The notes under the pieces were generated by a model that was given only the letters and a program-made list of their open reading frames with translations, had not been told where the DNA came from and did not search any database. From positions 50,957 through 114,956 of the forward strand of contig DATKDW010000062.1 in NCBI GenBank assembly GCA_035512495.1: a DNA stretch of 64,000 bases, written 5' to 3'. How positions within the stretch are numbered: position 1 is the first letter of the stretch; every line of letters begins with the position of its first letter. This document shows positions 1 to 64,000 of the stretch, piece by piece. Source of the DNA: Acidimicrobiales bacterium (GTDB lineage Bacteria; Actinomycetota; Acidimicrobiia; Acidimicrobiales; CADCSY01). The position numbers and the translations under genes are program-made.

Positions 1-178
1 TGCACGACCCGAACGCCCCCACCCCGGGCAGGACCACACCGGCGGCCTCGCTGATGAGGCCGTGGTCGGCGGTGAGACGGGCATCGGCCCCGACGCGCTC
101 CAGCGCCTTCTGGGCCGACCGGAGGTTGCCGATGCCGTAGTCGAGGACGGCGACGAGCGGGCGCCCGGCGTCGGTCAC
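1..178 (-). CDS. hisH: imidazole glycerol phosphate synthase glutamine amidotransferase subunit HisH (N-terminal part only, runs off window)
   Basis: My translation from GTG at 178 gives [35 protein letters not shown]...[12 protein letters not shown], a typical HisH N-terminus. GTGA overlap with the hisB stop. Lies downstream of hisB. Confidence 0.85.
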
Positions 179-765
179 AGGGTGCCCTTGGTGGACGGGA
201 TCCCCCCACCCTCCACCCGCACCGCATCGCGCAGGCACCGAGCCACGCCTTTGAAGGTCGCCTCGAGGACGTGGTGGGTGTTGCGGCCGGTGCGCAGGTT
301 CACGTGCAAGGTGATGCCGGCGCTGTGGGCGAAGGACTGCCAGAAGTGCTCCGCCATCTGCGGGTCGAACGGCGGCGTCCCGAGCGGGAGCACCTCCCCC
401 AGCTCGACGTCGTAGGCGATGAACGGCCGGCCCGACAGGTCGAGCGCCACCTCCACCAGCGCCTCGTCGAGGGGGTAGAGCCCGCTGGCGAAGCGCCGGA
501 CCCCTGCCTTGTCGCCGAGCGCCTCGGCAAAGGCCTCCCCGAGGGTGATGGCGACGTCTTCGACGGTGTGGTGGGCGTCGACCTCGAGATCGCCCTCGGC
601 CTTGACCACCAGGTCGAAGCCTCCGTGGCGGCCGAGCTGGGAGAGCATGTGGTCGAAGAACGGCAGCCCGGTGCTCACCTCGACGGTGCCACCTCCGTCG
701 ACCTCGACCGAGAGCTCGATGGAGGTCTCCTTGGTGGTGCGGCTGCGGCGGGCGGAACGGGTCAT
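175..765 (-). CDS. hisB: imidazoleglycerol-phosphate dehydratase
   Basis: The last 196 aa of ORF 175..1668 read [26 protein letters not shown]...[12 protein letters not shown]...[11 protein letters not shown]...[12 protein letters not shown], matching IGPD signature motifs. ATGA overlap with the hisC stop. Confidence 0.95.
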
Positions 766-1832
766 GTGATCACCTCGGAGAGCGCGGACAGGAAGGCGTC
801 CCCCTCGGCCGGTGTCCCGACGGTGACCCGGAGGCACCCGTCGAGGCCGGGCCACGACGAGCAGTCGCGGACGAGGACGGATCGGTCGAGCAGCCCCTGC
901 CACACCTCGGCCCCGGGACGGGACTCGGGACGGAAGAGGATGAAGTTGGCACCCGACGGCCACTGGTGGACCGGCAGGCGTGCCATGGCGGCGGCCAGGC
1001 GCTCGCGCTCGGCGACGAGGGCCCGAACCCGCTCGCGCATCTCGGGCTCGAAGCGCAGGGCGATGCGACCGGCGGCCTGCTTGGCGGCGTCGAGGTGGTA
1101 CGGGAGCGCCACCTTCTCCAGCTCGTCGACCAGCCAGGTGGGCCCGATGAGGTAGCCCAGCCGGGCCGCCGCCATCGACCAGGTCTTCGAGTAGGTGCGG
1201 GTGACGACGAGGGGTCGGTCGTCGTCGACGAGCTCGAGGGACGACCACCCGGCGAACTGGCCGTAGGCCTCGTCGACGAGCACCACCCCCGGCGCGCGGT
1301 CGGCCACGGCGCGGATCACGTCGGGCTCCTCGACCATGCCCGTGGGGTTGTTCGGCGACGTGATGAACGTGATGGCAGGCCCGTGGGCGGCGACGACCCG
1401 GTCGACCTCTGCGAGGTCGAGCGAGAGGTCCGGGGCGCGCCCTCCTTCGACGACCGTCGTCCCCACCACCCTGGCGATCTGGCCGTGCATGAGGTAGGTG
1501 GGCGCGAACAACGCCGCGGTGCGCCCGTGACCCCCGTACGCCAGGCACACGCTCTGGATGACCTCGTTGGAGCCGTTCGCGGCGAAGACCTGGCGGGGGT
1601 CGACGCCGTGGACCCCGGCGATGGCGTTGCGCAGCTCGAGGGCCTGTCGGTCCGGGTAGCGGTGCCACTCCAGGCGCGACAGCTCGGCGGCCAGGGCGTC
1701 GGAGAACGCCGGGGGCGGGGGCAGCGGCGATTCGTTGGTGTTGAGCCGCACCGCCACGTCGACCTGTGGGGAGTGGTAGCCCTCGAGGATGGCGAGGTCG
1801 TCCCGCACGGGCGGCCGCGCCGCCGCGCTCAC
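762..1832 (-). CDS. hisC: histidinol-phosphate aminotransferase
   Basis: 356 aa class-II aminotransferase ([12 protein letters not shown]..., [14 protein letters not shown] with the PLP lysine context). Sits between hisD and hisB. GTGA overlap with the hisD stop. Confidence 0.93.
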
Positions 1833-3124
1833 CGGGGTCGTTCCTGGCGGAGCCGCACCGACAGGGCGTGGGCCACCAAGCCCTCGGCCTCGGCGATGGC
1901 CACCACGTGGGGCGCGACGCGGTCGAGCGCGGCGCCGTCGAGGCTCACCACGTGGATGTGCTTGGTGAAGTCGTCGACCCGCAGGGCGCCGGCGAAGCGG
2001 GCCGAGCCGAAGGTCGGCAGGACGTGGTTCGGGCCGGCCAGGTAGTCACCGACCGAAGCAGGTGCCAGGTGACCGGTGAAGACGGCGCCGGCGTGGCGCA
2101 CGAACGGCAGCAGGTCGTCGGCACCGTCGACCATCAGCTCGAGGTGCTCTGGGGCGATGGCGTTGGCGATGGCGATGGCGTGCTCGGGGCCGTCGCAGAG
2201 CACGGCGTAGCCACCCTCGCCCAGGGTCGACTCGATCTGCGCCCGCCGGGGTGACGCGGCCACGATGCGGGCGACGGCGTCGGTGACCGCGTCGGCCACC
2301 GATTCGTCCCAGGTGACCAGCCACGCCAGGCCGTCGGGGCCGTGCTCGGCCTGCACCACGATGTCGACCGCGGCCCACTCCACCGGCGCGCCGGCGTCGG
2401 CGACGACGACCACCTCCGACGGTCCAGCGAAGGACGACGGGACACCGACGAGCCCACGGGAGGCGACCTCGCGCTTCGCCTGGGCAACACGGGCGCTCCC
2501 GGGGCCGACGATGACGTCGACCGCCCGGATGCTCTCGGTGCCGGAGGCCAGGGCACCGATGGCCGCCGGACCACCCACCCGGAAGACCTCGTCGACCCCC
2601 GCCAGCGCGGCGGCGGCGAGGATGCCGGGGTCGACCGACCCATCGGGCGACGGCGAGGTGCAGAGCACGACCTCGGGCACGCCCGCCACCTTGGCCGGCA
2701 GTGCCGTCATCAACACGGTGGAGATCAGCGGTGCGGCCGCGCTCGGCACGTAGCAGCCGGCCCGGTCGACCGGCCGGCGGAGGCCTCGCACGGTGATGCC
2801 GTCGTTGTCGTGGTCGACGTCGGGTGCCACCTGGGCCCGGTGGTAGGCGGTGATGTTGGCCTGCGCGACCTCCAGGGCAGCTCTCAGCTCGGCCGGGATC
2901 GATGCCAGGGCGGCGTCGAGGTCGGCGGTCGGCACCCGCAGCTCGTCGAGGACGACCCCGTCGAAGCGCTCGGTGGCGTCCCGAAGGGCGGCGTCGCCCC
3001 GGGCGGCGACATCGGCCAGGAGGGCCTGGACCTCGGCGATCGGCGGCTCCTTGGCGGCCTGCGGCCGCGGGAGGAGGTCGACGAGGTCACCGGTGGTGCC
3101 ACGGAGGTCGAGCCGCTTCAACAT
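1829..3124 (-). CDS. hisD: histidinol dehydrogenase
   Basis: 431 aa with HisD-like blocks (CYVPSAAAPLISTVLM, IVGPGSARVAQAKREV, QAEHGPDG, GDYLAGPNHVLPT). First gene of the his operon. Confidence 0.95.
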   Translation of the reverse strand: MLKRLDLRGTTGDLVDLLPRPQAAKEPPIAEVQALLADVAARGDAALRDATERFDGVVLDELRVPTADLDAALASIPAELRAALEVAQANITAYHRAQVAPDVDHDNDGITVRGLRRPVDRAGCYVPSAAAPLISTVLMTALPAKVAGVPEVVLCTSPSPDGSVDPGILAAAALAGVDEVFRVGGPAAIGALASGTESIRAVDVIVGPGSARVAQAKREVASRGLVGVPSSFAGPSEVVVVADAGAPVEWAAVDIVVQAEHGPDGLAWLVTWDESVADAVTDAVARIVAASPRRAQIESTLGEGGYAVLCDGPEHAIAIANAIAPEHLELMVDGADDLLPFVRHAGAVFTGHLAPASVGDYLAGPNHVLPTFGSARFAGALRVDDFTKHIHVVSLDGAALDRVAPHVVAIAEAEGLVAHALSVRLRQERPR

Positions 3125-3190
3125 GGGAGATCGAGCCTAACGGGCACCCCTGACGCGGCCGGAACCGGTATCGACCGCTAGACAGGCCTC

Positions 3191-3382
3191 ATGACCGCCG
3201 GACCCCAGCTCTCCTCCGTGGCCACGAGCCTGGCCGAGCTCACCGAACGGCTCACCGGCATCGCCGAGGCGATGGTCGGCACCGAGCGCGACGACCTGGC
3301 CCTGGCCCTCTTCGACGTGGAGCGCACCCTGCGCACCGCGGGGCGCCGACTCGACCGGGTGGTCGACGACCTTCGCGGGTGA
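3191..3382 (+). CDS. hypothetical small helical protein (63 aa)
   Basis: ATG start and strongly G/C-ending codons. Divergent from hisD. No recognisable domain. Confidence 0.45.
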   Translation: MTAGPQLSSVATSLAELTERLTGIAEAMVGTERDDLALALFDVERTLRTAGRRLDRVVDDLRG

Positions 3383-3412
3383 CCTGCGCGAGGGCGACAG
3401 GACCCGTGACCC

Positions 3413-4243
3413 CTAGAGCGGGAGGACGACCACGCCGGTGTGGTCGTCCATGGGCAGGTCGCCGTCGATCACGGCCGTCACCTCCGCCCGTAGCAGCTCG
3501 ACGGTGCCGCCGATGACGGTGACGAAGGCGGTGTCGGCCGCGTCCCGGCCGGTGGTGATGCGCACCAGCGACGCGCGGGGCGCCAGGCGCGTGGGGTCGA
3601 GGATGCACCACCGTCCGTCGACGTAGGCCTCGACCACGGCGTGGAAGTCCATGGGGCTCAGCCCGGGGGCGTAGACGGCCACGAGGCGGGCGGGGACGTC
3701 GAGGGCCCGCAGCATGGTGATCGCCAGGTGGGCGAAGTCGCGGCAGACGCCCCGCCCGGCGAAGAGCGAGTCGACGGCGGTGTCGAGCGGTCCGCTCGCC
3801 CCGCCCAGGTAGGTGAGGCGGCTGGCCACCCACCCGCCGACGGCGGCGAGCAGCTCGGGACCGGGTCCGAGGTGGCCGAGCTCGTAGGCGGCGAAGCCGC
3901 TCAGCTCGTCGGAGGGGCAGTACCGGCTCTGGCGCAGGTACGTCAGCTGCTCGGCGTCGAGGCTGGTGACCGGGGGCCCGGGCACGGCCTCCCCCCGCTG
4001 GATCACGCCGTCGTAGGCGACGGACAGCTCTCCAACCGGGCTGTGCAGGATCTGGACGACCGCGCCGTGGTCACCATCGAACAGCTCGACATCGAGGGGG
4101 TCGCCACCGATCGTCACGTCGAGCGTGGCATCGAGTACGTCGCCAGCGGTGGCGGCCGGGGCGATCTGGAGGGCCACCGTCGCCGGCTCGCTCACCCGGA
4201 AGCCGAGGCGGCAGCCCACCCGCCAGACAGCCTCGGGGGTCAC
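3413..4243 (-). CDS. transglutaminase-like cysteine protease family protein
   Basis: Core motif GRGVCRDFAHLAITMLRALDVPARLV, then DFHAVVEAY and ILDP, consistent with a Cys-His-Asp triad. Start set at the in-frame GTG (residue 47 of ORF 3413..4381) to avoid a long overlap with nth; start uncertain. Confidence 0.8.
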   Translation of the reverse strand: MTPEAVWRVGCRLGFRVSEPATVALQIAPAATAGDVLDATLDVTIGGDPLDVELFDGDHGAVVQILHSPVGELSVAYDGVIQRGEAVPGPPVTSLDAEQLTYLRQSRYCPSDELSGFAAYELGHLGPGPELLAAVGGWVASRLTYLGGASGPLDTAVDSLFAGRGVCRDFAHLAITMLRALDVPARLVAVYAPGLSPMDFHAVVEAYVDGRWCILDPTRLAPRASLVRITTGRDAADTAFVTVIGGTVELLRAEVTAVIDGDLPMDDHTGVVVLPL

Positions 4244-4301
4244 GATGCGGGCCGGGTGGTCACCTCGACAGCCTATGGGCCGGCACACGGCCCCAAGCCG
4301 G

Positions 4302-4964
4302 TCATGTGCCACCGGCTGCGAAGGCACTGGGACAGATGTCGGCGAGGACGCAGTCGTCGCAGCGGGGGCGGCGGGCGCCACACACGCGGCGGCCGTGGAG
4401 GATGAGCCGCTCGCTGAGGAGACCCCGCTCGCGCGCCGGCACCATGGGGTTCAGCTCGACCTCGACCTTCACCGGATCGGTCGCGTCGGTCAGGCCGAGG
4501 CGCTCGGCGAGGCGCAGCACGTGGGTGTCGACCGGAAGGCCCGGCAGGCCCAGGCCGACGCTGCGGATCACGTTGGCGGTCTTGCGGCCGACCCCCGGCA
4601 GCGCCACGAGCTCGCGCATCGCCGTGGGCACCTCGCCACCGTGGCGCTCGCACAGCAGGGCGGCCATCGCCCGCACGCTCCTCGCCTTCTGGCGGTAGAA
4701 GCCGGTCGGATGGAGGACGGCCTCGAGCTCGTCCGGGTCCGCACCGGCGAGGGCGGCGGCGTCGGGCCAGCGACGGAAGAGCTCGGGGGTCACCGTGTTG
4801 ACCCGGGCGTCGGTGGTCTGAGCCGAGAGGATGGTCGCCACGAGGAGCTCGAACGCACACCGGTGGTCGAGCTCGCACAGCTCGGCGGCCGTGCCCGGGT
4901 ACACCACGGCCAGCCGGCGAACGACCTCTCGGGCCCGGCCGGTCGGGCTGCGGGGTCGGGCCAT
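4302..4964 (-). CDS. nth: endonuclease III (DNA glycosylase/AP lyase)
   Basis: HhH-GPD motif LVALPGVGRKTANVI and the C-terminal 4Fe-4S cysteines CGARRPRCDDCVLADICPS. Start taken at the second Met (MARPRSP) because the upstream start at 5039 would overlap the divergent mshD start. Confidence 0.92.
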   Translation of the reverse strand: MARPRSPTGRAREVVRRLAVVYPGTAAELCELDHRCAFELLVATILSAQTTDARVNTVTPELFRRWPDAAALAGADPDELEAVLHPTGFYRQKARSVRAMAALLCERHGGEVPTAMRELVALPGVGRKTANVIRSVGLGLPGLPVDTHVLRLAERLGLTDATDPVKVEVELNPMVPARERGLLSERLILHGRRVCGARRPRCDDCVLADICPSAFAAGGT

Positions 4965-5016
4965 GTCCGGATCGTACGGGACGGTCGGCGCGGCCCCACC
5001 GGAGTCGTACCCTGCG

Positions 5017-5931
5017 ATGGTGCGCAGGCTCGAGATCAAGCGTCAGCTCGACGGCGACGACATCGCCGCCGTCCGCCGGCTGCTGGCGGTGGCCGAGGAG
5101 GCAGACGGCCACCGCGCCGTCGACGACCACCGCTGGCTCGACATGGCCGAGGGCGGGCGCCAGAGCTTCGCTGGCCTGGTGGCCTGGGAGCCGGGCCACG
5201 ACCACCCCGTCGGCTATGCCCAGGTCAGCCGGGGGGTCCGCAGCTGGGCCCTGGACCTCGTGATCGACCCCCACCACCGGATTGACAGCCTGACCATCGG
5301 CCCCGAGCTGCTGCGCGCCGCCCTCGGTACCATCGCCGACGAGGGCGGAGGCCACGTGCACCTGTGGGTCCACCAGCCGACCGAGGTGCACGACGCCGTC
5401 GCCGCCGAAGTGGGCCTCGGCCGCGGCCGCGACCTCCTCCAGCTGAGGCGCCCGCTGCCGATCGAGGACGCCGAGGTCCCCGTGCTCGCCCTGCGACCCT
5501 TCCGGACTGACGACGCCGACGCGTGGCTGGCGGTCAACAACCGGGCCTTCGAGTGGCACCCGGAGCAGGGCGGTTGGGACCGTGACACCCTCGCTGCCCG
5601 CCAGGCCGAGCCCTGGTTCGACCCCGAGGGCTTCCTGCTCCACGAGCGGGAGGGCCGGCTGGCCGGCTTCTGCTGGACCAAGGTCCACGCCGACGAGGAG
5701 CCGCCACTGGGTGAGATCTACGTCATCGCCGTCGACCCCGACTTCCACGGACTCGGCCTCGGTCGGGCGCTGGTGCTCGCCGGCCTCGACCACCTCGCCC
5801 GGCAGGGGCTGCGCACCGGGATGCTCTACGTCGACGCCGGCAACACCGCGGCCGTCTCGCTGTACGACGAGCTCGGCTTCGCCACCGACCACGTCGATCG
5901 CGCCTACGTCGGCGACATCGACCCCCATTGA
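5017..5931 (+). CDS. mshD: mycothiol synthase (tandem-GNAT acetyltransferase)
   Basis: 304 aa from MVRRLEIKRQLD. Two GNAT halves; the C-terminal half has EIYVIAVDPDFHGLGLGRALV and LYVDAGNTAAVSLYDELGF, as I recall for MshD. Confidence 0.85.
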   Translation: MVRRLEIKRQLDGDDIAAVRRLLAVAEEADGHRAVDDHRWLDMAEGGRQSFAGLVAWEPGHDHPVGYAQVSRGVRSWALDLVIDPHHRIDSLTIGPELLRAALGTIADEGGGHVHLWVHQPTEVHDAVAAEVGLGRGRDLLQLRRPLPIEDAEVPVLALRPFRTDDADAWLAVNNRAFEWHPEQGGWDRDTLAARQAEPWFDPEGFLLHEREGRLAGFCWTKVHADEEPPLGEIYVIAVDPDFHGLGLGRALVLAGLDHLARQGLRTGMLYVDAGNTAAVSLYDELGFATDHVDRAYVGDIDPH

Positions 5932-5980
5932 AGGGGCTCGGCGAAGCCGAGGCGATCAAACGGCCCACGAGCGGGTGGCG

Positions 5981-6032
5981 CCGACGGAAGGGACCCGCCC
6001 GGAGCCTGCGGAGGGTGGGAGGGTTCCGTCGG
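5981..6032. terminator. hairpin between convergent mshD and VIT genes (possible bidirectional terminator)
   Basis: CCGACGGAA (5981-5989) is the exact reverse complement of TTCCGTCGG (6024-6032), with inner CCCGCCC/GGGTGGG pairing. No clear U-tract. Confidence 0.3.
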
Positions 6033-6052
6033 TGACGGGCCCCGCTCGCCCT

Positions 6053-6793
6053 TTAGACGGACGCGCCGATGGCGGAGCCGATGGCGAAGGTGATCGCGGC
6101 CGGGACGAGCGTGAAGGCCACCTGGCGCGACACGGTGCGCACCAGTGAACGACCGGTGAACCGGGCGGTGAGCGTCCCGACCACCACGGCAGCGATGACG
6201 GCGAGGACGAGCGATGCGATGATCGCGCCGTTGCCCGCGCTGATGAACCACGGGACGAGCGGCACCACGGCGCCGACGGTGAACGCGGAGAACGACGAGG
6301 CGGCGGCGCCGAGGGGCGAGCCCAGCTCGTTCGGGTCGATGCCGAGCTCCTCCCGGGCGTGCACCTCGAGGGCCAGCTCGGGGTCGCGCATCATCACCTG
6401 GGCCAGCTCGCGCGCCTGATCTGCCGGCACGCCACGCGACTGGTAGAGGTGCGCGAGCTCGTTCATCTCCCCGGCGGGGTTGCGCTTCAGCTCCCGCCGC
6501 TCGATCTCGAGCTCGCGCTCGAGCAGCTCGGCCTGGACGCGCATCGAGTTGTACTCGCCCGCCGCCATCGAGATGGCCCCCGCGATCAGGCCGGCGAGCC
6601 CGGCGACACGCACGACGCCCGGGCCCGGGGACGCTCCCGCCACGCCGAGGATGAGGCCCACGTTGGACACGAGGCCGTCGCTGACACCGAACACCGCCGC
6701 CCGAGCCGGACCGCCACCGACGTCGCGGTGGTGCTCGTGGCCATGAACGTGGACGTGGCCGTGTGACCCCTCCTCGCCGGTGCTGCTCTCCAT
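6053..6793 (-). CDS. VIT1/CCC1 family iron/manganese transporter
   Basis: VFGVSDGLVSNVGLILGVAG, ISMAAGEY, a central helical ELLERELEIERREL region and C-terminal TM helices. N-terminus is His-rich (HGHVHVHGHEHH). Start at MESSTGEEG. Confidence 0.85.
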   Translation of the reverse strand: MESSTGEEGSHGHVHVHGHEHHRDVGGGPARAAVFGVSDGLVSNVGLILGVAGASPGPGVVRVAGLAGLIAGAISMAAGEYNSMRVQAELLERELEIERRELKRNPAGEMNELAHLYQSRGVPADQARELAQVMMRDPELALEVHAREELGIDPNELGSPLGAAASSFSAFTVGAVVPLVPWFISAGNGAIIASLVLAVIAAVVVGTLTARFTGRSLVRTVSRQVAFTLVPAAITFAIGSAIGASV

Positions 6794-6825
6794 GCCGGCC
6801 ACGGTAATCGCCAAGCACGAGGGGT

Positions 6826-7899
6826 GTGAGGGCCCCGCGCCACTACCCTCGACGGGTGCCCACACGCTACGACGCCGACCGCGACGACCTCGCCAGCGTG
6901 CTCGCCGGCGAGCCCGCGTACCGCGTCCGCCAGGTGTGGGACGGGCTGCACCGGCGCCTCGTCGCCCCGGCCGACATGACCGACCTCCCCTCGGCGCTGC
7001 GCGCCCGCCTGGACGCGGCGCTGCCGCCGGCGCTCGACCTCGCCGAGGAGTCTGAGAGCGACGCCGGGACCACCGTGAAGTGGCTCTGGCGCCTGGCTGA
7101 CGAGGCTCTCGTCGAGACGGTGCTGATGCACTACCGCGACCGCTCCACGGTGTGCATCTCCTCCCAGGCCGGGTGCGCCATGGCGTGCAGCTTCTGCGCC
7201 ACCGGCCAGGCCGGCTTCGAGCGGCACCTCAGCGTGGGCGAGATCGTCGAGCAGGTGGTCCGGGCCGCCCAGCGGGCCCGAGCCACGGGGCGGCGCCTGT
7301 CCAACGTCGTGTTCATGGGCATGGGTGAGCCCATGGCGAACTACGACCGCGTGCTCACCGCCACCCGCCGCATCCACGTGGACCTCGGCCTCTCTGCCCG
7401 CCACCTCACGATCTCCACCGTCGGGGTCGTGCCGGGCATCCGTCGCCTCGCCGCCGAGGACCTGCCCGTCAACCTGGCGGTCTCGCTCCACGCCGCCAAC
7501 GACGAGCTGCGCGACGAGCTGGTGCCCCTGAACCGCCGGTACCCGCTCGCCGTGCTCACCGAGGCCTGCGCCGACCACGTGGCCGCCACCGGACGACGCC
7601 TGTCGTTCGAGTGGGCGCTCATCGACGGCGTCAACGACCGGCGATCCGACGTCGTCGAGCTGGCCGAGCTGGCCCGCCCGCTGCGCGCCCACGTCAACCT
7701 CATCCCCCTGAACCCCACTCCCGGGTACGCCACGCCGGGGACGCCGGCCGAGGGGGTGCGGGACTTCTGCGACCGGCTGCGCTCGCTCGGCGTCAACGCC
7801 ACCGTGCGCCAGAACCGCGGCACCAGCATCGACGCCGCCTGCGGCCAGCTACGTGCCAACCACGAGGTTGCCGTGGCCGCCCCCCGGCCTCGCACCTGA
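6826..7899 (+). CDS. rlmN: 23S rRNA/tRNA (adenine-C2) methyltransferase, radical SAM
   Basis: CISSQAGCAMACSFCATGQ (CxxxCxxC) and GMGEPMANYD. Alternative GTG start at 6856. Confidence 0.92.
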   Translation: MRAPRHYPRRVPTRYDADRDDLASVLAGEPAYRVRQVWDGLHRRLVAPADMTDLPSALRARLDAALPPALDLAEESESDAGTTVKWLWRLADEALVETVLMHYRDRSTVCISSQAGCAMACSFCATGQAGFERHLSVGEIVEQVVRAAQRARATGRRLSNVVFMGMGEPMANYDRVLTATRRIHVDLGLSARHLTISTVGVVPGIRRLAAEDLPVNLAVSLHAANDELRDELVPLNRRYPLAVLTEACADHVAATGRRLSFEWALIDGVNDRRSDVVELAELARPLRAHVNLIPLNPTPGYATPGTPAEGVRDFCDRLRSLGVNATVRQNRGTSIDAACGQLRANHEVAVAAPRPRT

Positions 7900-7916
7900 G
7901 GCGGAGGCGTCCTGGC

Positions 7917-8684
7917 TCAGCGGACCAGCACGGTCATGCGATCCGAGGCGCGGATGGCGTCGACCAGGACCTCTCGCCGGCGCACCCTGGCACCCGGCCA
8001 CACCACCGATCGGACGAGGGTCCCCTCCACGGTCGCCCCCTCACCCACCACCGACGCGCCCCCCGATGCCGCCAGGTTGGCCGAGAGGTAGCCAGCCGGC
8101 CGGTCGCAGGGGATGGCTTCCCCGCCGACGTTGACGACGTCGAGCCGCCCGGCGTCGAGGGCGGGCCACCACAAGCCGTTGCTCAGACCGAGTGGCTCGG
8201 CGGGGATCCGAGCGGCGTCGGCCGCCGGGACGATCGACCCCACGATCGGGGCACCAGGGACCAGCGGCGTCCCGGGCGGCCCCAGCACCGCGACGCGGAC
8301 CCGCTCCCCGTCCCAGTCGTCGAGGAGCGGTCCGAGCGACGCTGTTGACCAGGTGTCGCCGTTGACCACGAGGAGGGATCGACCGTCGAGCCAGGGACGC
8401 AGCGCGCCCACCGCGCCGGCGGTGCCCAGTGCCTCGTCCCCCGTCTCCCTCGAGACATGGGCCCGACCCTCGACGTGGGCGGCGAGCACCTCCGCATGGT
8501 GGTGCACGTTGACGGCGATGATCGAGGGCCCGGCTCCCACCAGGCAGGCGACCCGCTCGAGGGCGTGGTCGACGAGCGGTACGCCGGCCACCGGGCACAG
8601 CACCTTCGGTCGGAGGAGCGTGAGCGGGCGCAGGCGGGTCCCGCCTCCGGCAGCCAGGATGAGGGCTGCCACACTGTCAGGCAT
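7917..8684 (-). CDS. sugar-phosphate nucleotidyltransferase family protein
   Basis: N-terminal LILAAGGGTRLRPLTLLRPKVLCPV signature and GTAGAV. Substrate unknown. Confidence 0.75.
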   Translation of the reverse strand: MPDSVAALILAAGGGTRLRPLTLLRPKVLCPVAGVPLVDHALERVACLVGAGPSIIAVNVHHHAEVLAAHVEGRAHVSRETGDEALGTAGAVGALRPWLDGRSLLVVNGDTWSTASLGPLLDDWDGERVRVAVLGPPGTPLVPGAPIVGSIVPAADAARIPAEPLGLSNGLWWPALDAGRLDVVNVGGEAIPCDRPAGYLSANLAASGGASVVGEGATVEGTLVRSVVWPGARVRRREVLVDAIRASDRMTVLVR

Positions 8685-9036
8685 GGAGACCCGACGCTGG
8701 ACGAACCCCTCCCAGCCCCAGACGATGCAGATCGCCGTCTTCCTGCTCTACATCAGGGCGGCGTTCGGTGTGCTCTTCGGGACGTTCCTCAACCCCATCG
8801 GGCTCCTGCTGATCGGTGGCATGGCCGCCGCCGGCTTCGGCATCGCCAACGAGAAGCGGTGGGGCTACACGCTCGGGATCGCCATGGCGCTGGCGCCCGC
8901 GGCCCTTCGGCTGGCCATCGCCGGCCCGGCCGGGCTGCTCGCCCGAGACCCGATCGGCCTCATGTTCGAGGTGGCCCTGGTGGCGCTGCTGCTCCACCCC
9001 ATGAGCCGCGACTACCAGCGCATCTGGTTCACCTGA
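8683..9036 (+). CDS. hypothetical small membrane protein
   Basis: METRRWTNPSQPQTMQIAVFLLYIRAAFGVLFG... with 3-4 hydrophobic helices. Alternative start at Met15 (8725). Confidence 0.55.
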   Translation: METRRWTNPSQPQTMQIAVFLLYIRAAFGVLFGTFLNPIGLLLIGGMAAAGFGIANEKRWGYTLGIAMALAPAALRLAIAGPAGLLARDPIGLMFEVALVALLLHPMSRDYQRIWFT

Positions 9037-9128
9037 GTCGACCGCCACACCGGGACCGTACCCTCGGGGAGACGGCGGACCCCCGAGCGTGACAGCGGAC
9101 ACATGGGGCGCGTCTAGGTTCCTTGCGC

Positions 9129-10709
9129 ATGTCCTGGAACCTCGCCGACCTCTTCGAGGCGGTCGCGGACAACGTCCCGACCCGTGAGGCGGTGGTGTGC
9201 GCAGAGGCCGACGGCACCACGACCCGCTCGACCTACGCCCAGCTGGACCGGCGGGCCAACCGGCTGGCCCACGTGCTCGCCGGTCGGGGCATCGGACCCG
9301 GAGACCGGGTCGGGCTCCAGCTGGCCAACGGCAACGAGTACCTGGAGGCGATGCTGGCGTGCTTCAAGCTCCGGGCCCTCCCCGTCAACGTGAACTACCG
9401 CTATGTGGCCGAGGAGCTCCGACACCTCTTCGAGGTCAGCGGGACGGCGCTGGTCATCCACGAGCCCGACCTCACCCCGGCGATCGACGAGGTTCGAGAC
9501 GAGCTGCCTCTGTTGCGCTCCACCCTCGTCCGGGGTGACGACTACGAGGCCGCACTTGCCGTCGCCCCCACGTCACGGCCGGTCGCCGAACGCTCGGGCG
9601 ACGACCGCTACGTCCTCTACACCGGGGGGACCACCGGCCGGCCCAAGGGCGTCGTCTGGCGGCACGAGGACATCTTCCACGCCGCGCTGAGCGGCGCCAG
9701 CCCCCTTCGCCCCGGGTTGAGCACGATCGAGGAGGTTCGGGCCCACGCCCCCGCCGGCCGGGCCCGCTGCCTCGTCGCCAGCCCCCTCATCCACGGCACC
9801 GGCCACTGGATGGCCCTGTCGACGCTGTTCCGCGGCGGCACGGTGATCGTGATGCGCGCCCGGGGGCTCGACGCCGGCCGGCTCTGGGAGGTGGCGGCCA
9901 GCGAGGCGGCCTCGTGGCTCGTGATCGTCGGGGACGCGTTCGCCCGACCCCTCGTCGATGCGCTCGAGGGCGACACCGCGTGCACGGCACGGGCCGGGAC
10001 CGTGACGGTGATCATGTCGGGAGGCAGCACGCTGTCGCCCTCCGTCAAGTCCGACCTCCTGCGCCTCCTGCCCACCGTCGTCCTGGTCGACGGCTTCGGC
10101 GCTTCCGAGACCGGCGGGCAGGGCCGGATGGTGTCGGCCCCCGGTGCCGACGTCGACGGAGCCGGCAGCTTCGTGCCCGGCGAGGGGACCACGGTGCTCG
10201 ACGACGACCTCCGCCCGCTCAGCCCCGGTGACGGGCGGACGGGGTGGCTGGCCCGGCGTGGCCACATCCCGGTCGGCTACCTGGGAGATCCCGAGTCCAG
10301 CACGCTCACCTTCCCGGAGGTCGACGGCGTGCGCTGGGCGGTCCCGGGCGACCGCGCCACCATCGCCGCCAACGGCAACGTCGTGGTGTTCGGACGGGGC
10401 TCGACCTCGATCAACTCCGGAGGCGAGAAGGTCCACCCCGAGGAGGTCGAGTCGGCGCTGCGCTCGCACCCGGAGGTGTTCGACGCCGTCGTGGTCGGCG
10501 CTCCCGACCCACGGTGGGGCGAGGTGATCACCGCCATCGTGCAACCCCGCCCCGGCCGCGCCCCCTGCCTGCCCGACCTCGCCGACCACTGCCGTCGCAC
10601 GATGGCTGCCTTCAAGGTCCCCCGCCGGCTCCTCCTCGTCGACGAGGTGCGGCGGTCCCCGTCAGGCAAGCCCGACTACCGCTGGGCACGCAGCGTCATC
10701 GAGGGCTGA
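9129..10709 (+). CDS. acyl-CoA synthetase / AMP-dependent ligase
   Basis: YTGGTTGRPKGV AMP-binding motif, SGGEKVHPEEVE and PSGKPDY. ORF-track start 9123 is TTG; the ATG at 9129 is preferred. Confidence 0.85.
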   Translation: MSWNLADLFEAVADNVPTREAVVCAEADGTTTRSTYAQLDRRANRLAHVLAGRGIGPGDRVGLQLANGNEYLEAMLACFKLRALPVNVNYRYVAEELRHLFEVSGTALVIHEPDLTPAIDEVRDELPLLRSTLVRGDDYEAALAVAPTSRPVAERSGDDRYVLYTGGTTGRPKGVVWRHEDIFHAALSGASPLRPGLSTIEEVRAHAPAGRARCLVASPLIHGTGHWMALSTLFRGGTVIVMRARGLDAGRLWEVAASEAASWLVIVGDAFARPLVDALEGDTACTARAGTVTVIMSGGSTLSPSVKSDLLRLLPTVVLVDGFGASETGGQGRMVSAPGADVDGAGSFVPGEGTTVLDDDLRPLSPGDGRTGWLARRGHIPVGYLGDPESSTLTFPEVDGVRWAVPGDRATIAANGNVVVFGRGSTSINSGGEKVHPEEVESALRSHPEVFDAVVVGAPDPRWGEVITAIVQPRPGRAPCLPDLADHCRRTMAAFKVPRRLLLVDEVRRSPSGKPDYRWARSVIEG

Positions 10710-10718
10710 GGCGCCGGC

Positions 10719-11582
10719 TCAGGAGGCGGGCTCCAGCGAGCGGAGCTCGATGTGGTGGCCCTGCTCGCGGTAGCGATCGCCTCCCGCGTCGTCGGGTGGG
10801 TCGACGTCGTCGGGGTCGTTGGCCCGGACGGTCCCCTCGAGGTCCACCCGGTCCCCCTCCTCGACCACGAAGCCGCCGGTGTCGAGACCCGGTTCGACGC
10901 GCACGAAGATCCGGTTCTCGTCGTCGTCGCCGATCCAGAAGCCCAGGGCCTCGACCACCGAGTGCACGAGGACCCCCTCACCCCTGACGTCGTCTCCCTC
11001 GAAGGCCGAGAGGTCGTCGGGGACCGGGAACAGGGCCTCGTCGCCGGCCCGGAGCTCGCCGGGGCCGTCGTCGACGGGTGCGTCGTCGGCGGGTGCGTCG
11101 TCGGCGGGTGCGTCGTCGACGGGTGCGTCGTCGACGGGTGCGGTGCCGTTGTCTGCCTGGCCGTCGCCGGGTTCAGCATCGTCGAGCGGTGGCTCATCCG
11201 CCGGTTCCTGCTCCTCGACCTCAGCGGGAACGGTGTCGTCGGTGACCACATCGGCCTCGTCACCGTTGCCCTCGTCCCGGAGGAGGAGCCAGGCCACCAA
11301 ACCGACGATCAGGAGTGCGAGCAAGCCCCACAACACCCAAGCGAACTGACGGTCGCGGTCCTCCTCGGGCGGGACGCCAGCGGGGCCGGCTCGGGTGGCG
11401 GTCGCCCCTGCTCCCGCAGCTCCGGATCCCACCGTCGTGCGGTCGAGGCGGGACGTGGGCTCGCCACCCACCGCCGCGGTCGGTTCCGCCTCAGGCGGGA
11501 GCGACTCCTCGGCCCCGAGGGGTCGCGTGGGCTCCCCCGCAGCCGCAGCGTCCGGTTCATCACCTTGCGGTCGGTCTGCCAT
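10719..11582 (-). CDS. hypothetical single-pass membrane protein with acidic (APxDD)5 repeat
   Basis: ATG start, one TM helix (FAWVLWGLLALLIVGLVAWLLL), an acidic low-complexity linker and a C-terminal globular-looking region. G/C-ending codons. Confidence 0.6.
   Translation of the reverse strand: MADRPQGDEPDAAAAGEPTRPLGAEESLPPEAEPTAAVGGEPTSRLDRTTVGSGAAGAGATATRAGPAGVPPEEDRDRQFAWVLWGLLALLIVGLVAWLLLRDEGNGDEADVVTDDTVPAEVEEQEPADEPPLDDAEPGDGQADNGTAPVDDAPVDDAPADDAPADDAPVDDGPGELRAGDEALFPVPDDLSAFEGDDVRGEGVLVHSVVEALGFWIGDDDENRIFVRVEPGLDTGGFVVEEGDRVDLEGTVRANDPDDVDPPDDAGGDRYREQGHHIELRSLEPAS
11067..11141. repeat. 5 x 15-bp tandem repeat (GTCGTCGRCGGGTGC) encoding APVDD/APADD
   Basis: Read directly from the sequence. 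Five contiguous units differ only at one A/G position. Confidence 0.9.
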
Positions 11583-11673
11583 GCCTCACCCGTACCCCAG
11601 TGCGCCATGTCCAACCCGTCGGCGGCCGGCGACCGCTTCGTCGTCACCGGGGGCACCGCCGTAACCTCCCGGC

Positions 11674-12375
11674 GTGGACCGACGCCAGGCAGCGCTGCCC
11701 CAGGGTGAGGACAAGGTCGTCGCCGTGCGGGCCATGTTCGACGCCATCGCGCCCCGCTACGACCTGGTGAACCGGATCATGACCTTCCGGCTGGACACTC
11801 GGTGGCGCCGGCGGGCCGTCGCCGCCCTGGCGCTGCCCCCCGGCGCCACGGTGCTCGACCTGGCTGCCGGAACGGGCGACCTGTGCCGGGACCTCCAGCG
11901 GGCCGGTCACCGCCCCGTGGGCGTGGACCTCTCCTACGGCATGCTCGCCGCCGCCCGTACCACGGCCCCGCTCGTGCACGGCGACGCCCTGCGCCTCCCC
12001 GTCGCCGACGGCATCGCCGATGGGGTCACCTGTGGCTTCGCCCTGCGCAACTTCGTCGACCTGCGGGCGTTCCTCACCGAGGTCGGCCGGGTGGTTCGCC
12101 CCGGTGGGCGGATCGCCCTCCTCGAGGTGGCCGAACCCGCCAACCCCCTGCTTCGTGCCGGTCACGCCGTGTACTTCGGCGCTGTGGTGCCCCGCATCGG
12201 CAGCCTGCTCTCCGATCGCGACGCATACCGGTACCTCCCCCGGTCCGTTGCCTACCTCCCCGAACCGGCTGAGCTGCTCGCCATGGTGCGCGACGCCGGC
12301 TTTGCCGACGCCGACCGCCGCCTGCTCACGGGCGGCATCAGCCAGCTCCTCGTCGCCACCCGTGACCAGGTCTGA
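11674..12375 (+). CDS. menG: demethylmenaquinone methyltransferase (UbiE/MenG family)
   Basis: MFDAIAPRYDLVNRIMTF, VLDLAAGTGD and GFALRNF motifs. men gene neighbourhood. GTG start. Confidence 0.88.
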   Translation: MDRRQAALPQGEDKVVAVRAMFDAIAPRYDLVNRIMTFRLDTRWRRRAVAALALPPGATVLDLAAGTGDLCRDLQRAGHRPVGVDLSYGMLAAARTTAPLVHGDALRLPVADGIADGVTCGFALRNFVDLRAFLTEVGRVVRPGGRIALLEVAEPANPLLRAGHAVYFGAVVPRIGSLLSDRDAYRYLPRSVAYLPEPAELLAMVRDAGFADADRRLLTGGISQLLVATRDQV

Positions 12376-13648
12376 TCCCGCGGCCCCGGGCGCTCGGCTG
12401 GTGGCGCGCACCCGCCGCCTCGACGCCGACGTCGACCTGCTCGATGTGGCGGGGCCGGCCGGGCTCCTCTTCGAGCAGGCGGGCACCGGGATCGCCGGGC
12501 GGGGTACGGCGCTGCGGATCGAGCTGCCCGTCGGCCACGATCGGCTCCGCCGCAGCGCCGGCGTCGTCGACACCGCCCTGGCCGCCGTCGAGGTCGATGA
12601 CGAGATCGGGCGGCCCGGAACCGGCCCTGTGGCCTTCGTGGCCCTGCCCTTCGGCGACGACGACGCCGGCGGCGTGGCCGTGGTGCCGTCGCTCCTGGTG
12701 GGTCGTGACGCCGACGGCACCCGCTGGGTCACCACCGTGGAGGACGCCGATGGCGGGGCCACCAACCACCCGACGCTCGTCGCCGACCTCACTGCCACCG
12801 ACCCCACCGTTCCCGCCGGGATGGGGCCAGGGTCGTTCGAGGTGCGTGCCTCGAGGACCCCGGCGGCCTGGTGCGAGGCGGTGGCCGAGGCTGTGGCCAC
12901 CCTCCGGCGGGGGGAGCTCGGCAAGGTCGTCCTTGCCCGCCAGGTCGTGGTGGAGGCCGATGCCCCCCTCGACGTCCTCGGCCTGCTGCGACGGATGCGC
13001 ACCTCGTACCCGTCGGCCATGGTCTTCGCCATCGACGGCTTCGTGGGCGCCAGCCCCGAGCTGCTGGTCTCGCGCACCGGCGACATCGTCCGCTCGCACC
13101 CGATGGCCGGCACCGTCCCCCGGACCGGCGACCCCGAAGCCGACGGCCGCCTGGCCGCCGAGTTGCTTGCGTCGTCGAAGGACCGGGCCGAGCACCAGGT
13201 CACGATCGACGTGGTGCTCGACACGGTGCTGCCGTTCTGCTCCTACGTCGACTCGGAGCCCGAACCGCGGGTTGTCTCCCTTGCCAACGTCGCCCACCTC
13301 GCCAGCCTCGTCGAGGGCCGCCTCTCGTCACCTCCGGCCACCGCCTTGACCCTCGCCGCCGCCCTGCACCCCACGCCAGCGGTCTGCGGCTGGCCGCGCG
13401 ACGACGCGCGCCGCGAGATCGCACGACTCGAGGGCGAGCCCAGAGGGCGCTACACGGGCGCTGTCGGCTGGACCGACGCCCGGGGCGACGGCCGCCTCGC
13501 CGTCGCCATCCGCTGCGCCGAGGTCGACGGTGCGCGGGCCACCGTCTACGCCGGGAACGGGATCGTGGCCGGCTCCGACCCGGCAACCGAGCTGGCCGAG
13601 ACGAGAGCGAAGCTCCAGGCGGTGCTGGGCTCCCTCGTGCAGCCGTAG
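12362..13648 (+). CDS. menF: isochorismate synthase
   Basis: Chorismate-binding C-terminal motifs: SPELLVSR, HPMAGTVPR, ALHPTPAVCGWP, GRYTGAVGW and GNGIVAGSDP. Start is GTG 12362 (14-nt overlap with menG) or GTG 12401. Confidence 0.88.
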   Translation: MTRSDPAAPGARLVARTRRLDADVDLLDVAGPAGLLFEQAGTGIAGRGTALRIELPVGHDRLRRSAGVVDTALAAVEVDDEIGRPGTGPVAFVALPFGDDDAGGVAVVPSLLVGRDADGTRWVTTVEDADGGATNHPTLVADLTATDPTVPAGMGPGSFEVRASRTPAAWCEAVAEAVATLRRGELGKVVLARQVVVEADAPLDVLGLLRRMRTSYPSAMVFAIDGFVGASPELLVSRTGDIVRSHPMAGTVPRTGDPEADGRLAAELLASSKDRAEHQVTIDVVLDTVLPFCSYVDSEPEPRVVSLANVAHLASLVEGRLSSPPATALTLAAALHPTPAVCGWPRDDARREIARLEGEPRGRYTGAVGWTDARGDGRLAVAIRCAEVDGARATVYAGNGIVAGSDPATELAETRAKLQAVLGSLVQP

Positions 13649-13653
13649 CCAAG

Positions 13654-13698
13654 GGGTGTTCACCAACCCGAAGGGGAGGGTAAGGGTGGTGAGCACCC
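13654..13698 (+). other. strong hairpin 6 nt after the menF stop (terminator or structured RNA)
   Basis: GGGTGTTCACCA (13654-13665) pairs at all 12 positions (one G-U) with TGGTGAGCACCC (13687-13698). The 21-nt loop contains CCC-GAA-GGG. The local GC dip is unusual for this window. Confidence 0.4.
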
Positions 13699-13826
13699 GT
13701 CGTTGTAGGTGCAAGCAACTCGCCTCTCGGAAGGCGGGATGCGCGCCCTCCCACCCGACATCGACCACCATGGACGCTGGCAGGGCGACACCGCCCCCCC
13801 GTCGAGCGCCACCCCCGGAGGACCCC

Positions 13827-13979
13827 ATGCCCCCCAACCAGCTCCTCAGCCGGGTCGTCACGCCCTTCGTCGACCTCGTCCGCTGGGGCGAACCCTGGGA
13901 CATCGAGGACGACCCCGACCCCCTCCTCGATCAGGCGGGGCCCGGCCCGTCCTGCGCCCCGCTGATCCCATCGGGCTGA
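13827..13979 (+). CDS. hypothetical small acidic protein (50 aa), not obvious in the ORF track
   Basis: MPPNQLLSRVVTPFVDLVRWGEPWDIEDDPDPLLDQAGPGPSCAPLIPSG. GGAGGA sits 4 nt upstream of the ATG. Nearly every codon ends in G/C. The last 49 nt overlap the convergent menD 3' end. Confidence 0.45.
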   Translation: MPPNQLLSRVVTPFVDLVRWGEPWDIEDDPDPLLDQAGPGPSCAPLIPSG

Positions 13980-15703
13980 GCCGGGTCGCCGCCACCACGT
14001 TCGTCGAGCGCCGCTGCCACGGCAGCGTGCACCCGGTCGTGGACCGCCACGTTGGACGACCGATCGGTGCGAACCACCACGATCCGGGCACCCTCCACCG
14101 GTGATGCCACCGCCGAGGCGAGCTCGTCGAGGTCGCTCACCTCGGTGCCGGGGAGGCCGTGCACCTCCGCCAGGGCCACCAGGTCGACGTCGTGGGGCGT
14201 CCCGAAGAGCCGTTCGAAGACCTCGGGGGGCACGGTCGTGGACTGCGGCAGGAACGAGAAGATCCCGCCACCCCGGTTGTCGACCACCACCACGGTGAGG
14301 TCGGCGCCACGCCCGGCCAGACCGAGCAGCCCGTTGGTGTCGTGCAGCAGGGCGATGTCGCCGATGAGCACGGCGGTCCGCTCCCCCGTCGCCACCGCGG
14401 CGCCGACCGCGGTGGAGAGCACCCCGTCGATCCCGTTGGCGCCACGGTTTGCCAGCACCCGCAGCCCGGCCCGGGGCGCGGCGTACCACTCGAGGTCGCG
14501 CACCGGCATCGACGACGAGACCACGAGGGTGGCCCCGTCGGGCAGAGCGGCGGCCAGCGTCCGGGCCACGGCAGGCTCGGTGGGCGTGGACACCGCGGCG
14601 ATCGCCGACGCCATGGCCGACGACGCCGTGCCCTCGGCCGCGGCCCAGGCCGGCGCCCACCCCTCGTCGGTGGGCGCCCCGCCGAGGGCGTCGCTGAGTG
14701 CCCGGCACCACCCCGACGGGTCACCGGCCACCATGGCCGCCGCCGTCCGGTCGGGGTCGAGCCAGGTCCCGTCGGCCTCCACCGCCACCTGCACCGCCCC
14801 GCTCGCCGCCAGCCACTGTCCGAGCACCTTCGACGCCGGCGCCTGACCGAGGCGGAGCACGGCGTCGGGCCGCAGCCGCTCGGCGGTCGCCTCGTGACGC
14901 AGGAGAGCGTCGAATGACGCGACGGTGGCAGGGGCCGGGCAGCGGGCGGGGGCCCGCGGGTCAGCAAGGACGGGCCAGCCGAGGGCGGAGGCGAGGCCGT
15001 GCACCGCCTCGGCGTCACCCGACCCCCCGCCGGCGACGATCACCCCCCGGCGGGCTCCGGCCAGCAGGCTCCGCACCTCGTCGACGGCGTCGGGCGCGGG
15101 CGTGGCCGGCCGGGGCACCGTCCGGTGCCAGGGCCCGCCGTCCGCCCGGGTCGGGGGGAGGGGGCCCGGCAACGCCGCGAGGGGATCGCGGAAGGCCAGG
15201 TTGAGGTGCACCGGTCCAGCGGGCGGGCCCAGGGCCTCGGCCACGGCTCGGGCGGCCAGCGAACGCCACGTCGCCGAGGCCGTGGGCTCCGCCACCCCCG
15301 GCTCGGCGAACCACCGGACCGACCGCCCGTAGAGGTGGGTCTGGTCGACGGTCTGGGGCGCCCCCACGTGGTGGAGCTCGGGTGGTCGGTCGGCGGTGCA
15401 CACCAGCAGCGGCACCCGTGCCAGGTCGGCCTCGACCACGGCGGGGTGGAGCTCCACCGCGGCCGTGCCGCTGGTGGTGAGGACGACGGCGGGGACGCCG
15501 GTGGCGAGGCCGATCCCGAGCGCGAGGAAGGCTGCCGAGCGCTCGTCGTGGTGGACGTGGAGGCGGATGCGGCCGTCGGCGGCGAGGGCCAGGACCAGCG
15601 GCGTGGAGCGCGAGCCCGGCGCCACCACGGCGTGGGCGACCCCGGCCCGCGCCCACTCGTCGACCAGGGTGGCCACGAAGGTCGCCTGGGGCGAGGCGGT
15701 CAT
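13931..15703 (-). CDS. menD: 2-succinyl-5-enolpyruvyl-6-hydroxy-3-cyclohexene-1-carboxylate (SEPHCHC) synthase
   Basis: 590 aa ThDP enzyme with GSRSTPL, DERSAAFLALG, TSGTAAVELHPAV and a GDIALLHDTNGL ThDP-binding region. Confidence 0.93.
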   Translation of the reverse strand: MTASPQATFVATLVDEWARAGVAHAVVAPGSRSTPLVLALAADGRIRLHVHHDERSAAFLALGIGLATGVPAVVLTTSGTAAVELHPAVVEADLARVPLLVCTADRPPELHHVGAPQTVDQTHLYGRSVRWFAEPGVAEPTASATWRSLAARAVAEALGPPAGPVHLNLAFRDPLAALPGPLPPTRADGGPWHRTVPRPATPAPDAVDEVRSLLAGARRGVIVAGGGSGDAEAVHGLASALGWPVLADPRAPARCPAPATVASFDALLRHEATAERLRPDAVLRLGQAPASKVLGQWLAASGAVQVAVEADGTWLDPDRTAAAMVAGDPSGWCRALSDALGGAPTDEGWAPAWAAAEGTASSAMASAIAAVSTPTEPAVARTLAAALPDGATLVVSSSMPVRDLEWYAAPRAGLRVLANRGANGIDGVLSTAVGAAVATGERTAVLIGDIALLHDTNGLLGLAGRGADLTVVVVDNRGGGIFSFLPQSTTVPPEVFERLFGTPHDVDLVALAEVHGLPGTEVSDLDELASAVASPVEGARIVVVRTDRSSNVAVHDRVHAAVAAALDERGGGDPAQPDGISGAQDGPGPA

Positions 15704-15720
15704 GGGAGGATCCTCCCATG
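15701..15720. promoter_or_regulatory. perfect 20-bp palindrome containing both start codons and both SD sequences of divergent menD and menH
   Basis: CATGGGAGGATCCTCCCATG equals its own reverse complement. Each strand reads GGAGGA-N7-ATG. Confidence 0.6.
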
Positions 15721-16470
15721 CTGGCGTCGTCGGTCGAGGGGACGGGACCCCGCCTGGCGCTCCTCCACGGATTCACCCAGGACCGTCGCTGCTGGGGCCC
15801 GGTCGCCGCCGACCTGGCGACCGACCACGAGGTCGTGCGGGTCGACGCCCCCGGCCACGGCGGCTCGTCGGCGGTGCGGGCCGACCTGGCCGCCGGTGCC
15901 GAGCTGGTGGTCGCCACCGTCGGCCGCGCCGCCTACCTCGGCTACTCGATGGGCGGGCGCCTCGCCCTCCACGCCGCGCTCGCCGCCCCTGAGCAGGTGG
16001 TGGCCCTGGTGCTCGTGGGGGCCACGGGTGGCCTCGACGACCCTGGCGAGCGGGCGGCCCGCGTGGCCCAGGACGAGCAGCTGGCGCGCCGTCTCGAGGA
16101 CGAGGGGCTCGAGGCCTTCCTCGACCATTGGCTCTCGCTCCCCCTCTTCGCCGGGCTCGACCCCGAGGCCGGGGGGCTGGACGCCCGCCTCGGGAACACC
16201 GTCGACGGCCTGGCCTCGAGCCTGCGGCTGGCCGGCACCGGCAGCCAGGAGCCCCTCTGGGACCGCCTCGACGGGCTCACCATGCCGGTGCTGGTGATCG
16301 CCGGCGAGCGGGACCCCAAGTTCCGTGCCCTCGGAGAGCGCCTGGTCGACTGCATCGGTGCGAACGCCTCGCTGGCGATCGTTCCCGGCGCCGGCCACGC
16401 CGCCCACCTCGAGCGCCCCGACGACTTCCTCGGCATCGTCCGGCCCTGGCTGGGCCGCCACCACCGCTGA
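15718..16470 (+). CDS. menH: alpha/beta hydrolase, probable SHCHC synthase
   Basis: HGFTQD, nucleophile elbow GYSMGG and C-terminal GAGHAAHLERP. men neighbourhood. Confidence 0.75.
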   Translation: MLASSVEGTGPRLALLHGFTQDRRCWGPVAADLATDHEVVRVDAPGHGGSSAVRADLAAGAELVVATVGRAAYLGYSMGGRLALHAALAAPEQVVALVLVGATGGLDDPGERAARVAQDEQLARRLEDEGLEAFLDHWLSLPLFAGLDPEAGGLDARLGNTVDGLASSLRLAGTGSQEPLWDRLDGLTMPVLVIAGERDPKFRALGERLVDCIGANASLAIVPGAGHAAHLERPDDFLGIVRPWLGRHHR

Positions 16471-16475
16471 CCCCC

Positions 16476-17342
16476 TCATCCGGAGAGGGCGAGGCCGGCG
16501 GCAAGGAGGAGCCCGAAGACGAGCTGGAGCCGCCCGGTGTCGGCGAGCACCGGCACCAGCATCGGTCCGGTGGCGCCGCCGAGGAGGCGTCGGATCGGCG
16601 GCACGGCGAGGGGCACCGCCAGCAGGGCCAGCAGCGCCCAGGGTCGTGACAGCGCCAGGATCGGGACCGCGCCCAGCGTGGCCGCCACCAGTCCCACGTA
16701 GAGGACCCGGGTCGGGCCGTCGCCGATGCGCACCGCGAGGGTCCGCTTCCCCACCACCGCGTCGCCGGGGATGTCGCGCAGGTTGTTGACCACGAGCAGG
16801 GCGGTGGCCACGAGGCCCACCGGCACTGACGCAGCCAAGGGCAGCCAGCTGAGCCGCTCGAGCTGGACGTAGGCGGACCCGACGGTGGCGACCACGCCGA
16901 AGAACAGGAACACGAAGACCTCGCCGAAGCCGGCGTAGCCGTAGGGACGGCTCCCACCGGTGTAGAGGAAGCCGGCGGCGAAGCTCGCCGCCCCCACGAG
17001 CAGCAGCTCCGGACCGACCGCCGCGGTCAGGGCCAAGCCGGCCACCGCCGCCACCAGGGCGGCAGCGAGCGCCGCCCGCTTCACCTCGCCCACCGTGGCC
17101 AGGCCCGAGGCCACGAGGCGCACCGGGCCGACCCTGTCGGCGTCGGCCCCTCGCTGCCCGTCGGCGTAATCGTTGACGTAGTTCGTCCCGACCTGGATGG
17201 CGAGTGCGGCGACGACCGCGGCCAGCGCCCGCCAGGCGATGATCCCCGCGCCGTTGCCGACGGCCGCGGCGGTGCCGACGGCCACGGGCACCACGGCGGC
17301 CGGGAGGGTGCGGGGTCGGGCGCCCAGCACCCAGCGGTTCAC
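16476..17342 (-). CDS. menA: 1,4-dihydroxy-2-naphthoate polyprenyltransferase
   Basis: UbiA-family membrane protein with NYVNDYADGQRGAD and NNLRDIPGD motifs. Starts 10 nt downstream of menB. Confidence 0.9.
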   Translation of the reverse strand: MNRWVLGARPRTLPAAVVPVAVGTAAAVGNGAGIIAWRALAAVVAALAIQVGTNYVNDYADGQRGADADRVGPVRLVASGLATVGEVKRAALAAALVAAVAGLALTAAVGPELLLVGAASFAAGFLYTGGSRPYGYAGFGEVFVFLFFGVVATVGSAYVQLERLSWLPLAASVPVGLVATALLVVNNLRDIPGDAVVGKRTLAVRIGDGPTRVLYVGLVAATLGAVPILALSRPWALLALLAVPLAVPPIRRLLGGATGPMLVPVLADTGRLQLVFGLLLAAGLALSG

Positions 17343-17352
17343 CGGTGCCGCG

Positions 17353-18198
17353 CTAGGGCCGGTGGGGGAATCGGCCGAAGTCGGGACGCCGCTTCTCGCG
17401 GTAGGCGTCGCGGCCCTCCTGGGCCTCTTCGCTCATGTAGAAGAGCAGGTTCGTGTCGTGGGCCAGCTGCTGGATGCCGCTGAGGCCGTCCTCGTCGGCG
17501 TTGAAGCTGGCCTTCAGCAGGCGCAGGGCGAACGGCGAGAGCGCCAGCATCTCTCGACACCACCCGACCGTCTCCGCCTCGAGGCGCCCCAGGGGCACGA
17601 CGGTGTTGACCAGCCCCATCTCCAGCGCCTGGGCGGCGTCGTACTGACGGCACAGGAACCAGATCTCCTTGGCCTTCTTGGGGCCGACGAGCCGGGCCAG
17701 GAGGCCGGCGCCGAACCCGCCGTCGAACGAGCCCACCCGCGGGCCGGTCTGGCCGAATCGGGCGTTGTCGGCAGCGATGGTGAGGTCGCAGATCAGGTGG
17801 AGGATGTGCCCCCCGCCGATGGCGTAGCCGGCCACCATCGCAACCACGGGCTTGGGGAGGCGGCGGATCTGGACGTGCAGGTCGGTGACGTGGAACCGCC
17901 CGACACCGGCACCGGAAGCCACGTAGCCGGAGTCGCCGCGCACCCGTTGGTCCCCGCCCGAGCAGAAGGCCTCGGGGCCCTCCCCGGTGAGCACCACGGC
18001 GCCGACCGCGGTGTCCTCCCGGGCCAGCTCGAACGCCTGAGAGAGCTCGATCACCGTCTCCGGCCGGAAGGCGTTGCGCACCTCGGGCCGGGCGATGGTG
18101 ACCTTGGCGACGCGGTGGCCGTCGAGGACCTCGGCCGTCTCGTAGCGGATGTCGGTCCAGTCCCCCGCGGGCTCCCAGACAACGGCGTCGGCGGTCAT
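17353..18198 (-). CDS. menB: 1,4-dihydroxy-2-naphthoyl-CoA synthase
   Basis: The last 281 aa of ORF 17353..19383 form a crotonase fold: [33 protein letters not shown] and [15 protein letters not shown]. Confidence 0.95.
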
Positions 18199-18261
18199 GG
18201 GCCGAACGTACCGCCCACCCCTCGACGAGGGCGACTCGTCGCCGCGCCGTACCATCGGGGC

Positions 18262-19392
18262 GTGGGCCGTCTCGTCGCCGTCGTCGCCGAGGGCACGCCG
18301 TCCTTCGTCGAGCGGCTGCGACGGGTCTGGGACGCCGGGGACGCCGTCCTGCCGCTCGACCCCCGCCTGCCTCCGCCGGCAGCCGAGATCATGCTGCGTG
18401 CCATGCGACCGGCGGCGGTCATCGGGCCCGACGGTGACGAGGTGCGCCTCGACGGCGCCGAAGCGGTGGCCGACGGTGACGCCCTCGTGGTAGCCACCAG
18501 CGGCACCACGGGCGCCCCTCGGGGCGCGGTCCTGACCCACGACGCCGTGGTCACGTCGGCGGTCGCCACCAGCGCCCGCCTCGGCGTCGATCCCGACCGG
18601 GACCGTTGGCTGGCCTGCCTGCCCCTCGCCCACGTCGGGGGGCTGTCGGTGGTGACCCGCGCCCTGGTGACCGGTACCCCGCTCGAGGTGGCGCCGAGAC
18701 CCGACCCGGTGGTGCTGGCCGGGGCCGCGGCGCGTGGCGCCACCCTCGTCTCCCTCGTCGCCACCGCGCTGGCGAGGGTCGACACGAGCGCCTACCGCGC
18801 CGTGCTCCTCGGCGGTGGCGCCCCACCCGCCGCAACGACGTCCAACGTGGTCACCACCTACGGCATGACCGAGACCGGCAGCGGCGTGGTCTACGACGGC
18901 GTACCCCTCGACGGCGTCGAGGTGCGGGTGGTCGGGGGCGAGGTGCACGTTCGGGGACCCATGCTCCTGCGCGCCTACCGCGACGGCACCGACCCGAGGG
19001 ACGCCGACGGCTGGCTGGCCACCGGCGACAGCGGCGCGCTCGGATCCGACGGCCGGCTTCACGTGGACGGCCGCCTCGGCGACGTGATCGTGACCGGTGG
19101 CGAGAAGGTGTGGCCCGACCCGGTCGAGGCCGTGCTCCGCGCCCACCGCGGGGTGGCCGACGTGGCCGTGGTGGGCCGGGATGACCCCGAGTGGGGCCAG
19201 CGGGTGGTCGCCCACGTCGTCCCCACCGATCCGGCCGACCCTCCGACCCTCGATGCCCTCCGCCAGGCCGTCAAGGCGCGACTGCCGGCCTGGTCGGCGC
19301 CCCGCGAGCTCGTCCTCGAGGCCGACCTCCCCCGGACCGCCCTCGGCAAGGTCCGCCGCCGCCAGGTCGGCGGCCGGGCTCAACCGGCCTGA
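18262..19392 (+). CDS. menE: o-succinylbenzoate-CoA ligase
   Basis: Short adenylate-forming enzyme (376 aa) with [22 protein letters not shown] and [12 protein letters not shown] start in frame within ORF 17197..19392. Divergent from menB. Confidence 0.85.
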
Positions 19393-19799
19393 GGGGTCCG
19401 CGCCAATCGCCGCATCCGGTCGGCCGTGGCGGTGCTCACCGTCGAGTCAGCACCGGCGACCAGCGACACCAGGTGGAGGGCCACGCCCACGGCGTCGCGC
19501 CGCGCCACGCGCCGCAGCACCCCGTACGCGCTGCCGTGGAAGCCGTCGTGGTGGTCGAGAAGCTCGAGGGCCCAGGGCGCAAGCCGTCGGTCGAGGTGAG
19601 CGAGGTCGTACTCGACGTCGGCCACCGGCCCCCGGACCCGGGCGGCGACGAAGGGCCGGCCGACGGCGATGGCCCGTCCCCGCCAGGCCTCGATGACCTC
19701 CTCGTCGGTCACGTCGACGACGTCGGCATCACCGTCGCCGACGACGACGACGTAGTGCTCAGCCCAGGGCGCGCCGCCGTCCACCTGCTGCTCCGCCAC
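19380..19799 (-). CDS. hypothetical protein (139 aa), no recognised domain
   Basis: G/C-ending codons. Convergent 13-nt overlap with the menE end. Confidence 0.5.
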
Positions 19800-19890
19800 C
19801 GGGGTCTGTTACCCAGCAGCGCACCTTTCACACCCCTCGGGCACACCCACACCCTCGGGCGCACCCCCGGCGTCAGGCGCACCCCCGGCG

Positions 19891-20643
19891 TCAGGCGCCG
19901 TCGGCGCGGATGAGCGATCCCCCGTCGACCACCAGCGTCTGGCCCGTCATCCACGACGAGGCGTCGCTGGCGAGGAACATGGCGGCGTTGGCGATGTCCT
20001 CCGGCTCACCCAGCCGGCCCAGGGGTGTCCGGGAGGCGATCGCCTCCTCGTGAGGCTCCCACAGGGCCCGGGCCATGTCGGTCTTGACCAGGCCCGGGGC
20101 GATGGCGTTGACCCGGGTGCGGGGGGACAGCTCCGACGCCATCTGTCGGGTCAGGTGGATGACCGCGGCCTTGGTGACGCTGTAGTAGGCGATCCCGGGG
20201 GTCACGCTCAGCCCGCCGGTGGAGGCGATGTTGATGACCACCCCTCCGTTGTCGGCCAGCCACGCCCGGTGCGCCAGCTGGGTCCAGACCAGGAGCCCGA
20301 GCTGGTTGACCTTCACCGTCTTGTCCGCCCTGGCCACGTCGATGCCCATCAGCGGACCCTGGTAGGGGTTGGTGGCGGCGTTGTTGACGAGGATGTCGAG
20401 GCCACCCAGTCGCTCGACGCAGGCCGCCACGCAGGCCTCGGCCTGGTCGGGCTCGCCGGCGTTCGCCGCGAAGACCTCGACCTCGCCGTCCATGGCGGCC
20501 GCCGCCTCCTCGAGGACCTCTTGCTTGCGCGACGAGATCATCACCCGGGCGCCGGCGGCGGCGTAGGCCGTGGCGATGGCCCTGCCGATCCCCCGCGACC
20601 CGCCCGTCACCAACGCAACCTTGCCGTCCAGTCGAAGCTCCAT
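19891..20643 (-). CDS. short-chain dehydrogenase/reductase (FabG-like)
   Basis: TGGSRGIG, NNAA and YSVTKAAV (YxxxK). Confidence 0.9.
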   Translation of the reverse strand: MELRLDGKVALVTGGSRGIGRAIATAYAAAGARVMISSRKQEVLEEAAAAMDGEVEVFAANAGEPDQAEACVAACVERLGGLDILVNNAATNPYQGPLMGIDVARADKTVKVNQLGLLVWTQLAHRAWLADNGGVVINIASTGGLSVTPGIAYYSVTKAAVIHLTRQMASELSPRTRVNAIAPGLVKTDMARALWEPHEEAIASRTPLGRLGEPEDIANAAMFLASDASSWMTGQTLVVDGGSLIRADGA

Positions 20644-20673
20644 GCCGCCGATCCTGGCAGATCGCGCCGCCGC

Positions 20674-21084
20674 TCAGAGCCGCCGACCCGTGACCGACTC
20701 CGTCACGATGCGGACCCAGTGCGCCTTCGACCCGGCAGACCAGGGACGCACGGGCAGGTCGAGCAGCGCCCGCACCGCCTCGTTCCGGAAGGAGTCGATC
20801 TCCTCCGCGCGGCCCGACACGAGGACGCTCCAACCGGTCCGCTCCTCCTCGTTCACCTCGTCGATCTGGAGCGCCACGTTGGCGCGCAGCGCCGCCGTCA
20901 GCTTCGTGCCCGGATCGGTCCGGAAGACGATCTCCTCACCGGCCACGACGTAGTTGACGGGGAAGATCAACGGCCGGCGACCGTCAACCACGCCGAGCCT
21001 GCCGACCTGGCGAGACGCCAGCAGCCGCAGGCACTCGTCCCGCTCGATGACCTCGAGGCCGGAGTGCGTGTCGCGAAGAGCCAT
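20674..21084 (-). CDS. pyridoxamine 5'-phosphate oxidase (PPOX) family flavin/F420-binding protein
   Basis: 136 aa with LSRDECLRLL-type N-terminus, GRLGVVDGRRPLIFPVNYVV and IVFRT. C-terminal part of ORF 20674..22410. Confidence 0.8.
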   Translation of the reverse strand: MALRDTHSGLEVIERDECLRLLASRQVGRLGVVDGRRPLIFPVNYVVAGEEIVFRTDPGTKLTAALRANVALQIDEVNEEERTGWSVLVSGRAEEIDSFRNEAVRALLDLPVRPWSAGSKAHWVRIVTESVTGRRL

Positions 21085-21202
21085 GGGCCCATCCTGGGGT
21101 GCGGGGCGACCGGGGCCACAGGGCCGAAGGTCCCCGATGGCGGTGACCGAAGCCCCGCGAGGACCACGCGACCGCCGGACGGGCGGTCCCGCCCGCGCTT
21201 GC

Positions 21203-21814
21203 TCACCAGCCGCCGCGGTGGACCACCTCGTCGAGCGGGCGGCGGGGCCGCCCCGCCGAGCGCCCCACCTCGTCGGGTGCGGGGTGGCCGAGGGCGATGG
21301 TCCCGAGGGCGCGACGGTCGTCAGGCACACCGAGCAGGGCACGCACGGCCGGTTCGTGGTCGAACTGGCCGAACAGGCAAGCCCCGAGGCCCTCATCGAC
21401 GGCGGCGAGGAGCAGCAGCTGCACCGCCATCCCGCCGTCGACCCACCAATAGGGCACGCTCCATGCCGACTCGTGGCCGAGGCCCGAGGGCGCCTTGTCG
21501 TCCTCGGCGTAGCGCTCGGCCCACGCCGACGGCCGGACGTACGGGACGACCAGCACGGGCGCGTGCACGAGGCCCTGCCACGTGAACGCCGCCCGCCTGC
21601 CGGGATCGGGCATGGTCGTCTCCCAGTAGCGGGCGACCGGCCCGTGACCTTCGAGCACCACCAGGTCGAGCCCCTGGGTGTTTCCCGCCGAGGGTGCGCG
21701 GCGGGCAGCAGCGAGCACTCGCTCCAGCGCCGGCGCCGGCACCGGCCGGCCGTCGAACGCACGCACCATCCGGCGTCGCCGGACCACCTCAGCGTGCTCC
21801 ACTCGTCCCCCCAC
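21203..21814 (-). CDS. nitroreductase family protein
   Basis: RRRRMVRAFDGRPV, APSAGNTQG and a C-terminal GxxxLG region. Start uncertain (GTG 21814 or 21802). Confidence 0.75.
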   Translation of the reverse strand: MGGRVEHAEVVRRRRMVRAFDGRPVPAPALERVLAAARRAPSAGNTQGLDLVVLEGHGPVARYWETTMPDPGRRAAFTWQGLVHAPVLVVPYVRPSAWAERYAEDDKAPSGLGHESAWSVPYWWVDGGMAVQLLLLAAVDEGLGACLFGQFDHEPAVRALLGVPDDRRALGTIALGHPAPDEVGRSAGRPRRPLDEVVHRGGW

Positions 21815-21863
21815 CAGCCGGCTCCAGGCCGAGCACCGCCGCCAGCGCCGAGCGGCGCTCCAC

Positions 21864-22538
21864 TCAGGCGAGCTTGGCCAGATCCTCGGCCATGGCCCAG
21901 CCGAAGGCGATGAGGGCGTCGCCCTGCTCCGGGTCGAGCTCGGAGAAGAGGGCCCGGACCTCGGGGGCGATGGCATCGGAGGTGAGCGACTCGTGGTCGA
22001 GCACGCACGGGGGGTTCCCATCGCCCACCGCCACGAAGGCGCGGTCGTCGTAGTCGTTGTCGACGCCGAAGCGCTTGGCCAGGCGACGGCCCCAGGCTCG
22101 CTCCTCGCCCGTGGCCTTGTGGCCCGGCCGGGGCACGATGTCCTCGAGCTCGAGGAACGAGGTGAACGCCTCGAACCCGGACGGGTCGACGAACCGGGTG
22201 CCGACGAGCACGTCCTCGTCGGGGAAGGCCAGGACGGCCCGACGCAGCTGGTCGGCCATCATCGCCTTGAGCACCTCGGAGCGCTTCTGCGTCCGCTTCA
22301 CGGTGGCCAGCCCGATCAGGACCGACGGCGTGCCCCCGATTCGTTCGAGGGTGCAGAACGAGAAGCCCTGGAGGGCCGCCTTGTTGTGCGCCTGGGTGAC
22401 GAGCACCCATTCGTCGCGCTGCTTGGAGAGCAGCCCGATGTCGTACTTGGCGGGCCCGTCGGCGCAGATGTCGCCGAGCTCGCTCAGCTCAGCGTCACTG
22501 AGCGCCGTGCAGTCCTTGGTGTCGACGTCGATCGCCAT
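21864..22538 (-). CDS. hypothetical protein (224 aa), no recognised domain
   Basis: Start taken at MAIDVDTKD (Met54 of ORF 21864..22697). Good codon bias. First gene of the minus-strand string ending at 19380. Confidence 0.55.
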   Translation of the reverse strand: MAIDVDTKDCTALSDAELSELGDICADGPAKYDIGLLSKQRDEWVLVTQAHNKAALQGFSFCTLERIGGTPSVLIGLATVKRTQKRSEVLKAMMADQLRRAVLAFPDEDVLVGTRFVDPSGFEAFTSFLELEDIVPRPGHKATGEERAWGRRLAKRFGVDNDYDDRAFVAVGDGNPPCVLDHESLTSDAIAPEVRALFSELDPEQGDALIAFGWAMAEDLAKLA

Positions 22539-22738
22539 GGGTGTGTCATCGCCCCCGTTTCGAGCCAGGTTCTGCGCACAAGTCCATCGTCTCCGTGCGC
22601 CCGGCGCAAGTTCGGTGCCGCTGGTGACAGCGCCGTCAGTGTGGTAAGGGACCCCCGCGACCTCACCGAGCGGACCGAAGGCCGGTGCATGCCGCAAACC
22701 CGCCGAAGACGGGCGAAGGCTCCAGGTACCCTCGGGCG

Positions 22739-24625
22739 ATGGCCACCTCCCCGCAGCTGGGCGCGGGCATCGTCACCCTGGCGCGGCTCCTGCCCGCCAT
22801 CAGCCGGCCGATCACGGCGTCGCTCGTCGTGACCGGCATCGCGTCGGCTGCCCTCGCCGCCCTCGCCACCGTCGTGGGCGGTCAGGTCGTCGGAGCGCTG
22901 CCGGCGGCGGTCGAGGGCGGCGCAGCCTCGCCGGCCGGGCGGCACTTCACCATCCTGCTCGGCGCCCTGGGTCTCGTCCTCCTCTTCGCCTACGTCGCCG
23001 GCCAGCTGCTGGGCGTGCTCGGTGGCATGGTCGCCCGCCGCGTCGACGGGACCCTCCGGACACGGGTGCTCCGGGCATGCCTCCGCCCGGCCGGCCTCGA
23101 CCACCTCCACGACACCGAGGTCCAGAGCGCCCTCGCCCTGGCCCGCGATCTCTCCCCCGCGGGCATGTCACCCGGTGCCGCGGCCTCCGGCCTCACCCCG
23201 GCAGTGAGCGTCCGGCTCACCTCCCTCCTCGAGGCAGGGGTCCTGGTCGCGCTGGGGCTGTGGTGGGTGGCCCTTCCCTTGGTCGGCGCCCGGCTCGTCC
23301 TCGAGGTCGGCCTCATGCGGCTGTTCTTCGAGAACCTGCGCGGGGTGACCACCGCCGGGCTCGACTTCCGCCGCATCACCTGGTTCCGCGACCTCGCCTC
23401 CACGGCGCCTGCCGCCAAGGAGGTCCGGGTGTTCGGCTGGGGGCGCTGGATCGCCGACCGCAACCGCCGGGCCTTCGACGCCACCATGGCGCCGACCTGG
23501 GCAGCCCGGCGGCGCAACGGGAGCCGGATCCTCGGCGTCTCGGGCACCGTGGGGATCGCACAGCTCGGGGGGCTCACCGCCGTCGCCATCGCCGCCCTCA
23601 GCGGTGGCCTCGATCTCGGTGCCTTCGTGGTGGCCGTGGGCGCCGTGCACGGCGTCCTCAGCATCCAGGCCAGCGACGCCGAGATCTCGATCGCCTACGG
23701 GGCGGCCGCGGTGCCGGCGGTGCTGCGGCTCGAGCAGGTCACCGCCGAGGAGCGCTTCGCCACACCCGGCACGGCGCCGGCCGACGGGATGCCGGCGAGC
23801 GAGATCCGCTTCGAAGGCGTCCGCTTCGCCTACCCCGGCGGCGAGGCGGTCCTCGACGGTCTCGACCTCACCATCCCCGCCGGCCAGCGCCTGGCCGTTG
23901 TCGGGCTCAACGGCGCCGGCAAGACGACCCTGATCAAGCTGCTGTGCCGGCTGCACGAGCCCGACGAAGGTCGCATCACGGTCGACGGGGTCGACCTCGC
24001 CGAGCTCGACCCTGGGGCCTGGCGCGCCCAGGTGGGCGTGCTCTTCCAGGACTTCCTCCGCTACCAGCTGCCGGCGCGCGACAACGTCGCGTTCGGCGCG
24101 GTCGACCTCCGGGTGGGCGAGGCCGAGCTCGACGCCCTCGCCGCCCGGGTGGGGGCCACCGAGGTCCTGGCCCGCCTCGACGACGGGTGGGACACACCGC
24201 TGTCGAGCACCCTCACCGGCGGCACCGACCTCTCCGGTGGGCAATGGCAGCGCATCGCCCTTGCCCGGGCCATGCTGGCCGTCGACGCCGGCGCGCGGGT
24301 CCTGGTGCTCGACGAGCCGACCGCCAACCTCGACGTACGGGCCGAAGCCGACCTGTACGAGCGCTTCCTGGAGCTCACGGCCCAGGGTCGCGACGGCGCA
24401 CCGCTGACGTCGGTGGTGATCTCGCACCGCTTCTCGACCGTGCGGCGGGCCGACCGCATCGTCGTGCTCGACGGCGGTCGGGTCGTCGAGGACGGGCCCC
24501 ACGACGAGCTCGTCGCCCTCGGCGGCCGGTACGCCCAGCTCTTCGCCCTCCAGGCCGCCCGCTTCGCCGACGAGGACGCTCCGGACGTTTCGGACGACGA
24601 GCTGCCGGAGCCCGCCGGTGCCTGA
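22739..24625 (+). CDS. ABC exporter, fused permease/ATPase (half transporter 1)
   Basis: N-terminal 6-TM domain, Walker A GLNGAGKTT, signature LSGGQWQRIALARA, Walker B VLVLDEPTANLD and an H-loop. Confidence 0.9.
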   Translation: MATSPQLGAGIVTLARLLPAISRPITASLVVTGIASAALAALATVVGGQVVGALPAAVEGGAASPAGRHFTILLGALGLVLLFAYVAGQLLGVLGGMVARRVDGTLRTRVLRACLRPAGLDHLHDTEVQSALALARDLSPAGMSPGAAASGLTPAVSVRLTSLLEAGVLVALGLWWVALPLVGARLVLEVGLMRLFFENLRGVTTAGLDFRRITWFRDLASTAPAAKEVRVFGWGRWIADRNRRAFDATMAPTWAARRRNGSRILGVSGTVGIAQLGGLTAVAIAALSGGLDLGAFVVAVGAVHGVLSIQASDAEISIAYGAAAVPAVLRLEQVTAEERFATPGTAPADGMPASEIRFEGVRFAYPGGEAVLDGLDLTIPAGQRLAVVGLNGAGKTTLIKLLCRLHEPDEGRITVDGVDLAELDPGAWRAQVGVLFQDFLRYQLPARDNVAFGAVDLRVGEAELDALAARVGATEVLARLDDGWDTPLSSTLTGGTDLSGGQWQRIALARAMLAVDAGARVLVLDEPTANLDVRAEADLYERFLELTAQGRDGAPLTSVVISHRFSTVRRADRIVVLDGGRVVEDGPHDELVALGGRYAQLFALQAARFADEDAPDVSDDELPEPAGA

Positions 24626-26429
24626 CACCGCCACCGCCGACCAGCGTGGCGGCGCCCGAACGGCCGCACGGAGCATGTGGCTGCTCGCCAGCATGGCGTT
24701 CCGCGCCGACCCGCTGCGCGCCGCTCTCGTCATCGTCCCGGTGTCCGCAGCCACCACGGGGATCTCCGCTGTCGTCGGCCGGGCGCTCGTCGACGCCGTC
24801 ACCGCCGCCGACCGCACCAGCGCCCTCACCTGGATCGCGGCCGGAGCCCTCGCCGCCTTCGTCCACATCAGCCTGCTCCTGGGCCGCTTCGCCCTCGACA
24901 TGCGGCTGCGGGAGCGCCTCTCGCTCGAGGTCGACCAGCGCATCATCGACGCCTGCGCCCGCATCCCGACCATCGACCACTTCGAGCGGCCCGACCACGC
25001 CGATCGCATCGAGCTGCTCCGCACCGAGCGACAGGGACTCATGAACGGGGTGCCCGCCCTCGCCTACGCGATCACCGCCGTCGCCGAGCTGGCGATCACC
25101 GTCGGCCTCCTCATGTGGGTCCACCCGGGCACCGTGGCGGCGGTGGCCCTCGGGGTGCCGGCGGTGTGGCTCGCCGCTCGGAGCCAGCACGCGGTCGAGG
25201 CGGTCCACGAGGCCACCGCCGAGGACGAACGGCGCGCCCTGCACCTCTACGACCTCGCCACCGGCGACGCCGGGGCCAAGGAGCTGCGCGTCTTCGGCCT
25301 CGCCGGCGAGCTCGAGCAGCGGTACCGCCACCTCTGGCGGTCGGTCGAGCGACGCCGGACGCGGGCCGCCGCGATCGCCGCCGTCCAGCGGGCCGGCGGC
25401 TTCGCCCTCTTCATCGTCGGCTTCCTCGTGGCTGTCGGGCTCGTCGCACGCAACGCGGTCGCCGGCGAGGCCACCCCTGGCGACCTCTACCTGGCGATCC
25501 TCCTCACCACCCGCCTGACCGGCCAGCTGCAACAGGCGGCGGGGATGGCGATCTGGCTCGCCAGCGTGCTCCGGGGCGCCGGGCGCCTCCTCTGGCTGGT
25601 CGACCTCGCCGACGCCGCGGAGGCCGCGGCACCCGGTGACCGCCCGGTGCCCGACCAGCTGTCCGACGGGATACGCCTCGATGGGATCTCCTTCGCCTAC
25701 GGCGACGACGCGCCGGCACTCGACGGGGTCGACCTCCACCTCCCCGCCGGCGCGGTCGTCGCCGTCGTGGGCGACAACGGCGCCGGGAAGACGACGCTCG
25801 TGAAGCTCCTGTGCGGGCTGTACCGGCCCACCGGGGGGCGGATCCTCGTCGACGGCGCCGACCTGGCCCGGGTGCCCCCCCAGCAGTGGCTCGAGCGGGT
25901 CTCCGCCGGCTTCCAGGACCACGCCCGCCTCGAGCTCGTCGCCCACGAGGTGGTCGGCGTCGGCGACCTCGACCGGCTCGGCGACCTCGAGGCCGCCGGG
26001 GCGGCCCTCGACCGCGCCGCCGGCAGCGACGTGCTCCAGTCGCTCGCCGACGGCTTCGAGACACCGCTGGGCGCCACGCTCGACGGCACCGACCTCTCCG
26101 GGGGCCAGTGGCAGAAGCTCGCCCTCGGTCGGGCCATGATGCGCCAGCGGCCGCTCCTGCTGGTGCTCGACGAACCGACGAGCGCCCTCGACGCCGAGAC
26201 CGAGCACATGCTCTTCGAGCGCTACGCCGAGGCCGCCTCGGGGGCTGCCCGCAACACGGGGGCCATCACCGTGCTGATCTCGCACCGATTCTCGACCGTG
26301 CGCATGGCCGACCTCATCGTGGTGCTGGGGTCGGGACGGGTGCAGGAGGTCGGCCGCCACGCCGACCTGCTCGCCGCCGGCGGCACCTACGCCGAGCTGT
26401 ACGAGCTCCAGGCCGCGGCCTACCGCTGA
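24618..26429 (+). CDS. ABC exporter, fused permease/ATPase (half transporter 2)
   Basis: GDNGAGKTT, LSGGQWQKLALGRA and LLVLDEPTSALD. 8-nt overlap with the upstream partner suggests a heterodimer. Confidence 0.9.
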   Translation: MPDTATADQRGGARTAARSMWLLASMAFRADPLRAALVIVPVSAATTGISAVVGRALVDAVTAADRTSALTWIAAGALAAFVHISLLLGRFALDMRLRERLSLEVDQRIIDACARIPTIDHFERPDHADRIELLRTERQGLMNGVPALAYAITAVAELAITVGLLMWVHPGTVAAVALGVPAVWLAARSQHAVEAVHEATAEDERRALHLYDLATGDAGAKELRVFGLAGELEQRYRHLWRSVERRRTRAAAIAAVQRAGGFALFIVGFLVAVGLVARNAVAGEATPGDLYLAILLTTRLTGQLQQAAGMAIWLASVLRGAGRLLWLVDLADAAEAAAPGDRPVPDQLSDGIRLDGISFAYGDDAPALDGVDLHLPAGAVVAVVGDNGAGKTTLVKLLCGLYRPTGGRILVDGADLARVPPQQWLERVSAGFQDHARLELVAHEVVGVGDLDRLGDLEAAGAALDRAAGSDVLQSLADGFETPLGATLDGTDLSGGQWQKLALGRAMMRQRPLLLVLDEPTSALDAETEHMLFERYAEAASGAARNTGAITVLISHRFSTVRMADLIVVLGSGRVQEVGRHADLLAAGGTYAELYELQAAAYR

Positions 26430-26445
26430 GGCCGCGGTCGGAGCC

Positions 26446-29043
26446 TCAGGCGGGGGCGGCCACCTTGAAGCACTCGCGAAGGGCCCCGGCAGCTCTTGCC
26501 CGGAGCGACGCTCCGGAGAGGACGACGTCGACCATGGTGTGCGAGGTGTGGGTGTGCCCGCGCCCGGAGATGTGGCGGGTCTGGACTCCCGCGGCCTCGA
26601 GTGCATCCGCGTACGCACGCCCCTCGTCACGAAGGGGGTCGAACTCGCACGTCACGATCACCGCCGGAGGGAGGCCGCTGAGATCGCCCGCGCGCAGCGG
26701 TGCCACCCGGGGGTCTTGGCGGTCGCCGTCGCCCACGTAGTGGTCCCAGAACCACTCCATGATGGCCGTGGTGAGCACGTAGCCCTCGGCGTTCTCCTCG
26801 TAGGAAGGGCGCGTCAGGTCGCCGTCGGTGACCGGGTTGAGGAGGAGCTGGGCGACGATGTCGGGGCCGTCCTCGTCACGCGCCATCCGGCACGCCACGG
26901 CGGCCAGGTTGCCCCCGGCGCTCCAGCCGGCGACCGCCAGCTGGCCAGGGATGCCCCCCAGCTCGATGGCGTTGGCGGCGATCCACCGGACTGCGGCAAA
27001 GGCGTCCTCGGCCGCGGCCGGGAAAGGGTGCTCGGGGGCGTGGCGGTAGTCCACCGAGACGATCACCGCCCCTGTTCGCACGCACAGGTCGCGGCACAGG
27101 GGGTCGTCGGACTCGTGGCTGCCGAGGACCCAGCCGCCCCCGTGGAAGTAGGCGATGAGCGGGTGGGGCCCGTCGCCCTCGGGCCGGTACAGCCGGTACC
27201 GGAGGTCGCCGGCGGGGCCGGGCAGCACGCCGTCGACGATCTCGGCGACGTCCGGGCCGGGTGGCCGGGCGGCCGAGACGACCTCCATGAACGCCCGGGC
27301 GTCCGGGGGCGACATCGACTCGATCGGCGGCAGCTCGAGGCTCGCCATCAGGTCGAGAACCATGGCGACGTCGGGTTGCAGGCGGCGGACCACGCCGTCG
27401 TTGCAGTGGGTGCCCTCCGGCCCCTCGAGCCGAAGCCCGAGGTGGTCCTGCTCGAGGACCTGCTCACAGGTGGCCCGGTAGACGTCGACGCCACCGATGT
27501 AGGGAAGGAACACCCGAGGCTTGCCCGGCACGTTGGCGCCCATGTACCACGAGTTGGCCGTGGGGTAGAGCGTGATGTCGGCGCAGTCGTTGACGTGGCG
27601 GACCCAGCCCGCCTCCGCCGTGGGGGTGGGCTCGATGGTCTCGAAGCCCCGCTCGCGCAGGTCGACGAGGCACTCGGCGACCCAGTCGACGTGCTGCTCG
27701 ATGGACACCGCCATGTTCGACAGCACCGAGGGGCTGCCCGGCCCGGTGATGGTGAACAGGTTCGGGAACCCCACCGTCATCAGCCCCAGGTAGGTGGTGG
27801 GACCGTGAGCCCACTTCTCCTTCAGCGTGAGTCCGTCACGACCGGTGATGTCGACGGCCACGACCGCGCCGGTCATGGCGTCGAAGCCGGTGGCGAAGAC
27901 GATCGTGTCGAGCTCGACGGTGCCCTCGACCGTCTCGATGCCGGTCTCGGTGATGGTGGTGATGGGCTGGCGGCGCAGGTCGACCAACCGGACGTGCGGG
28001 AGGTTGTAGGTCTCGAAGTAGCCGGTGTCGAGGCAGGGCCGCTTGGTGCCGAAGGGGTGGTCGGTGGGGCAGAGCGCCTCGGCGGTGGCAGGCTCGCGCA
28101 CCACGGAGCGGATCTTCTCCCGGATCATCTCGGCCACGACCTCGTTGGCCTCCGGGTTGACCATCTGGTCGGCGAAGACGCTCAGGATCTCGAACAGCTC
28201 CCCGGCGCTCCACGCCGCCTCGAACCGGGCGCGCTGCTCCTCCTCGGAGCACATCGCCGCGGTGACCTGCGGCGGCTCGATGGGCACGCCGCCCCGCGAC
28301 CGCTTCGCCGCCTCGCGGTACGCCTCCCGGTCGACCTCGAGGGCGGCGACAGCCTCGGCAGGCGGTGGCCCGTTGTGGGCGGGGATGGAGAAGTTGGGGG
28401 TGCGCTGGAACACGGTGAGCTGCGCCGCCTGTTCGGCGATGAGCGGGATGGACTGGATGCCCGACGAGCCGGTGCCGATCACCGCCACCCGCTTCCCGGT
28501 GAGGTCGATGCCCTCGTGGGGCCAGCGGCTTGTGTGGAGGACCTCGCCGCGGAAGCGGTCGACACCCTCGATGTCGATGGTCTTGGGCATCGAGAGGCAG
28601 CCGGTGGCCATCACGTAAAAGCGGCAGGTCACCTCGGTGCCGCGGTCGGTCCGCAGACACCACACGGAGGACGACTCGTCCCACGCCGCGGACTCGACGC
28701 GCGTGCCGAGCTCGATGTCGCGGCGGAGGTCGTACCGGTCGGCGACGTGCTGCAGGTAGCGGAGGATCTCAGGTTGGGTGGCGTACTTCTCGGACCAGGT
28801 CCAGTCGTCCTCGAGCTCCGGGTCGAAGCTGTAGGTGTAGTCGGTGGTGGGGATGTCGCACCGGGCGCCCGGGTAGCGGTTCCAGTACCAGGTCCCGCCG
28901 ACGTCGTCGGCGGCCTCGAGCACCCGCGCCGAGAACCCCAGGGCCCGCAGGCGGTGGAGCAGGTAGAGACCGGAGAACCCGGCGCCCACCACCACCACGT
29001 CGACGTCGGGACCGTTGCCCGCTGCACCCGTGCCTGCCGCCAT
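26446..29043 (-). CDS. Baeyer-Villiger flavin monooxygenase fused to a C-terminal HSL-family alpha/beta esterase
   Basis: N-terminal part has [25 protein letters not shown], the BVMO fingerprint [12 protein letters not shown] and VIGTGSSG. C-terminal ~300 aa has HGGGW (oxyanion hole) and GWSAGG (GxSxG). One uninterrupted frame. Start is 29043 or 29097. Confidence 0.88.
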
Positions 29044-29174
29044 CTCAAGTCCCTCACGTCCGCGCAGAGCTCCCTGTCGGCTCCGCTGCCCGGCCATCGT
29101 GGCACCTTTCTGACGCGGGCGTCATCCACGCCCAGGTTCAGCGCGGTGACGGGGCGTCGGCCCACCCTGAGCCT

Positions 29175-29298
29175 GGGTTGTGTGCGCTCGGCGTCCGCTC
29201 CCGACCGGCAGCGCACACAACTCGGCCATCCTGGTGGACGGAACCCCGGGTTGTGTGCGCTCGGCGTCAGATCCCGACCGGTAACGCACACAGCTCGG
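29175..29298. repeat. two tandem copies (period 73 nt) of a 51-nt hairpin-forming element
   Basis: Copy 1 spans 29175-29225 and copy 2 spans 29248-29298; they match at 46 of 51 positions. Copy 1 contains TTGTGTGCGCT...AGCGCACACAA, an 11-bp perfect inverted repeat. Confidence 0.85.
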
Positions 29299-29318
29299 GT
29301 CGGCGGCGGCTCCGGCGG

Positions 29319-32300
29319 TCAGAGCAGGGCGTCGGCGCCGAGGAGGACCCGGAGCTCGCCGGCCAGGCCGTTGCCGGTGTCGACGTTGAACGCGGGCGGG
29401 AGGCGCAGGACCTTGGTGCCCACGTGGAGGAACACCGGGGAGTCGCCCGGGTGCTCGACGAGGAGGCGCTTGAGGTCGTCGACCTTGCGCTCGTCGAGGG
29501 CGGCCGGCGGGACCGAGAGTCGCAGCGGCGTGCCCCCGTCGTGGATCAGCTCGACGGGGGAGATCTCGTGGGCGATGAGCTTGGCCACGTCGTCGCGGGT
29601 GTCGAGGCGGCCCTTGACGCAGACCACGGCGTCTTCGGTGAGGGCGTGGCCGCTCGTGGTCATGGTCTTCGGGAAGACCATGACCTCGATGGCGGCCTGG
29701 AGGTCTTCGAGCACGAAGATGGCCATGAGGTCGCCCTTCTTCGTGTACTTGCGCTGGAGGTTGGTCACGACCCCGCCCACGGTCCGGAACGCCCCGCCGC
29801 GGCCTCGGTCCTCTCCCTGCGGGACCTGCACCGGACCCGTCCCGCCCTCTCGGAGCTCGGTGATCGAGCAGTCGGCGCGCCGGGCGAGGAGGTGCTCGGC
29901 GCCCATGAGCGGGTGGTCGCTGACGTAGAGGCCCAGCATCTCCTTCTCGAAGGCCAGGCGCTCCATCTTCTCGAACTCGTCGTCGGGGATCGCCACCCGC
30001 TCGTCGAACGAGGAAGACGACTCGTCAGCACCGACGTCGCCGAAGAGGCTCATCACCCCCTGGTCGCGCTCGCGGCGGCGAGCGAGGGTGCGCTCGACGA
30101 TCTGGTCGAACACCAGGAGGAGGCCCTTGCGGGGGTGTCCGAGGGCGTCGAAGGCGCCGGCCTTGATCAGCGACTCGATGGCGCGCTTGTTCAGCACCGC
30201 CGGGTCGACCCGCTCGCAGAAGTCGTAGAAGTCGATGAAGGAGCCGTTGGTGTCGCGCTCGGTGACGACGAGCTCGACGAGGCCCACACCCACGTTGCGC
30301 ACCGCCGACAGCCCGAAGGGGATGACGCCGATCCCGTCGTCGCCGTAGCGGGCGGTGAAGTCCGACACCGACAGGTTGACGTCGGGCACCAGCACGGCGA
30401 TGCCCATCTGGCGGCACTCGTTGAGGTACACCGCCGACTTGTCCTGGTCGGCCTTGACAGAGGTGAGCAGGGCGGCGAGGAACTCGACCGGGTGGTGGGC
30501 CTTGAGGTACGCGGTCTGGTAGGCGACGAGCCCGTAGCCGTAGGCGTGCGCCTTGGGGAAGGCGTAGTCGGCGAACGGCTCGATGATGTCGAACCAGGCG
30601 GTGCCGATCTCGCGGCCGTAGCCGGTGGCCTCGCAGCCGGCGACGAACGTCTCCCGCTCCTTCACGATGAGCTCTCGGATCTTCTTCCCGCAGGCCTTCC
30701 GGAGGTTGTCGGCCTCGGCGAGGGTGTAGCCGGCGAACTTCTGGGCCACCCGCATCACGGATTCCTGGAAGATCATCAAGCCCTGGGTGTCGGCGAGGAT
30801 CTCCTCGGCATCGGGGTGGAGGTACTCGATGGGCTTGCGGCCGTTCTTCCGGTCGGCGTAGTCGTTGTGCATGTTGGCGGCCATGGGCCCCGGCCGATAC
30901 AGGGCCACGAGGGCCGCCACGTCGTCGAAGCTGGTAGGCGCCAGGCTGCGCATGAGGGCGCGCATCGGCCCGCCCTCGAGCTGGAAGACGCCGATCGAGC
31001 GGCCCTCCCGCAGCATGGCCAGCGTCTTGTCGTCGTCGAGGGGGACGTCGTCGATGTCGAGCTCGACCCCGGTGACGTCGCGCACCAGCTCGACGGTGTC
31101 GGAGATCACGTCGAGGTTGCGCAGGCCGAGGAAGTCCATCTTCAGCAGCCCGAGGTCCTCGACCCCGTGCATCTCGTACTGGGTGACCACCGGTGCGTCC
31201 TCGGGGTCCTTGCCGGCCTCGGGCTTGCGCTGGATCGGGAGGTAGGTGGTGAGGGTCTCGTCGGTGATCACCACGGCGGCCGCGTGGATGCCGTCCTGGC
31301 GGCGCAGGCCCTCGAGGCCCTTGGCCACGTCGATCACCTTGCGGGCGTCGGGGTCGACCTCGTACATCTCGCGCAGCTCGCGGGCGGCCTTGAACCCGTC
31401 GGCGTACTTGGGGTGCTCCTCGAGGCAGGCGTGCAGCGGCGTGTCGCGCCCCATCACCAGCGGGGGCATGGCCTTGGCCACCTTGTCGCCCACGACGTAG
31501 GGGTAACCGAGCACCCGGGCGGCGTCGCGCACCGCGGCACGGGCCTTGATGGTGGAGAAGGTGACGATCTGGGCCACGTGGTCGCGGCCGTAGCGCTCGG
31601 CCGCGTAGCGGATCATCTCGTCCCGGTACCGGGAGTCGAAGTCCATGTCGATGTCGGGCATCGAGACGCGCGACGGGTTGAGGAAGCGCTCGAAGAGCAG
31701 GTCGTACCGGATCGGGTCGAGGTCGGTGATCCAGAGGCAGTACGCCACCGCGCAACCCGCAGCGCTCCCCCGGCCCGGCCCCACCCGGATGCCGTTCTCG
31801 CGAGCGTGCTTGATCAGGTCCCAGGTGATGATGAAGTACGAGCTGAACCCCATCTGGGCGATGACACCGAGCTCGTAGTCGAGCCGCTCGGTGACCGTGG
31901 CGGGCAGGTCCCTCCCCCAGCGCTCGCGCGCCCCCTCGTAGGTGAGGTGGCGGAGGTAGGCGGTGTCGGGCTCCTCGCGGGCCTCTGGGTGGTCATCGGG
32001 CCCCTCCACCACGAGCAGGCCGTTGCAGTCGTGGGTGAGCGCTCCGGTCGCCGCGGTCGGCCCGGCCGGCAGGGTGGCGAGGAACTCGGGCGGGATCGGG
32101 AACTGGGGCAGCTTGGGCTTGCCGAACTCGATGGTCACGTCGGCCCGCTCGGCCACCCAGAGGGTGTTGTCGCACGCCTCGGGGACCTCGCGGAACAACC
32201 GTCGCATCTCCTCGGCGGTCTTGAGGTAGTGCTGGTCGCCGTGGAACTTCAACCGGTTGGGGTCGTCGATGGTGCTGCCGGTCTGGACGCACAGCAGGGC

Positions 32301-33047
32301 GTCGTGGGCGACCGAGTCCTGCTGGTGGGTGTAGTGGCTGTCGTTGGTGGCCAGCAGCGGCGCCCCGATGCGCCGGGCGATCTCGATCAGCTGCGGGTTG
32401 GTGCGCTGCTGGTCGGGCAGGCCGTGGTCCTGGAGCTCCACGAACAGCGAGTCGCGCCCGAAGATGTCCTGCAGGCGGGCCGCCCGCTCGGTCGCCGCCT
32501 TGGTGTCGCCCTGGAGCAGCGCCTGGAGGACGACGCCGCCGAGGCACCCGGTGGTGGCGATGATCCCGTCGTGGTGCTCCTCGAGGAGCTCCCAGTCGAC
32601 TCGGGGCTTGTAGAAGTACCCCTCCAGGTAGGCGCGCGAGGAGAGCTTGATGAGGTTGCGGTAGCCGATGTCGTTCTCGGCCAGCGCGATGAGGTGGTAG
32701 TAGAGCTTCTGACCGCCGTCGGCGTCGCCGCCGGTGTCGTCGATCCGGCCCCGGCGCCGGGGGCGCTCGTGGCGGCTCTCACCCGCCATGTAGAGCTCGG
32801 AGCCGACCACGGGCGTGATCCCCTGCCGGCGAGACTCGGCGTAGAAGTCGAGGACCCCGTACATGTTGCCGTGGTCGGTGATCCCGATCGCCGGCTGGCC
32901 GTCGGCCACCGCCTTGGCGATGACCTCGCCCACCCGCGCTGCCCCGTCGAGCATCGAGAACTCGGTGTGGGTGTGCAGGTGGGTGAAGCTGCTGCCCACG
33001 ATGCTGGCCTCCGCTGGCGCGCCGACGTCGTCCCCAACCTCATCCAC
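29319..33047 (-). CDS. dnaE: DNA polymerase III alpha subunit
   Basis: 1242 aa. PHP domain FTHLHTHTEFSMLDGA, polymerase core GRGSAAGC and PDIDMDF, and a C-terminal OB region. Confidence 0.97.
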   Translation of the reverse strand: MDEVGDDVGAPAEASIVGSSFTHLHTHTEFSMLDGAARVGEVIAKAVADGQPAIGITDHGNMYGVLDFYAESRRQGITPVVGSELYMAGESRHERPRRRGRIDDTGGDADGGQKLYYHLIALAENDIGYRNLIKLSSRAYLEGYFYKPRVDWELLEEHHDGIIATTGCLGGVVLQALLQGDTKAATERAARLQDIFGRDSLFVELQDHGLPDQQRTNPQLIEIARRIGAPLLATNDSHYTHQQDSVAHDALLCVQTGSTIDDPNRLKFHGDQHYLKTAEEMRRLFREVPEACDNTLWVAERADVTIEFGKPKLPQFPIPPEFLATLPAGPTAATGALTHDCNGLLVVEGPDDHPEAREEPDTAYLRHLTYEGARERWGRDLPATVTERLDYELGVIAQMGFSSYFIITWDLIKHARENGIRVGPGRGSAAGCAVAYCLWITDLDPIRYDLLFERFLNPSRVSMPDIDMDFDSRYRDEMIRYAAERYGRDHVAQIVTFSTIKARAAVRDAARVLGYPYVVGDKVAKAMPPLVMGRDTPLHACLEEHPKYADGFKAARELREMYEVDPDARKVIDVAKGLEGLRRQDGIHAAAVVITDETLTTYLPIQRKPEAGKDPEDAPVVTQYEMHGVEDLGLLKMDFLGLRNLDVISDTVELVRDVTGVELDIDDVPLDDDKTLAMLREGRSIGVFQLEGGPMRALMRSLAPTSFDDVAALVALYRPGPMAANMHNDYADRKNGRKPIEYLHPDAEEILADTQGLMIFQESVMRVAQKFAGYTLAEADNLRKACGKKIRELIVKERETFVAGCEATGYGREIGTAWFDIIEPFADYAFPKAHAYGYGLVAYQTAYLKAHHPVEFLAALLTSVKADQDKSAVYLNECRQMGIAVLVPDVNLSVSDFTARYGDDGIGVIPFGLSAVRNVGVGLVELVVTERDTNGSFIDFYDFCERVDPAVLNKRAIESLIKAGAFDALGHPRKGLLLVFDQIVERTLARRRERDQGVMSLFGDVGADESSSSFDERVAIPDDEFEKMERLAFEKEMLGLYVSDHPLMGAEHLLARRADCSITELREGGTGPVQVPQGEDRGRGGAFRTVGGVVTNLQRKYTKKGDLMAIFVLEDLQAAIEVMVFPKTMTTSGHALTEDAVVCVKGRLDTRDDVAKLIAHEISPVELIHDGGTPLRLSVPPAALDERKVDDLKRLLVEHPGDSPVFLHVGTKVLRLPPAFNVDTGNGLAGELRVLLGADALL

Positions 33048-33208
33048 AGGCGCTGTGGATGAGGGTTACACGGCTGTGATTCACACCGTAGCGCGCCCGC
33101 CGCCGCCGCGGCCGCCGGCCGGGGTGTCGCGCCCCCCACCGGGTCGGGTAGGAGGATGGTGACCGCCGGCCGAGGCCATCCGCCCCGGCCCCGACCGAGA
33201 GGCCCCGC

Positions 33209-33424
33209 ATGGCAGACAACACCTATCGCAAGACCGAGATCGTCGGCACCTCCACCGAGGGCGTCGACGCCGCCATCCGCAACGGCATCGTCCGCGCCAA
33301 CAAGACGCTGCGCAACCTCGACTGGTTCGAGGTCGGTGAGATCCGAGGGCATCTCGAGGGCGGCCAGATCGCCCACGTGCAAGTCACGATGAAGGTGGGG
33401 TTCCGCCTCGAGGACGAGGACTGA
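33209..33424 (+). CDS. dodecin family flavin-binding protein
   Basis: 71 aa: YRKTEIVGTSTEGVDAAIRNGIVRANKTLRNLDWFEV... Confidence 0.9.
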   Translation: MADNTYRKTEIVGTSTEGVDAAIRNGIVRANKTLRNLDWFEVGEIRGHLEGGQIAHVQVTMKVGFRLEDED

Positions 33425-33442
33425 CCGGATCGGCCTGGTGGG

Positions 33443-34117
33443 CTACTCCACCACCGGGTCGTGGCAGGGCCGGAAGGGGCCGTAGGTGAAGGCGGGCAGG
33501 GCCGACTCGACATCGCCCTGCCAGTCCATGGCCCGGACCTGCTCGGCGCTGCGGCGCCCGGTGGTGGCCCGCAGGACCTCGAAGGGCGCCCCCCGCAACA
33601 CGGCGTCGGCCTCCTCTGCTCCCCAGGCCCCGGCGCCATCGGCCTCCACCCGGAGGTCTATGCCCTGGGCCTTCGCCGCCCCGGTGATGGCCGGCCCCGC
33701 AAAGGTGAGGCCGATCGCCACCGCGTCGCTGTCGCGCCCGCCGGGCCGCCCGAGGGCGCCTCGCAGGTCGTGCTCATGGAGAACGCAGTCGAACACCGCC
33801 TGGCGACCGCTCATGCCGAGATCGTCGAGCACGGCCTCGAATGCCGGCGCCGCCGCCGCCCACTCGGCGACCACCTCGGCGAGGGGCCGGCCCCGGCGCG
33901 CCTCCACCTGGACCGCGGTCCACTTGTCCGAGCCGGCGCCCTCGAGCCGTCCGGCCAGGGCGTCGTCGACGACCCCGGTCACGTGCGCCAGGAGGTCGTG
34001 GACGGTCCAGTCCGGACAGGCGGGCACGCGCTGCGCCGCCCCGTCGTCATCGAGCCCCTCGACCAGCTCGGTCATCCGCCGACGGCACCCCTCGTACGCC
34101 GCTCCGATCTCACCCAT
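33443..34117 (-). CDS. mycothiol-dependent maleylpyruvate isomerase-like (DinB/MDMPI_N) family protein
   Basis: N-terminal motif WTVHDLLAHV with a preceding helix. Start at MGEIGAAYEG (Met46 of ORF 33443..34252). Confidence 0.8.
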   Translation of the reverse strand: MGEIGAAYEGCRRRMTELVEGLDDDGAAQRVPACPDWTVHDLLAHVTGVVDDALAGRLEGAGSDKWTAVQVEARRGRPLAEVVAEWAAAAPAFEAVLDDLGMSGRQAVFDCVLHEHDLRGALGRPGGRDSDAVAIGLTFAGPAITGAAKAQGIDLRVEADGAGAWGAEEADAVLRGAPFEVLRATTGRRSAEQVRAMDWQGDVESALPAFTYGPFRPCHDPVVE

Positions 34118-34133
34118 GGACGGAGCGTACGCT

Positions 34134-34373
34134 TCAGGACGAGCGGTCGGGTGGCCGTCGCCGGTCGTCGTCGTGGGCGAGGTCGGCCAGCACCAGCCAC
34201 CACGAGGCCAGGCCGTGCTCGCACCACCCCTCCGGCGCCACCAGGCACTCATCGGGGCAGCGGCACATGCCGTCGGCCACCCACTCCGCCAGGGTCTCCT
34301 CGTCGGGCGGGGCCCATCCGCTGTGGTGCTCGAACCACTCGTGGGCGTTGCGAACCGCGGCGGCGGCGTCCAC
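34134..34373 (-). CDS. hypothetical Cys/His-rich small protein (79 aa)
   Basis: GTG start 11 nt after the bpa stop. Almost all codons end in G/C. Contains the CRCPDEC-x9-CEH cluster. Stop lies 16 nt before the MDMPI start. Confidence 0.55.
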   Translation of the reverse strand: MDAAAAVRNAHEWFEHHSGWAPPDEETLAEWVADGMCRCPDECLVAPEGWCEHGLASWWLVLADLAHDDDRRRPPDRSS

Positions 34374-34384
34374 GCGCCTTGGGC

Positions 34385-34924
34385 CTAGAGGTACGTGCCG
34401 GGCCGCTCGCGGGCCTCGGCGACGCCGTCGGGACTCTGCCCGGCGGGAAGGCCCCGCTGCATGTTCTCGAGCTGCTGGCGGGCAGCCATCTGTTGAGCGA
34501 ACAGGGTCGCCTGGATCCCGTGGAAGAGGCCCTCGAGCCACCCGACCAGCTGCGCCTGGGCGATCCGCAGCTCGGCATCGCTGGGCGCGGCCTGGTCGAA
34601 CGGCATGGTCATGCGCTCGAGCTCGCCCCGGAGGTCCGGTGAAAGGCCCTCGGCAAGCTCGCGCACCGAGGTCTCGTAGATCTCCTTGAGCCTGGTCCGG
34701 CTGGCGTCGTCGAGCGGGGCATGGCGAACCTCGTCGAGCAGCTGCTTGATCATCGAGCCGATCCGCATCACCTTGGCCGGCTGCTCCACCGACTCGCTGC
34801 GCTCGCCCTCGGGGGCGTCGTCCTCGCCGCCCGGCGGGAGCACCTCGATCTGCTCAGGGGCATCCTCGGTCTGGTCCTCGGGGTCCATGCCCCGCATCCT
34901 GCCCCAAACCGGTCGCCGTTCCAC
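34385..34924 (-). CDS. bpa: bacterial proteasome activator (Bpa/PafE family)
   Basis: VEQPAKVMRIGSMIKQLLDEVR and SDAELRIAQAQLVGWLEGLFHGIQ match my recollection of M. tuberculosis Rv3780. C-terminal GTYL resembles the GQYL proteasome-docking motif. Internal Met starts are possible. Confidence 0.85.
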   Translation of the reverse strand: MERRPVWGRMRGMDPEDQTEDAPEQIEVLPPGGEDDAPEGERSESVEQPAKVMRIGSMIKQLLDEVRHAPLDDASRTRLKEIYETSVRELAEGLSPDLRGELERMTMPFDQAAPSDAELRIAQAQLVGWLEGLFHGIQATLFAQQMAARQQLENMQRGLPAGQSPDGVAEARERPGTYL

Positions 34925-34951
34925 ACCCTGGCGCCCGCGGAGGGCTGTCGG

Positions 34952-36070
34952 CTACGAACCGAGGTTGGCGGCGGCGAGGAGGGGGACGCGCATCTCGGCG
35001 GGGGTGAGCGACCCGTGACGGGACTCGAGCCGGTAGGGGCCGGTGTCGGCGGGATCCTCGAACGCCACGGGGTCGATGGCGGCCATGACGACATCGCCGA
35101 AGCGGTTGGCTGCCGCCTCGCTCACCTTGGGGCCGAACCACCCGTCGGCGATCACCTCGTCGACCGAGCGCACCCACGCCCGGTCACCGTGTTGCGCCAC
35201 GGTGGCGGCCAGCAGGTCGCCGGCGCGACCCGGCTTGGCGTGCAGCCAGCGGAAGCGCCCCTCGCCGGAGAGCAGCTCCACGTGATCCATCACGTCCTCG
35301 TGGATGGCGACGATGGCCTCCCCCACCTGGACCTGGCCGTGGTCGGAGGTCACCACCAGGGCAGCTCCCCTGGGCAGCACCGAGACCAGGTCGGCCACCA
35401 GCCGGTCGGCGCTGGCGAGCTCGGCGGCGTAGTGCTCGTCGAGGCCGTACTCGTGGGCGACCTTGTCGACCCCGTCGTAGTACGCGTAGGCGAAGGGCTC
35501 ACCGGCGGCGAGGAGATGCCGGACCTCCGTGACGAGGGTCGAGGTGGTGCGCCACCCGTGGAAGCGGACGTCGGCCAGGTGGGCGGCGGTGAAGCCGGTG
35601 CCGGCGAACTCGGCGCGGGTCACGACCGGGGGCCGGGTACCGCAGAAGGCGGTGCGAGCCTGGAACACGTCGGGCGGGATCACCGTGCGGGCGTCACCGG
35701 CCGGGGTCTGCCAGCGAAGCACGTTGAGCACGTCGCCCCGGACGTTGATCCGGTAGCCGACCACGCCGTGCACGCCGGGAGGCGAGCCGAGGGCGAGCGA
35801 GCTCAGCGCCGTGGCGGTGGTCGAGGGCGCGACGGTGACGATCGCACCACCGTCCATGGCCGCCAGCGTGGGCGCCAGCGGCAGTCGCTCCTGGAGCTGG
35901 TCGTAGCCGAGGCCGTCGATGGCCAGCAGGACCACCTGGTCGGCCTCGGCAACCACGGCGGGGAGCCACGAGGGCCTGGTCTCCCCGGGCTCGAGGATGG
36001 CGGGGACCACGTTGCTCAGGCAGGCGCCCTCGTAGTCGGGGATCAGCGGGTCCATCGTCCTCCGCTCCAT
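34952..36070 (-). CDS. alkaline phosphatase superfamily protein (phosphodiesterase/nucleotide pyrophosphatase-like)
   Basis: LLAIDGLGYD, PSTTATALSSL, YYDGVDKVAHEYG and VVTSDHG metal-site-type motifs. Confidence 0.75.
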   Translation of the reverse strand: MERRTMDPLIPDYEGACLSNVVPAILEPGETRPSWLPAVVAEADQVVLLAIDGLGYDQLQERLPLAPTLAAMDGGAIVTVAPSTTATALSSLALGSPPGVHGVVGYRINVRGDVLNVLRWQTPAGDARTVIPPDVFQARTAFCGTRPPVVTRAEFAGTGFTAAHLADVRFHGWRTTSTLVTEVRHLLAAGEPFAYAYYDGVDKVAHEYGLDEHYAAELASADRLVADLVSVLPRGAALVVTSDHGQVQVGEAIVAIHEDVMDHVELLSGEGRFRWLHAKPGRAGDLLAATVAQHGDRAWVRSVDEVIADGWFGPKVSEAAANRFGDVVMAAIDPVAFEDPADTGPYRLESRHGSLTPAEMRVPLLAAANLGS

Positions 36071-36165
36071 CGCTTCGGAGCGACCGCGAGTCCATCACGC
36101 CGACGCACGGTCCGCACATCGGGAACCCACCCCTGGTCCCCACCCCAGCGGACCGCCCCCGTACC

Positions 36166-36627
36166 ATGGGCCCGGTGAAGGTCTCGACACGGGGTGACTA
36201 CGCCAGCCGGGCACTCCTGTCGCTTGCCCTGCACGCCGACCACGAGGGTCCCACGTCGGTGCGCGACATCGCCGAGCGGACCGGGCTCCCCCAGCCCTAC
36301 CTCGAGCAGATCCTCCTGGCCCTCAAGGGCGCCGGGCTCGTCCGGTCGAAGCGGGGCGTGGGCGGCGGCTACACCCTGGCGCGGTCCCCCAACGACATCA
36401 CCCTCGGAGAGGTCGTCAGCGCGGTCGACGGGCCCATCACCCTCGGTGACTTCGGCCGGCCGCACGAGGACGGCGCCTGCGACCACGAGGGCCAGTGCGT
36501 GCTGCTTGCGGTGTGGGACGTCGTCGGCGGCCACATGCGCCGCCACCTCGACTCCTACACCCTCGCCGACTGCGTGGCGCGCGCCCGGGGCGAGGTCCCC
36601 TGGGACGGGGCGACGGTCAAGGACTGA
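36166..36627 (+). CDS. Rrf2 family transcriptional regulator
   Basis: VSTRGDYASRALLSLA, a wHTH (SVRDIAERTGLPQPYLEQILLALKGAGLVRSKRGVGGGYTL) and three Cys in the C-terminal half. Confidence 0.88.
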   Translation: MGPVKVSTRGDYASRALLSLALHADHEGPTSVRDIAERTGLPQPYLEQILLALKGAGLVRSKRGVGGGYTLARSPNDITLGEVVSAVDGPITLGDFGRPHEDGACDHEGQCVLLAVWDVVGGHMRRHLDSYTLADCVARARGEVPWDGATVKD

Positions 36628-37534
36628 GCCCGTCGAGCACACCGACGAGGTCGTCCGGCAGCGGCGACTCGAAGCGCGCGCGCTCGCCGGTACCGGGATG
36701 GTCGAAGGCCAGCTCGGTCGCGTGCAGGAACGGGCGAGGGCACGGCAGCGCCACTCGCTTGCCGCGGTAGCGCGGGTCGCCCACCACCGGATGGCCGATG
36801 GCGGCGAGGTGGACGCGGATCTGGTGCGTCCGGCCCGTCTCGAGCCGGCAGGAGGTCAGGGCGGAGAGCACCGGCTCCGTGTAGGTGGTCACGACCTCGT
36901 AGCTGGTGCGCGCCTCCCGGCCCGCCGCCGACACCGCCATGCGAGTGGGGTCGCGCTGCGAGCGCCCGATGGGCGCGTCGATCATCCCCCGGGGTGGCTC
37001 CGGGTGACCCCAGACCAGGGCGAGGTAGCGCCGCTCGACGGTGCGCGTCGAGAGCTGGTCCACCAGCGAGGCGTAGGCCTCGGGGGTGCGCGCCACGACC
37101 AGGAGGCCCGAGGTCCCCTTGTCGAGGCGGTGCACGATGCCGGGCCGCTCCGGCTCGCCCACCCCGGCCAGCTCGGGGAACCGGGCCAGCAGGCCCTGGG
37201 CCATGGTGCCCTGGCGGTTCCCGGCACCCGGGTGCACGACCATGTCCGGGGGCTTGTCGACGACGATGACCTGGTCGTCGGCATGCACCACCGGCACGGC
37301 GACCCCCGGCTCCGGCTGGGCGACGTGGCGGTCGAGGTCCGGCGGCGGCACCTCGACCTCGAGCTCCTCGCCCTCGTGCACCCGGACCGAGCGCGAGGTC
37401 ACGGTCCGCCCTCCCAGGCGCACGGCCCCGGCCGCCACGAGGTCGGCGACCTCGGCCCGCGTGAGGCCGGTCAACATGGCGACCACCCGGTCGACTCGCT
37501 CACCCTCGAGCGCCGGCGGCAGCACCTCCCTCAC
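36617..37534 (-). CDS. rluD: RluA-family 23S rRNA pseudouridine synthase
   Basis: S4-like N-terminus and the catalytic HRLDKGTSGLLVVA motif. GTGA overlap with the lspA stop. Confidence 0.88.
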   Translation of the reverse strand: MREVLPPALEGERVDRVVAMLTGLTRAEVADLVAAGAVRLGGRTVTSRSVRVHEGEELEVEVPPPDLDRHVAQPEPGVAVPVVHADDQVIVVDKPPDMVVHPGAGNRQGTMAQGLLARFPELAGVGEPERPGIVHRLDKGTSGLLVVARTPEAYASLVDQLSTRTVERRYLALVWGHPEPPRGMIDAPIGRSQRDPTRMAVSAAGREARTSYEVVTTYTEPVLSALTSCRLETGRTHQIRVHLAAIGHPVVGDPRYRGKRVALPCPRPFLHATELAFDHPGTGERARFESPLPDDLVGVLDGLSP

Positions 37535-38100
37535 GACCCGCTCCGGCCGGGAGCGTCCTCGACAGGGTCCTGCCCCGCCCCCGCTCCTGGCCCGTCGCCG
37601 AAGGCGGGCTCGCGCATCGACGCCACGATGATCACCACGGCACCCAGGTTGATGGCGATGTCGGCGACGTTGAACACCGGCCACCACTGGAGGTCGATGA
37701 AGTCGACCACCGCGCCACCGAGGATGCCGTCGGCCTCGCGGAGCAGCCGGTCGGCGAGGTTGCCCAGCGCCCCGCCGAGGACCAGGCCGACCCCCACGAC
37801 GCTCGGCCACGTGCTGAGCAGCCGGGCGGTGCGCACGAGCACGAGGACCACGACGAGGGCCGCCAGGGCGATGACGGGGGCATAGCGGGAGCCCAAGCCG
37901 AACGCCGCGCCGGTGTTGAAGACCAGGCGGAGCCGCAGGGTCCAGAGGAGATCGATCGGGTTGCCGGGCAGCTCCTGGAGCGCCCACCACTTGGTGGCGT
38001 GGTCGACGGCGATGACCACGGCCGCCAGCGCCACCACCAGCCCCCAGCGCCGGGCGGCGGCCGACGCCTTCAGCGCCTGCTCAGGCCCCCGCTCTTGCAC
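37531..38100 (-). CDS. lspA: lipoprotein signal peptidase (signal peptidase II)
   Basis: DHATKWW, FNTGAAFG, GGALGNLADR and VVDFIDL...PVFNVADI. Start uncertain; GTG 38100 was chosen (31-nt overlap with the upstream gene). Confidence 0.88.
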   Translation of the reverse strand: MQERGPEQALKASAAARRWGLVVALAAVVIAVDHATKWWALQELPGNPIDLLWTLRLRLVFNTGAAFGLGSRYAPVIALAALVVVLVLVRTARLLSTWPSVVGVGLVLGGALGNLADRLLREADGILGGAVVDFIDLQWWPVFNVADIAINLGAVVIIVASMREPAFGDGPGAGAGQDPVEDAPGRSGS

Positions 38101-38795
38101 TTGACGCACAGAGCGGCGAAGGGGAGCGCGCGCAGGCGCTCCTTGGGGATGGGCCCGCGGCACTTCTCGCAGGTCCCGTAGGTGCCGGCGTCGATCTTGA
38201 CGAGGGCGTCGTCGATGTCCTGCACTGCCGCCAGGGCCTGGGCAGACAGGGCGAGCTCGCGCTCGCGCTCGACGGCCATGGAGTCACCCTCGCCGCCCTC
38301 CTCGTCGAAGTTGGAGTCCCCCGGGTCGCGGTCCTGGGCCAGCGCCTCGGCCTCGGCGCGCAGGTGGGCAGCCGAACGGGCGTAGTCCTCGCGCTCCTTG
38401 AGGAGCTCCTTGCGCTGGGCCTCGAGGAACTTGTCGGCCTGAGCGGTGGAGGCCTTGGGGGCCGCCTTCTTGCCCGCAGTCCGCTTGGCCACCTTGGGGG
38501 CGGCCGCCTTGGAGGCCGCGGCCTTCTTGGCGCCGACAGCCTTCTTGGCGCCGACAGCCTTCTTGGCGCCGACAGCCTTCTTAGCGCCGACAGCCTTCTT
38601 AGCGCCGACAGCCTTCTTGGCGCCGACAGCCTTCTTAGCGCCGACAGCCTTCTTGGCGCCGACAGCCTTCTTGGCGCCGACAGCCTTCTTGGCGCCGGTG
38701 GCCTTGGCAGCCGCTGACTTGGTCGCCTTGGTCGCCTTGGCGGTCGCCGCCTTCTTCGCCGTGGCCTTGCCGGTGGTCTTCGTGGCTCTGGGCAT
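38070..38795 (-). CDS. DksA/TraR C4 zinc-finger protein with N-terminal Lys/Ala-rich histone-H1-like repeat tail (DdbA-like)
   Basis: C-terminus GTYGTCEKCRGPIPKERLRALPFAALCVKCK is a TraR/DksA-type CxxC-x17-CxxC. N-terminus carries (KKAVGA)x10. The position between ileS and lspA matches Streptomyces SCO2075 (DdbA) as I recall it. Confidence 0.8.
   Translation of the reverse strand: MPRATKTTGKATAKKAATAKATKATKSAAAKATGAKKAVGAKKAVGAKKAVGAKKAVGAKKAVGAKKAVGAKKAVGAKKAVGAKKAVGAKKAAASKAAAPKVAKRTAGKKAAPKASTAQADKFLEAQRKELLKEREDYARSAAHLRAEAEALAQDRDPGDSNFDEEGGEGDSMAVERERELALSAQALAAVQDIDDALVKIDAGTYGTCEKCRGPIPKERLRALPFAALCVKCKSGGLSRR
38521..38700. repeat. 10 x 18-bp near-perfect tandem repeat (GCCTTCTTGGCGCCGACA)
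   Basis: Read directly from the sequence. Units 4, 5 and 7 carry one G-to-A change that is synonymous on the coding strand; the last unit diverges at its 3' end. Confidence 0.95.
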
Positions 38796-38876
38796 CGCCG
38801 GATCGGTCTCCGCGTCGGTGAAAAGGGTTCCGGAAGGTAGCACCGCAGGACGGGCCCGACAACGCGGGCCGCCCGG

Positions 38877-39233
38877 TCAGGACCGCCGAGGTGCCCGTGG
38901 GTTGGCGGTCGCCGCCTTGCCCCCACCCGGACCGAGGATGCGCTCGAGGGCCCGCCGAACGTCGTCGGGGTCGGCGCCGTCCACCGCGAAGCGCTTCTGC
39001 CTGCTCGACTCGCCGGCCACCAGCGAGATGGCGGAGCCCGGAACGCCGAGCACCTCGGCGAGGAGGCTGGCACAGGCCTCGTTTGCCCGCCCTCCCTCCG
39101 GGGGCGCCGCCACCTTGACCTTGAGGGCGTCCCCGTGGCGGCTCAGGATGGCGGAGCGGCCGGCCGCGGGCTGCACCGAGAGCCGGACGACCACGCTGCC
39201 GTCAGCTCGGACGTCGAACACCTCATCGCTCAC
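38877..39233 (-). CDS. DUF167 (YggU) family protein
   Basis: 118 aa with LSVQPAAGRSAI...LKVKVAAPPEGGRANEA...LAEVLGV, the typical UPF0235 pattern. Confidence 0.8.
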   Translation of the reverse strand: MSDEVFDVRADGSVVVRLSVQPAAGRSAILSRHGDALKVKVAAPPEGGRANEACASLLAEVLGVPGSAISLVAGESSRQKRFAVDGADPDDVRRALERILGPGGGKAATANPRAPRRS

Positions 39234-39291
39234 CGCCGCACCCTACCGGGGGCCGGACGGGACGGGGGTGGCCGGGTTCTACGCTTGCGCC

Positions 39292-42405
<3,114 letters not shown>

Positions 42406-42456
42406 GCGACGGGCGGCCGGGTCGCACCCGTCCGCCCGACCGTCGGCCGGAGCACG

Positions 42457-43221
42457 TCAGCGCCGGGTGGAGGACCGCTTCTTGGCCGCAGCCTTCTTGG
42501 CCGCCGGGCGCTTCTTGGCCACAGCCTTCTTGGCCGCCGGGCGCCTCTTGGCCACAGCCTTCTTGGCCGCCGGGCGCTTCTTGGCGGCGGCCTTCCTCGC
42601 CCGGGCGGGTGCCTCCTCTTCCTCCTCGGGCTCCCAGGCGCCGGCGGGCGTCGAGTCGTCGAGGTCGGCAGCGGTCGCGTCGGCAGGCGCACCGGCGAGG
42701 CGCTCCCGCAGCTCGCCGATCTGGTTGAGGATCGTGACCCGCGCCTTGCCCTCGCGCTCCTTCTCGTCGACCACGTCGAGCTCGTCGGCGTAGAGCTGTG
42801 CGAGGAGCGGTGTGATCTCCGATACGCGCAGCTCGTCGTAGTCAGCGATGGGGAAGAAGTCGGCGTCGTCCTCGACGTCGTCGTCGGGCAATGCCGTGGT
42901 GGGGGCGAAGGCGGCCTGCTCCACCACCGCCGGCGCCGGGGCGGGCGCCGGGGCGGGCATGGGCGTAGGGGCCGGCGCAGCGGCGACCGTCGTCGGCTCC
43001 TCCGATGCGCTGCTGGTGCCGACGGGCGCGGAGCCGCCGCCCGCGGCGGCTCCTGCGGCCTGCTGGCGGTTCATCCGGGTGGCGACGAACAACACGATGC
43101 CGGCCAGGACGCTGCAGGCGATCGACACGTAGATCAACGCGATCCCGGAGTCGGCGAGGAGACCGAGCACGAGCAGCACGGTCGCTACCAACACCAGGGC
43201 AAAGCTGATGAGCACTAACAC
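42457..43221 (-). CDS. hypothetical membrane protein with Pro/Ala linker, acidic helical domain and C-terminal basic [11 protein letters not shown] repeat tail
   Basis: Two N-terminal TM helices ([21 protein letters not shown] and [20 protein letters not shown]), then the (AP)n linker, then the [18 protein letters not shown] domain, then 3.5 basic repeats. Confidence 0.65.
42478..42609. repeat. 3 full + 1 degenerate copies of a 33-bp tandem repeat
   Basis: CTTCTTGGCCACAGCCTTCTTGGCCGCCGGGCG units at 42478, 42511 and 42544, each with 1-2 substitutions. Confidence 0.9.
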
Positions 43222-43357
43222 GAGACGTCACCGATCCTTGTCGTTCGGGTGCGGCGTGATCCTAGACAGAGGTGGACCGCCGCTCGGTCATTCATGGCTT
43301 TCGGGGCGGAGGCGGAGCCTCCGTCGAACCGGGGGCCCCCTTCCCCCACTCGGCCGA

Positions 43358-44302
43358 TCAGATGCGTCGCCACCGGTTGCGACCGGGGCCACCCTTGTCC
43401 CCACCGTCGTCGTCATCGGCCCAGTCGGTGCGGCTCTCGCGGGGTCCGAGCGGCTCCGGATCGTCCACGGCCCGGCGCAGCTCGGCGAGAAAGGGATCGG
43501 CCTCGGAGCCGCCGGCAGCGGGGTGGTCGTCTTCAGCAAGCACGTCGTAGAACCCGGTGGGCTCGCCGGCCGCGGCGTCATCACAGGCGCCGTTGACCAC
43601 CGGGTGCGGACCGGTGTCGTCCTCGACGTCGCGTGTCTCGGCCACCTGCTCGGCCGGGCGATCGACGACGACAGCCGTCCGGTCGCCGCCTTCGGCCGTC
43701 CGGGCCTGGACGGGCTTGGCGTCGAGCGGGCTCAGGCCGGGGCGCGGCGGCATCTCGAGCCGCCCGGGCTGCTCGATCCAGGCGAGCTGCTCGCGCATCT
43801 CCTGGTGGAGGCGGTGCCGCTGGTCGTCCACGTAGGCTTGCATGGCGTCGGCCTCGCCCTCGAGCTGGCGACGACGGTCGGCGAGCGCACCGAGCTCTAC
43901 CTCGGCCCGGGCCTCGGCGTCGGCCCGCACCCTCGCCGCGTGGCGCTCGGCCTCCTCACGGAGCTCTGCGCTGAGCCGTTCGGCGTCGGCGCGGACCTCC
44001 TCGGCCCGGGCCTCGGCCTCCGCCTCGATCCCCGCGGCCTCGGCACGCGCCTCGTCGAGGGCCACATCGGCGGTGCGCCGGGCGAGCACCAGGGTGCGCC
44101 GCAGCTCGTCGTCGTCGCCGCTGGTATCGAGGAGGCGCCGTTCGGCGTGGGTGGCCCGGTCGGCCGTCTCGCGCAGTCGAGCCTGCAGCTCCTCGAGGGC
44201 GACGGCGAGGCGCTCGAGGAAGTCGTCGACCTCGTCGGGGTTGTAGCCCCGCCACTGCTCCCGGAACTCGACCTCGCGAAGGAGCTGGGGGGAGACGTCC
44301 AT
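43358..44302 (-). CDS. divIVA: DivIVA/Wag31 family cell-pole protein
   Basis: N-terminal FREQWRGYNPDEVDDFLERL DivIVA motif followed by a long coiled coil. Confidence 0.88.
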   Translation of the reverse strand: MDVSPQLLREVEFREQWRGYNPDEVDDFLERLAVALEELQARLRETADRATHAERRLLDTSGDDDELRRTLVLARRTADVALDEARAEAAGIEAEAEARAEEVRADAERLSAELREEAERHAARVRADAEARAEVELGALADRRRQLEGEADAMQAYVDDQRHRLHQEMREQLAWIEQPGRLEMPPRPGLSPLDAKPVQARTAEGGDRTAVVVDRPAEQVAETRDVEDDTGPHPVVNGACDDAAAGEPTGFYDVLAEDDHPAAGGSEADPFLAELRRAVDDPEPLGPRESRTDWADDDDGGDKGGPGRNRWRRI

Positions 44303-44364
44303 GCCGGCGATGGTAGCGACCGGGCGGGGGGCGACCGGTGGACCGGTGCCGAGTCAGGGTGCCG

Positions 44365-44628
44365 TCAGATGCGGCACACCACCGGGAGGATCAGGAGCTG
44401 CATGCCGAAGATCACCACGATGGGCGAGAGATCGAGCCCCATGCCACCGAAGCGCACTGGGGGCAGGACCCTCCGCAGCGGTCCGAGCACCGGCTCGGTG
44501 ATGCCGTACAGGAAGGAGAACACCGACGCCATGGCGCCGCCCTGGCTGATCGGGAACCAGCTGAGGAGGATGCGGGCGAAGATGGCGTAGAAGTACAGCG
44601 TGCCGATCGTGCAGAGGAGCTGGCCCAC
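44365..44628 (-). CDS. yggT: YggT family membrane protein
   Basis: 87 aa with FARILLSWFP and ITEPVLGPLRRVLPP motifs. Confidence 0.88.
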   Translation of the reverse strand: MGQLLCTIGTLYFYAIFARILLSWFPISQGGAMASVFSFLYGITEPVLGPLRRVLPPVRFGGMGLDLSPIVVIFGMQLLILPVVCRI

Positions 44629-44631
44629 GGC

Positions 44632-45153
44632 TCAGGTCGCCTCGTCCTGCAGGCGTCGTTTCGTCTCGTCCGACACCGACACGTTGGAGGGGGTCAACAG
44701 GTACACCTGGTTCGTGACGCGCTCCATCTGGCCCCGGAGGCCGTAGCAGAGCCCGCTGGCGAAGTCGACGAGGCGGCGCGACAGCTCCTTCTCGACGCCC
44801 TGGAGGTTCACGATCACCGGGATGCCCGCCATGAACTTGTCGGCGACCTCCTGGGCCTCGTTGAACGAGAGCGGCGAGACGGCGTGCGGCTTGGCGCTCG
44901 CCGCCTGTGGGGTGATGGGGCGCACGACGCCACCTCCGCGGGGACGCATGGTCGGGGAGGCCGGCGGGACCTCGGGTCGGGGCTCCGGCTCGCGCGGCAG
45001 CGGACGGACCGCGCTCGGCGTCTCCTGGGGCGGAGGCGCGTACCTGCTGACGACCGGCGCGGGGCCGTCGTCGAGGGCGTCGTAGTCGTCGTACTCGTCG
45101 TCGGGACCGAGACCGAGGTAGTGCATGGCTCGTCGCCACATGCTGGTCGCCAT
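44632..45153 (-). CDS. sepF: cell division protein SepF
   Basis: N-terminal MWRRAMHYLGL. C-terminal domain PLSFNEAQEVADKFMAGIPVIVNL...RRLVDFASG. Confidence 0.9.
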   Translation of the reverse strand: MATSMWRRAMHYLGLGPDDEYDDYDALDDGPAPVVSRYAPPPQETPSAVRPLPREPEPRPEVPPASPTMRPRGGGVVRPITPQAASAKPHAVSPLSFNEAQEVADKFMAGIPVIVNLQGVEKELSRRLVDFASGLCYGLRGQMERVTNQVYLLTPSNVSVSDETKRRLQDEAT

Positions 45154-45181
45154 CAGGGGACTCCTCCTTGCGAGGTGGACG

Positions 45182-45883
45182 TTAGTGTCGCATCCGGCCG
45201 GTGCCGGACCGCGGATCGGGGCGGGAGCCGAACAGGGCTCGGCCGACTCGAACGATGGTCGCTCCCTCGGACACGGCGATCTCGAGGTCGTCGCTCATGC
45301 CCATCGAGCGCTCCGCGAGGCCAAGGTCGTCGGCGAGGGTGCGCAGCGCGCGGAACGCAGGCCGGGACGCCTCAGGGTCGCCGGAGGGGCCGATGGCCAT
45401 GAGCCCCGCGACGCTGAGGCCCAGCTCGCCGAGGCGCGCCACGAGGTCGGCGGTGCCACCGGGCTCGCACCCGCCCTTCTGCGCCTCCCCGGACACGTTG
45501 ACCTGCACGAGCACCCGGGCGCCGGGCGAGCGCTTCGCCACCTCGTCCCCGACTGCGTCGCGGTCGATGCTCTGCCAGAGGTCGACCGAGGGGGCCACGA
45601 GGCGGACCTTGTTGGTCTGGAGGCGGCCCACGAAGTGCCAGTGCAGGGGTCGGGGCCCGTCGGCGAGCGCTTCGACCTTGGCCGCCATCTCCTGGGCGTA
45701 GCCCTCGCCCACGTCGAGGACCCCAGCGGCGTGGGCGGCGATCACGGCGTCGGGGCCGAACCCCTTGGTGACCGCCACCAGGCGGACCCGCTGCGGATCG
45801 CCGCCGGCGGCGGCGATCCGATCGCGCACCTCGGCCACGCGCGCCGCGACCGCGTCGACGTCGACGGGCACCACGTCGCTCAC
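45182..45883 (-). CDS. yggS: YggS/YlmE family pyridoxal-phosphate homeostasis protein
   Basis: LVAVTKGF (PLP lysine), WHFVGRLQTNK and SMGMSDDLEIAV. GTGA overlap with the pgeF stop. Confidence 0.9.
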   Translation of the reverse strand: MSDVVPVDVDAVAARVAEVRDRIAAAGGDPQRVRLVAVTKGFGPDAVIAAHAAGVLDVGEGYAQEMAAKVEALADGPRPLHWHFVGRLQTNKVRLVAPSVDLWQSIDRDAVGDEVAKRSPGARVLVQVNVSGEAQKGGCEPGGTADLVARLGELGLSVAGLMAIGPSGDPEASRPAFRALRTLADDLGLAERSMGMSDDLEIAVSEGATIVRVGRALFGSRPDPRSGTGRMRH

Positions 45884-46533
45884 GGCGCGATCCAGACGGC
45901 GAGGGCCTGGCGCTCGGGATCGCCGCCGGCCCGGTGCGACCAGTGGGCGTCGCTGCACGCTGTGCACGTGCCGCGGTCGTCGACCTCGGTGACACCGGCG
46001 GCGGCGAGGGCGGCGTGGACCCCGGCCGGGAGGTCGAGGGCGGGCCGGCCGGCGGCGGTGGTCGAACGAACGTGGTCACCGAGAGCGGAGGCCACCTCGT
46101 CGAGATCGGCGTCCCCGAACTCGTAGCACGACGGGTGGATGCAAGGCCCCACCACGGCACGGACCGGACCCGGGGCGAGGTCGCGCACCGCCTCGACCGA
46201 TGACGCCACGATGCCGGCGGCCAGCCCTCGCCAACCGGCGTGGACGGCAGCAACGGCACCCTCCCCGATCAGGGCGATGGGGGCGCAGTCGGCGGTCTGG
46301 ACCGAGACCACGGCCCCTGGCACGGCGGTCACGGCGGCGTCGGCCTCGGTCCCGGCGTGCGCACCGGGCGCCTCGACCCGCACGACCCGCGCCCCGTGGA
46401 CCTGGCGGAGCCACGTCCACGGCGCGTCGACGACTGCCCGTCGCCGGGCGTCGACGCCGGTCGAGTCGACGGCGAGGTCGCCGTCGGCCCGTCCGGTGAA
46501 GCGGATCTCGATCCTGCCGCCCAGCGCCCTCAG
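45880..46533 (-). CDS. pgeF: YfiH/YlmD (PgeF) family purine nucleoside phosphorylase / laccase-domain protein
   Basis: [31 protein letters not shown] and CT.C....SHR. The 5' end is provisional: no ATG/GTG/TTG lies between 46533 and the ORF-track start at 46665. Confidence 0.8.
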
Positions 46534-47609
46534 CGGAGGAAGGAGGGGACGTCGAAGTCGTCGTCGCCCTCGAGGTCGACCTCGTCGTCGGCGAAGACGT
46601 CTCGCCCACCCTCGTCGCCTGCCAGCGGGCGGGCGCGCTCCGAGCGGTCCTTGCCCTCCTCCCACCGGTCGAAGCCGGCGGCGATGACGGTGACGCGCAC
46701 CTCGTCGCCCATCGAGTCGTCGATGACCGTCCCGAAGATGATGTTGGCGTCGGGGTGGGCCACGCCGTGGATGACCTCGGCAGCCTCGTTGACCTCGAAG
46801 AGGCCGAGGTCGCTGCCGCCGGAGATGCTGAGCAGGATGCCGCGAGCACCTTCGATGGACGCCTCGAGCAGCGGGCTCGAGATCGCGGCGCGGGCGGCGT
46901 TGAGCGAGCGGCCCTCGCCCGACCCGTAGCCGATGCCCATGAGGGCGGACCCGGCATTGGTCATGATCATCTTGACGTCGGCGAAGTCGGTGTTGATCAG
47001 TCCCGGCGTCGTGATGAGCTCGGTGATGCCCTGCACGCCCTGGAGCAGCACCTCGTCGGCCATCTTGAAGGCGTTGAGCACCGAGGTCTTCTCGTTCGAG
47101 ACCGTGAGGAGCCGGTCGTTCGGGATGACGATGAGGGTGTCGACCTCGTCCTTCAGGCGCTGGATGCCCTGCTCGGCCTGGACCGAGCGGTTGCGCCCCT
47201 CGAAGGCGAAGGGCCGGGTGACCACGCCGATGGTGAGCGCCCCCAGGCTCTTGGCGATCTGGGCCACCACCGGGGCGCCACCGGTCCCGGTTCCGCCGCC
47301 CTTGCCGGCGGTGATGAACACCATGTCGGCGCCCTGGAGAGCGGCCTCGACCTCGGCACGGTGGTCCTCGGCGGCCTGGCGGCCGACCTCGGGGTCGCTG
47401 CCCGCCCCGAGGCCGCGGGTGACGTCCTGGCCGATGTCGAGCTTGAGCTCGGCGTCGCTCATCAACAGCGCCTGGGCGTCGGTGTTGACGGCGATGAACT
47501 CCACGCCCTTGAGCCCGGCATCGATCATGCGGTTGACGGCGTTGACGCCGCCCCCGCCGACGCCGACGACCTTGATCACCGCGAGGTAGTTCTGGGGGTT
47601 GCCGGCCAT
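46530..47609 (-). CDS. ftsZ: cell division GTPase FtsZ
   Basis: [27 protein letters not shown] and NTDFADV. GGGAGGG sits 6 nt upstream of the ATG ([11 protein letters not shown]). C-terminal [10 protein letters not shown] tail. Confidence 0.98.
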
Positions 47610-47746
47610 GTGTGTCCCTCCCGGGGAGTCAGTGGCGGCGGACCGCCGAACGTGCAAATGGCCGGGCTGACCCACAGGGGTCCCGCCCGGCCTTTACCTC
47701 AGGTGGAGGTTGAGCGTTCTGTCAACCTCTCGTTGTGATCGAGACT
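47610..47746 (-). promoter_or_regulatory. ftsQ-ftsZ intergenic leader with two hairpins
   Basis: GAGGTTGA (47706-47713) pairs with TCAACCTC (47722-47729). GGCCGGGC (47660-47667) pairs with GCCCGGCC (47685-47692). Confidence 0.35.
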
Positions 47747-48574
47747 CTACCCTCCCTCCGTCGTGCGGGTCAAGGCGGGCGACGTGGGCACCCGCACATC
47801 GATGGTCGCCACGCCCTCGAGGTTGGCACCGGCGAGCACGGCCTCCAGCGCCAGCAGCTTGGCCTCCAAGGCCTCGGGCGGGCCGAGGAGCGCCAGCGCA
47901 GACCGCTCCCCTCCGGCGATGGCGACCTTGGCGGTGAGGGCACCTTCGTCGTCGGCGACCACCGCCAGGACGTCCGGGCGAAGGGCCCCGGAGAGCATCG
48001 ACGCCACCCGGAGGGCCCCGGCGGCAGGGGCGCCGAGCAGATCGCCGACCTCACCGGCGACGCCGACCCCCTCGATCCGCGTGATCCCGCGGGGCACGTC
48101 GGCCACGCGCGCCAGCTGGTGGCCCTCGGCGTCGATGAGCATCCAGTCCGACTCCCCCGCCAGCGCCGCCACCGCCCGGCGCTCGACCACCTCGACCCGC
48201 ACCGTCCCGGGCCAGTCACGCATCACCCGGGCGTCGGCGACCCACGGCAGCGCCCGCACCCGTGCCGCAGCGCGGGCGGTGTCGAGGGTCACCATCGCCT
48301 CACCAGGACTGATGTCCGACGCTGCCCGCACCTCATCGGCGCCGGTCTGGCGTGCGCCCTTCACCTCCAGGGCATCGACATCGAGCAGCGGCGACAGCGC
48401 CAGGCCCCACAGCATCGCCACGACGCCCAGGGCGGCGGCGGCGAGACCGGCGCGGCGCAGGCGACGGCGGCCCTCGTGGCGTGCCACCTCGATGCGCCGG
48501 GCCCGGATGCGGGGGTCGATCACCGGTCTGGCCGGCCGTACCCTGGGCCGCCGAGGCGGCGCCGTGCTGCTCAA
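47747..48574 (-). CDS. ftsQ: cell division protein FtsQ
   Basis: Basic N-terminus, one TM helix and a POTRA-like region (LDVDALEVKGARQTGADEV). TTGA overlap with the murB stop (TTG start). Confidence 0.85.
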   Translation of the reverse strand: MSSTAPPRRPRVRPARPVIDPRIRARRIEVARHEGRRRLRRAGLAAAALGVVAMLWGLALSPLLDVDALEVKGARQTGADEVRAASDISPGEAMVTLDTARAAARVRALPWVADARVMRDWPGTVRVEVVERRAVAALAGESDWMLIDAEGHQLARVADVPRGITRIEGVGVAGEVGDLLGAPAAGALRVASMLSGALRPDVLAVVADDEGALTAKVAIAGGERSALALLGPPEALEAKLLALEAVLAGANLEGVATIDVRVPTSPALTRTTEGG

Positions 48575-49551
48575 CCCTCGACCTGCGATCGAGGGTCAAG
48601 CGATCGAGGGTCAGGGAAGCCGACGAGGCGCACCTCGGGGTGGAGGGCCACGCCGGTCTCGGCCTCGACCCGGCGCTGAACCTCGACGATCAGGGCCGCC
48701 ACGTCGTCAGCCCGGCCATCGGGATCGGCCTGGATGAAGTTGGCGTGCTTGTCCGAGACCTCGGCGGAGCCGAGTCTCATCCCCCGGCAGCCCGCCACGT
48801 CGACGAGGCGCCCGGCGGAGTCGCCAGGTGGGTTGGTGAAGACCGACCCTGCGTTCTGGCCGCCAGGCTGGTTGGCGCGCCGCCAGCGCACGATCTCGGA
48901 GACCTCCGCTGAGGCGGCTGCGGCATCACCCGGCGTCAGCTGGAACTCGGCGTCGAGGACGACTTGGGAGGGTCGCACCGCGGAGCGGCGGTAGCCGAGG
49001 TCGAGGTCACGGGCGAGCACCTGCTCATCGTTGCCGGTGGCGAGGTCGAATGCGCGGACCCGCAGCAGGGTCGCCGCCGTGTCGGAGCCGTGGCCCCCGG
49101 CGTTCATCCGCACCGCTCCACCCACCGTCCCGGGCACCCCGACCGCCCACTCCAGCCCGCGGAGGCCAGCCTTGGCGGTCCGGCGGGCCAGGACCGGCAG
49201 CGCCACGGCCCCACCGGCCCGCACGGTGGCCGAGCCGGCATCCAGCTCGATCCTGGCAAAGGCTTCACCGAGCACCAGGGCGAGGCCGGAGAAGCCGGCA
49301 TCGGCGACCAGCAGGTTGGAGCCGTTGCCGACCACCAGGGTGGGGATGCCACCCGCGTCGGCCGCCGCCCGGAGCGCCTCGGCGGCCAGGGCGAGGTCGT
49401 CGTCGCCCTCCACCTCCAGCAGGAGGGCCGCGGTGCCGCCCACCCGGTAGGTCGTGCGCGGGCCGAGGGGTTCGTCCCGCCGAGCTCGGGACCCGAGCAC
49501 GGCCGCCGCCGCGCCGAGGGCCGCCGGGTCGGTCACGGCGGTCCCGCTCAC
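48571..49551 (-). CDS. murB: UDP-N-acetylenolpyruvoylglucosamine reductase
   Basis: [35 protein letters not shown] and [12 protein letters not shown] overlap with the murC stop. Confidence 0.92.
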
Positions 49552-50981
49552 CCCGGCGACCCACCAACGAGCGGCAGGAGCTCGCCGGGGAGGGTGGTCA
49601 GGTCGCCGGCGCCGAGGGTCAGGCAGAGGTCGCCCGGCCGCAGCTCGTGGACGAGCCACGACCGGAGGTCGTCGCGCCGAGGCAGCCAGGCCACCCGCTG
49701 GTGGGGGTGGGCGTCGAGAACGGCATCGACGATGAGCTTGCCCGAGACGCCCGGGATCGGCGCCTGCCCGGCGGCGTAGATGTCGGTGACCGCGACCACG
49801 TCGGCATCGGTGAAGGCATCGGCGAAGGATCGCCACAGGTCGGCTGTCCGGGTGTAGCGGTGAGGCTGGAAGGCGCACACGATCCGGTCCCACCCACCGG
49901 CCCGGGCCGCCTCGAGCACCGACGCCACCTCGGTCGGGAGGTGGTCGTAGCTGTCGACGAAGGTCACGCCGCCGGCCTCGCCCCGTCGCTCGAAGCGCCG
50001 TCCCACGCCGGCGAAGGCGGCCAGGCCACGTCGGAGGCCCTCGACGTCGGCGCCGAGGGCACGGCCGACGGTGACCACGGCTGCCGCGTTGCGGGCGTTG
50101 TGCAGCCCCGGCGACGGCAGGCGGAAGCGACCGAGGTCGTCGGCCCCGGCCCGCAGGGCGAAGCTGACGCCGTCGCGGTCGGTCGTCACGTCGAAGAGCT
50201 GCACGTCGGCGGCCTCGCTCGTTCCGTAGGTGGTGCACCCGCCGACCCGGGTGGCCAGGGCGGCAGCGACGGGGTCGTCGGCGCACACCACCCGCGGGCC
50301 GGGCGAGGCGAGCAGGAAGCGGGCGAAGGCGTCCTGGAGCGCCTCGAAGCTGCCGTGGTGATCGAGGTGGTCGGGCTCGACGTTGGTGACGATGACCGCC
50401 TCGGCACCGAGCTCGAGGAAGGTCCCGTCGCTCTCGTCGGCCTCGACCACGAACCAGCCGTCGATACCCCCTCCCCATGCGGCGCCGGTGCCGATCCCGT
50501 TGACGTCGCCGCCCACGATGAACGACGGCTCAAACCCCGCCTCGCGGAGGGCGATGGCGAGCATCGCCGTGGTGCTGGTCTTGCCGTGGGTGCCGCTGAC
50601 CGCCACCGTTCGCCGGGTGGCGCAGATGGCTGCCAGCGCCTCGGCCCGTCGCAGCACGGGCACACCGGCGGCCCGGGCGGAGGCGACGTCGGGGTCGTCG
50701 GCGCGGATCGCCGTCGAGATCGCCACCGCGTCGGCGGCGGCGGCACCCTCCGGGTCGGCCCCCACGGTGACGGCGATGCCCAGGCCGGCGAGGCGGTCGA
50801 GGACCGCAGACGGCCGCTGATCGCTACCCGACACCTGGTGGCCCATGGCGACGAGCACGGTGGCGATGGCGCTCATGCCCGAACCGCCGATGCCGACGAC
50901 GTGCAGGCGGCTGGGGACGGAGAGGTCGAGGGAGGAGGCGCCGATGGGCGCCGAGACTACCGCCCGGGCGACCTCGGCCAT
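49548..50981 (-). CDS. murC: UDP-N-acetylmuramate--L-alanine ligase
   Basis: HVVGIGGSGMSAIA, VSGTHGKTSTTAM and EADESDGTF. Start is ATG 50981; GTG 50990 is an alternative. Confidence 0.93.
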   Translation of the reverse strand: MAEVARAVVSAPIGASSLDLSVPSRLHVVGIGGSGMSAIATVLVAMGHQVSGSDQRPSAVLDRLAGLGIAVTVGADPEGAAAADAVAISTAIRADDPDVASARAAGVPVLRRAEALAAICATRRTVAVSGTHGKTSTTAMLAIALREAGFEPSFIVGGDVNGIGTGAAWGGGIDGWFVVEADESDGTFLELGAEAVIVTNVEPDHLDHHGSFEALQDAFARFLLASPGPRVVCADDPVAAALATRVGGCTTYGTSEAADVQLFDVTTDRDGVSFALRAGADDLGRFRLPSPGLHNARNAAAVVTVGRALGADVEGLRRGLAAFAGVGRRFERRGEAGGVTFVDSYDHLPTEVASVLEAARAGGWDRIVCAFQPHRYTRTADLWRSFADAFTDADVVAVTDIYAAGQAPIPGVSGKLIVDAVLDAHPHQRVAWLPRRDDLRSWLVHELRPGDLCLTLGAGDLTTLPGELLPLVGGSPG

Positions 50982-51022
50982 CGTGCCCACCCCGCTGCCG
51001 GGCGTGGCAGAATCGCCCCTCC

Positions 51023-52147
51023 ATGGCTGCCGGCGACCTCTCCTTCGTGATCGCCGCCGGCGGCACCGGCGGTCACATCTACCCGGGGCTGGCGTTGGCG
51101 GAGGCGATCCGCCGGGCACGCCCTGAGGCGGCGATCGCCTTCGCCGGCACGAGCCGGGGGCTCGAGGGGCGCCTGGTGCCCGAGGCCGGCCACCCCCTGC
51201 ACGTCTACGGGATGGTGCAGTTCGCGGGGAGGGGCTGGCGCAAGGCGCTGGTCCCGCTCGCCCTCGGCCGCGCATCGCTCCAGGCCCGCTCGATCCTGCG
51301 CCGCGCCTCGGCCGACGTGGCCGTCAGCATGGGTGGCTACACGGGGATCCCCCTTGTCGTCGGCGCCCGGCTGGCCCGGGTCCCCTCGCTGATCCACGAG
51401 CCCGGGGCGGTGCCCGGCAAGGCCAACACCCTCGCCGCCCGCTTCACCCGCAACGTGGCGACCTCGTTCCCCCAGACCCGCTTCGGCGGCACCGAGGTCC
51501 GTCACGTGGGCTACCCCCTGCGCACCTCCATCACCTCCTTCGACCGGGACGCCCTGCGGGCCGACTCCCGCCGCGCGTTCGGCCTCGCCAACGGGACCGC
51601 GATGGTCCTCGTCACGGGCGGGAGCCAGGGTGCGATGTCGCTCAACCGCCTCGCCCTCGGCCTCGCCGAGCGCTGGGCCGGCCGCGACGACATCCGCATC
51701 GTCCTCAAGGCCGGCGCCCGCAGCCACGAGGAGGTGGAGTCGGCGCTGACCGCCAACCCCGGCGGTCACCTCGTCGACCTGGTGCGCTACATCGACCGCA
51801 TGGACCACGCCTATGCCGCCGCCGACGTGGCGGTGTGCCGGGCCGGGGCCGGGACGGTCACCGAGCTGGCCATCGTGGGTCTGCCCTCGGTGCTGGTCCC
51901 CTATCCCCACGACGAGCACGACGAGCAGGTCCACAACGCCGAGCCGCTGGTGGCGTCGGGCGGCGCCGTGCTGGTGCGCGACCACGAGGCGACCGCCGAG
52001 GTCGTCGGTCCTGTGCTCGAAGCTCGCCTGGGCGATCCCACCAGGCTCACCGAGATGCAGGCGGCCATGCGGGCCAGCGCCCGGCCGCACGCCGCCGACG
52101 ACCTCGCCGCCTGGGCGATCGAGCTGGCCGAGCGGGGGCGGCGGTGA
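51023..52147 (+). CDS. murG: UDP-N-acetylglucosamine--N-acetylmuramyl-(pentapeptide)-pyrophosphoryl-undecaprenol GlcNAc transferase; opposite strand to the rest of the dcw cluster
   Basis: AAGGTGGHIYPGLALAEA, SMGGYTG, VTGGSQGA, AADVAVCRAGAGTVTELA and DEQVHNAEPL align with E. coli MurG as I recall it. Confidence 0.92.
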   Translation: MAAGDLSFVIAAGGTGGHIYPGLALAEAIRRARPEAAIAFAGTSRGLEGRLVPEAGHPLHVYGMVQFAGRGWRKALVPLALGRASLQARSILRRASADVAVSMGGYTGIPLVVGARLARVPSLIHEPGAVPGKANTLAARFTRNVATSFPQTRFGGTEVRHVGYPLRTSITSFDRDALRADSRRAFGLANGTAMVLVTGGSQGAMSLNRLALGLAERWAGRDDIRIVLKAGARSHEEVESALTANPGGHLVDLVRYIDRMDHAYAAADVAVCRAGAGTVTELAIVGLPSVLVPYPHDEHDEQVHNAEPLVASGGAVLVRDHEATAEVVGPVLEARLGDPTRLTEMQAAMRASARPHAADDLAAWAIELAERGRR

Positions 52148-53166
52148 CCCTCTCCCCCACCCAACCCGCGGTCGAGGCGCTGCGCGCCCTGGAGGCCGGC
52201 TTCGCCCCGGTGCTCGAGGACGGCCGCGTCGTGGGCACGGTGTCCGACCGCTCCATCCGCCGGACCCTGCTCACCACCGCCGACTGGTCGGCGCTGCGGG
52301 TCGCCGACGTCCTCGACGACCCGCCCCTCACCGTGTCCCCGTCGACGCCCGACGTCGAGGTCCGGGCGGTGCTCGAGCGCAACCATGTCCGCGCCGTCGC
52401 CGTGGTCGACGACGACCGCCTCGTCGGCACCCGCACGGTCGCCGACGTCGAGGCGGCCATCCCGGCCACCACCGCGGTCGTCATGGCCGGTGGCAAGGGC
52501 AGCCGGCTCCAACCCCTCACCGACAAGGTCCCCAAGCCGCTGCTGGCGGTGGGGCGGGCGTCGATCCTCGAGCGCCTGCTCGAGAACTTCCACGAGGCGC
52601 TCGTCGGCGACGTGTGGCTGGCCGTCAACTACATGTCGGAGATGATCGAGGACCGCATCGGCGACGGCTCCGACTGGGGGGTGCGAGCCCGCTACCTCCA
52701 CGAGGAGCAGCCGCTGCACACTGCCGGGGCGCTGGCGCTGCTGCCCGAGCGCCCCGAGGGGCCCATCCTGGTCACCCACGCCGACCAGGTCACGACCCTG
52801 CCGTTCGCCCGGATGGTCGACTACCACCTGGCCGAGGGGGCAGCGATCACGGTCGGGGCCTTCTACCACGAGGTCGCGGTCCCCTACGGGGTGCTGCGCA
52901 TCGACGAGGTGGCGCTCACGGAGATCGACGAGAAGCCGACGCTGCGCTTCCCCTGCTTCGCCGGCTTCACCGTCCTCGACCCGGCGATGCTCGACCTGGT
53001 GCCGCCAGCGACGGTGTTCTCCATGGTCGACCTGATCGAGGCGGCCCGCGCCGCCGGCCACCGGGTGGTGGTGTTCCCGATCGTCGAGATGTGGCTCGAC
53101 ATCGGCAACTGGGAAGAGCTCAACCGGGCCCTCCTGTGGTCCGTGACCGGCGAAGAGGTGATGTAG
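52144..53166 (+). CDS. CBS-domain pair fused to a sugar-phosphate nucleotidyltransferase
   Basis: GTG start in a GTGA overlap with the murG stop. The N-terminal ~120 aa is CBS-like (VLEDGRVVGTVSDRSIRR and AVAVVDDDRLVGTRTVADV), followed by VVMAGGKGSRLQPLTDKVPKPLL. Confidence 0.8.
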   Translation: MTLSPTQPAVEALRALEAGFAPVLEDGRVVGTVSDRSIRRTLLTTADWSALRVADVLDDPPLTVSPSTPDVEVRAVLERNHVRAVAVVDDDRLVGTRTVADVEAAIPATTAVVMAGGKGSRLQPLTDKVPKPLLAVGRASILERLLENFHEALVGDVWLAVNYMSEMIEDRIGDGSDWGVRARYLHEEQPLHTAGALALLPERPEGPILVTHADQVTTLPFARMVDYHLAEGAAITVGAFYHEVAVPYGVLRIDEVALTEIDEKPTLRFPCFAGFTVLDPAMLDLVPPATVFSMVDLIEAARAAGHRVVVFPIVEMWLDIGNWEELNRALLWSVTGEEVM

Positions 53167-54150
53167 GTGAAGTGGTCGGACAAGACGGTGCTCGTCACCG
53201 GCGGCGAGGGGTTCATCGGCTCCACGCTGGTCGAGCGGCTCGTGCAGGAGGGTGCCCGCGTGCGGGCCCTGACGCTGTACAACCCCTTCGGCCGGTACGG
53301 CTGGCTCGACCCGGTGGTCCACACCGAGGTGGAGGTGCTCCCCGGCGACGTCCGCGACGCCGAGCGCACCTTCGAGGCCGTCGACGGCTGCGACGTGGTC
53401 TTCCACCTCGCGGCGCTCATCGGCATCCCCTACAGCTACGTGGCCCCGGAGAGCTACGTGCAGGTCAACGTGAACGGGACCACCAACGTGGCCATGGCCT
53501 GCCGCCGTGCGGGCGTGGAGCGGATGGTCCACACCTCCACCAGCGAGACCTACGGCACCGCCATCACCGCCCCCATCAGCGAGGACCACCCGCTCCAGCC
53601 GCAGTCCCCGTACTCGGCCTCCAAGATCGGCGGCGACATGATGGCGCTGTCGTTCCACCACGCCTTCGAGCTCCCGGTGGCGGTGGTGCGGCCCTTCAAC
53701 ACCTATGGCCCCCGCCAGTCCAACCGCGCCGTGATCCCCACCATCCTCACCCAGCTCCACGCCGGGGCGACCGAGATCAAGCTCGGGAGCACCACCCCCA
53801 CGCGCGACTTCAACTACGTCGACGACACCGTCGCCGGCTTCCTCGCCGTCGCCGCCTGCGACCGGGCGGTGGGCGAGGTCGTCAACATCGGCTCCGGACG
53901 GGAGATCTCCATCGGCGACCTGGTGCGGACCCTCATCGAGGTCACCGGGGCCGAGGCCGAGGTGGTCACCGACCCGGACCGGATGCGTCCCGCAGGCTCG
54001 GAGGTGGAGCGGTTGCTCTGCGACAACAGCCGGGCCCGGGAGTGGGCGGGCTGGGAGCCCGAGGTGAGCCTCGAGGAGGGTCTGCGCCGGACCTCCGACT
54101 GGATCCGCGAGCACCGCCACCTGATCGACACCGCCGGCTACGCCGTCTGA
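53167..54150 (+). CDS. extended-SDR NAD-dependent nucleotide-sugar epimerase/dehydratase
   Basis: VTGGEGFIGS, STSETYG and YSASK (YxxxK). GTG start immediately follows the upstream TAG stop. Confidence 0.88.
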   Translation: MKWSDKTVLVTGGEGFIGSTLVERLVQEGARVRALTLYNPFGRYGWLDPVVHTEVEVLPGDVRDAERTFEAVDGCDVVFHLAALIGIPYSYVAPESYVQVNVNGTTNVAMACRRAGVERMVHTSTSETYGTAITAPISEDHPLQPQSPYSASKIGGDMMALSFHHAFELPVAVVRPFNTYGPRQSNRAVIPTILTQLHAGATEIKLGSTTPTRDFNYVDDTVAGFLAVAACDRAVGEVVNIGSGREISIGDLVRTLIEVTGAEAEVVTDPDRMRPAGSEVERLLCDNSRAREWAGWEPEVSLEEGLRRTSDWIREHRHLIDTAGYAV

Positions 54151-54170
54151 CCGTCCCCGGGGGGGAACAC

Positions 54171-55346
54171 GTGAGCGAACTGAGCACGCCGGCCGGGCCC
54201 ACGGACCGACCGGGCACGCCGAGGAGCCTCCTGCCCACCCTGGCCCGGGCCGGCTCCGTCGCCTGGTGGCTCGTGGGCATCGGCCTCGCCGTCTCGTTCG
54301 CGTTCATCCTCTTCTTGCGGCTGCGGCTGGTGATGCTTCCGCTGATCATCGCCCTCCTGATCACCACCCTCCTCCAGCCGCTCGCCGACCGCTTGGAGCG
54401 ACTCGGCCTCCGCCGACTCCCCGCCACCTGGCTGGTCTTCTTCGGGGGGGCGGCGGTCGTCATCGGAGCCCTGGTGCTGATCGTGCCCCAGACGGTCGGG
54501 CAGTTCGCGCAGCTCGGCGAGGACCTCGAGTCGGCCCTCAGGGAGATCGAGGAGTGGCTCGTCACCGGCCCCCTCGACCTCTCGGAGCAGCAGGTCGAGG
54601 GGTACGTGAACCAGGCCATCGACTCGATCCGCGGGGACACCGGGTCCGCGATCACCTCCCGGCTGCTCACCGGTGCCGCCATCGCCGGCGAGATCCTCGC
54701 CGGGATCGCCCTCTCGCTCGTGCTGGTCTTCTTCTTCGTCAAGGACGGGCACCAGATCGCCGAGTGGGCCTACGGCCACGCCCCCGACGACCGTCGGGCC
54801 GCCTACCGGGCCGCCGGGCAGCGGGCCTGGGAGAGCCTCGCCGGCTACCTGCGCGGAACGGCAATCACCGGGATGCTCGATGCCGTCCTCATCGGGCTCG
54901 GCCTCCTCGTCATCGGCGTGCCCCTCGTGCTCCCCCTAGCGATCATCACCTTCTTCGCCGCCTTCTTCCCCGTGGTCGGGGCCCCGACCGCGGGGCTGCT
55001 GGCGGTGCTCGTGGCACTGGTCAGCGGCGGGTTCCGGGACGCCCTCACCGTCCTCGCACTGGTCTTCGTGGTGCAACAGATCGAGAGCTACCTCTTCGCA
55101 CCGTCGATCATGGGCCGGGCCGTGCGCCTCCATGCCGTGGTCGTCCTGGTCGTGCTCACCACTGGCGGGCTCATGGCCGGGCTGATCGGCGCGTTCCTCG
55201 CCGTCCCCACCACTGCCGTGGCCGTCGCCGTGGTCTCGGAGCTGCGGGCGTGGGACCGCCGCGGCGGGGCGCCTGGACCCGTGGGGCCGCCGGTGTCACT
55301 ACCCCTCGACGCTGCCTCCCGGCACCGGGGGCCGTCAGCGGGTTAG
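54171..55346 (+). CDS. AI-2E (PerM/YhhT) family transporter
   Basis: Polytopic membrane protein with FFFVKDG and FFAAFFPVVGAP motifs typical of the family. GTG start in frame within ORF 51813..55346. Confidence 0.85.
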   Translation: MSELSTPAGPTDRPGTPRSLLPTLARAGSVAWWLVGIGLAVSFAFILFLRLRLVMLPLIIALLITTLLQPLADRLERLGLRRLPATWLVFFGGAAVVIGALVLIVPQTVGQFAQLGEDLESALREIEEWLVTGPLDLSEQQVEGYVNQAIDSIRGDTGSAITSRLLTGAAIAGEILAGIALSLVLVFFFVKDGHQIAEWAYGHAPDDRRAAYRAAGQRAWESLAGYLRGTAITGMLDAVLIGLGLLVIGVPLVLPLAIITFFAAFFPVVGAPTAGLLAVLVALVSGGFRDALTVLALVFVVQQIESYLFAPSIMGRAVRLHAVVVLVVLTTGGLMAGLIGAFLAVPTTAVAVAVVSELRAWDRRGGAPGPVGPPVSLPLDAASRHRGPSAG

Positions 55347-56533
55347 TGCCTCGCGGCCCGCTCCGCGGGGTGGGCCGGTGAGCGCCGGGCGAGGCCACGG
55401 CCCTGGCGGGCGATGTTCAGGAGGATCCCGCAGGACGCCATCACCAGCAAGATCGACGACCCGCCGTAGGAGATGAACGGCAGCGTCACGCCGGTGATCG
55501 GGAGGATCCCGATCACCCCGCCGATGTTGACGAAGGCCTGCACCACGACCCAGGCGGTGATCCCCGCCGCCACCAGGGTCCCGAACCGGTCGGGGGCGGC
55601 GATGGCGACCTTGGTGCCGAGGACGGCGAAGCCCACGAAGCACGCCACGACCGCCAAGCCGCCGACGAGGCCGAGCTCCTCGGCGATGATGGCGAAGATG
55701 AAGTCGGTGTGGGCGTTGGGGAGGAACCCGTACTTCGCCCGGCTGGCGCCGAGGCCGACGCCGAGCAGGCCGCCCGAGGCCACCCCCATCAGCGACTGGT
55801 TGATGTGGTAGCCGACGTTGCCGGGGTCGGCCGACGGGTCGAGGAAGGCGAGGATGCGACGCCGTCGGTACGGCGCCCGGAGGGCGAGCACGACGGCGGC
55901 GGCGCCACCGGCGGCGACGACGGCGCTGAGGCGCAGGAGGGGCACCCCGGCCACGAACAGCACGGCGACGACGATGGCTCCGATCACGAGAGTGGACCCG
56001 AGGTCGGGCTGCAGCAACATCAGCCCCGAGGTGACGATGAGCACCGTCAGCACCGGCCGGAGGGTGACCCGTTCCTCGGCCATGCGGTCGGCGCGACGCG
56101 TCAGCAGGTCGGCGGCGAAGAGCAGCGCCGCCAGCTTCACCAGCTCGGCGGGCTGGAAGCGCACCGCCCCGGAGCCCACCCACCGGCCGGCGCCGTTGAC
56201 CTCGATGCCCACCCCCGGGACGAGGACGGCGACCAGCAGCAGCCACGAGAGCCCGAGGAGCGGCACTGCGACGCGGCGCCAGCGCCGGTAGTCGACCCGC
56301 ATCGCCGCCACCAGCGCAGCCGTGCCGACGGCGACGTAGAGCGCGTGGCGCACGAAGTACGTCCAGGTGGAGTCTGTCTCCTCGAACGCCTGCACCGAGG
56401 AGGCCGAGAGCACCATGACCAGGCCGATGGTGCTGAGCACCGCGACCAGCGCGGCGAGGAGGGCAAAGGTGGAGGTGCCGGCGGGCGTCGGCGCCGGGCG
56501 GCGGCGGCTGGTGGGCGCGGCGGTCCGGCTCAC
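55343..56533 (-). CDS. ftsW: lipid II flippase / SEDS peptidoglycan glycosyltransferase FtsW
   Basis: FtsW/RodA/SpoVE family: RFQPAELVKLA, PDLGSTLV, HTDFIFAIIAEELG and PFISYGGSS. Confidence 0.92.
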   Translation of the reverse strand: MSRTAAPTSRRRPAPTPAGTSTFALLAALVAVLSTIGLVMVLSASSVQAFEETDSTWTYFVRHALYVAVGTAALVAAMRVDYRRWRRVAVPLLGLSWLLLVAVLVPGVGIEVNGAGRWVGSGAVRFQPAELVKLAALLFAADLLTRRADRMAEERVTLRPVLTVLIVTSGLMLLQPDLGSTLVIGAIVVAVLFVAGVPLLRLSAVVAAGGAAAVVLALRAPYRRRRILAFLDPSADPGNVGYHINQSLMGVASGGLLGVGLGASRAKYGFLPNAHTDFIFAIIAEELGLVGGLAVVACFVGFAVLGTKVAIAAPDRFGTLVAAGITAWVVVQAFVNIGGVIGILPITGVTLPFISYGGSSILLVMASCGILLNIARQGRGLARRSPAHPAERAARH

Positions 56534-57882
56534 CGCCGGCTCCCGCGCTGCTCATGGACGGCCCGGGCGAAGTCGTCGCCGCGCTCCCCGTAGCCGCCGT
56601 ACCAGTCGAACGAGGCGCACCCCGGCGACAGCACCACGGCGTCGCCGGGTCGGGCGACGGCGCGGGCGACATCGACGGCGTCGTCCATCGACGTCGCGGT
56701 GGTGACCTCCACGCCGGTGCCGGCGAAGGCCGTGGTCACCTCGGCCGCCGCCTCACCGATGGCCACCACGTGGCGGAGCCGGTCGGCCGAGTCGGCAAGG
56801 ACCGACAGGTCGAGGCCTTTGTTGCGGCCGCCCGCCAACAGCACCACCGAGTCGAAGCCGGCGATCGCCGCGGCTGTGGCGTGGGGGTCGGTCGCCTTCG
56901 AGTCGTCGTAGAACCGCACCCCGCCATCATCGGCGACCAGGGCCAGCCGGTGGGGGAGCCCCCGGAAGGCCAGAAGGGCGTCCCGCACCGCCTGCCGGGG
57001 GATCCCGGCCTCGAGGGCGCAGGCGGCCGCCGCCAGGGCGTTGGTCAGGTCGTGGGGAAGGGCCCGGAAGAGCTCGTGACCTACAACCAAGACTGACCCG
57101 TCGGGCAGCACCAGGGCTCCGTCCACCACTCGGTAGTCGGTTTGTCCTACGCCGAAGGTCACCACCCGGCCCGGAGCCCCAGAGGCGGCTGCCATCACCA
57201 CGGGATCGTCGGCGTTGACGATGGCGACGTCTTCCGGGCGCTGGCTGGCCCAGATCCGCGCCTTCGAGTGCGCGTAGTGCTCCATGTCGGGGTGCCAGTC
57301 GAGATGGTCCTCGGCCAGGTTGAGCCAGAGGGCGACATCGGGTCGGAAGGTCTCGGTGAACTCCAGCCGGAAGGACGAGGCCTCGACCACGACGAGGTCG
57401 AGGCCGTCGTCGAGCACCGCGACGAGTGGCACATCGTTGTTGCCGGCGGCGGCGGTGCGGCGGCCAGCCGCGGTGACCATGTCGGCGACGAGCGTCGTCA
57501 CCGTGGTCTTGCCGTTGGTGCCGGTGATGGCGACCACCGGTGGAAGACCCCAGCGAGCGGCCAGCTCGAACTCGCTCCAGACCGGCACGCCCCGGTCCAC
57601 AGCGGCGACGAGCACCGGGTGGGTGGGGCAGACCGCGGGACTGGGCACGACCACCGCCACCGTGTCGAGCAGGGCCACCGCCTCCTCTCCCGAGGGCGCC
57701 TCCACGAGGGTCAGCCCCAACTCGGTGGCGACCTGCCTGGCACGCTCCCCCGGCTGGTCCTCGATGGCGACCACCTCCACGCCCCGGCGCCGCAGCTCGC
57801 GAGCGGTGACCACCCCCGCTTGGCCGAGGCCGATGACCAGGGCCGGGCCGGGGACGCTGGCGGCCGGCGTCGGGCCGGCCAT
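56530..57882 (-). CDS. murD: UDP-N-acetylmuramoylalanine--D-glutamate ligase
   Basis: ITGTNGKTTVT, FRGLPHRL and DDSKATDPHA. Start overlaps the mraY stop by 1 nt (TGATG). Confidence 0.93.
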   Translation of the reverse strand: MAGPTPAASVPGPALVIGLGQAGVVTARELRRRGVEVVAIEDQPGERARQVATELGLTLVEAPSGEEAVALLDTVAVVVPSPAVCPTHPVLVAAVDRGVPVWSEFELAARWGLPPVVAITGTNGKTTVTTLVADMVTAAGRRTAAAGNNDVPLVAVLDDGLDLVVVEASSFRLEFTETFRPDVALWLNLAEDHLDWHPDMEHYAHSKARIWASQRPEDVAIVNADDPVVMAAASGAPGRVVTFGVGQTDYRVVDGALVLPDGSVLVVGHELFRALPHDLTNALAAAACALEAGIPRQAVRDALLAFRGLPHRLALVADDGGVRFYDDSKATDPHATAAAIAGFDSVVLLAGGRNKGLDLSVLADSADRLRHVVAIGEAAAEVTTAFAGTGVEVTTATSMDDAVDVARAVARPGDAVVLSPGCASFDWYGGYGERGDDFARAVHEQRGSRR

Positions 57883-58919
57883 CAGTCGATGACCCCGGGG
57901 ATCGAGATGTAGTCGGCGTAGAAGATGCCCACGCCCATGCCGGTCGCCATCCCCGCCAGGATCCAGAACCGGATGATCACCGTGATCTCCGGCCATCCGC
58001 CCAGCTCGTAGTGGTGGTGGATCGGGGCCATGCGGAACACTCGACGGTGGAAGAGGCGGAACGACGCCACCTGGACGATCACCGACAGCGTCTCGATCAC
58101 GAAGATGCCGCCGACGATCGGCAGCAGGAGGTGGGTGTTGGTCATCAGCGCCAGACCGGCCAGGCCCGAGCCGACGGCGAGGGAGCCGGTGTCGCCCATG
58201 AAGATGCGAGCCGGCGCTGCGTTCCACCAGAGGAAGCCCGCGCACGCCCCGACCATCGCCGCCGCGACCAGCGCCAGGTCGAAGGCGTGGGGCTGGCGAT
58301 AGATCTCGAAGTGGCGGAACGACCAGAAGCCGATGATCACGTATGCCGAGAAGGAGAAGAGGGCGGAGCCGGCAGCCAGGCCGTCGAGCCCGTCGGTGAG
58401 GTTGACGGCGTTGCTGGTCCCGAGGATCAACAGGACCGCCCAGACACCCCACACCCAAGGACCGAGGTCGATGTCAAGGGCATCGAACCGCGTGAAGGAC
58501 AGGTTCGTGCTGACCGGGGTGTGGAACACGGCGATCACGGCGAAGCCGACCGCCACGGTGAGGAGGCCGGCCACCTTGGTCCGCTTGTTGAGGCCGAGGT
58601 TGCGGGCGTTGCGGACCTTGATCCAGTCGTCGAGGAAGCCGACGACGCCTGCACCGGCGATCGCGCCAATGACCAGGAGGCCGCTGCGGGTGAAGATGGC
58701 GCCCTCGCGGAGGTGGGCCAGCACGTAGCCCGCCATCGCGGCGCCCACCACGGTGATGCCCCCCATGGTGGGCGTTCCCGCCTTGGTGAAGTGCCCGCTC
58801 GGGCCGTCCTCGCGGATCGGCTGGCCGATGCCGTGGGCCCGCAGCCAGGTGATGAGGAAGGGCGTCCCCACGAGCGAGACCACGAGGGCGACCCCACTCG
58901 AGATGAGGAGCGCGATCAC
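57882..58919 (-). CDS. mraY: phospho-N-acetylmuramoyl-pentapeptide transferase
   Basis: PTMGG, NAVNLTDGLDGLA, FMGDTGSL and APIHHH. Confidence 0.96.
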   Translation of the reverse strand: MIALLISSGVALVVSLVGTPFLITWLRAHGIGQPIREDGPSGHFTKAGTPTMGGITVVGAAMAGYVLAHLREGAIFTRSGLLVIGAIAGAGVVGFLDDWIKVRNARNLGLNKRTKVAGLLTVAVGFAVIAVFHTPVSTNLSFTRFDALDIDLGPWVWGVWAVLLILGTSNAVNLTDGLDGLAAGSALFSFSAYVIIGFWSFRHFEIYRQPHAFDLALVAAAMVGACAGFLWWNAAPARIFMGDTGSLAVGSGLAGLALMTNTHLLLPIVGGIFVIETLSVIVQVASFRLFHRRVFRMAPIHHHYELGGWPEITVIIRFWILAGMATGMGVGIFYADYISIPGVID

Positions 58920-60373
58920 CGGCCCTCCCCCTCGGCACGGAGGCGGTCGAGCTCCTCACGCACGACGACCCGGTCGTCGAGCTCGATGGTGCGGTCACCG
59001 AGGGTCTGAGTCGTCTCGTGGCCCTTGCCTGCCACGATGACGACATCGCCGTCGGTGGCGTGGCGCAGGGCGAGGGCGATCGCCGCCCGCCGGTCGGGCT
59101 CGACCTCGATCGCCGCCCCGGAGGCGGCACCACTGCGGATGGCATCGATGATGGCCATGGGTTCCTCGCTGCGGGGGTTGTCGGACGTGATGACGCTGAG
59201 GTCGGCCAGCCGGCTCGCCACCTCGCCCATGGCGGGGCGCTTCTCCCGGTCCCGGTCGCCGCCGCACCCGAACACGATGACCACCCTGCCACCGGAGCCG
59301 ATCTCGCGTGCCGCCCGCAGGACCTGCTCGATCCCGTCGGGCGTGTGGGCGTAGTCGACGATCACCGCCACCGGCGGGCCCGCTGCCACCACCTCGAAGC
59401 GCCCGTCGATCGGACCGACCGACGCCAGGCCCTCGGCCACCGCGTCGAGGGGGACCCCGACCTCTAGCGCGGCGGTCGCCGCTGCAAGGGCGTTGCGGAC
59501 GTTGAACTCCCCCGAGAGCGGCAGGTGAATCCGCTCGCCCTGCCACGTGAACGTCGCCCCGGTCATGTGCAGCTCGAGGTCTGACGCGTCGTCGAGGGAG
59601 TAGGGCCTGGTGGGGATGCGGGCGGCATCGAGGAGGAGCCGGCCGTGGGGGTCGTCAGCGTTGACCACCGCACGCTCGGAGCGCTCCGGCTCGAAGAGCA
59701 TCGCCTTGGCCGAGAAGTAGTCCTCCATGGTGGCGTGGATGTCGAGGTGGTCGCGACTGAGGTTGGTGAAGACCGCGACGGCGAAGCGGGTCCCGTCGAC
59801 ACGACGCTGGATCAGGCCGTGAGATGAGACCTCCATCGCCACCGCCTCGGTGCCGGCGGCGAGGAGGGAGGCCAGGCGGGCCTGCAGGTGAGCGGCACCG
59901 GGTGTGGTCGGTGGCTGGGACACGCCGGCGCGGTCGACGGGGCTGAGCGTCCCGATGGTGGCCGCCGGTCTCCCCGCCGCCCGGAGCACCGCGGCGAGGA
60001 TCGCCACCGTGGTCGTCTTGCCGTTGGTGCCGGTGACGCCGACGATGTCGAGGTGGTGGGACGGGTCGCCGTGGAGGCGAGCCGCGAGCGGGCCGATGGC
60101 GGCCCGGCTGGAGGGGACCAGCACCTGTGGCACCGCCAGCGGGAGCTCGCGCTCGCACACCAGCGCCACCGCGCCCCGGGCGACCGCGTCGGCGGCGAGG
60201 TCGTGGCCGTCGACGTTCGCCCCCGGCACGCAGCAGTAGAGCGAGCGCTCCGCCACCTCGCGGGAGTCCTCGGTCACCGCCGTCACCGACACCTCGCCGG
60301 GGTCGCCGACGAGCTCGACGTCGGTGATGGCGTCGAGGAGGTCGGTCAGGGGGACGGGGGCATGTTCGGCCAC
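58916..60373 (-). CDS. murE: UDP-N-acetylmuramoyl-L-alanyl-D-glutamate--2,6-diaminopimelate ligase (MurE, not MurF)
   Basis: VTGTNGKTTT, DYAHTPDG, FGCGGDRDREKRPAMG, TSDNPRSEEP and AGKGHE are MurE signatures. No MurF-type YNANP or GDM.ELG motifs. Confidence 0.92.
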   Translation of the reverse strand: MAEHAPVPLTDLLDAITDVELVGDPGEVSVTAVTEDSREVAERSLYCCVPGANVDGHDLAADAVARGAVALVCERELPLAVPQVLVPSSRAAIGPLAARLHGDPSHHLDIVGVTGTNGKTTTVAILAAVLRAAGRPAATIGTLSPVDRAGVSQPPTTPGAAHLQARLASLLAAGTEAVAMEVSSHGLIQRRVDGTRFAVAVFTNLSRDHLDIHATMEDYFSAKAMLFEPERSERAVVNADDPHGRLLLDAARIPTRPYSLDDASDLELHMTGATFTWQGERIHLPLSGEFNVRNALAAATAALEVGVPLDAVAEGLASVGPIDGRFEVVAAGPPVAVIVDYAHTPDGIEQVLRAAREIGSGGRVVIVFGCGGDRDREKRPAMGEVASRLADLSVITSDNPRSEEPMAIIDAIRSGAASGAAIEVEPDRRAAIALALRHATDGDVVIVAGKGHETTQTLGDRTIELDDRVVVREELDRLRAEGEGR

Positions 60374-60379
60374 GCCGCT

Positions 60380-62266
60380 TCAGTCTCGCGGCACGACGAT
60401 GGTGTCGGGGTCGACCACCACGGGCGGCTCGACGATCGGGGTGGCCGAGGGCGGGATCCGCAGGAGGCGCAGGGCGTACCTGGAGATGCCACCGAACACC
60501 GGAGCCGAGGTCAGGCTGGCGTAGTAGGGGCTCGGCTCGTCGAGGACGACGATGGCCGAGAGCTGGGGGTCCTCGGCCGGCACGAAGCCCGCGAAGGTGG
60601 CAACGTAGGCCCCCTCCTCGTACCCCCGGTGGGTCCTCGACGGCTTGCGGGCAGTCCCGGTCTTGCCCGCCACGCTGTAGCCCGCGATCTGGGCTCGCTG
60701 GCCCGTCCCCTCCGTCGAGGCCACCACGTTGGTGAGGATGGCCCGCATCTGCTCGGCCGACGCGGCCGAGATCACCCGCCGCCGGGGTGACCGGTCGGCG
60801 AGGTGCTCGGTGCCGTCGGCGTCGAGGGTGGACCGCACGAGGGTCGGTGTGACGAGGACACCGTCGTTGGCGATGGCATTGAAGGCCCCGAGCATCTGCA
60901 GCGCGTTGACGGCGATGCCCTGGCCGATGGAGATCGACCCGATGGACGGCCCCGTCCACTCGTCCAGGTCGAGGAGGATGCCGTTGGACTCCCCCGGGAA
61001 CCCGAGCCCGGTGGACTGCCCGAAGCCGAACCGACGCAGATAGGCGTCGACCCGCTCGGGGCCGAGGGCCTGCCCGATCTGGATCGTGCCAACGTTGGAC
61101 GACCTCGTGATGACGTCGGTGAACGAGCTCGGGCCGGACCTCGGGTGCTCGTCGGAGAAGCGCTTCACCGAGACCTGGACCGCAGGCGGGACCTCCCAGG
61201 TCTGCTCGGGCGTGTAGAGGCCCTCCTCCAGCGCGGCTGCCGCAACGACCACCTTGCTGACCGAACCGGGCTCGAAGAGCGTGGTCACGGCCATGTTGTC
61301 CCGGCTGGGCCGAGGCGGGCCTCCGGCGGCGTCGGCCCGAAGGTTGGCCAGCGCCAGGATCTCACCCGTGCGCGGGTCCATCACGATGGCGCTGCCGCCG
61401 GCGGCGCCGGTGGCGAGGATCTGGTCGCCGAGCGCGCGCTCGACCTCGTACTGCAGCGAGCGGTCGATGGTGAGCACGAGGTCGTCGCCCCGCTCGGCCG
61501 GCGACAGCCGGTGCTCCCCTGCCGCGATGGTCCGGCCTCCCGGTCCCCGCTCGAGAATCAGCTCGCCCGGCACACCGACGAGGCGGTCCTCGTAGACCAG
61601 CTCGAGGCCGGCGGTGCCCTGGTTGTCGATGTCGACGGTGCCGAGCACCGACGCCGCCAGCGATCCCGCCGGGGTGAAGCGGTGCGACTCGTCGAGCAGG
61701 CTGACGCCATCGAGGCCGAGGCTGCTCACGGTCTCGGCCACGTCGGCGTCGACCTGGCGCGACAGGTACACGAACGCGCCGCTGCCGCCGAGGCGCCGGA
61801 CGAGCACCTCGTGGTCGACCCCGAGCACCGGGGCCAGGGCGTCGGCGGCCCCCTCTGGGTCGGTCACCAGCCGGGGGTCGGCCCAGACGGTGTGCCGGCG
61901 GACGGACATGGCCAGCTCGCTGCCGTTGCGGTCGAAGATGGATCCCCGCTCGGCCGGGAGCACGATCGCACGCAGCCGCTGGGCGACTCCCCTCGCCGCG
62001 TAGTCGTCGGGAGAGACCACCTGCAGCTGGGTCAGGCGGACGGCCACGAGGGCGAAGGCCAGCGCCAGGGCGACCAGGAGTCCGAGGGCCCGTCGGGCCG
62101 GCGACCCGACGCCGGCCTGGGGACGCGCCGGGGGGCGGCGGGCAGGGGGCGGCGGCCTGCCGGCCCGGCTCCCGGTTCGGGCAGGGCGCGGGCGGGTGGC
62201 TGCGCGAGGTGGAGCGCCCCCGGGCCGGCGTGGTGCGCCACGCCGCGGAGGGCGCGTCGCCGTCAC
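60380..62266 (-). CDS. ftsI: penicillin-binding protein, division-specific transpeptidase (FtsI/PBP3 class B)
   Basis: TM anchor, a dimerisation domain and a transpeptidase domain with PGSVSKV (SxxK), SSN and KTGTA. GTG at 62266 gives a GTGA overlap with the ftsL stop; the ORF-track start is 62302. Confidence 0.9.
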   Translation of the reverse strand: MTATRPPRRGAPRRPGGAPPRAATRPRPARTGSRAGRPPPPARRPPARPQAGVGSPARRALGLLVALALAFALVAVRLTQLQVVSPDDYAARGVAQRLRAIVLPAERGSIFDRNGSELAMSVRRHTVWADPRLVTDPEGAADALAPVLGVDHEVLVRRLGGSGAFVYLSRQVDADVAETVSSLGLDGVSLLDESHRFTPAGSLAASVLGTVDIDNQGTAGLELVYEDRLVGVPGELILERGPGGRTIAAGEHRLSPAERGDDLVLTIDRSLQYEVERALGDQILATGAAGGSAIVMDPRTGEILALANLRADAAGGPPRPSRDNMAVTTLFEPGSVSKVVVAAAALEEGLYTPEQTWEVPPAVQVSVKRFSDEHPRSGPSSFTDVITRSSNVGTIQIGQALGPERVDAYLRRFGFGQSTGLGFPGESNGILLDLDEWTGPSIGSISIGQGIAVNALQMLGAFNAIANDGVLVTPTLVRSTLDADGTEHLADRSPRRRVISAASAEQMRAILTNVVASTEGTGQRAQIAGYSVAGKTGTARKPSRTHRGYEEGAYVATFAGFVPAEDPQLSAIVVLDEPSPYYASLTSAPVFGGISRYALRLLRIPPSATPIVEPPVVVDPDTIVVPRD

Positions 62267-62748
62267 CGGGTGCCGCCGAGGTAGGGCTTCACTGCCCCCC
62301 ACGACACCTGGCTGACCTCCGGCGCGGCGCCGGCGGTCACCGGGGCCTGATCGGGGCTCCCCGTCGGGGCCGGGAGCCAGATGATCTCCTCCGGCGGCAC
62401 CATGCCGAGCTGCTCCTGGGCAACTGCCACGACCCGCTCAGGTGACTCGAGGCTGGCGACCTCGAGCCGGAGGGACTCGTAGCGACCCTGCTCGTCGGCG
62501 ACGCGCGAGCCGAGCTCGTCGAGCGCGACCTGGCCGGAGACGAGCATGGCGTGGAAGGCAGCGAGGGCGAACAGCGACACCACCGCGGCCACGGCGGCCA
62601 CCACCACCACGAGGCGGCCACGGCGCGGCGAGCGACGGGGCGCCACCTCGTCGACGACCCGGAGGCGGGGACGTCGTTGGGGTGCTGGTGCCGGACGGCT
62701 CCGGGCAGGGCGGGAGCGAACGGGCGCGGGCGCGGTCAGGGGGCTCAT
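62263..62748 (-). CDS. ftsL: FtsL-like septal membrane protein
   Basis: 161 aa from MSPLTAPAP. Basic N-terminus, one TM helix (LVVVVAAVAAVVSLFALAAF) and a coiled-coil segment. ATGA overlap with the rsmH stop. The call rests on position and topology, not sequence motifs. Confidence 0.6.
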   Translation of the reverse strand: MSPLTAPAPVRSRPARSRPAPAPQRRPRLRVVDEVAPRRSPRRGRLVVVVAAVAAVVSLFALAAFHAMLVSGQVALDELGSRVADEQGRYESLRLEVASLESPERVVAVAQEQLGMVPPEEIIWLPAPTGSPDQAPVTAGAAPEVSQVSWGAVKPYLGGTR

Positions 62749-63734
62749 CGATCTGCACCTCGGGTGTCGTGGTCTGGTGTGTGGGGTGCGGGTTGGGCGA
62801 GCTTCTCCGCTGCCCGGAGACGGGCGCTGGCGGCGCGGGGGTTGGCGGCTGACTCCTCGGGCGAAGGGGTGCGACCCCCACGACCGAGCAGGCGGAGCAA
62901 CGGGACGGCGCCGCAGCCACAGGGCAGCTGCGGCGGACAGGCGCAGCCGCCGGTCTCGGCCAGGCGGAGTCGCGCCTTGGCGATCCGGTCTTCCCCGGAG
63001 TGGTACGAGAGGACCGCCACGCGCCCGCCGGGGGCGAGGAGGTCGATGGCCGCGTCGAGGGCCACCGGGAGCACCGCCAGCTCGTCGTTGACCTCGATGC
63101 GGATGGCCTGGAAGGAGCGGGCGGCGGGGTGGCCGCCGGTCCGGCGCGCCGGCGCGGGGATGGCGTCGCGCACGAGGGCGGCGAGCTCGCGGGTGGTCTC
63201 CACCGGCCGGGCGGCGACGATGGCACGGGCGATCCGGGTGGCGAAGCGCTCGTCGCCATGCTGGCGGAGCACCCGGACCAGCTCCGCCTCGTCGTAGCCG
63301 TTGACCACGTCCGCCGCGGTGCGGGTGGCGGAGCGGTCCATGCGCATGTCGAGCGGCGCGTCGTGACGGTGGGCGAAGCCCCGGTCGGCCCGGTCGAGCT
63401 GAGGGGAGCTGACGCCCAGGTCGAAGAGGGCTCCGCTCAGGGAGGGGAGGTCGAGTGCTCGCACGGTGTCGGTGAGACGGTCGAAGCGGGTGTGGTGGAC
63501 GCTGACCCGGTCGCCGAAGGGCGCCAGGCGGGCCCGGGCCGCCTCGACGGCGTCGGCGTCCTGGTCGAGCCCGACCACCGACAGGTGGGGGTGGGCCTCG
63601 AGGACGGCGGCGGCGTGGCCGCCACCGCCGACCGTTGCGTCCAGGACGACCCCGGCCGGCGCCGGTCCCAGCAGCTCGACGATCTCGGTGACCATCACGG
63701 GGCGGTGCTCGAAGGAGGGGTTGGTCGTGGTCAC
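62745..63734 (-). CDS. rsmH: 16S rRNA (cytosine1402-N4)-methyltransferase
   Basis: HRPVM, DATVGGGGH, GALFDLGVSSPQLD, SFQAIRIEVN and SYHSGEDR. GTG start. Confidence 0.95.
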   Translation of the reverse strand: MTTTNPSFEHRPVMVTEIVELLGPAPAGVVLDATVGGGGHAAAVLEAHPHLSVVGLDQDADAVEAARARLAPFGDRVSVHHTRFDRLTDTVRALDLPSLSGALFDLGVSSPQLDRADRGFAHRHDAPLDMRMDRSATRTAADVVNGYDEAELVRVLRQHGDERFATRIARAIVAARPVETTRELAALVRDAIPAPARRTGGHPAARSFQAIRIEVNDELAVLPVALDAAIDLLAPGGRVAVLSYHSGEDRIAKARLRLAETGGCACPPQLPCGCGAVPLLRLLGRGGRTPSPEESAANPRAASARLRAAEKLAQPAPHTPDHDTRGADR

Positions 63735-63746
63735 GGTGGTCTCCGC

Positions 63747-63965
63747 GGAGACGACGACACCGGTTCGGCGGCATCGAGGACGGCGACCTCGCTGCGCACC
63801 TCGACGCTCAGCAACCCCCCGGCCGGCACTGCCGTCGGGATGTCTCCCCGATCGATCGGGACGGAGAGCGGGCGGAGTAGGGGCTGTCCATCCTGCTGAC
63901 CGGGGGGTTGCTGAGCTGCGAGGTGCGGCGATGCCGCCGTCGATCCTGTTCGTCGTCTCGTCTCC
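63747..63965 (-). promoter_or_regulatory. long nested imperfect inverted repeat in the rsmH 5' leader (candidate structured RNA)
   Basis: Exact pairings: 63806-63822 with 63900-63916 (17 bp), 63795-63803 with 63919-63927 (9 bp), and 63767-63776 with 63929-63938 (10 bp). Outer arms are 63747-63758 and 63952-63965. A central 14-bp palindrome CCCGATCGATCGGG lies at 63847-63860. Confidence 0.45.
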
Positions 63966-64000
63966 TTGTCTCGTCGTCGGTCGTCGGTCGTCGATCAGAA

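Follow-up and report, generated by a model that had tools for sequence, protein, structure and literature searches.

The 64-kb window (the whole stretch of DNA that was analysed) contains a dcw cluster on the minus strand that is interrupted between ftsW and murC by genes on the plus strand. As a textbook example of conserved gene order and orientation, the dcw cluster has the canonical order mraZ-rsmH-ftsL-ftsI-murE-murF-mraY-murD-ftsW-murG-murC-...-ftsQ-ftsZ, and murG is treated as a universal gene that is encoded within it. The features of the locus, assigned with Pfam and NCBIfam models unless stated otherwise, are listed below in the direction of dcw transcription.

62745-63734, minus strand, rsmH
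within the upstream dcw block 56530-63734, minus strand, putative ftsL
60380-62302, minus strand, ftsI
58916-60373, minus strand, murE, the ligase gene adjoining mraY
57882-58919, minus strand, mraY
56530-57900, minus strand, murD
55343-56533, minus strand, ftsW (TIGR02614, 389.3 bits, cutoff 337.5)
54171-55346, plus strand, AI-2E family permease with a GTG start at 54171 (PF01594, 195.9 bits)
53167-54150, plus strand, extended SDR of the LegB-like NDP-hexose 4,6-dehydratase type (TIGR04180, 456.5 bits, cutoff 475)
52144-53166, plus strand, sugar-1-phosphate nucleotidyltransferase with an N-terminal CBS pair (PF00571 and PF00483)
51023-52147, plus strand, GT28 MurG-family glycosyltransferase of the HE[S/P][G/N] subfamily (PF03033 and PF04101)
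50982-51022, divergent intergenic region of 41 nt between the murC start and the murG-like start (from the sequence)
49548-50981, minus strand, murC (TIGR01082, 438.6 bits, cutoff 335)
48571-49551, minus strand, murB
47747-48574, minus strand, ftsQ
46530-47675, minus strand, ftsZ
within the downstream block 43358-49551, minus strand, pgeF-like, yggS, sepF, yggT and divIVA, following ftsZ

The gene calls reproduced the strands given in an earlier, sequence-only reading of this DNA: the minus strand carries rsmH to ftsW and murC to divIVA, and the murG-like gene, the CBS-nucleotidyltransferase, the SDR and the AI-2E permease lie between them on the plus strand. The upstream minus-strand unit runs from rsmH to ftsW, its last gene, which is convergent with the plus-strand genes, and murC is the head gene of the downstream unit (murC-murB-ftsQ-ftsZ onward) and is divergent from them. 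Both junctions were confirmed from the sequence. A gap of 41 nt separates the murC start (CAT at 50979-50981) from the murG ATG at 51023, and the AI-2E stop codon (TAG, 55344-55346) overlaps the ftsW stop codon (complement of 55343-55345) by 4 nt. Upstream of the HVVGIGG Rossmann motif of murC, the ATG at 50981 is the sole standard start codon. The divergent and convergent layout supports the earlier claim that the cluster is not a single co-directional transcription unit; with the murG slot filled by a plus-strand unit, the cluster consists of three or more transcription units. The canonical order listed in the sequence-only reading included murF, which is missing here: the ligase gene next to mraY is murE, and a tblastn search of the 64-kb window identified only murC, murD and murE as Mur ligases. 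The murF gene is gone from the cluster in this class, showing that the relocation of essential mur genes does happen. As an orientation control, murG was co-directional with its dcw neighbor in 68 out of 68 unrelated loci with a detectable neighbor; these loci come from a metagenome scan whose subfamily profile matched mostly generic MurG proteins that also have GTGGHIYP (only four subfamily loci were recovered) and which was reused for this purpose.

The layout is common to ten independent lineages (the window and loci L013/14, L002, L003, L010/11, L012, L016, L017, L102, and L103) from NCBI, JGI, ENA, and Logan assemblies. The gap between murC and the murG-like gene is 39-54 nt long in the relatives, with 189 nt in L103. 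A chimeric join or a false inversion in the assembled contig has a negligible probability: its sole support is that the window comes from a metagenome-assembled genome, and against it, both junctions (50982-51022 and 55343-55346) are contained with 100% identity in a Logan contig from SRR8556377, and nine further lineages repeat the junction types in JGI, ENA, and NCBI assemblies on contigs of up to 634 kb. Misassembly is ruled out by these independent assemblies. For the sequence-only reading, an arrangement common in the clade and already described would have spoken against its claim; the arrangement is common in the clade, and no published description was found in the literature searched.

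The murG-like gene encodes a protein with the two-domain GT-B architecture of MurG (PF03033, 90.8 bits; PF04101, 118.9 bits) that matches the Pseudomonas aeruginosa MurG structure 3S2U with E=5.7e-46. Its GGTGGH, GGSQGA, AGAGTVTEL, and EQVHNAE motifs could be aligned with the MurG structures of P. aeruginosa and A. baumannii, the equivalents of the E/Q/N donor residues (E269, Q289, and N292) are kept, and the donor and catalytic motifs are invariant or nearly so across the GT28 subfamily. The HEQN loop, described as a critical acceptor loop for lipid I (PMC8256705), is not kept and reads HEPG. Among close relatives of the inverted type, GGTGGH is present in 117 out of 120 proteins and xEPG in 119 out of 120, and among canonical Acidimicrobiales MurG proteins GGTAGH is present in 112 out of 120 and xEQN in 119 out of 120. 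The early-branching inverted loci L016 and L017 carry HESG, as do the three-gene modules outside dcw in L004, L097, and L018, and the change from HEQN to HE[S/P]G was found in all 11 examined modules that include the nucleotidyltransferase. The TIGR01133 score of the window protein is 247.9 bits, 2.3 bits short of the equivalog cutoff of 250.25. This score was rejected as a means of separating the two lineages since the ranges overlap (230-262 bits for the inverted type, 222-268 bits for canonical Acidimicrobiia). Overall, the window GT28 is probably a lipid II synthase, although the altered HEPG loop counts against this assignment.

The history of the slot was addressed by comparing the phylogeny of the MurG-like protein with that of its neighbors. 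A flank tree based on MurE, MraY, MurD, FtsW, and MurC (1904 columns) recovered the Acidimicrobiia and the inverted clade with 100% bootstrap support and placed the inverted clade inside the Acidimicrobiales as the sister of the canonical, co-directional L006 (93%). By this tree, the canonical arrangement is the ancestral one. The MurG tree is incongruent with the flank tree. In 299 out of 300 bootstraps the inverted group and the non-dcw copies of L004 and L005 shared a clade of at most 40 taxa without canonical Acidimicrobiia, and none of the 300 united the inverted and the canonical group without non-dcw copies; the trees are neighbor-joining trees only, in which the deep nodes within the GT28 subfamily are weakly supported. 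The identities display the same pattern. MurG of the inverted clade is 35-42% identical to canonical Acidimicrobiales MurG and 47-54% identical to the non-dcw copies of other classes, whereas MurC, MurD, MurE, and MurB retain 48-70% identity between inverted and canonical Acidimicrobiales. Inside each group the MurG identity parallels the MurC identity. The window GT28 is neither an ortholog of the dcw murG of related organisms nor in a co-directional position between ftsW and murC. The description as an inverted murG does not hold in the light of these identities and trees: the gene belongs to a different MurG subfamily with its closest relatives outside dcw in other Actinomycetota. An inversion of the ancestral murG in place, with three extra genes added behind it, would agree with the position of the gene in the murG slot, with its PGAP annotation as MurG (HUF33366.1), and with the ERWAGRDD motif, which is also found in some canonical Acidimicrobiales MurG proteins. 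However, the break in identity is absent from the flanking genes, the bootstraps and the incongruent trees speak against it, and ERWAGRDD occurs in only 2 out of 120 canonical proteins; the resemblance reflects a selection bias of the scan because the canonical loci L006-L009 were retrieved by that very pattern. Furthermore, the borders contain no traces of an inversion or a mobile element (only weak chance repeats, no inverted repeats, and no Rfam hits). On the identity matrices and the trees, a simple inversion of this kind was rejected and is considered very unlikely.

The gene downstream of the GT28 starts with a GTG that overlaps the murG TGA (GTGA), and the GTG start of the SDR abuts the nucleotidyltransferase stop codon, so that the module is tightly packed. 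No NCBIfam model reached its cutoff for the nucleotidyltransferase (best MurU, 100 bits against 250), and its best PDB matches are MurU (4Y7T, 76 bits) and GMPPB (75 bits). The SDR contains the motifs GGEGFIG, STSETYG, and YSASK, of which the latter two fit a dehydratase-type SDR, and is 70-71% identical to the SDRs adjoining the MurG-like genes in L004 and L005. Together, the two enzymes would make a sugar of the NDP-(4-keto-)6-deoxy-hexosamine type. The AI-2E permease is the fourth gene only in the window and L013/L014 and is replaced or absent in L010, L012, L102, and L103; other lineages carry other genes at this position, which is empty in L103. The four-gene operon of the sequence-only reading is therefore better described as a conserved three-gene unit with a fourth position that varies between lineages. 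The same SDR always follows the subfamily GT28, with or without the nucleotidyltransferase, and this linkage extends to every context (L004, L005, L095, L096, L097, and L098/99), including complete Streptomyces chromosomes in which the subfamily copy is located outside dcw and coexists with a canonical MurG. This coexistence and the constant tie to the SDR suggest that the native role of the subfamily is not simply lipid II synthesis. The GT28/SDR divergence ratio is no lower in the inverted clade (1.56) than elsewhere (1.33).

The 41-nt gap contains a -10-like hexamer, CAGAAT (51008-51013, plus strand), that is located 9 nt before the murG ATG and is preceded by TGG, resembling an extended -10 element. 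No Shine-Dalgarno sequence is present between the hexamer and the ATG (intervening sequence CGCCCCTCC), and a simple generic sigma-70 scan found no promoter at the gap. A NANNNT hexamer is located 9-10 nt before the murG ATG in 10 out of 10 lineages (CAGAAT, four times CAGACT, twice GAGACT, GAGAAT, CATACT, and TACGCT), although the intergenic DNA is otherwise unalignable; the background frequency of NANNNT is 1.67% per position, and TGn precedes the hexamer in 6 out of 10 lineages. The conserved hexamer thereby lends comparative support to the earlier, speculative proposal of a leaderless or near-leaderless murG. The module would be transcribed from the hexamer as an mRNA that is leaderless or has a leader of at most 3 nt. 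Transcription of murC-murB-ftsQ-ftsZ would begin at a separate promoter within this gap, perhaps at the same symmetric -10 element used in the opposite direction. The presence of a -10 hexamer on the opposite strand follows automatically from the NANNNT pattern and was not counted as evidence. A TAGTCT-like motif on the minus strand, upstream of the conserved part of MurC, resembled a murC promoter but was rejected because it is coding sequence (codons V-V-S).

We favor, with moderate confidence, a displacement in situ of the dcw murG in this Acidimicrobiales clade by a paralogous module whose GT28 would make lipid II. In the common ancestor of the clade, the co-directional murG between ftsW and murC would have been replaced by three genes in the opposite orientation, encoding the GT28 transferase, the CBS-nucleotidyltransferase, and the LegB-like SDR dehydratase. 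The source would be a distinct actinobacterial MurG subfamily that is elsewhere found outside dcw and, in Streptomyces, together with a canonical murG, and the GT28, with all donor and catalytic motifs of MurG, would now supply the lipid II synthase activity. The divergence ratio reveals no extra constraint on the GT28 of the inverted clade, which counts against displacement. It is possible, if rather unlikely, that the module does a different job, for example building the lipid-linked first part of a wall glycopolymer or glycolipid, with an insertion merely occupying the slot and the canonical murG having moved elsewhere like murF. Such a role would use the sugar made by the nucleotidyltransferase and the SDR, and it agrees with the strict GT28-SDR linkage, the coexistence of the pair with canonical murG in Streptomyces (PMC8092295), the HEPG in place of the HEQN acceptor loop (PMC8256705), the absence of murF from the cluster, and envelope-glycan neighbors at other loci (an LCP ligase at L005, GT87 at L098, and, at L010, a weak match to PF04188, Mannosyl_trans2). 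However, it needs two coincident events, insertion and relocation, at the exact murG slot, and the GT28 fits the MurG model no worse than the canonical genes of the class and has intact donor residues. No canonical murG was found within the 64-kb window, and no second GT28 is present there or within 8-10 kb on either side of any related locus. Two wider searches are uninformative or insensitive on this point: the matches listed for the canonical L006 MurG were all at least 64% identical and included none from a contig with the length of an inverted-clade contig, and a genome scan with the ERWAGRDD pattern misses most canonical murG genes, given its rarity among them. It is doubtful that the three genes form a self-contained pathway in which the GT28 uses the sugar of its partners and acts as the only lipid II-type synthase of the clade, so that the precursor of the wall, or a variant required in its place, would be made via a modified hexosamine step instead of the universal MurG reaction; such a pathway would fit the change from HEQN to HE[S/P]G in the acceptor loop.

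Under displacement, the clade shows the murG slot naturally taken by another MurG lineage that comes with sugar-nucleotide enzymes and a promoter of its own. If the module GT28 is indeed the only MurG, the clade would be the natural counterpart of the laboratory replacement of MurG by MglA discussed below, and would define a widespread, uncharacterised MurG-SDR module that is present in many Streptomyces genomes. There is also a warning for annotation, since automatic pipelines give the name MurG to both lineages and the TIGR01133 score does not distinguish them, whereas the signature GGTGGH and HE[S/P][G/N] versus GGTAGH and xEQN does.

Compared with the canonical dcw cluster, the gene content and order flanking the slot match other Acidimicrobiales, but the co-directional murG is here a plus-strand unit of three or four genes, murF is missing, and murB is located between murC and ftsQ. 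The LegB/PtmE legionaminic acid cassette (TIGR04180) likewise pairs a CBS nucleotidyltransferase with a LegB-like NAD-dependent 4,6-dehydratase, and the window SDR falls just under the cutoff of that model. The cassette also includes an aminotransferase and NeuA-, NeuB-, and NeuC-like genes, none of which was found in the unit in any of the ten lineages; the partner in the module is a GT28 transferase instead. Symmetric bidirectional promoters (PMC10268837, PMC12825309) resemble the murC-murG gap in that a single -10-like element, NANNNT, matches on either strand when shifted by 1 nt and lies in a very short divergent gap, the likeness here being one of sequence only. Accessory murG-like genes of van operons are located outside dcw in Actinobacteria, sometimes beside a two-component system (PMC8698665). 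The Streptomyces subfamily copies are likewise accompanied by a divergent response regulator and histidine kinase, but no vanHAX is present nearby and the partner here is the SDR, with or without the nucleotidyltransferase. Kitasatospora viridifaciens has a MurG-like protein, MglA (BOQ63_RS12640), that serves as an alternative lipid II synthase and is able to substitute for MurG in Kitasatospora and Streptomyces (PMC8092295). Compared by description rather than sequence, MglA is about 350 amino acids long by its published coordinates and the window GT28 374, and a linked SDR is not mentioned for MglA (PMC8092295). MglA is encoded outside dcw in addition to a canonical murG, as are the Streptomyces members of the subfamily, whereas the window gene occupies the murG slot in reverse orientation in a cluster without canonical murG. 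Both proteins combine PF03033 and PF04101 and differ from the canonical MurG encoded in actinobacterial dcw clusters, and MglA provides an experimental precedent for lipid II synthesis by such paralogs (PMC8092295).

The window has a G+C content of 73%, at which open reading frames by themselves are unreliable as evidence for genes, and its layout was called from third-position G+C combined with profile searches.

Gene layout of the window (called by profile search and third-position G+C unless another basis is given)
62745-63734, minus strand: rsmH
60380-62302, minus strand: ftsI
58916-60373, minus strand: murE
57882-58919, minus strand: mraY
56530-57900, minus strand: murD
55343-56533, minus strand: ftsW
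54171-55346, plus strand: AI-2E permease (start codon GTG at 54171)
53167-54150, plus strand: extended SDR
52144-53166, plus strand: CBS+nucleotidyltransferase gene
51023-52147, plus strand: GT28 MurG-family gene
49548-50981, minus strand: murC
48571-49551, minus strand: murB
47747-48574, minus strand: ftsQ
46530-47675, minus strand: ftsZ
beyond ftsZ, minus strand: pgeF-like, yggS, sepF, yggT and divIVA, in that order (profile search)

The minus-, plus- and minus-strand blocks described in an earlier sequence-only reading were reproduced by both methods, and the 41 nt between the murC and murG starts were read in the sequence. The permease start differs from the one described there, and the murF gene that had been placed in the cluster was not recovered: the ligase adjoining mraY is murE, whose stop overlaps the mraY start, and murF is absent from its canonical place between the two genes (57882-60373), with murC, murD and murE the only Mur ligases in the 64-kb window. 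A single ligase at the murE-mraY position was also found in the compared loci L007-L010, L012, L013 and L100, which include both the inverted type (a plus-strand MurG-like gene in the murG slot between ftsW and murC) and the canonical type (murG co-directional with the neighbouring dcw genes); L101 has murE and murF, and L006 has space for a second ligase. Within the plus-strand block, the murG stop and the nucleotidyltransferase start overlap in GTGA, the nucleotidyltransferase stop directly abuts the GTG start of the SDR, and a 20-nt gap separates the SDR from the permease. No meaningful repeats were found at the borders of the block, and an Rfam search of the region gave no match.

Elsewhere in these loci, a minus-strand gene between divIVA and ileS (window 42457-43221) encodes a protein of about 254 aa without a Pfam or NCBIfam match, and genes of 254-261 aa without a Pfam match occupy the same position in L010 (1719-2504) and L012 (1496-2260). 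A single 571-aa call in L102 (4869-6584) joins a MurB FAD-binding domain to an FtsQ POTRA domain and may represent a fused gene or result from a frameshift, and a 1-kb stretch of L103 between ftsQ and murC (5477-6483), where murB is expected, has no gene call.

The layout murC (minus), GT28, nucleotidyltransferase and SDR (plus), ftsW (minus) was found again in nine further lineages, the relatives being placed in the Acidimicrobiales: the NCBI MAGs L002 and L003, the JGI contigs L010/L011 (a 634-kb contig), L013/L014 and L102, the ENA contigs L012 and L103, and the metagenome contigs L016 and L017. A protein search returned at least 120 protein clusters at 62-100% identity to the GT28 of the window. 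A Logan contig of run SRR8556377 crosses both junctions, for which a check had been proposed earlier, at 100% identity. Misassembly of the window contig, whose probability is negligible, is contradicted by this contig and by the recurrence of the layout. As an orientation control, a metagenome scan gave 76 generic murG loci, 68 of them with a detectable dcw neighbour, and murG was co-directional with that neighbour in 68/68. Together, the independent contigs and this control exclude misassembly and establish the inverted arrangement as a fixed trait of one clade.

All trees were built by neighbour-joining with a simple distance correction. In a tree of the concatenated flanking proteins MurE, MraY, MurD, FtsW and MurC (1904 columns), the Acidimicrobiia and the inverted clade are each monophyletic (100% bootstrap), L006 with its canonical co-directional murG is sister to the inverted clade (93% bootstrap), and the other canonical lineages fall outside this pair. 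From this topology we infer that the co-directional murG is ancestral and that a single change led to the inverted layout. A simple inversion of the ancestral murG in place, which the description "inverted murG" in the sequence-only reading implies, is very improbable since identities and trees disagree with a flipped ancestral copy. MurG identity is 63-80% inside the inverted group and 51-68% inside the canonical Acidimicrobiales, tracking MurC identity in both, but drops to 35-42% between the groups, whereas MurC, MurD, MurE and MurB remain at 48-70%. The closest MurG-like genes outside the clade (47-54% identity) are those of L004, an Actinomycetota MAG, and L005, a Streptomyces genome, where no dcw genes were found within 10 kb. 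In a tree of 148 MurG-family proteins the inverted group has 100% support, and in 299/300 bootstraps inverted MurG, L004 and L005 share a clade of no more than 40 taxa from which canonical Acidimicrobiales MurG is absent, the grouping of inverted with canonical MurG appearing in 0/300; nodes within the subfamily are weakly supported. The canonical loci L006-L009 were recovered only through chance sharing of the peptide ERWAGRDD with the query; the peptide is rare in canonical MurG (2/120 vs 18/120 inverted-type proteins), so the shared motif reflects sampling bias and is not evidence of kinship.

The GT28 protein of the window aligns over its full length with MurG proteins of known structure (E = 5.7e-46 to 3S2U) and retains the GGTGGH and GGSQG loops and the C-terminal motif with the UDP-GlcNAc-binding Glu, Gln and Asn. 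Its TIGR01133 score of 247.9 bits, slightly below the cutoff, overlaps the 222-268 bits of canonical dcw MurG from the same class, so that this model cannot tell the two types apart. The clear difference from canonical MurG is the HEQN loop, which has been described as critical for accommodating lipid I (PMC8256705) and reads HEPG in the window. The nucleotidyltransferase carries an N-terminal CBS pair and lies below every curated model cutoff; it matches MurU and GDP-mannose pyrophosphorylase best, with nearly equal scores that favour no single substrate. Against the LegB-type dehydratase model TIGR04180 (cutoff 475) the SDR reaches 456.5 bits; it contains the motifs GGEGFIG, STSETYG and YSASK. 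The Glu that it retains is one usually found in 4,6-dehydratases and decarboxylases among the SDR enzymes, not in GalE-type epimerases.

The inverted type is marked by GGTGGH (117/120) and xEPG (119/120), the canonical type by GGTAGH (112/120) and xEQN (119/120), and the remaining subfamily members have GGTGGH together with either HESN or HESG. In L016 and L017, the inverted lineages that diverge most, the loop is HESG, a form shared by the three-gene modules outside dcw in L004, L097 and L018; this points to a module of this kind as the putative source of the inverted-clade gene. Among the sampled loci, the site equivalent to the HEQN Asn holds Gly in 11/11 modules with the nucleotidyltransferase and Asn in 4/4 without it; as each group may be a single clade, this correlation should not be read as a series of independent events. 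Some MurG-family cluster representatives reach 800-850 aa (P0137, 803 aa; P0147, 853 aa; P0266, 820 aa), suggesting that MurG is joined there to a further domain or enzyme.

The same LegB-like SDR lies downstream of the subfamily GT28 in every context examined. The nucleotidyltransferase lies between them in L004, L097 and all inverted lineages with the downstream region present, and is also found on the short contigs L015 and L018, which end ahead of any SDR; the GT28-SDR pair lacks it in Streptomyces (L005, L095 on the 10.1-Mb chromosome CP023699, and L096) and in the 414-aa form of L098/L099. Where a four-gene unit had been described, only three genes are conserved and the fourth position varies, placing the fourth gene outside the module.

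Occupant of the fourth position
window: AI-2E
L013/L014: AI-2E, behind two minus-strand genes
L010: small ORF and a protein with a weak PF04188 (Mannosyl_trans2) match
L102: 411-aa protein without a Pfam match
L012: two minus-strand genes
L103: empty

Neighbours of the module elsewhere include an LCP ligase (L005) and a GT87 (L098). A divergent response regulator and histidine kinase adjoin the pair in L095 (5802-7936) and L096 (5816-7936), and a divergent histidine kinase, the sole upstream gene scanned there, adjoins it in L005 (7815-9926); these two-component genes hint at envelope-stress control of the pair in Streptomyces.

At the murC junction, an alignment of DNA upstream of the murG ATG from ten lineages contained nothing alignable except one NANNNT hexamer, which ends 9 or 10 nt 5' of the ATG in all ten (CAGAAT, CAGACT in four, GAGACT in two, GAGAAT, CATACT and TACGCT), is directly preceded by TGn in 6/10, and has a background of 1.67% of positions in the same loci. 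The window copy, CAGAAT at 51008-51013, lies nine bases before the ATG with no Shine-Dalgarno sequence after it, as noted previously. The hexamer fits an actinobacterial -10 element and a murG mRNA that would be leaderless or carry no more than about 3 nt of leader, which lends support to the earlier tentative suggestion. Read on the opposite strand, NANNNT is again NANNNT with a 1-nt shift; this match is automatic and was not counted as evidence. One -10 element could serve both divergent units, and symmetric bacterial promoters of this kind have been described (PMC10268837, PMC12825309). A generic sigma-70 and terminator scan of the region found no site. In several lineages the murC start codon is hard to place: L002 (about 4100-4200) has no ATG, GTG or TTG from the upstream stop to the HVVGxGG Rossmann motif, and the first usable start in L003, L010 and L016 lies 9 to 27 codons 5' of this motif. 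At the other end, the plus-strand block and ftsW converge without intergenic space, sharing TTAG in the window (55343-55346, the 4-nt stop overlap reported before) and 40 nt in L010 (14567-14606) and L102 (12275-12314). With overlapping convergent stops each transcript must end inside the other gene, and the two units are thus predicted to overlap as antisense transcripts in their 3' parts.

The account that we consider reasonably probable overall starts in the ancestor of the inverted clade, where three linked genes from a separate MurG subfamily, which elsewhere in the Actinomycetota form an accessory locus, would have replaced the canonical murG in situ; the GT28 of this module would now provide lipid II synthase activity. 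The displacement in situ is very likely; for the lipid II synthase role we lean only slightly in favour, given that the donor site is intact, that the module sits exactly in the murG slot and that MglA provides a precedent (PMC8092295). Alternatively, the module might serve some other envelope-glycan process, and the canonical murG might, like murF, have moved elsewhere. We regard this possibility as rather unlikely; in its favour, the subfamily GT28 is strictly linked to the SDR, it occurs together with canonical MurG in Streptomyces, its acceptor loop is altered, and genes for envelope glycans adjoin the module.

MurG-like paralogues outside the dcw cluster are already known, namely MglA in the Streptomycetaceae (PMC8092295) and genes adjoining van operons (PMC8698665). 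A literature search of incomplete coverage found no report of a MurG-like paralogue in the dcw murG slot, of a conserved MurG-SDR(-nucleotidyltransferase) module or of the inverted arrangement in the Acidimicrobiia. In contrast to MglA and the van-associated genes, the MurG-like gene of the inverted clade occupies the murG slot of the dcw cluster itself.

Follow-up and report, generated by a model that had tools for sequence, protein, structure and literature searches.

A PtmE/LegB-like gene pair conserved behind murG in uncultured Actinomycetota suggests a possible envelope-sugar branch linked to the synthesis of lipid II

The 64,000-nucleotide stretch of Acidimicrobiales DNA analysed here (the window) carries murG, a CBS-nucleotidyltransferase gene (NTase), a gene for an extended short-chain dehydrogenase/reductase (SDR) and an AI-2E family permease gene, head to tail on the plus strand (Table 1). 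Pfam and NCBIfam searches identified the products by the GT28 N and C domains of MurG, CBS plus NTP_transferase, extended SDR and AI-2E_transport domains, respectively, and an independent gene caller returned the same four genes and boundaries on the identical public contig (L001). The murG stop TGA (52145-52147) and the NTase start GTG (52144-52146) share the overlap GTGA, with GGGGG located 6-10 nt 5′ of the start. The SDR start GTG (53167-53169), preceded by GAGG, follows the NTase stop TAG (53164-53166) with a spacer of 0 nt, and a 20-nt spacer containing GGGGGGA separates the SDR stop TGA (54148-54150) from the AI-2E start GTG (54171). This overlap and both spacers had been reported in an earlier interpretation made from the letters alone (the sequence-only reading), and direct sequence reading and the gene caller agree with it. 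On the basis of this spacing, murG, NTase and SDR are probably co-transcribed.

Table 1. Features of the murG block and its boundaries in the window
Feature	Position	Strand	Remarks
murG (lipid II synthase, GT28)	51023..52147	+	first gene of the plus-strand block; PF03033 + PF04101
CBS-pair + sugar-1-phosphate nucleotidyltransferase (NTase), PtmE-like	52144..53166	+	PF00571 (2 stretches), PF00483
Extended SDR, LegB-like NAD-dependent NDP-GlcNAc 4,6-dehydratase (predicted)	53167..54150	+	TIGR04180
AI-2E family permease	54171..55346	+	PF01594, 196 bits
Divergent spacer, 41 nt	50982..51022		between murC ATG (50981, -) and murG ATG (51023, +)
murC, left boundary of inverted block	49548..50981	-	ORF and start mapped; Mur ligase domains in orthologous loci
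ftsW, right boundary of inverted block	55343..56533	-	FTSW_RODA_SPOVE in orthologous loci

Few gene arrangements in bacteria are as well conserved as the dcw cluster, and MurG is taken to be the stand-alone last cytoplasmic step of peptidoglycan synthesis. Around the block, the window preserves the genes and the relative order of the canonical cluster (mraZ...ftsW-murG-murC...ftsZ), and its murG encodes a canonical GT28 lipid II synthase. However, the canonical cluster is co-directional with murC directly after murG, whereas here the murG-NTase-SDR-AI-2E block lies on the plus strand and all other dcw genes in the window lie on the minus strand (rsmH, ftsI, murE, mraY, murD and ftsW upstream; murC, murB, ftsQ and ftsZ downstream, with murC starting the murC-murB-ftsQ-ftsZ half). 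Two sugar-nucleotide genes sit between murG and murC; the window has three extra genes between murG and the neighbouring dcw genes, versus two otherwise. In the Acidimicrobiales-type arrangement the inverted murG-NTase-SDR divides the dcw genes into two halves that converge or diverge, and murF is missing from the cluster. The inversion had gone unnoticed in the sequence-only reading. At one end ftsW converges on the AI-2E gene with overlapping stop codons (TAA 55343-55345 on the minus strand, TAG 55344-55346 on the plus strand), and at the other the divergent spacer must hold or adjoin the transcription start of the inverted block. No sigma-70 consensus was found in this 41-nt spacer, nor a terminator-like site at the convergent end; the equivalent spacers in relatives measure 40-290 nt.

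The window MurG has two GT28 domains with donor and acceptor motifs and scores 247.9 bits on TIGR01133, marginally below the equivalog cutoff of 250.25. Its motifs GGTGGH, GGSQGA, CRAGAxTVTE and Q..NA align with the MurG structures of E. coli and P. aeruginosa (1F0K/1NLM, 3S2U and 7D1I were used), and this dcw-embedded MurG is presumably the housekeeping enzyme.

The NTase carries a CBS region at about residues 1-105 and a nucleotidyltransferase domain (PF00483) at residues 111-329, which is the PtmE architecture of an N-terminal CBS pair followed by a sugar-1-phosphate nucleotidyltransferase domain. Some orthologues have lost half of the CBS pair, the second CBS motif being missing, and the ligand sensing through CBS domains suggested in the sequence-only reading is consequently no universal feature. 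No specific curated family was found for the NTase, whose best NCBIfam match is the generic MurU model (100 bits), and neither a curated model nor a solved structure of PtmE turned up in the NCBIfam and PDB comparisons. Outside its own clade, the nearest relatives are CBS-NTases at ≤41% identity in complete legionaminic-acid (Leg) clusters, for example 39% over the full length (97% coverage) to that of cluster L010. PtmE is GTP-specific, and the specificity for GTP plus GlcN-1-P has been established for the C. jejuni enzyme alone (PMC5378307). Judged from these neighbours in sequence space, the window NTase may share this nucleotide and sugar specificity.

The SDR matched the LegB model TIGR04180 over positions 1-296 of 297 with 456.5 bits; the curated cutoff, 475 bits, lies 18.5 bits higher. 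It shares 49.5% identity with C. jejuni legB. These values, together with the NTase relatives in Leg clusters, uphold the PtmE/LegB-type identity that the sequence-only reading had suggested. The catalytic signature T125-S126-E127...Y149xxxK153 is the [ST]SE...Yx3K form of the GDP-mannose-dehydratase type, found in GDP-sugar 4,6-dehydratases (Table 1 of PMC8987622). The same TSE...YxxxK triad and the YN(S/P)F..GWL loop occur in C. jejuni LegB, the LYNxF..GWLD N-terminal region picked out earlier proving common to both proteins, and the block HTSTSE.YGTA...HPLQPQSPYSASKI...RPFNTYGPRQS matches as well. Jointly in the SDR group and LegB, 93 positions are ≥90% conserved, while only 5 are group-specific. 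LegB homologues from C. jejuni and T. forsythia are strictly specific for GDP-GlcNAc and NAD+ (PMC5378307). The murG-linked SDRs nevertheless group apart from the LegBs of Leg clusters, in a separate actinobacterial clade whose distinction from bona fide LegB has a bootstrap support of only 44/100, and the window SDR lies outside any nonulosonic-acid cassette (LegC aminotransferase, NeuB/NeuC-type enzymes, CMP-transferase). Among 81-82% identical SDRs, NCBI calls some LegB and others 'SDR family' only, so that the clade straddles the LegB cutoff.

The same comparisons bear on whether the pair merely supplies an ordinary UDP-sugar, the NTase being a GlmU-/MurU-like uridylyltransferase and the SDR a UDP-GlcNAc 4-epimerase. 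MurU is among the best NCBIfam/PDB matches of the NTase domain, the top PDB match of the SDR is named UDP-glucose 4-epimerase, and a Streptomycetaceae cassette described below needs no dedicated NTase. However, these matches are of a generic kind: the NTase scores 76-100 bits and the SDR about 157 bits, compared with 456 bits on the LegB model. The full-length CBS plus NTase architecture matches PtmE-like proteins. Moreover, an acid/base Glu is missing from epimerases, but the SDR carries a dehydratase-type TSE triad, the same as in LegB. We regard an epimerase route as very improbable.

The AI-2E gene was seen only in the window (and L001) and in the related loci L002 and L003, being absent from all other related loci; it adjoins the SDR in the window only, and in L002, the nearest relative, two minus-strand genes lie between them. 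Although its Pfam assignment stands, the permease does not co-occur with the pair, and its proposed role as the membrane component of the module was rejected: it is a lineage-specific neighbour outside the system. The slot between SDR and ftsW is variable and holds unrelated cargo (AI-2E, DUF2382, PNPOx). As the sequence-only reading had stated, no aminotransferase, acetyltransferase or synthase gene follows the pair; tblastn detected none of the Leg type anywhere in the 64 kb. An enzyme consuming a 4-keto-6-deoxy sugar was found neither in the window nor adjacent to the pair in any murG-linked locus; the pathway as seen is therefore incomplete.

One way to complete it would be that the pair represents the displaced first two steps of a full CMP-legionaminic-acid pathway, with LegC, LegH, LegG, LegI and LegF encoded elsewhere in the genome. 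PtmE and LegB are the closest characterised families, relatives of the NTase at ≤41% identity lie in complete Leg clusters, and some of the 81-82% identical SDRs carry the LegB name. Against this, none of these five genes was found in the window or in any murG-linked locus, and the murG-linked SDRs form their own group. An Iamiaceae (Acidimicrobiia) Leg cluster (L052) has an NTase (41%) and a LegB (55%) of its own, both more distant. In addition, same-clade NTase/SDR pairs away from murG adjoin a DegT aminotransferase, a hexapeptide acetyltransferase and a GT4 glycosyltransferase, as might be expected for a producer of a 4-keto sugar, but no NeuB- or NeuC-type genes. A displaced legionaminic-acid pathway is thus improbable.

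The conserved unit is the murG-NTase-SDR trio, without the AI-2E gene. In a scan of species-representative genomes, 27 of 31 evaluable clade members had murG immediately upstream of the NTase. Of these trios, 16 are inverted inside dcw, seven are colinear (ftsW-murG-NTase-SDR-murC on one strand, in other Actinomycetota) and three stand alone among unrelated genes; the contig of the last one is too short for classification. The sequence-only reading had missed the colinear and stand-alone forms, as well as the Streptomycetaceae cassette described below. Separation from murG in relatives, which the sequence-only reading had named as evidence against coupling, was confined to the other four members, where the genes lie in polysaccharide clusters; the tight coupling it described is real and conserved across related loci. 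Metagenome and MAG contigs with called genes keep the trio at 77%, 66%, 57%, 55% and 54% NTase identity. At least 21 of 30 related loci offer an in-frame NTase start with a 4-nt overlap of the murG stop, and most of the 30 have an SDR start between -4 and +5 nt from the NTase stop. Overlapping or abutting junctions persist across the architectures, including genomes of 56-58% GC, indicating that they are no chance feature of a single sequence. All murG-linked trios come from uncultured organisms, and we found no paper describing the arrangement.

Such persistence could in principle reflect a frozen accident, an old insertion beside murG that was inherited vertically and is functionally untied to it. 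The order of dcw genes is very stable once set (PMC8871954), and the slot behind the SDR accepts unrelated cargo. However, the trio has stayed intact through inversion, detachment from dcw and very different GC contents with its overlapping junctions preserved, and a GT28 gene and an SDR gene recur together in Streptomycetaceae in yet another context. Across the inverted loci, the mean identity to the window is 86.0% for FtsZ, 80.8% for SDR, 72.3% for MraY and 64.4% for MurG. In conservation the SDR thus ranks second to FtsZ within the locus, and by this measure it is under stronger constraint than MurG. We give the accident little credence. The retention of the trio through inversion, colinear insertion and dcw detachment implies that selection links the making of lipid II to a 6-deoxy-hexosamine branch for envelope glycan, and points to a sugar branch of the cell envelope that has not been described before. 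The actinobacteria that tie a GDP-hexosamine activation/dehydration pair to murG are a class-level group, uncultured but abundant in soil and water.

We propose that murG, NTase and SDR make up a single, translationally coupled operon that has stayed stable in evolution across a large group of Actinomycetota and would feed a GDP-linked 6-deoxy-hexosamine branch for a cell-envelope glycan; as a whole, we give this proposal an even chance. As a PtmE/LegB-type GDP-hexosamine module, the pair would begin with activation of GlcN-1-P (or GlcNAc-1-P) with GTP by the NTase, and conversion of GDP-GlcN(Ac) to GDP-4-keto-6-deoxy-GlcNAc, co-expressed with the lipid II synthase, is its most likely function as predicted from homology. 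Enzymes encoded elsewhere would finish the keto sugar by amination or reduction and transfer the product to the glycan. UDP-GlcNAc, the donor of MurG, is made from GlcN-1-P as well. Given this shared precursor, co-translation with MurG may set the 6-deoxy-hexosamine flux in proportion to lipid II synthesis.

A different role for the linkage is suggested by cultured bacteria. In four Streptomycetaceae genomes (the genera being Streptomyces, Kitasatospora and Embleya), a murG-like GT28 gene and an SDR gene, the SDR 67-70% identical and joined by an ATGA overlap, form a cassette without the NTase beside a response regulator and a histidine kinase. The missing NTase calls into question whether GDP-GlcNAc is the SDR substrate there. 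MurG or its paralogue might itself be the partner of the SDR and use its product, or a derivative of it, as an alternative donor. A 6-deoxy/4-keto hexosamine would then replace GlcNAc in part of the lipid-linked wall precursors, giving modified lipid II, or enter a second lipid-linked disaccharide; examples would be a unit that caps strands or a variant induced by stress or antibiotics. Across about 30 genomes and three architectures, no glycosyltransferase other than MurG/MurG-like GT28 is consistently linked to the pair, and no other finishing enzyme ever adjoins the pair at these loci. NTase-dehydratase-glycosyltransferase is the usual logic of sugar operons, and the two-component neighbours resemble the layout of an inducible envelope-remodelling cassette. 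On the other hand, the window MurG keeps the canonical UDP-GlcNAc-binding motifs of the E. coli and P. aeruginosa enzymes (GGSQG loop, TVTE, Q..N) and, embedded in dcw, is presumably housekeeping, while almost every residue conserved in LegB is retained in the SDR, and the LegBs characterised so far take GDP-GlcNAc alone. Furthermore, a 4-keto sugar lacks the O4 that transglycosylation requires in glycan polymerisation. We therefore consider a direct biochemical partnership of the two proteins unlikely, though it retains a small, appreciable probability. Such a partnership would be constitutive in the Acidimicrobiales type and under two-component control in Streptomycetaceae, where the cassette would be an inducible remodelling of the lipid II glycan, analogous to VanRS-controlled remodelling of the peptide stem. 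The presence of the cassette in cultured genera opens the question to genetics and mass spectrometry. The answer might uncover a novel type of cell-wall modification that matters for lipid II-targeting antibiotics.

An extra MurG-like GT28 outside dcw is likewise known in actinomycetes from MglA (MurG2), the alternative lipid II synthase of Kitasatospora viridifaciens, whose description does not mention a linked epimerase or dehydratase (PMC8092295). MglA was considered as the cassette protein and rejected: its termini, deduced from the published primers (MRLIVTG..., ...VLLSVVDR; PMC8092295), match none of 120 family members. The Streptomycetaceae cassette thus represents another MurG-like paralogue family beside MglA.

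Other known systems share parts of the module. By homology, the window pair has the same two-protein chemistry as PtmE (Cj1329) and LegB (Cj1319), the GDP-linked first steps towards CMP-legionaminic acid in Campylobacter jejuni, which have also been shown in Tannerella forsythia (PMC5378307), but it is linked to murG rather than to a nonulosonic-acid cassette. In Man17/Cgc11-type pyrrolamide biosynthesis, a dedicated NTase makes GDP-linked GlcNAc, keeping the side pathway 'orthogonal' to the UDP-GlcNAc of peptidoglycan; this is, however, a secondary-metabolite cluster without a LegB-type 4,6-dehydratase or a link to murG (PMC12983305). The same SDR family (55% identical) is also paired with a sugar-1-phosphate NTase in pelF / spherulin-4 / endo-alpha-1,4-polygalactosaminidase clusters, where the NTase lacks the CBS region, an NAD(P) oxidoreductase follows and the context is exopolysaccharide rather than murG. 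Clusters of this pelF type with a LegB-like SDR were seen in Streptomyces californicus and on Deinococcus ficus plasmids.

The window has a G+C content of 73% and carries a dcw cluster in which murG and the three genes that follow it lie on the strand opposite to every other dcw gene (table below), an inversion that the sequence-only reading had not mentioned. That reading had described the nucleotidyltransferase with CBS domains (NTase), the extended SDR and the AI-2E permease as tightly coupled to murG. Its four gene identities were confirmed by Pfam and NCBIfam, and its junctions were recovered in the sequence, with a GTGA overlap between murG and the NTase, a TAG/GTG junction of 0 nt between the NTase and the SDR, and 20 nt between the SDR and the AI-2E gene. 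A purine-rich stretch precedes the start at each of these three junctions, and the gene boundaries are the same in a public contig encoding identical proteins.

Features of the dcw cluster and inverted block (window positions), and murG-like/SDR cassettes in four related loci (positions within each locus)
Feature	Position	Strand	Remark
ftsZ	46530-47675	-	dcw
ftsQ	47747-48574	-	dcw
murB	about 48571-49551	-	dcw
murC	49548-50981	-	dcw
murG	51023-52147	+	between ftsW and murC; Pfam + NCBIfam
CBS + nucleotidyltransferase (NTase)	52144-53166	+	Pfam + NCBIfam
extended SDR	53167-54150	+	Pfam + NCBIfam
AI-2E permease	54171-55346	+	Pfam + NCBIfam
ftsW	55343-56533	-	dcw
murD	56530-57882	-	dcw
mraY	57882-58919	-	dcw
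murE	58916-60373	-	dcw
ftsI	60380-62302	-	dcw
rsmH	62745-63734	-	dcw
cassette, L094	4555-10984
cassette, L095	5870-10228
cassette, L096	5821-10174
cassette, L097	3843-8234

At the borders of the block, the start codons of murC and murG are divergent and 41 nt apart (50982-51022). The murG start has no Shine-Dalgarno sequence, and a CAGAAT at 51006-51011, 11 nt 5′ of the ATG, could be a -10 element giving a nearly leaderless mRNA. The AI-2E gene and ftsW are convergent with zero intergenic space, their stop codons overlapping at 55343-55346. Consensus scans for promoters and terminators over 50400-56000 gave no matches; with the stop codons overlapping and no terminator-like site, the two transcripts are bound to overlap or collide. 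Scanning 44000-64000 against Rfam likewise gave no matches, and a search for inverted repeats bounding the block returned nothing beyond GC-rich matches at the level of chance. Composition was uniform and so gives no hint of recent transfer. The cluster also lacks murF, with murE directly abutting mraY, and a MurF query across the 64 kb found only paralogue-level matches (MurE, MurD and MurC). murF is likewise missing in all loci of the inverted type and present in L031, L049 and L056, which are of the colinear type; in the Acidimicrobiales MAG GCA_035540955.1 (L005/L006/L029, 12066-14368) murD is missing as well, and ftsW is followed directly by mraY.

In all contigs examined that carry NTase homologues 77%, 66%, 57%, 55% and 54% identical, murG(+), NTase(+) and SDR(+) lie between murC(-) and ftsW(-). 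We next searched one genome of each species, using an NTase alignment as the query, mapping neighbours by tblastn at thresholds of our own setting and taking organism names from record titles. murG was directly upstream of the NTase in 27 of the 31 NTase/SDR clade members with the upstream flank present, and all murG-linked trios came from uncultured organisms. The trio was inverted within dcw in 16 genomes (records titled Acidimicrobiales, Acidimicrobiia or Actinomycetota) and colinear within dcw, on one strand, in seven (titled Mycobacteriales, Frankiaceae or Actinomycetota MAGs), in the order murE-murF-mraY-murD-ftsW-murG-NTase-SDR-murC-(murB)-ftsQ-ftsZ. It stood alone in three genomes, two of them of 56-58% G+C with the trio amid unrelated genes (ABC-F ATPase, histidine kinase, threonine dehydratase, NDH-2), and one further contig was too short to classify. 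At least 21 of 30 loci offered a 4-nt overlap of the murG stop and NTase start, and the SDR start lay -4 to +5 nt from the NTase stop in most of the loci. Mean identity to the window across inverted loci was 86.0% for FtsZ, 80.8% for the SDR, 72.3% for MraY, 64.4% for MurG and 56.2% for the NTase, making the SDR the second most conserved protein. Taken together, the conservation of the trio and of its junctions and the constraint on the SDR show that the trio is the unit under selection.

The AI-2E permease does not belong to this unit. It had been proposed as the membrane component of the module, but its gene occupies the slot between SDR and ftsW only in the window and its closest relative, and in the latter it is parted from the SDR by two genes on the opposite strand; elsewhere the slot holds unrelated genes, genes of unassigned function, or nothing. 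The AI-2E gene is therefore a local passenger.

On the LegB model TIGR04180, whose cutoff is 475 bits, the SDR reached 456.5 bits; it was 49.5% identical to LegB of Campylobacter jejuni and 52-59% identical to LegB-annotated genes of complete legionaminic-acid (Leg) clusters. Because it lies below the curated cutoff and outside a LegB-type gene context, it is not filed as LegB. In a 54-member family alignment, 93 positions were at least 90% conserved in both the murG-linked and the Leg-cluster groups, and only five were group-specific. C. jejuni LegB has the same catalytic block, HTSTSE.YG...SPYSASK. A review of dehydratases gives T-S-E...Y-x3-K as the GDP-mannose 4,6-dehydratase signature, its Glu being absent from epimerases (PMC8987622). 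With this dehydratase triad in the SDR, it is very improbable that the pair merely supplies an ordinary UDP-sugar. Characterised LegBs accept only GDP-GlcNAc and use NAD+ (PMC5378307). The SDR very probably works like LegB. The PDB held no LegB or PtmE structure, matches being generic SDRs and NTases; heptose (HddC/DmhA) chemistry was rejected, as the heptose dehydratase structure was a much weaker match. In a distance-based neighbour-joining tree, all 37 actinobacterial SDRs (inverted, colinear, stand-alone, four non-murG and four Streptomycetaceae sequences) formed one group apart from the Leg-cluster LegBs, with modest bootstrap support (44/100).

No specific curated model covers the NTase. 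Its best NCBIfam match was a generic one to MurU (100 bits; cutoff 250), and its closest full-length relatives are PtmE-like, so MurU-type recycling to UDP-MurNAc was rejected. Outside its own clade these relatives are CBS-NTases of Leg clusters (39% identity over 97% of the length), and in Bacteroidota, Bacillota, Sulfurovum and an Iamiaceae MAG, relatives up to 41% identical form part of complete Leg clusters. PtmE itself shows specificity for GTP and GlcN-1-P (PMC5378307). The two enzymes add new members to known families, PtmE-like and LegB-like. The CBS pair is not kept universally: its second motif is missing from some murG-linked orthologues of the NTase (297-303 aa; P0028 and P0080 in alignment A1). 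Elsewhere in the window, a second, small NTP_transferase gene (7917-8684, -) adjoins a radical SAM gene (6826-7899, +) among menaquinone-type genes: AMP-binding (9123-10709), UbiE (11674-12375), TPP enzyme (13931-15703), UbiA (16476-17342) and ECH (17353-19383).

We propose, giving it an even chance of being right, that the pair forms a GDP-hexosamine branch making a GDP-4-keto-6-deoxy sugar in translational coupling to murG. The proposal builds on the observed co-directional, overlapping three-gene unit that persists through rearrangements, on the LegB-type catalytic site and on the PtmE-type architecture. By analogy with characterised homologues, the NTase would make GDP-GlcN or GDP-GlcNAc, and the SDR would convert this to GDP-2-acetamido-2,6-dideoxy-xylo-hexos-4-ulose. 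By pathway topology, GlcN-1-P would feed both the GDP branch and UDP-GlcNAc, which MurG uses as its donor, so that coupling to murG would hold the two fluxes at a set ratio. The GDP handle would hold the side branch apart from the UDP pool, a separation put forward for pyrrolamide synthesis (PMC12983305). No finishing enzyme for the keto-sugar was found adjacent in any murG-linked locus or within the 64-kb window. The searchable literature yielded no report of the pair associated with a lipid II synthase gene or inserted into dcw, nor of a class-wide inversion of the murG block; a search for Acidimicrobiia murG likewise turned up no description.

Four clade members lie away from murG, and two of these are accompanied by a GT4, DegT aminotransferases and a hexapeptide acetyltransferase, neighbours to be expected for an enzyme pair that makes a 4-keto sugar. 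An Iamiaceae (Acidimicrobiia) MAG, L052, carries a complete legionaminic-acid-type cluster (6833-14753) whose own NTase and LegB are 41% and 55% identical, respectively, so that Acidimicrobiia hold both the Leg and the murG-linked versions of the pair. That the murG-linked pair is the displaced start of a full legionaminic-acid pathway is improbable, since no Leg genes lie nearby and the Leg cluster of L052 has its own, more distant pair. On plasmids of Streptomyces californicus and Deinococcus ficus (L011, 5953-13140; L012, 6043-16364), a LegB-like SDR, a CBS-less NTase and an NAD(P) oxidoreductase lie within a pelF/spherulin-4/endo-alpha-1,4-polygalactosaminidase cluster, an arrangement that recalls the galactosaminogalactan loci of fungi.

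The best plasmid match of the SDR (68.5%) was on a 1.46-Mb linear replicon of Kitasatospora sp. NBC_01300, where a murG-like GT28 gene is directly upstream and the NTase is absent. The layout histidine kinase(-), response regulator(-), murG-like(+), SDR(+) recurs with different outer neighbours in three further genomes (GCA_036242395.1, a Streptomyces kronopolitis-type strain and an Embleya sp.; all four carriers are cultured Streptomycetaceae), in two of which the murG-like stop and SDR start overlap as ATGA. All four loci lack the NTase. Their SDRs are 67-70% identical to that of the window, keep the catalytic block and form a clade (91/100, neighbour-joining) beside one colinear group. More than 100 relatives at least 75% identical to the Kitasatospora murG-like protein were found in Streptomyces, Kitasatospora and Embleya genomes. 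The family is distinct from MglA, the published alternative lipid II synthase of Kitasatospora viridifaciens (PMC8092295): MglA termini deduced from published primers match no family member. Neither the two-component-linked cassette nor murG paralogues linked to an SDR were found in the searchable literature.

Given this cassette and the three architectures, it is quite unlikely that the linkage to murG is a frozen accident. The GT28 enzyme might itself use the product of the pair, as the sole glycosyltransferase ever linked to the pair is a GT28 and the link between GT28 and SDR outlasts the loss of the NTase; however, MurG carries canonical UDP-GlcNAc motifs, LegB is GDP-specific and O4 is needed for glycan polymerisation, and we regard this use as unlikely. 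In an Actinomycetota MAG, an OmpR-type response regulator (L053, 6139-6801) that is 46% identical to that of the cassette is encoded about 2 kb upstream of a stand-alone murG-NTase trio. The linear replicon of Kitasatospora also carries an IS605 OrfB/TnpB-type gene (L094, 15680-16939), about 5 kb away from the murG-like and SDR genes.
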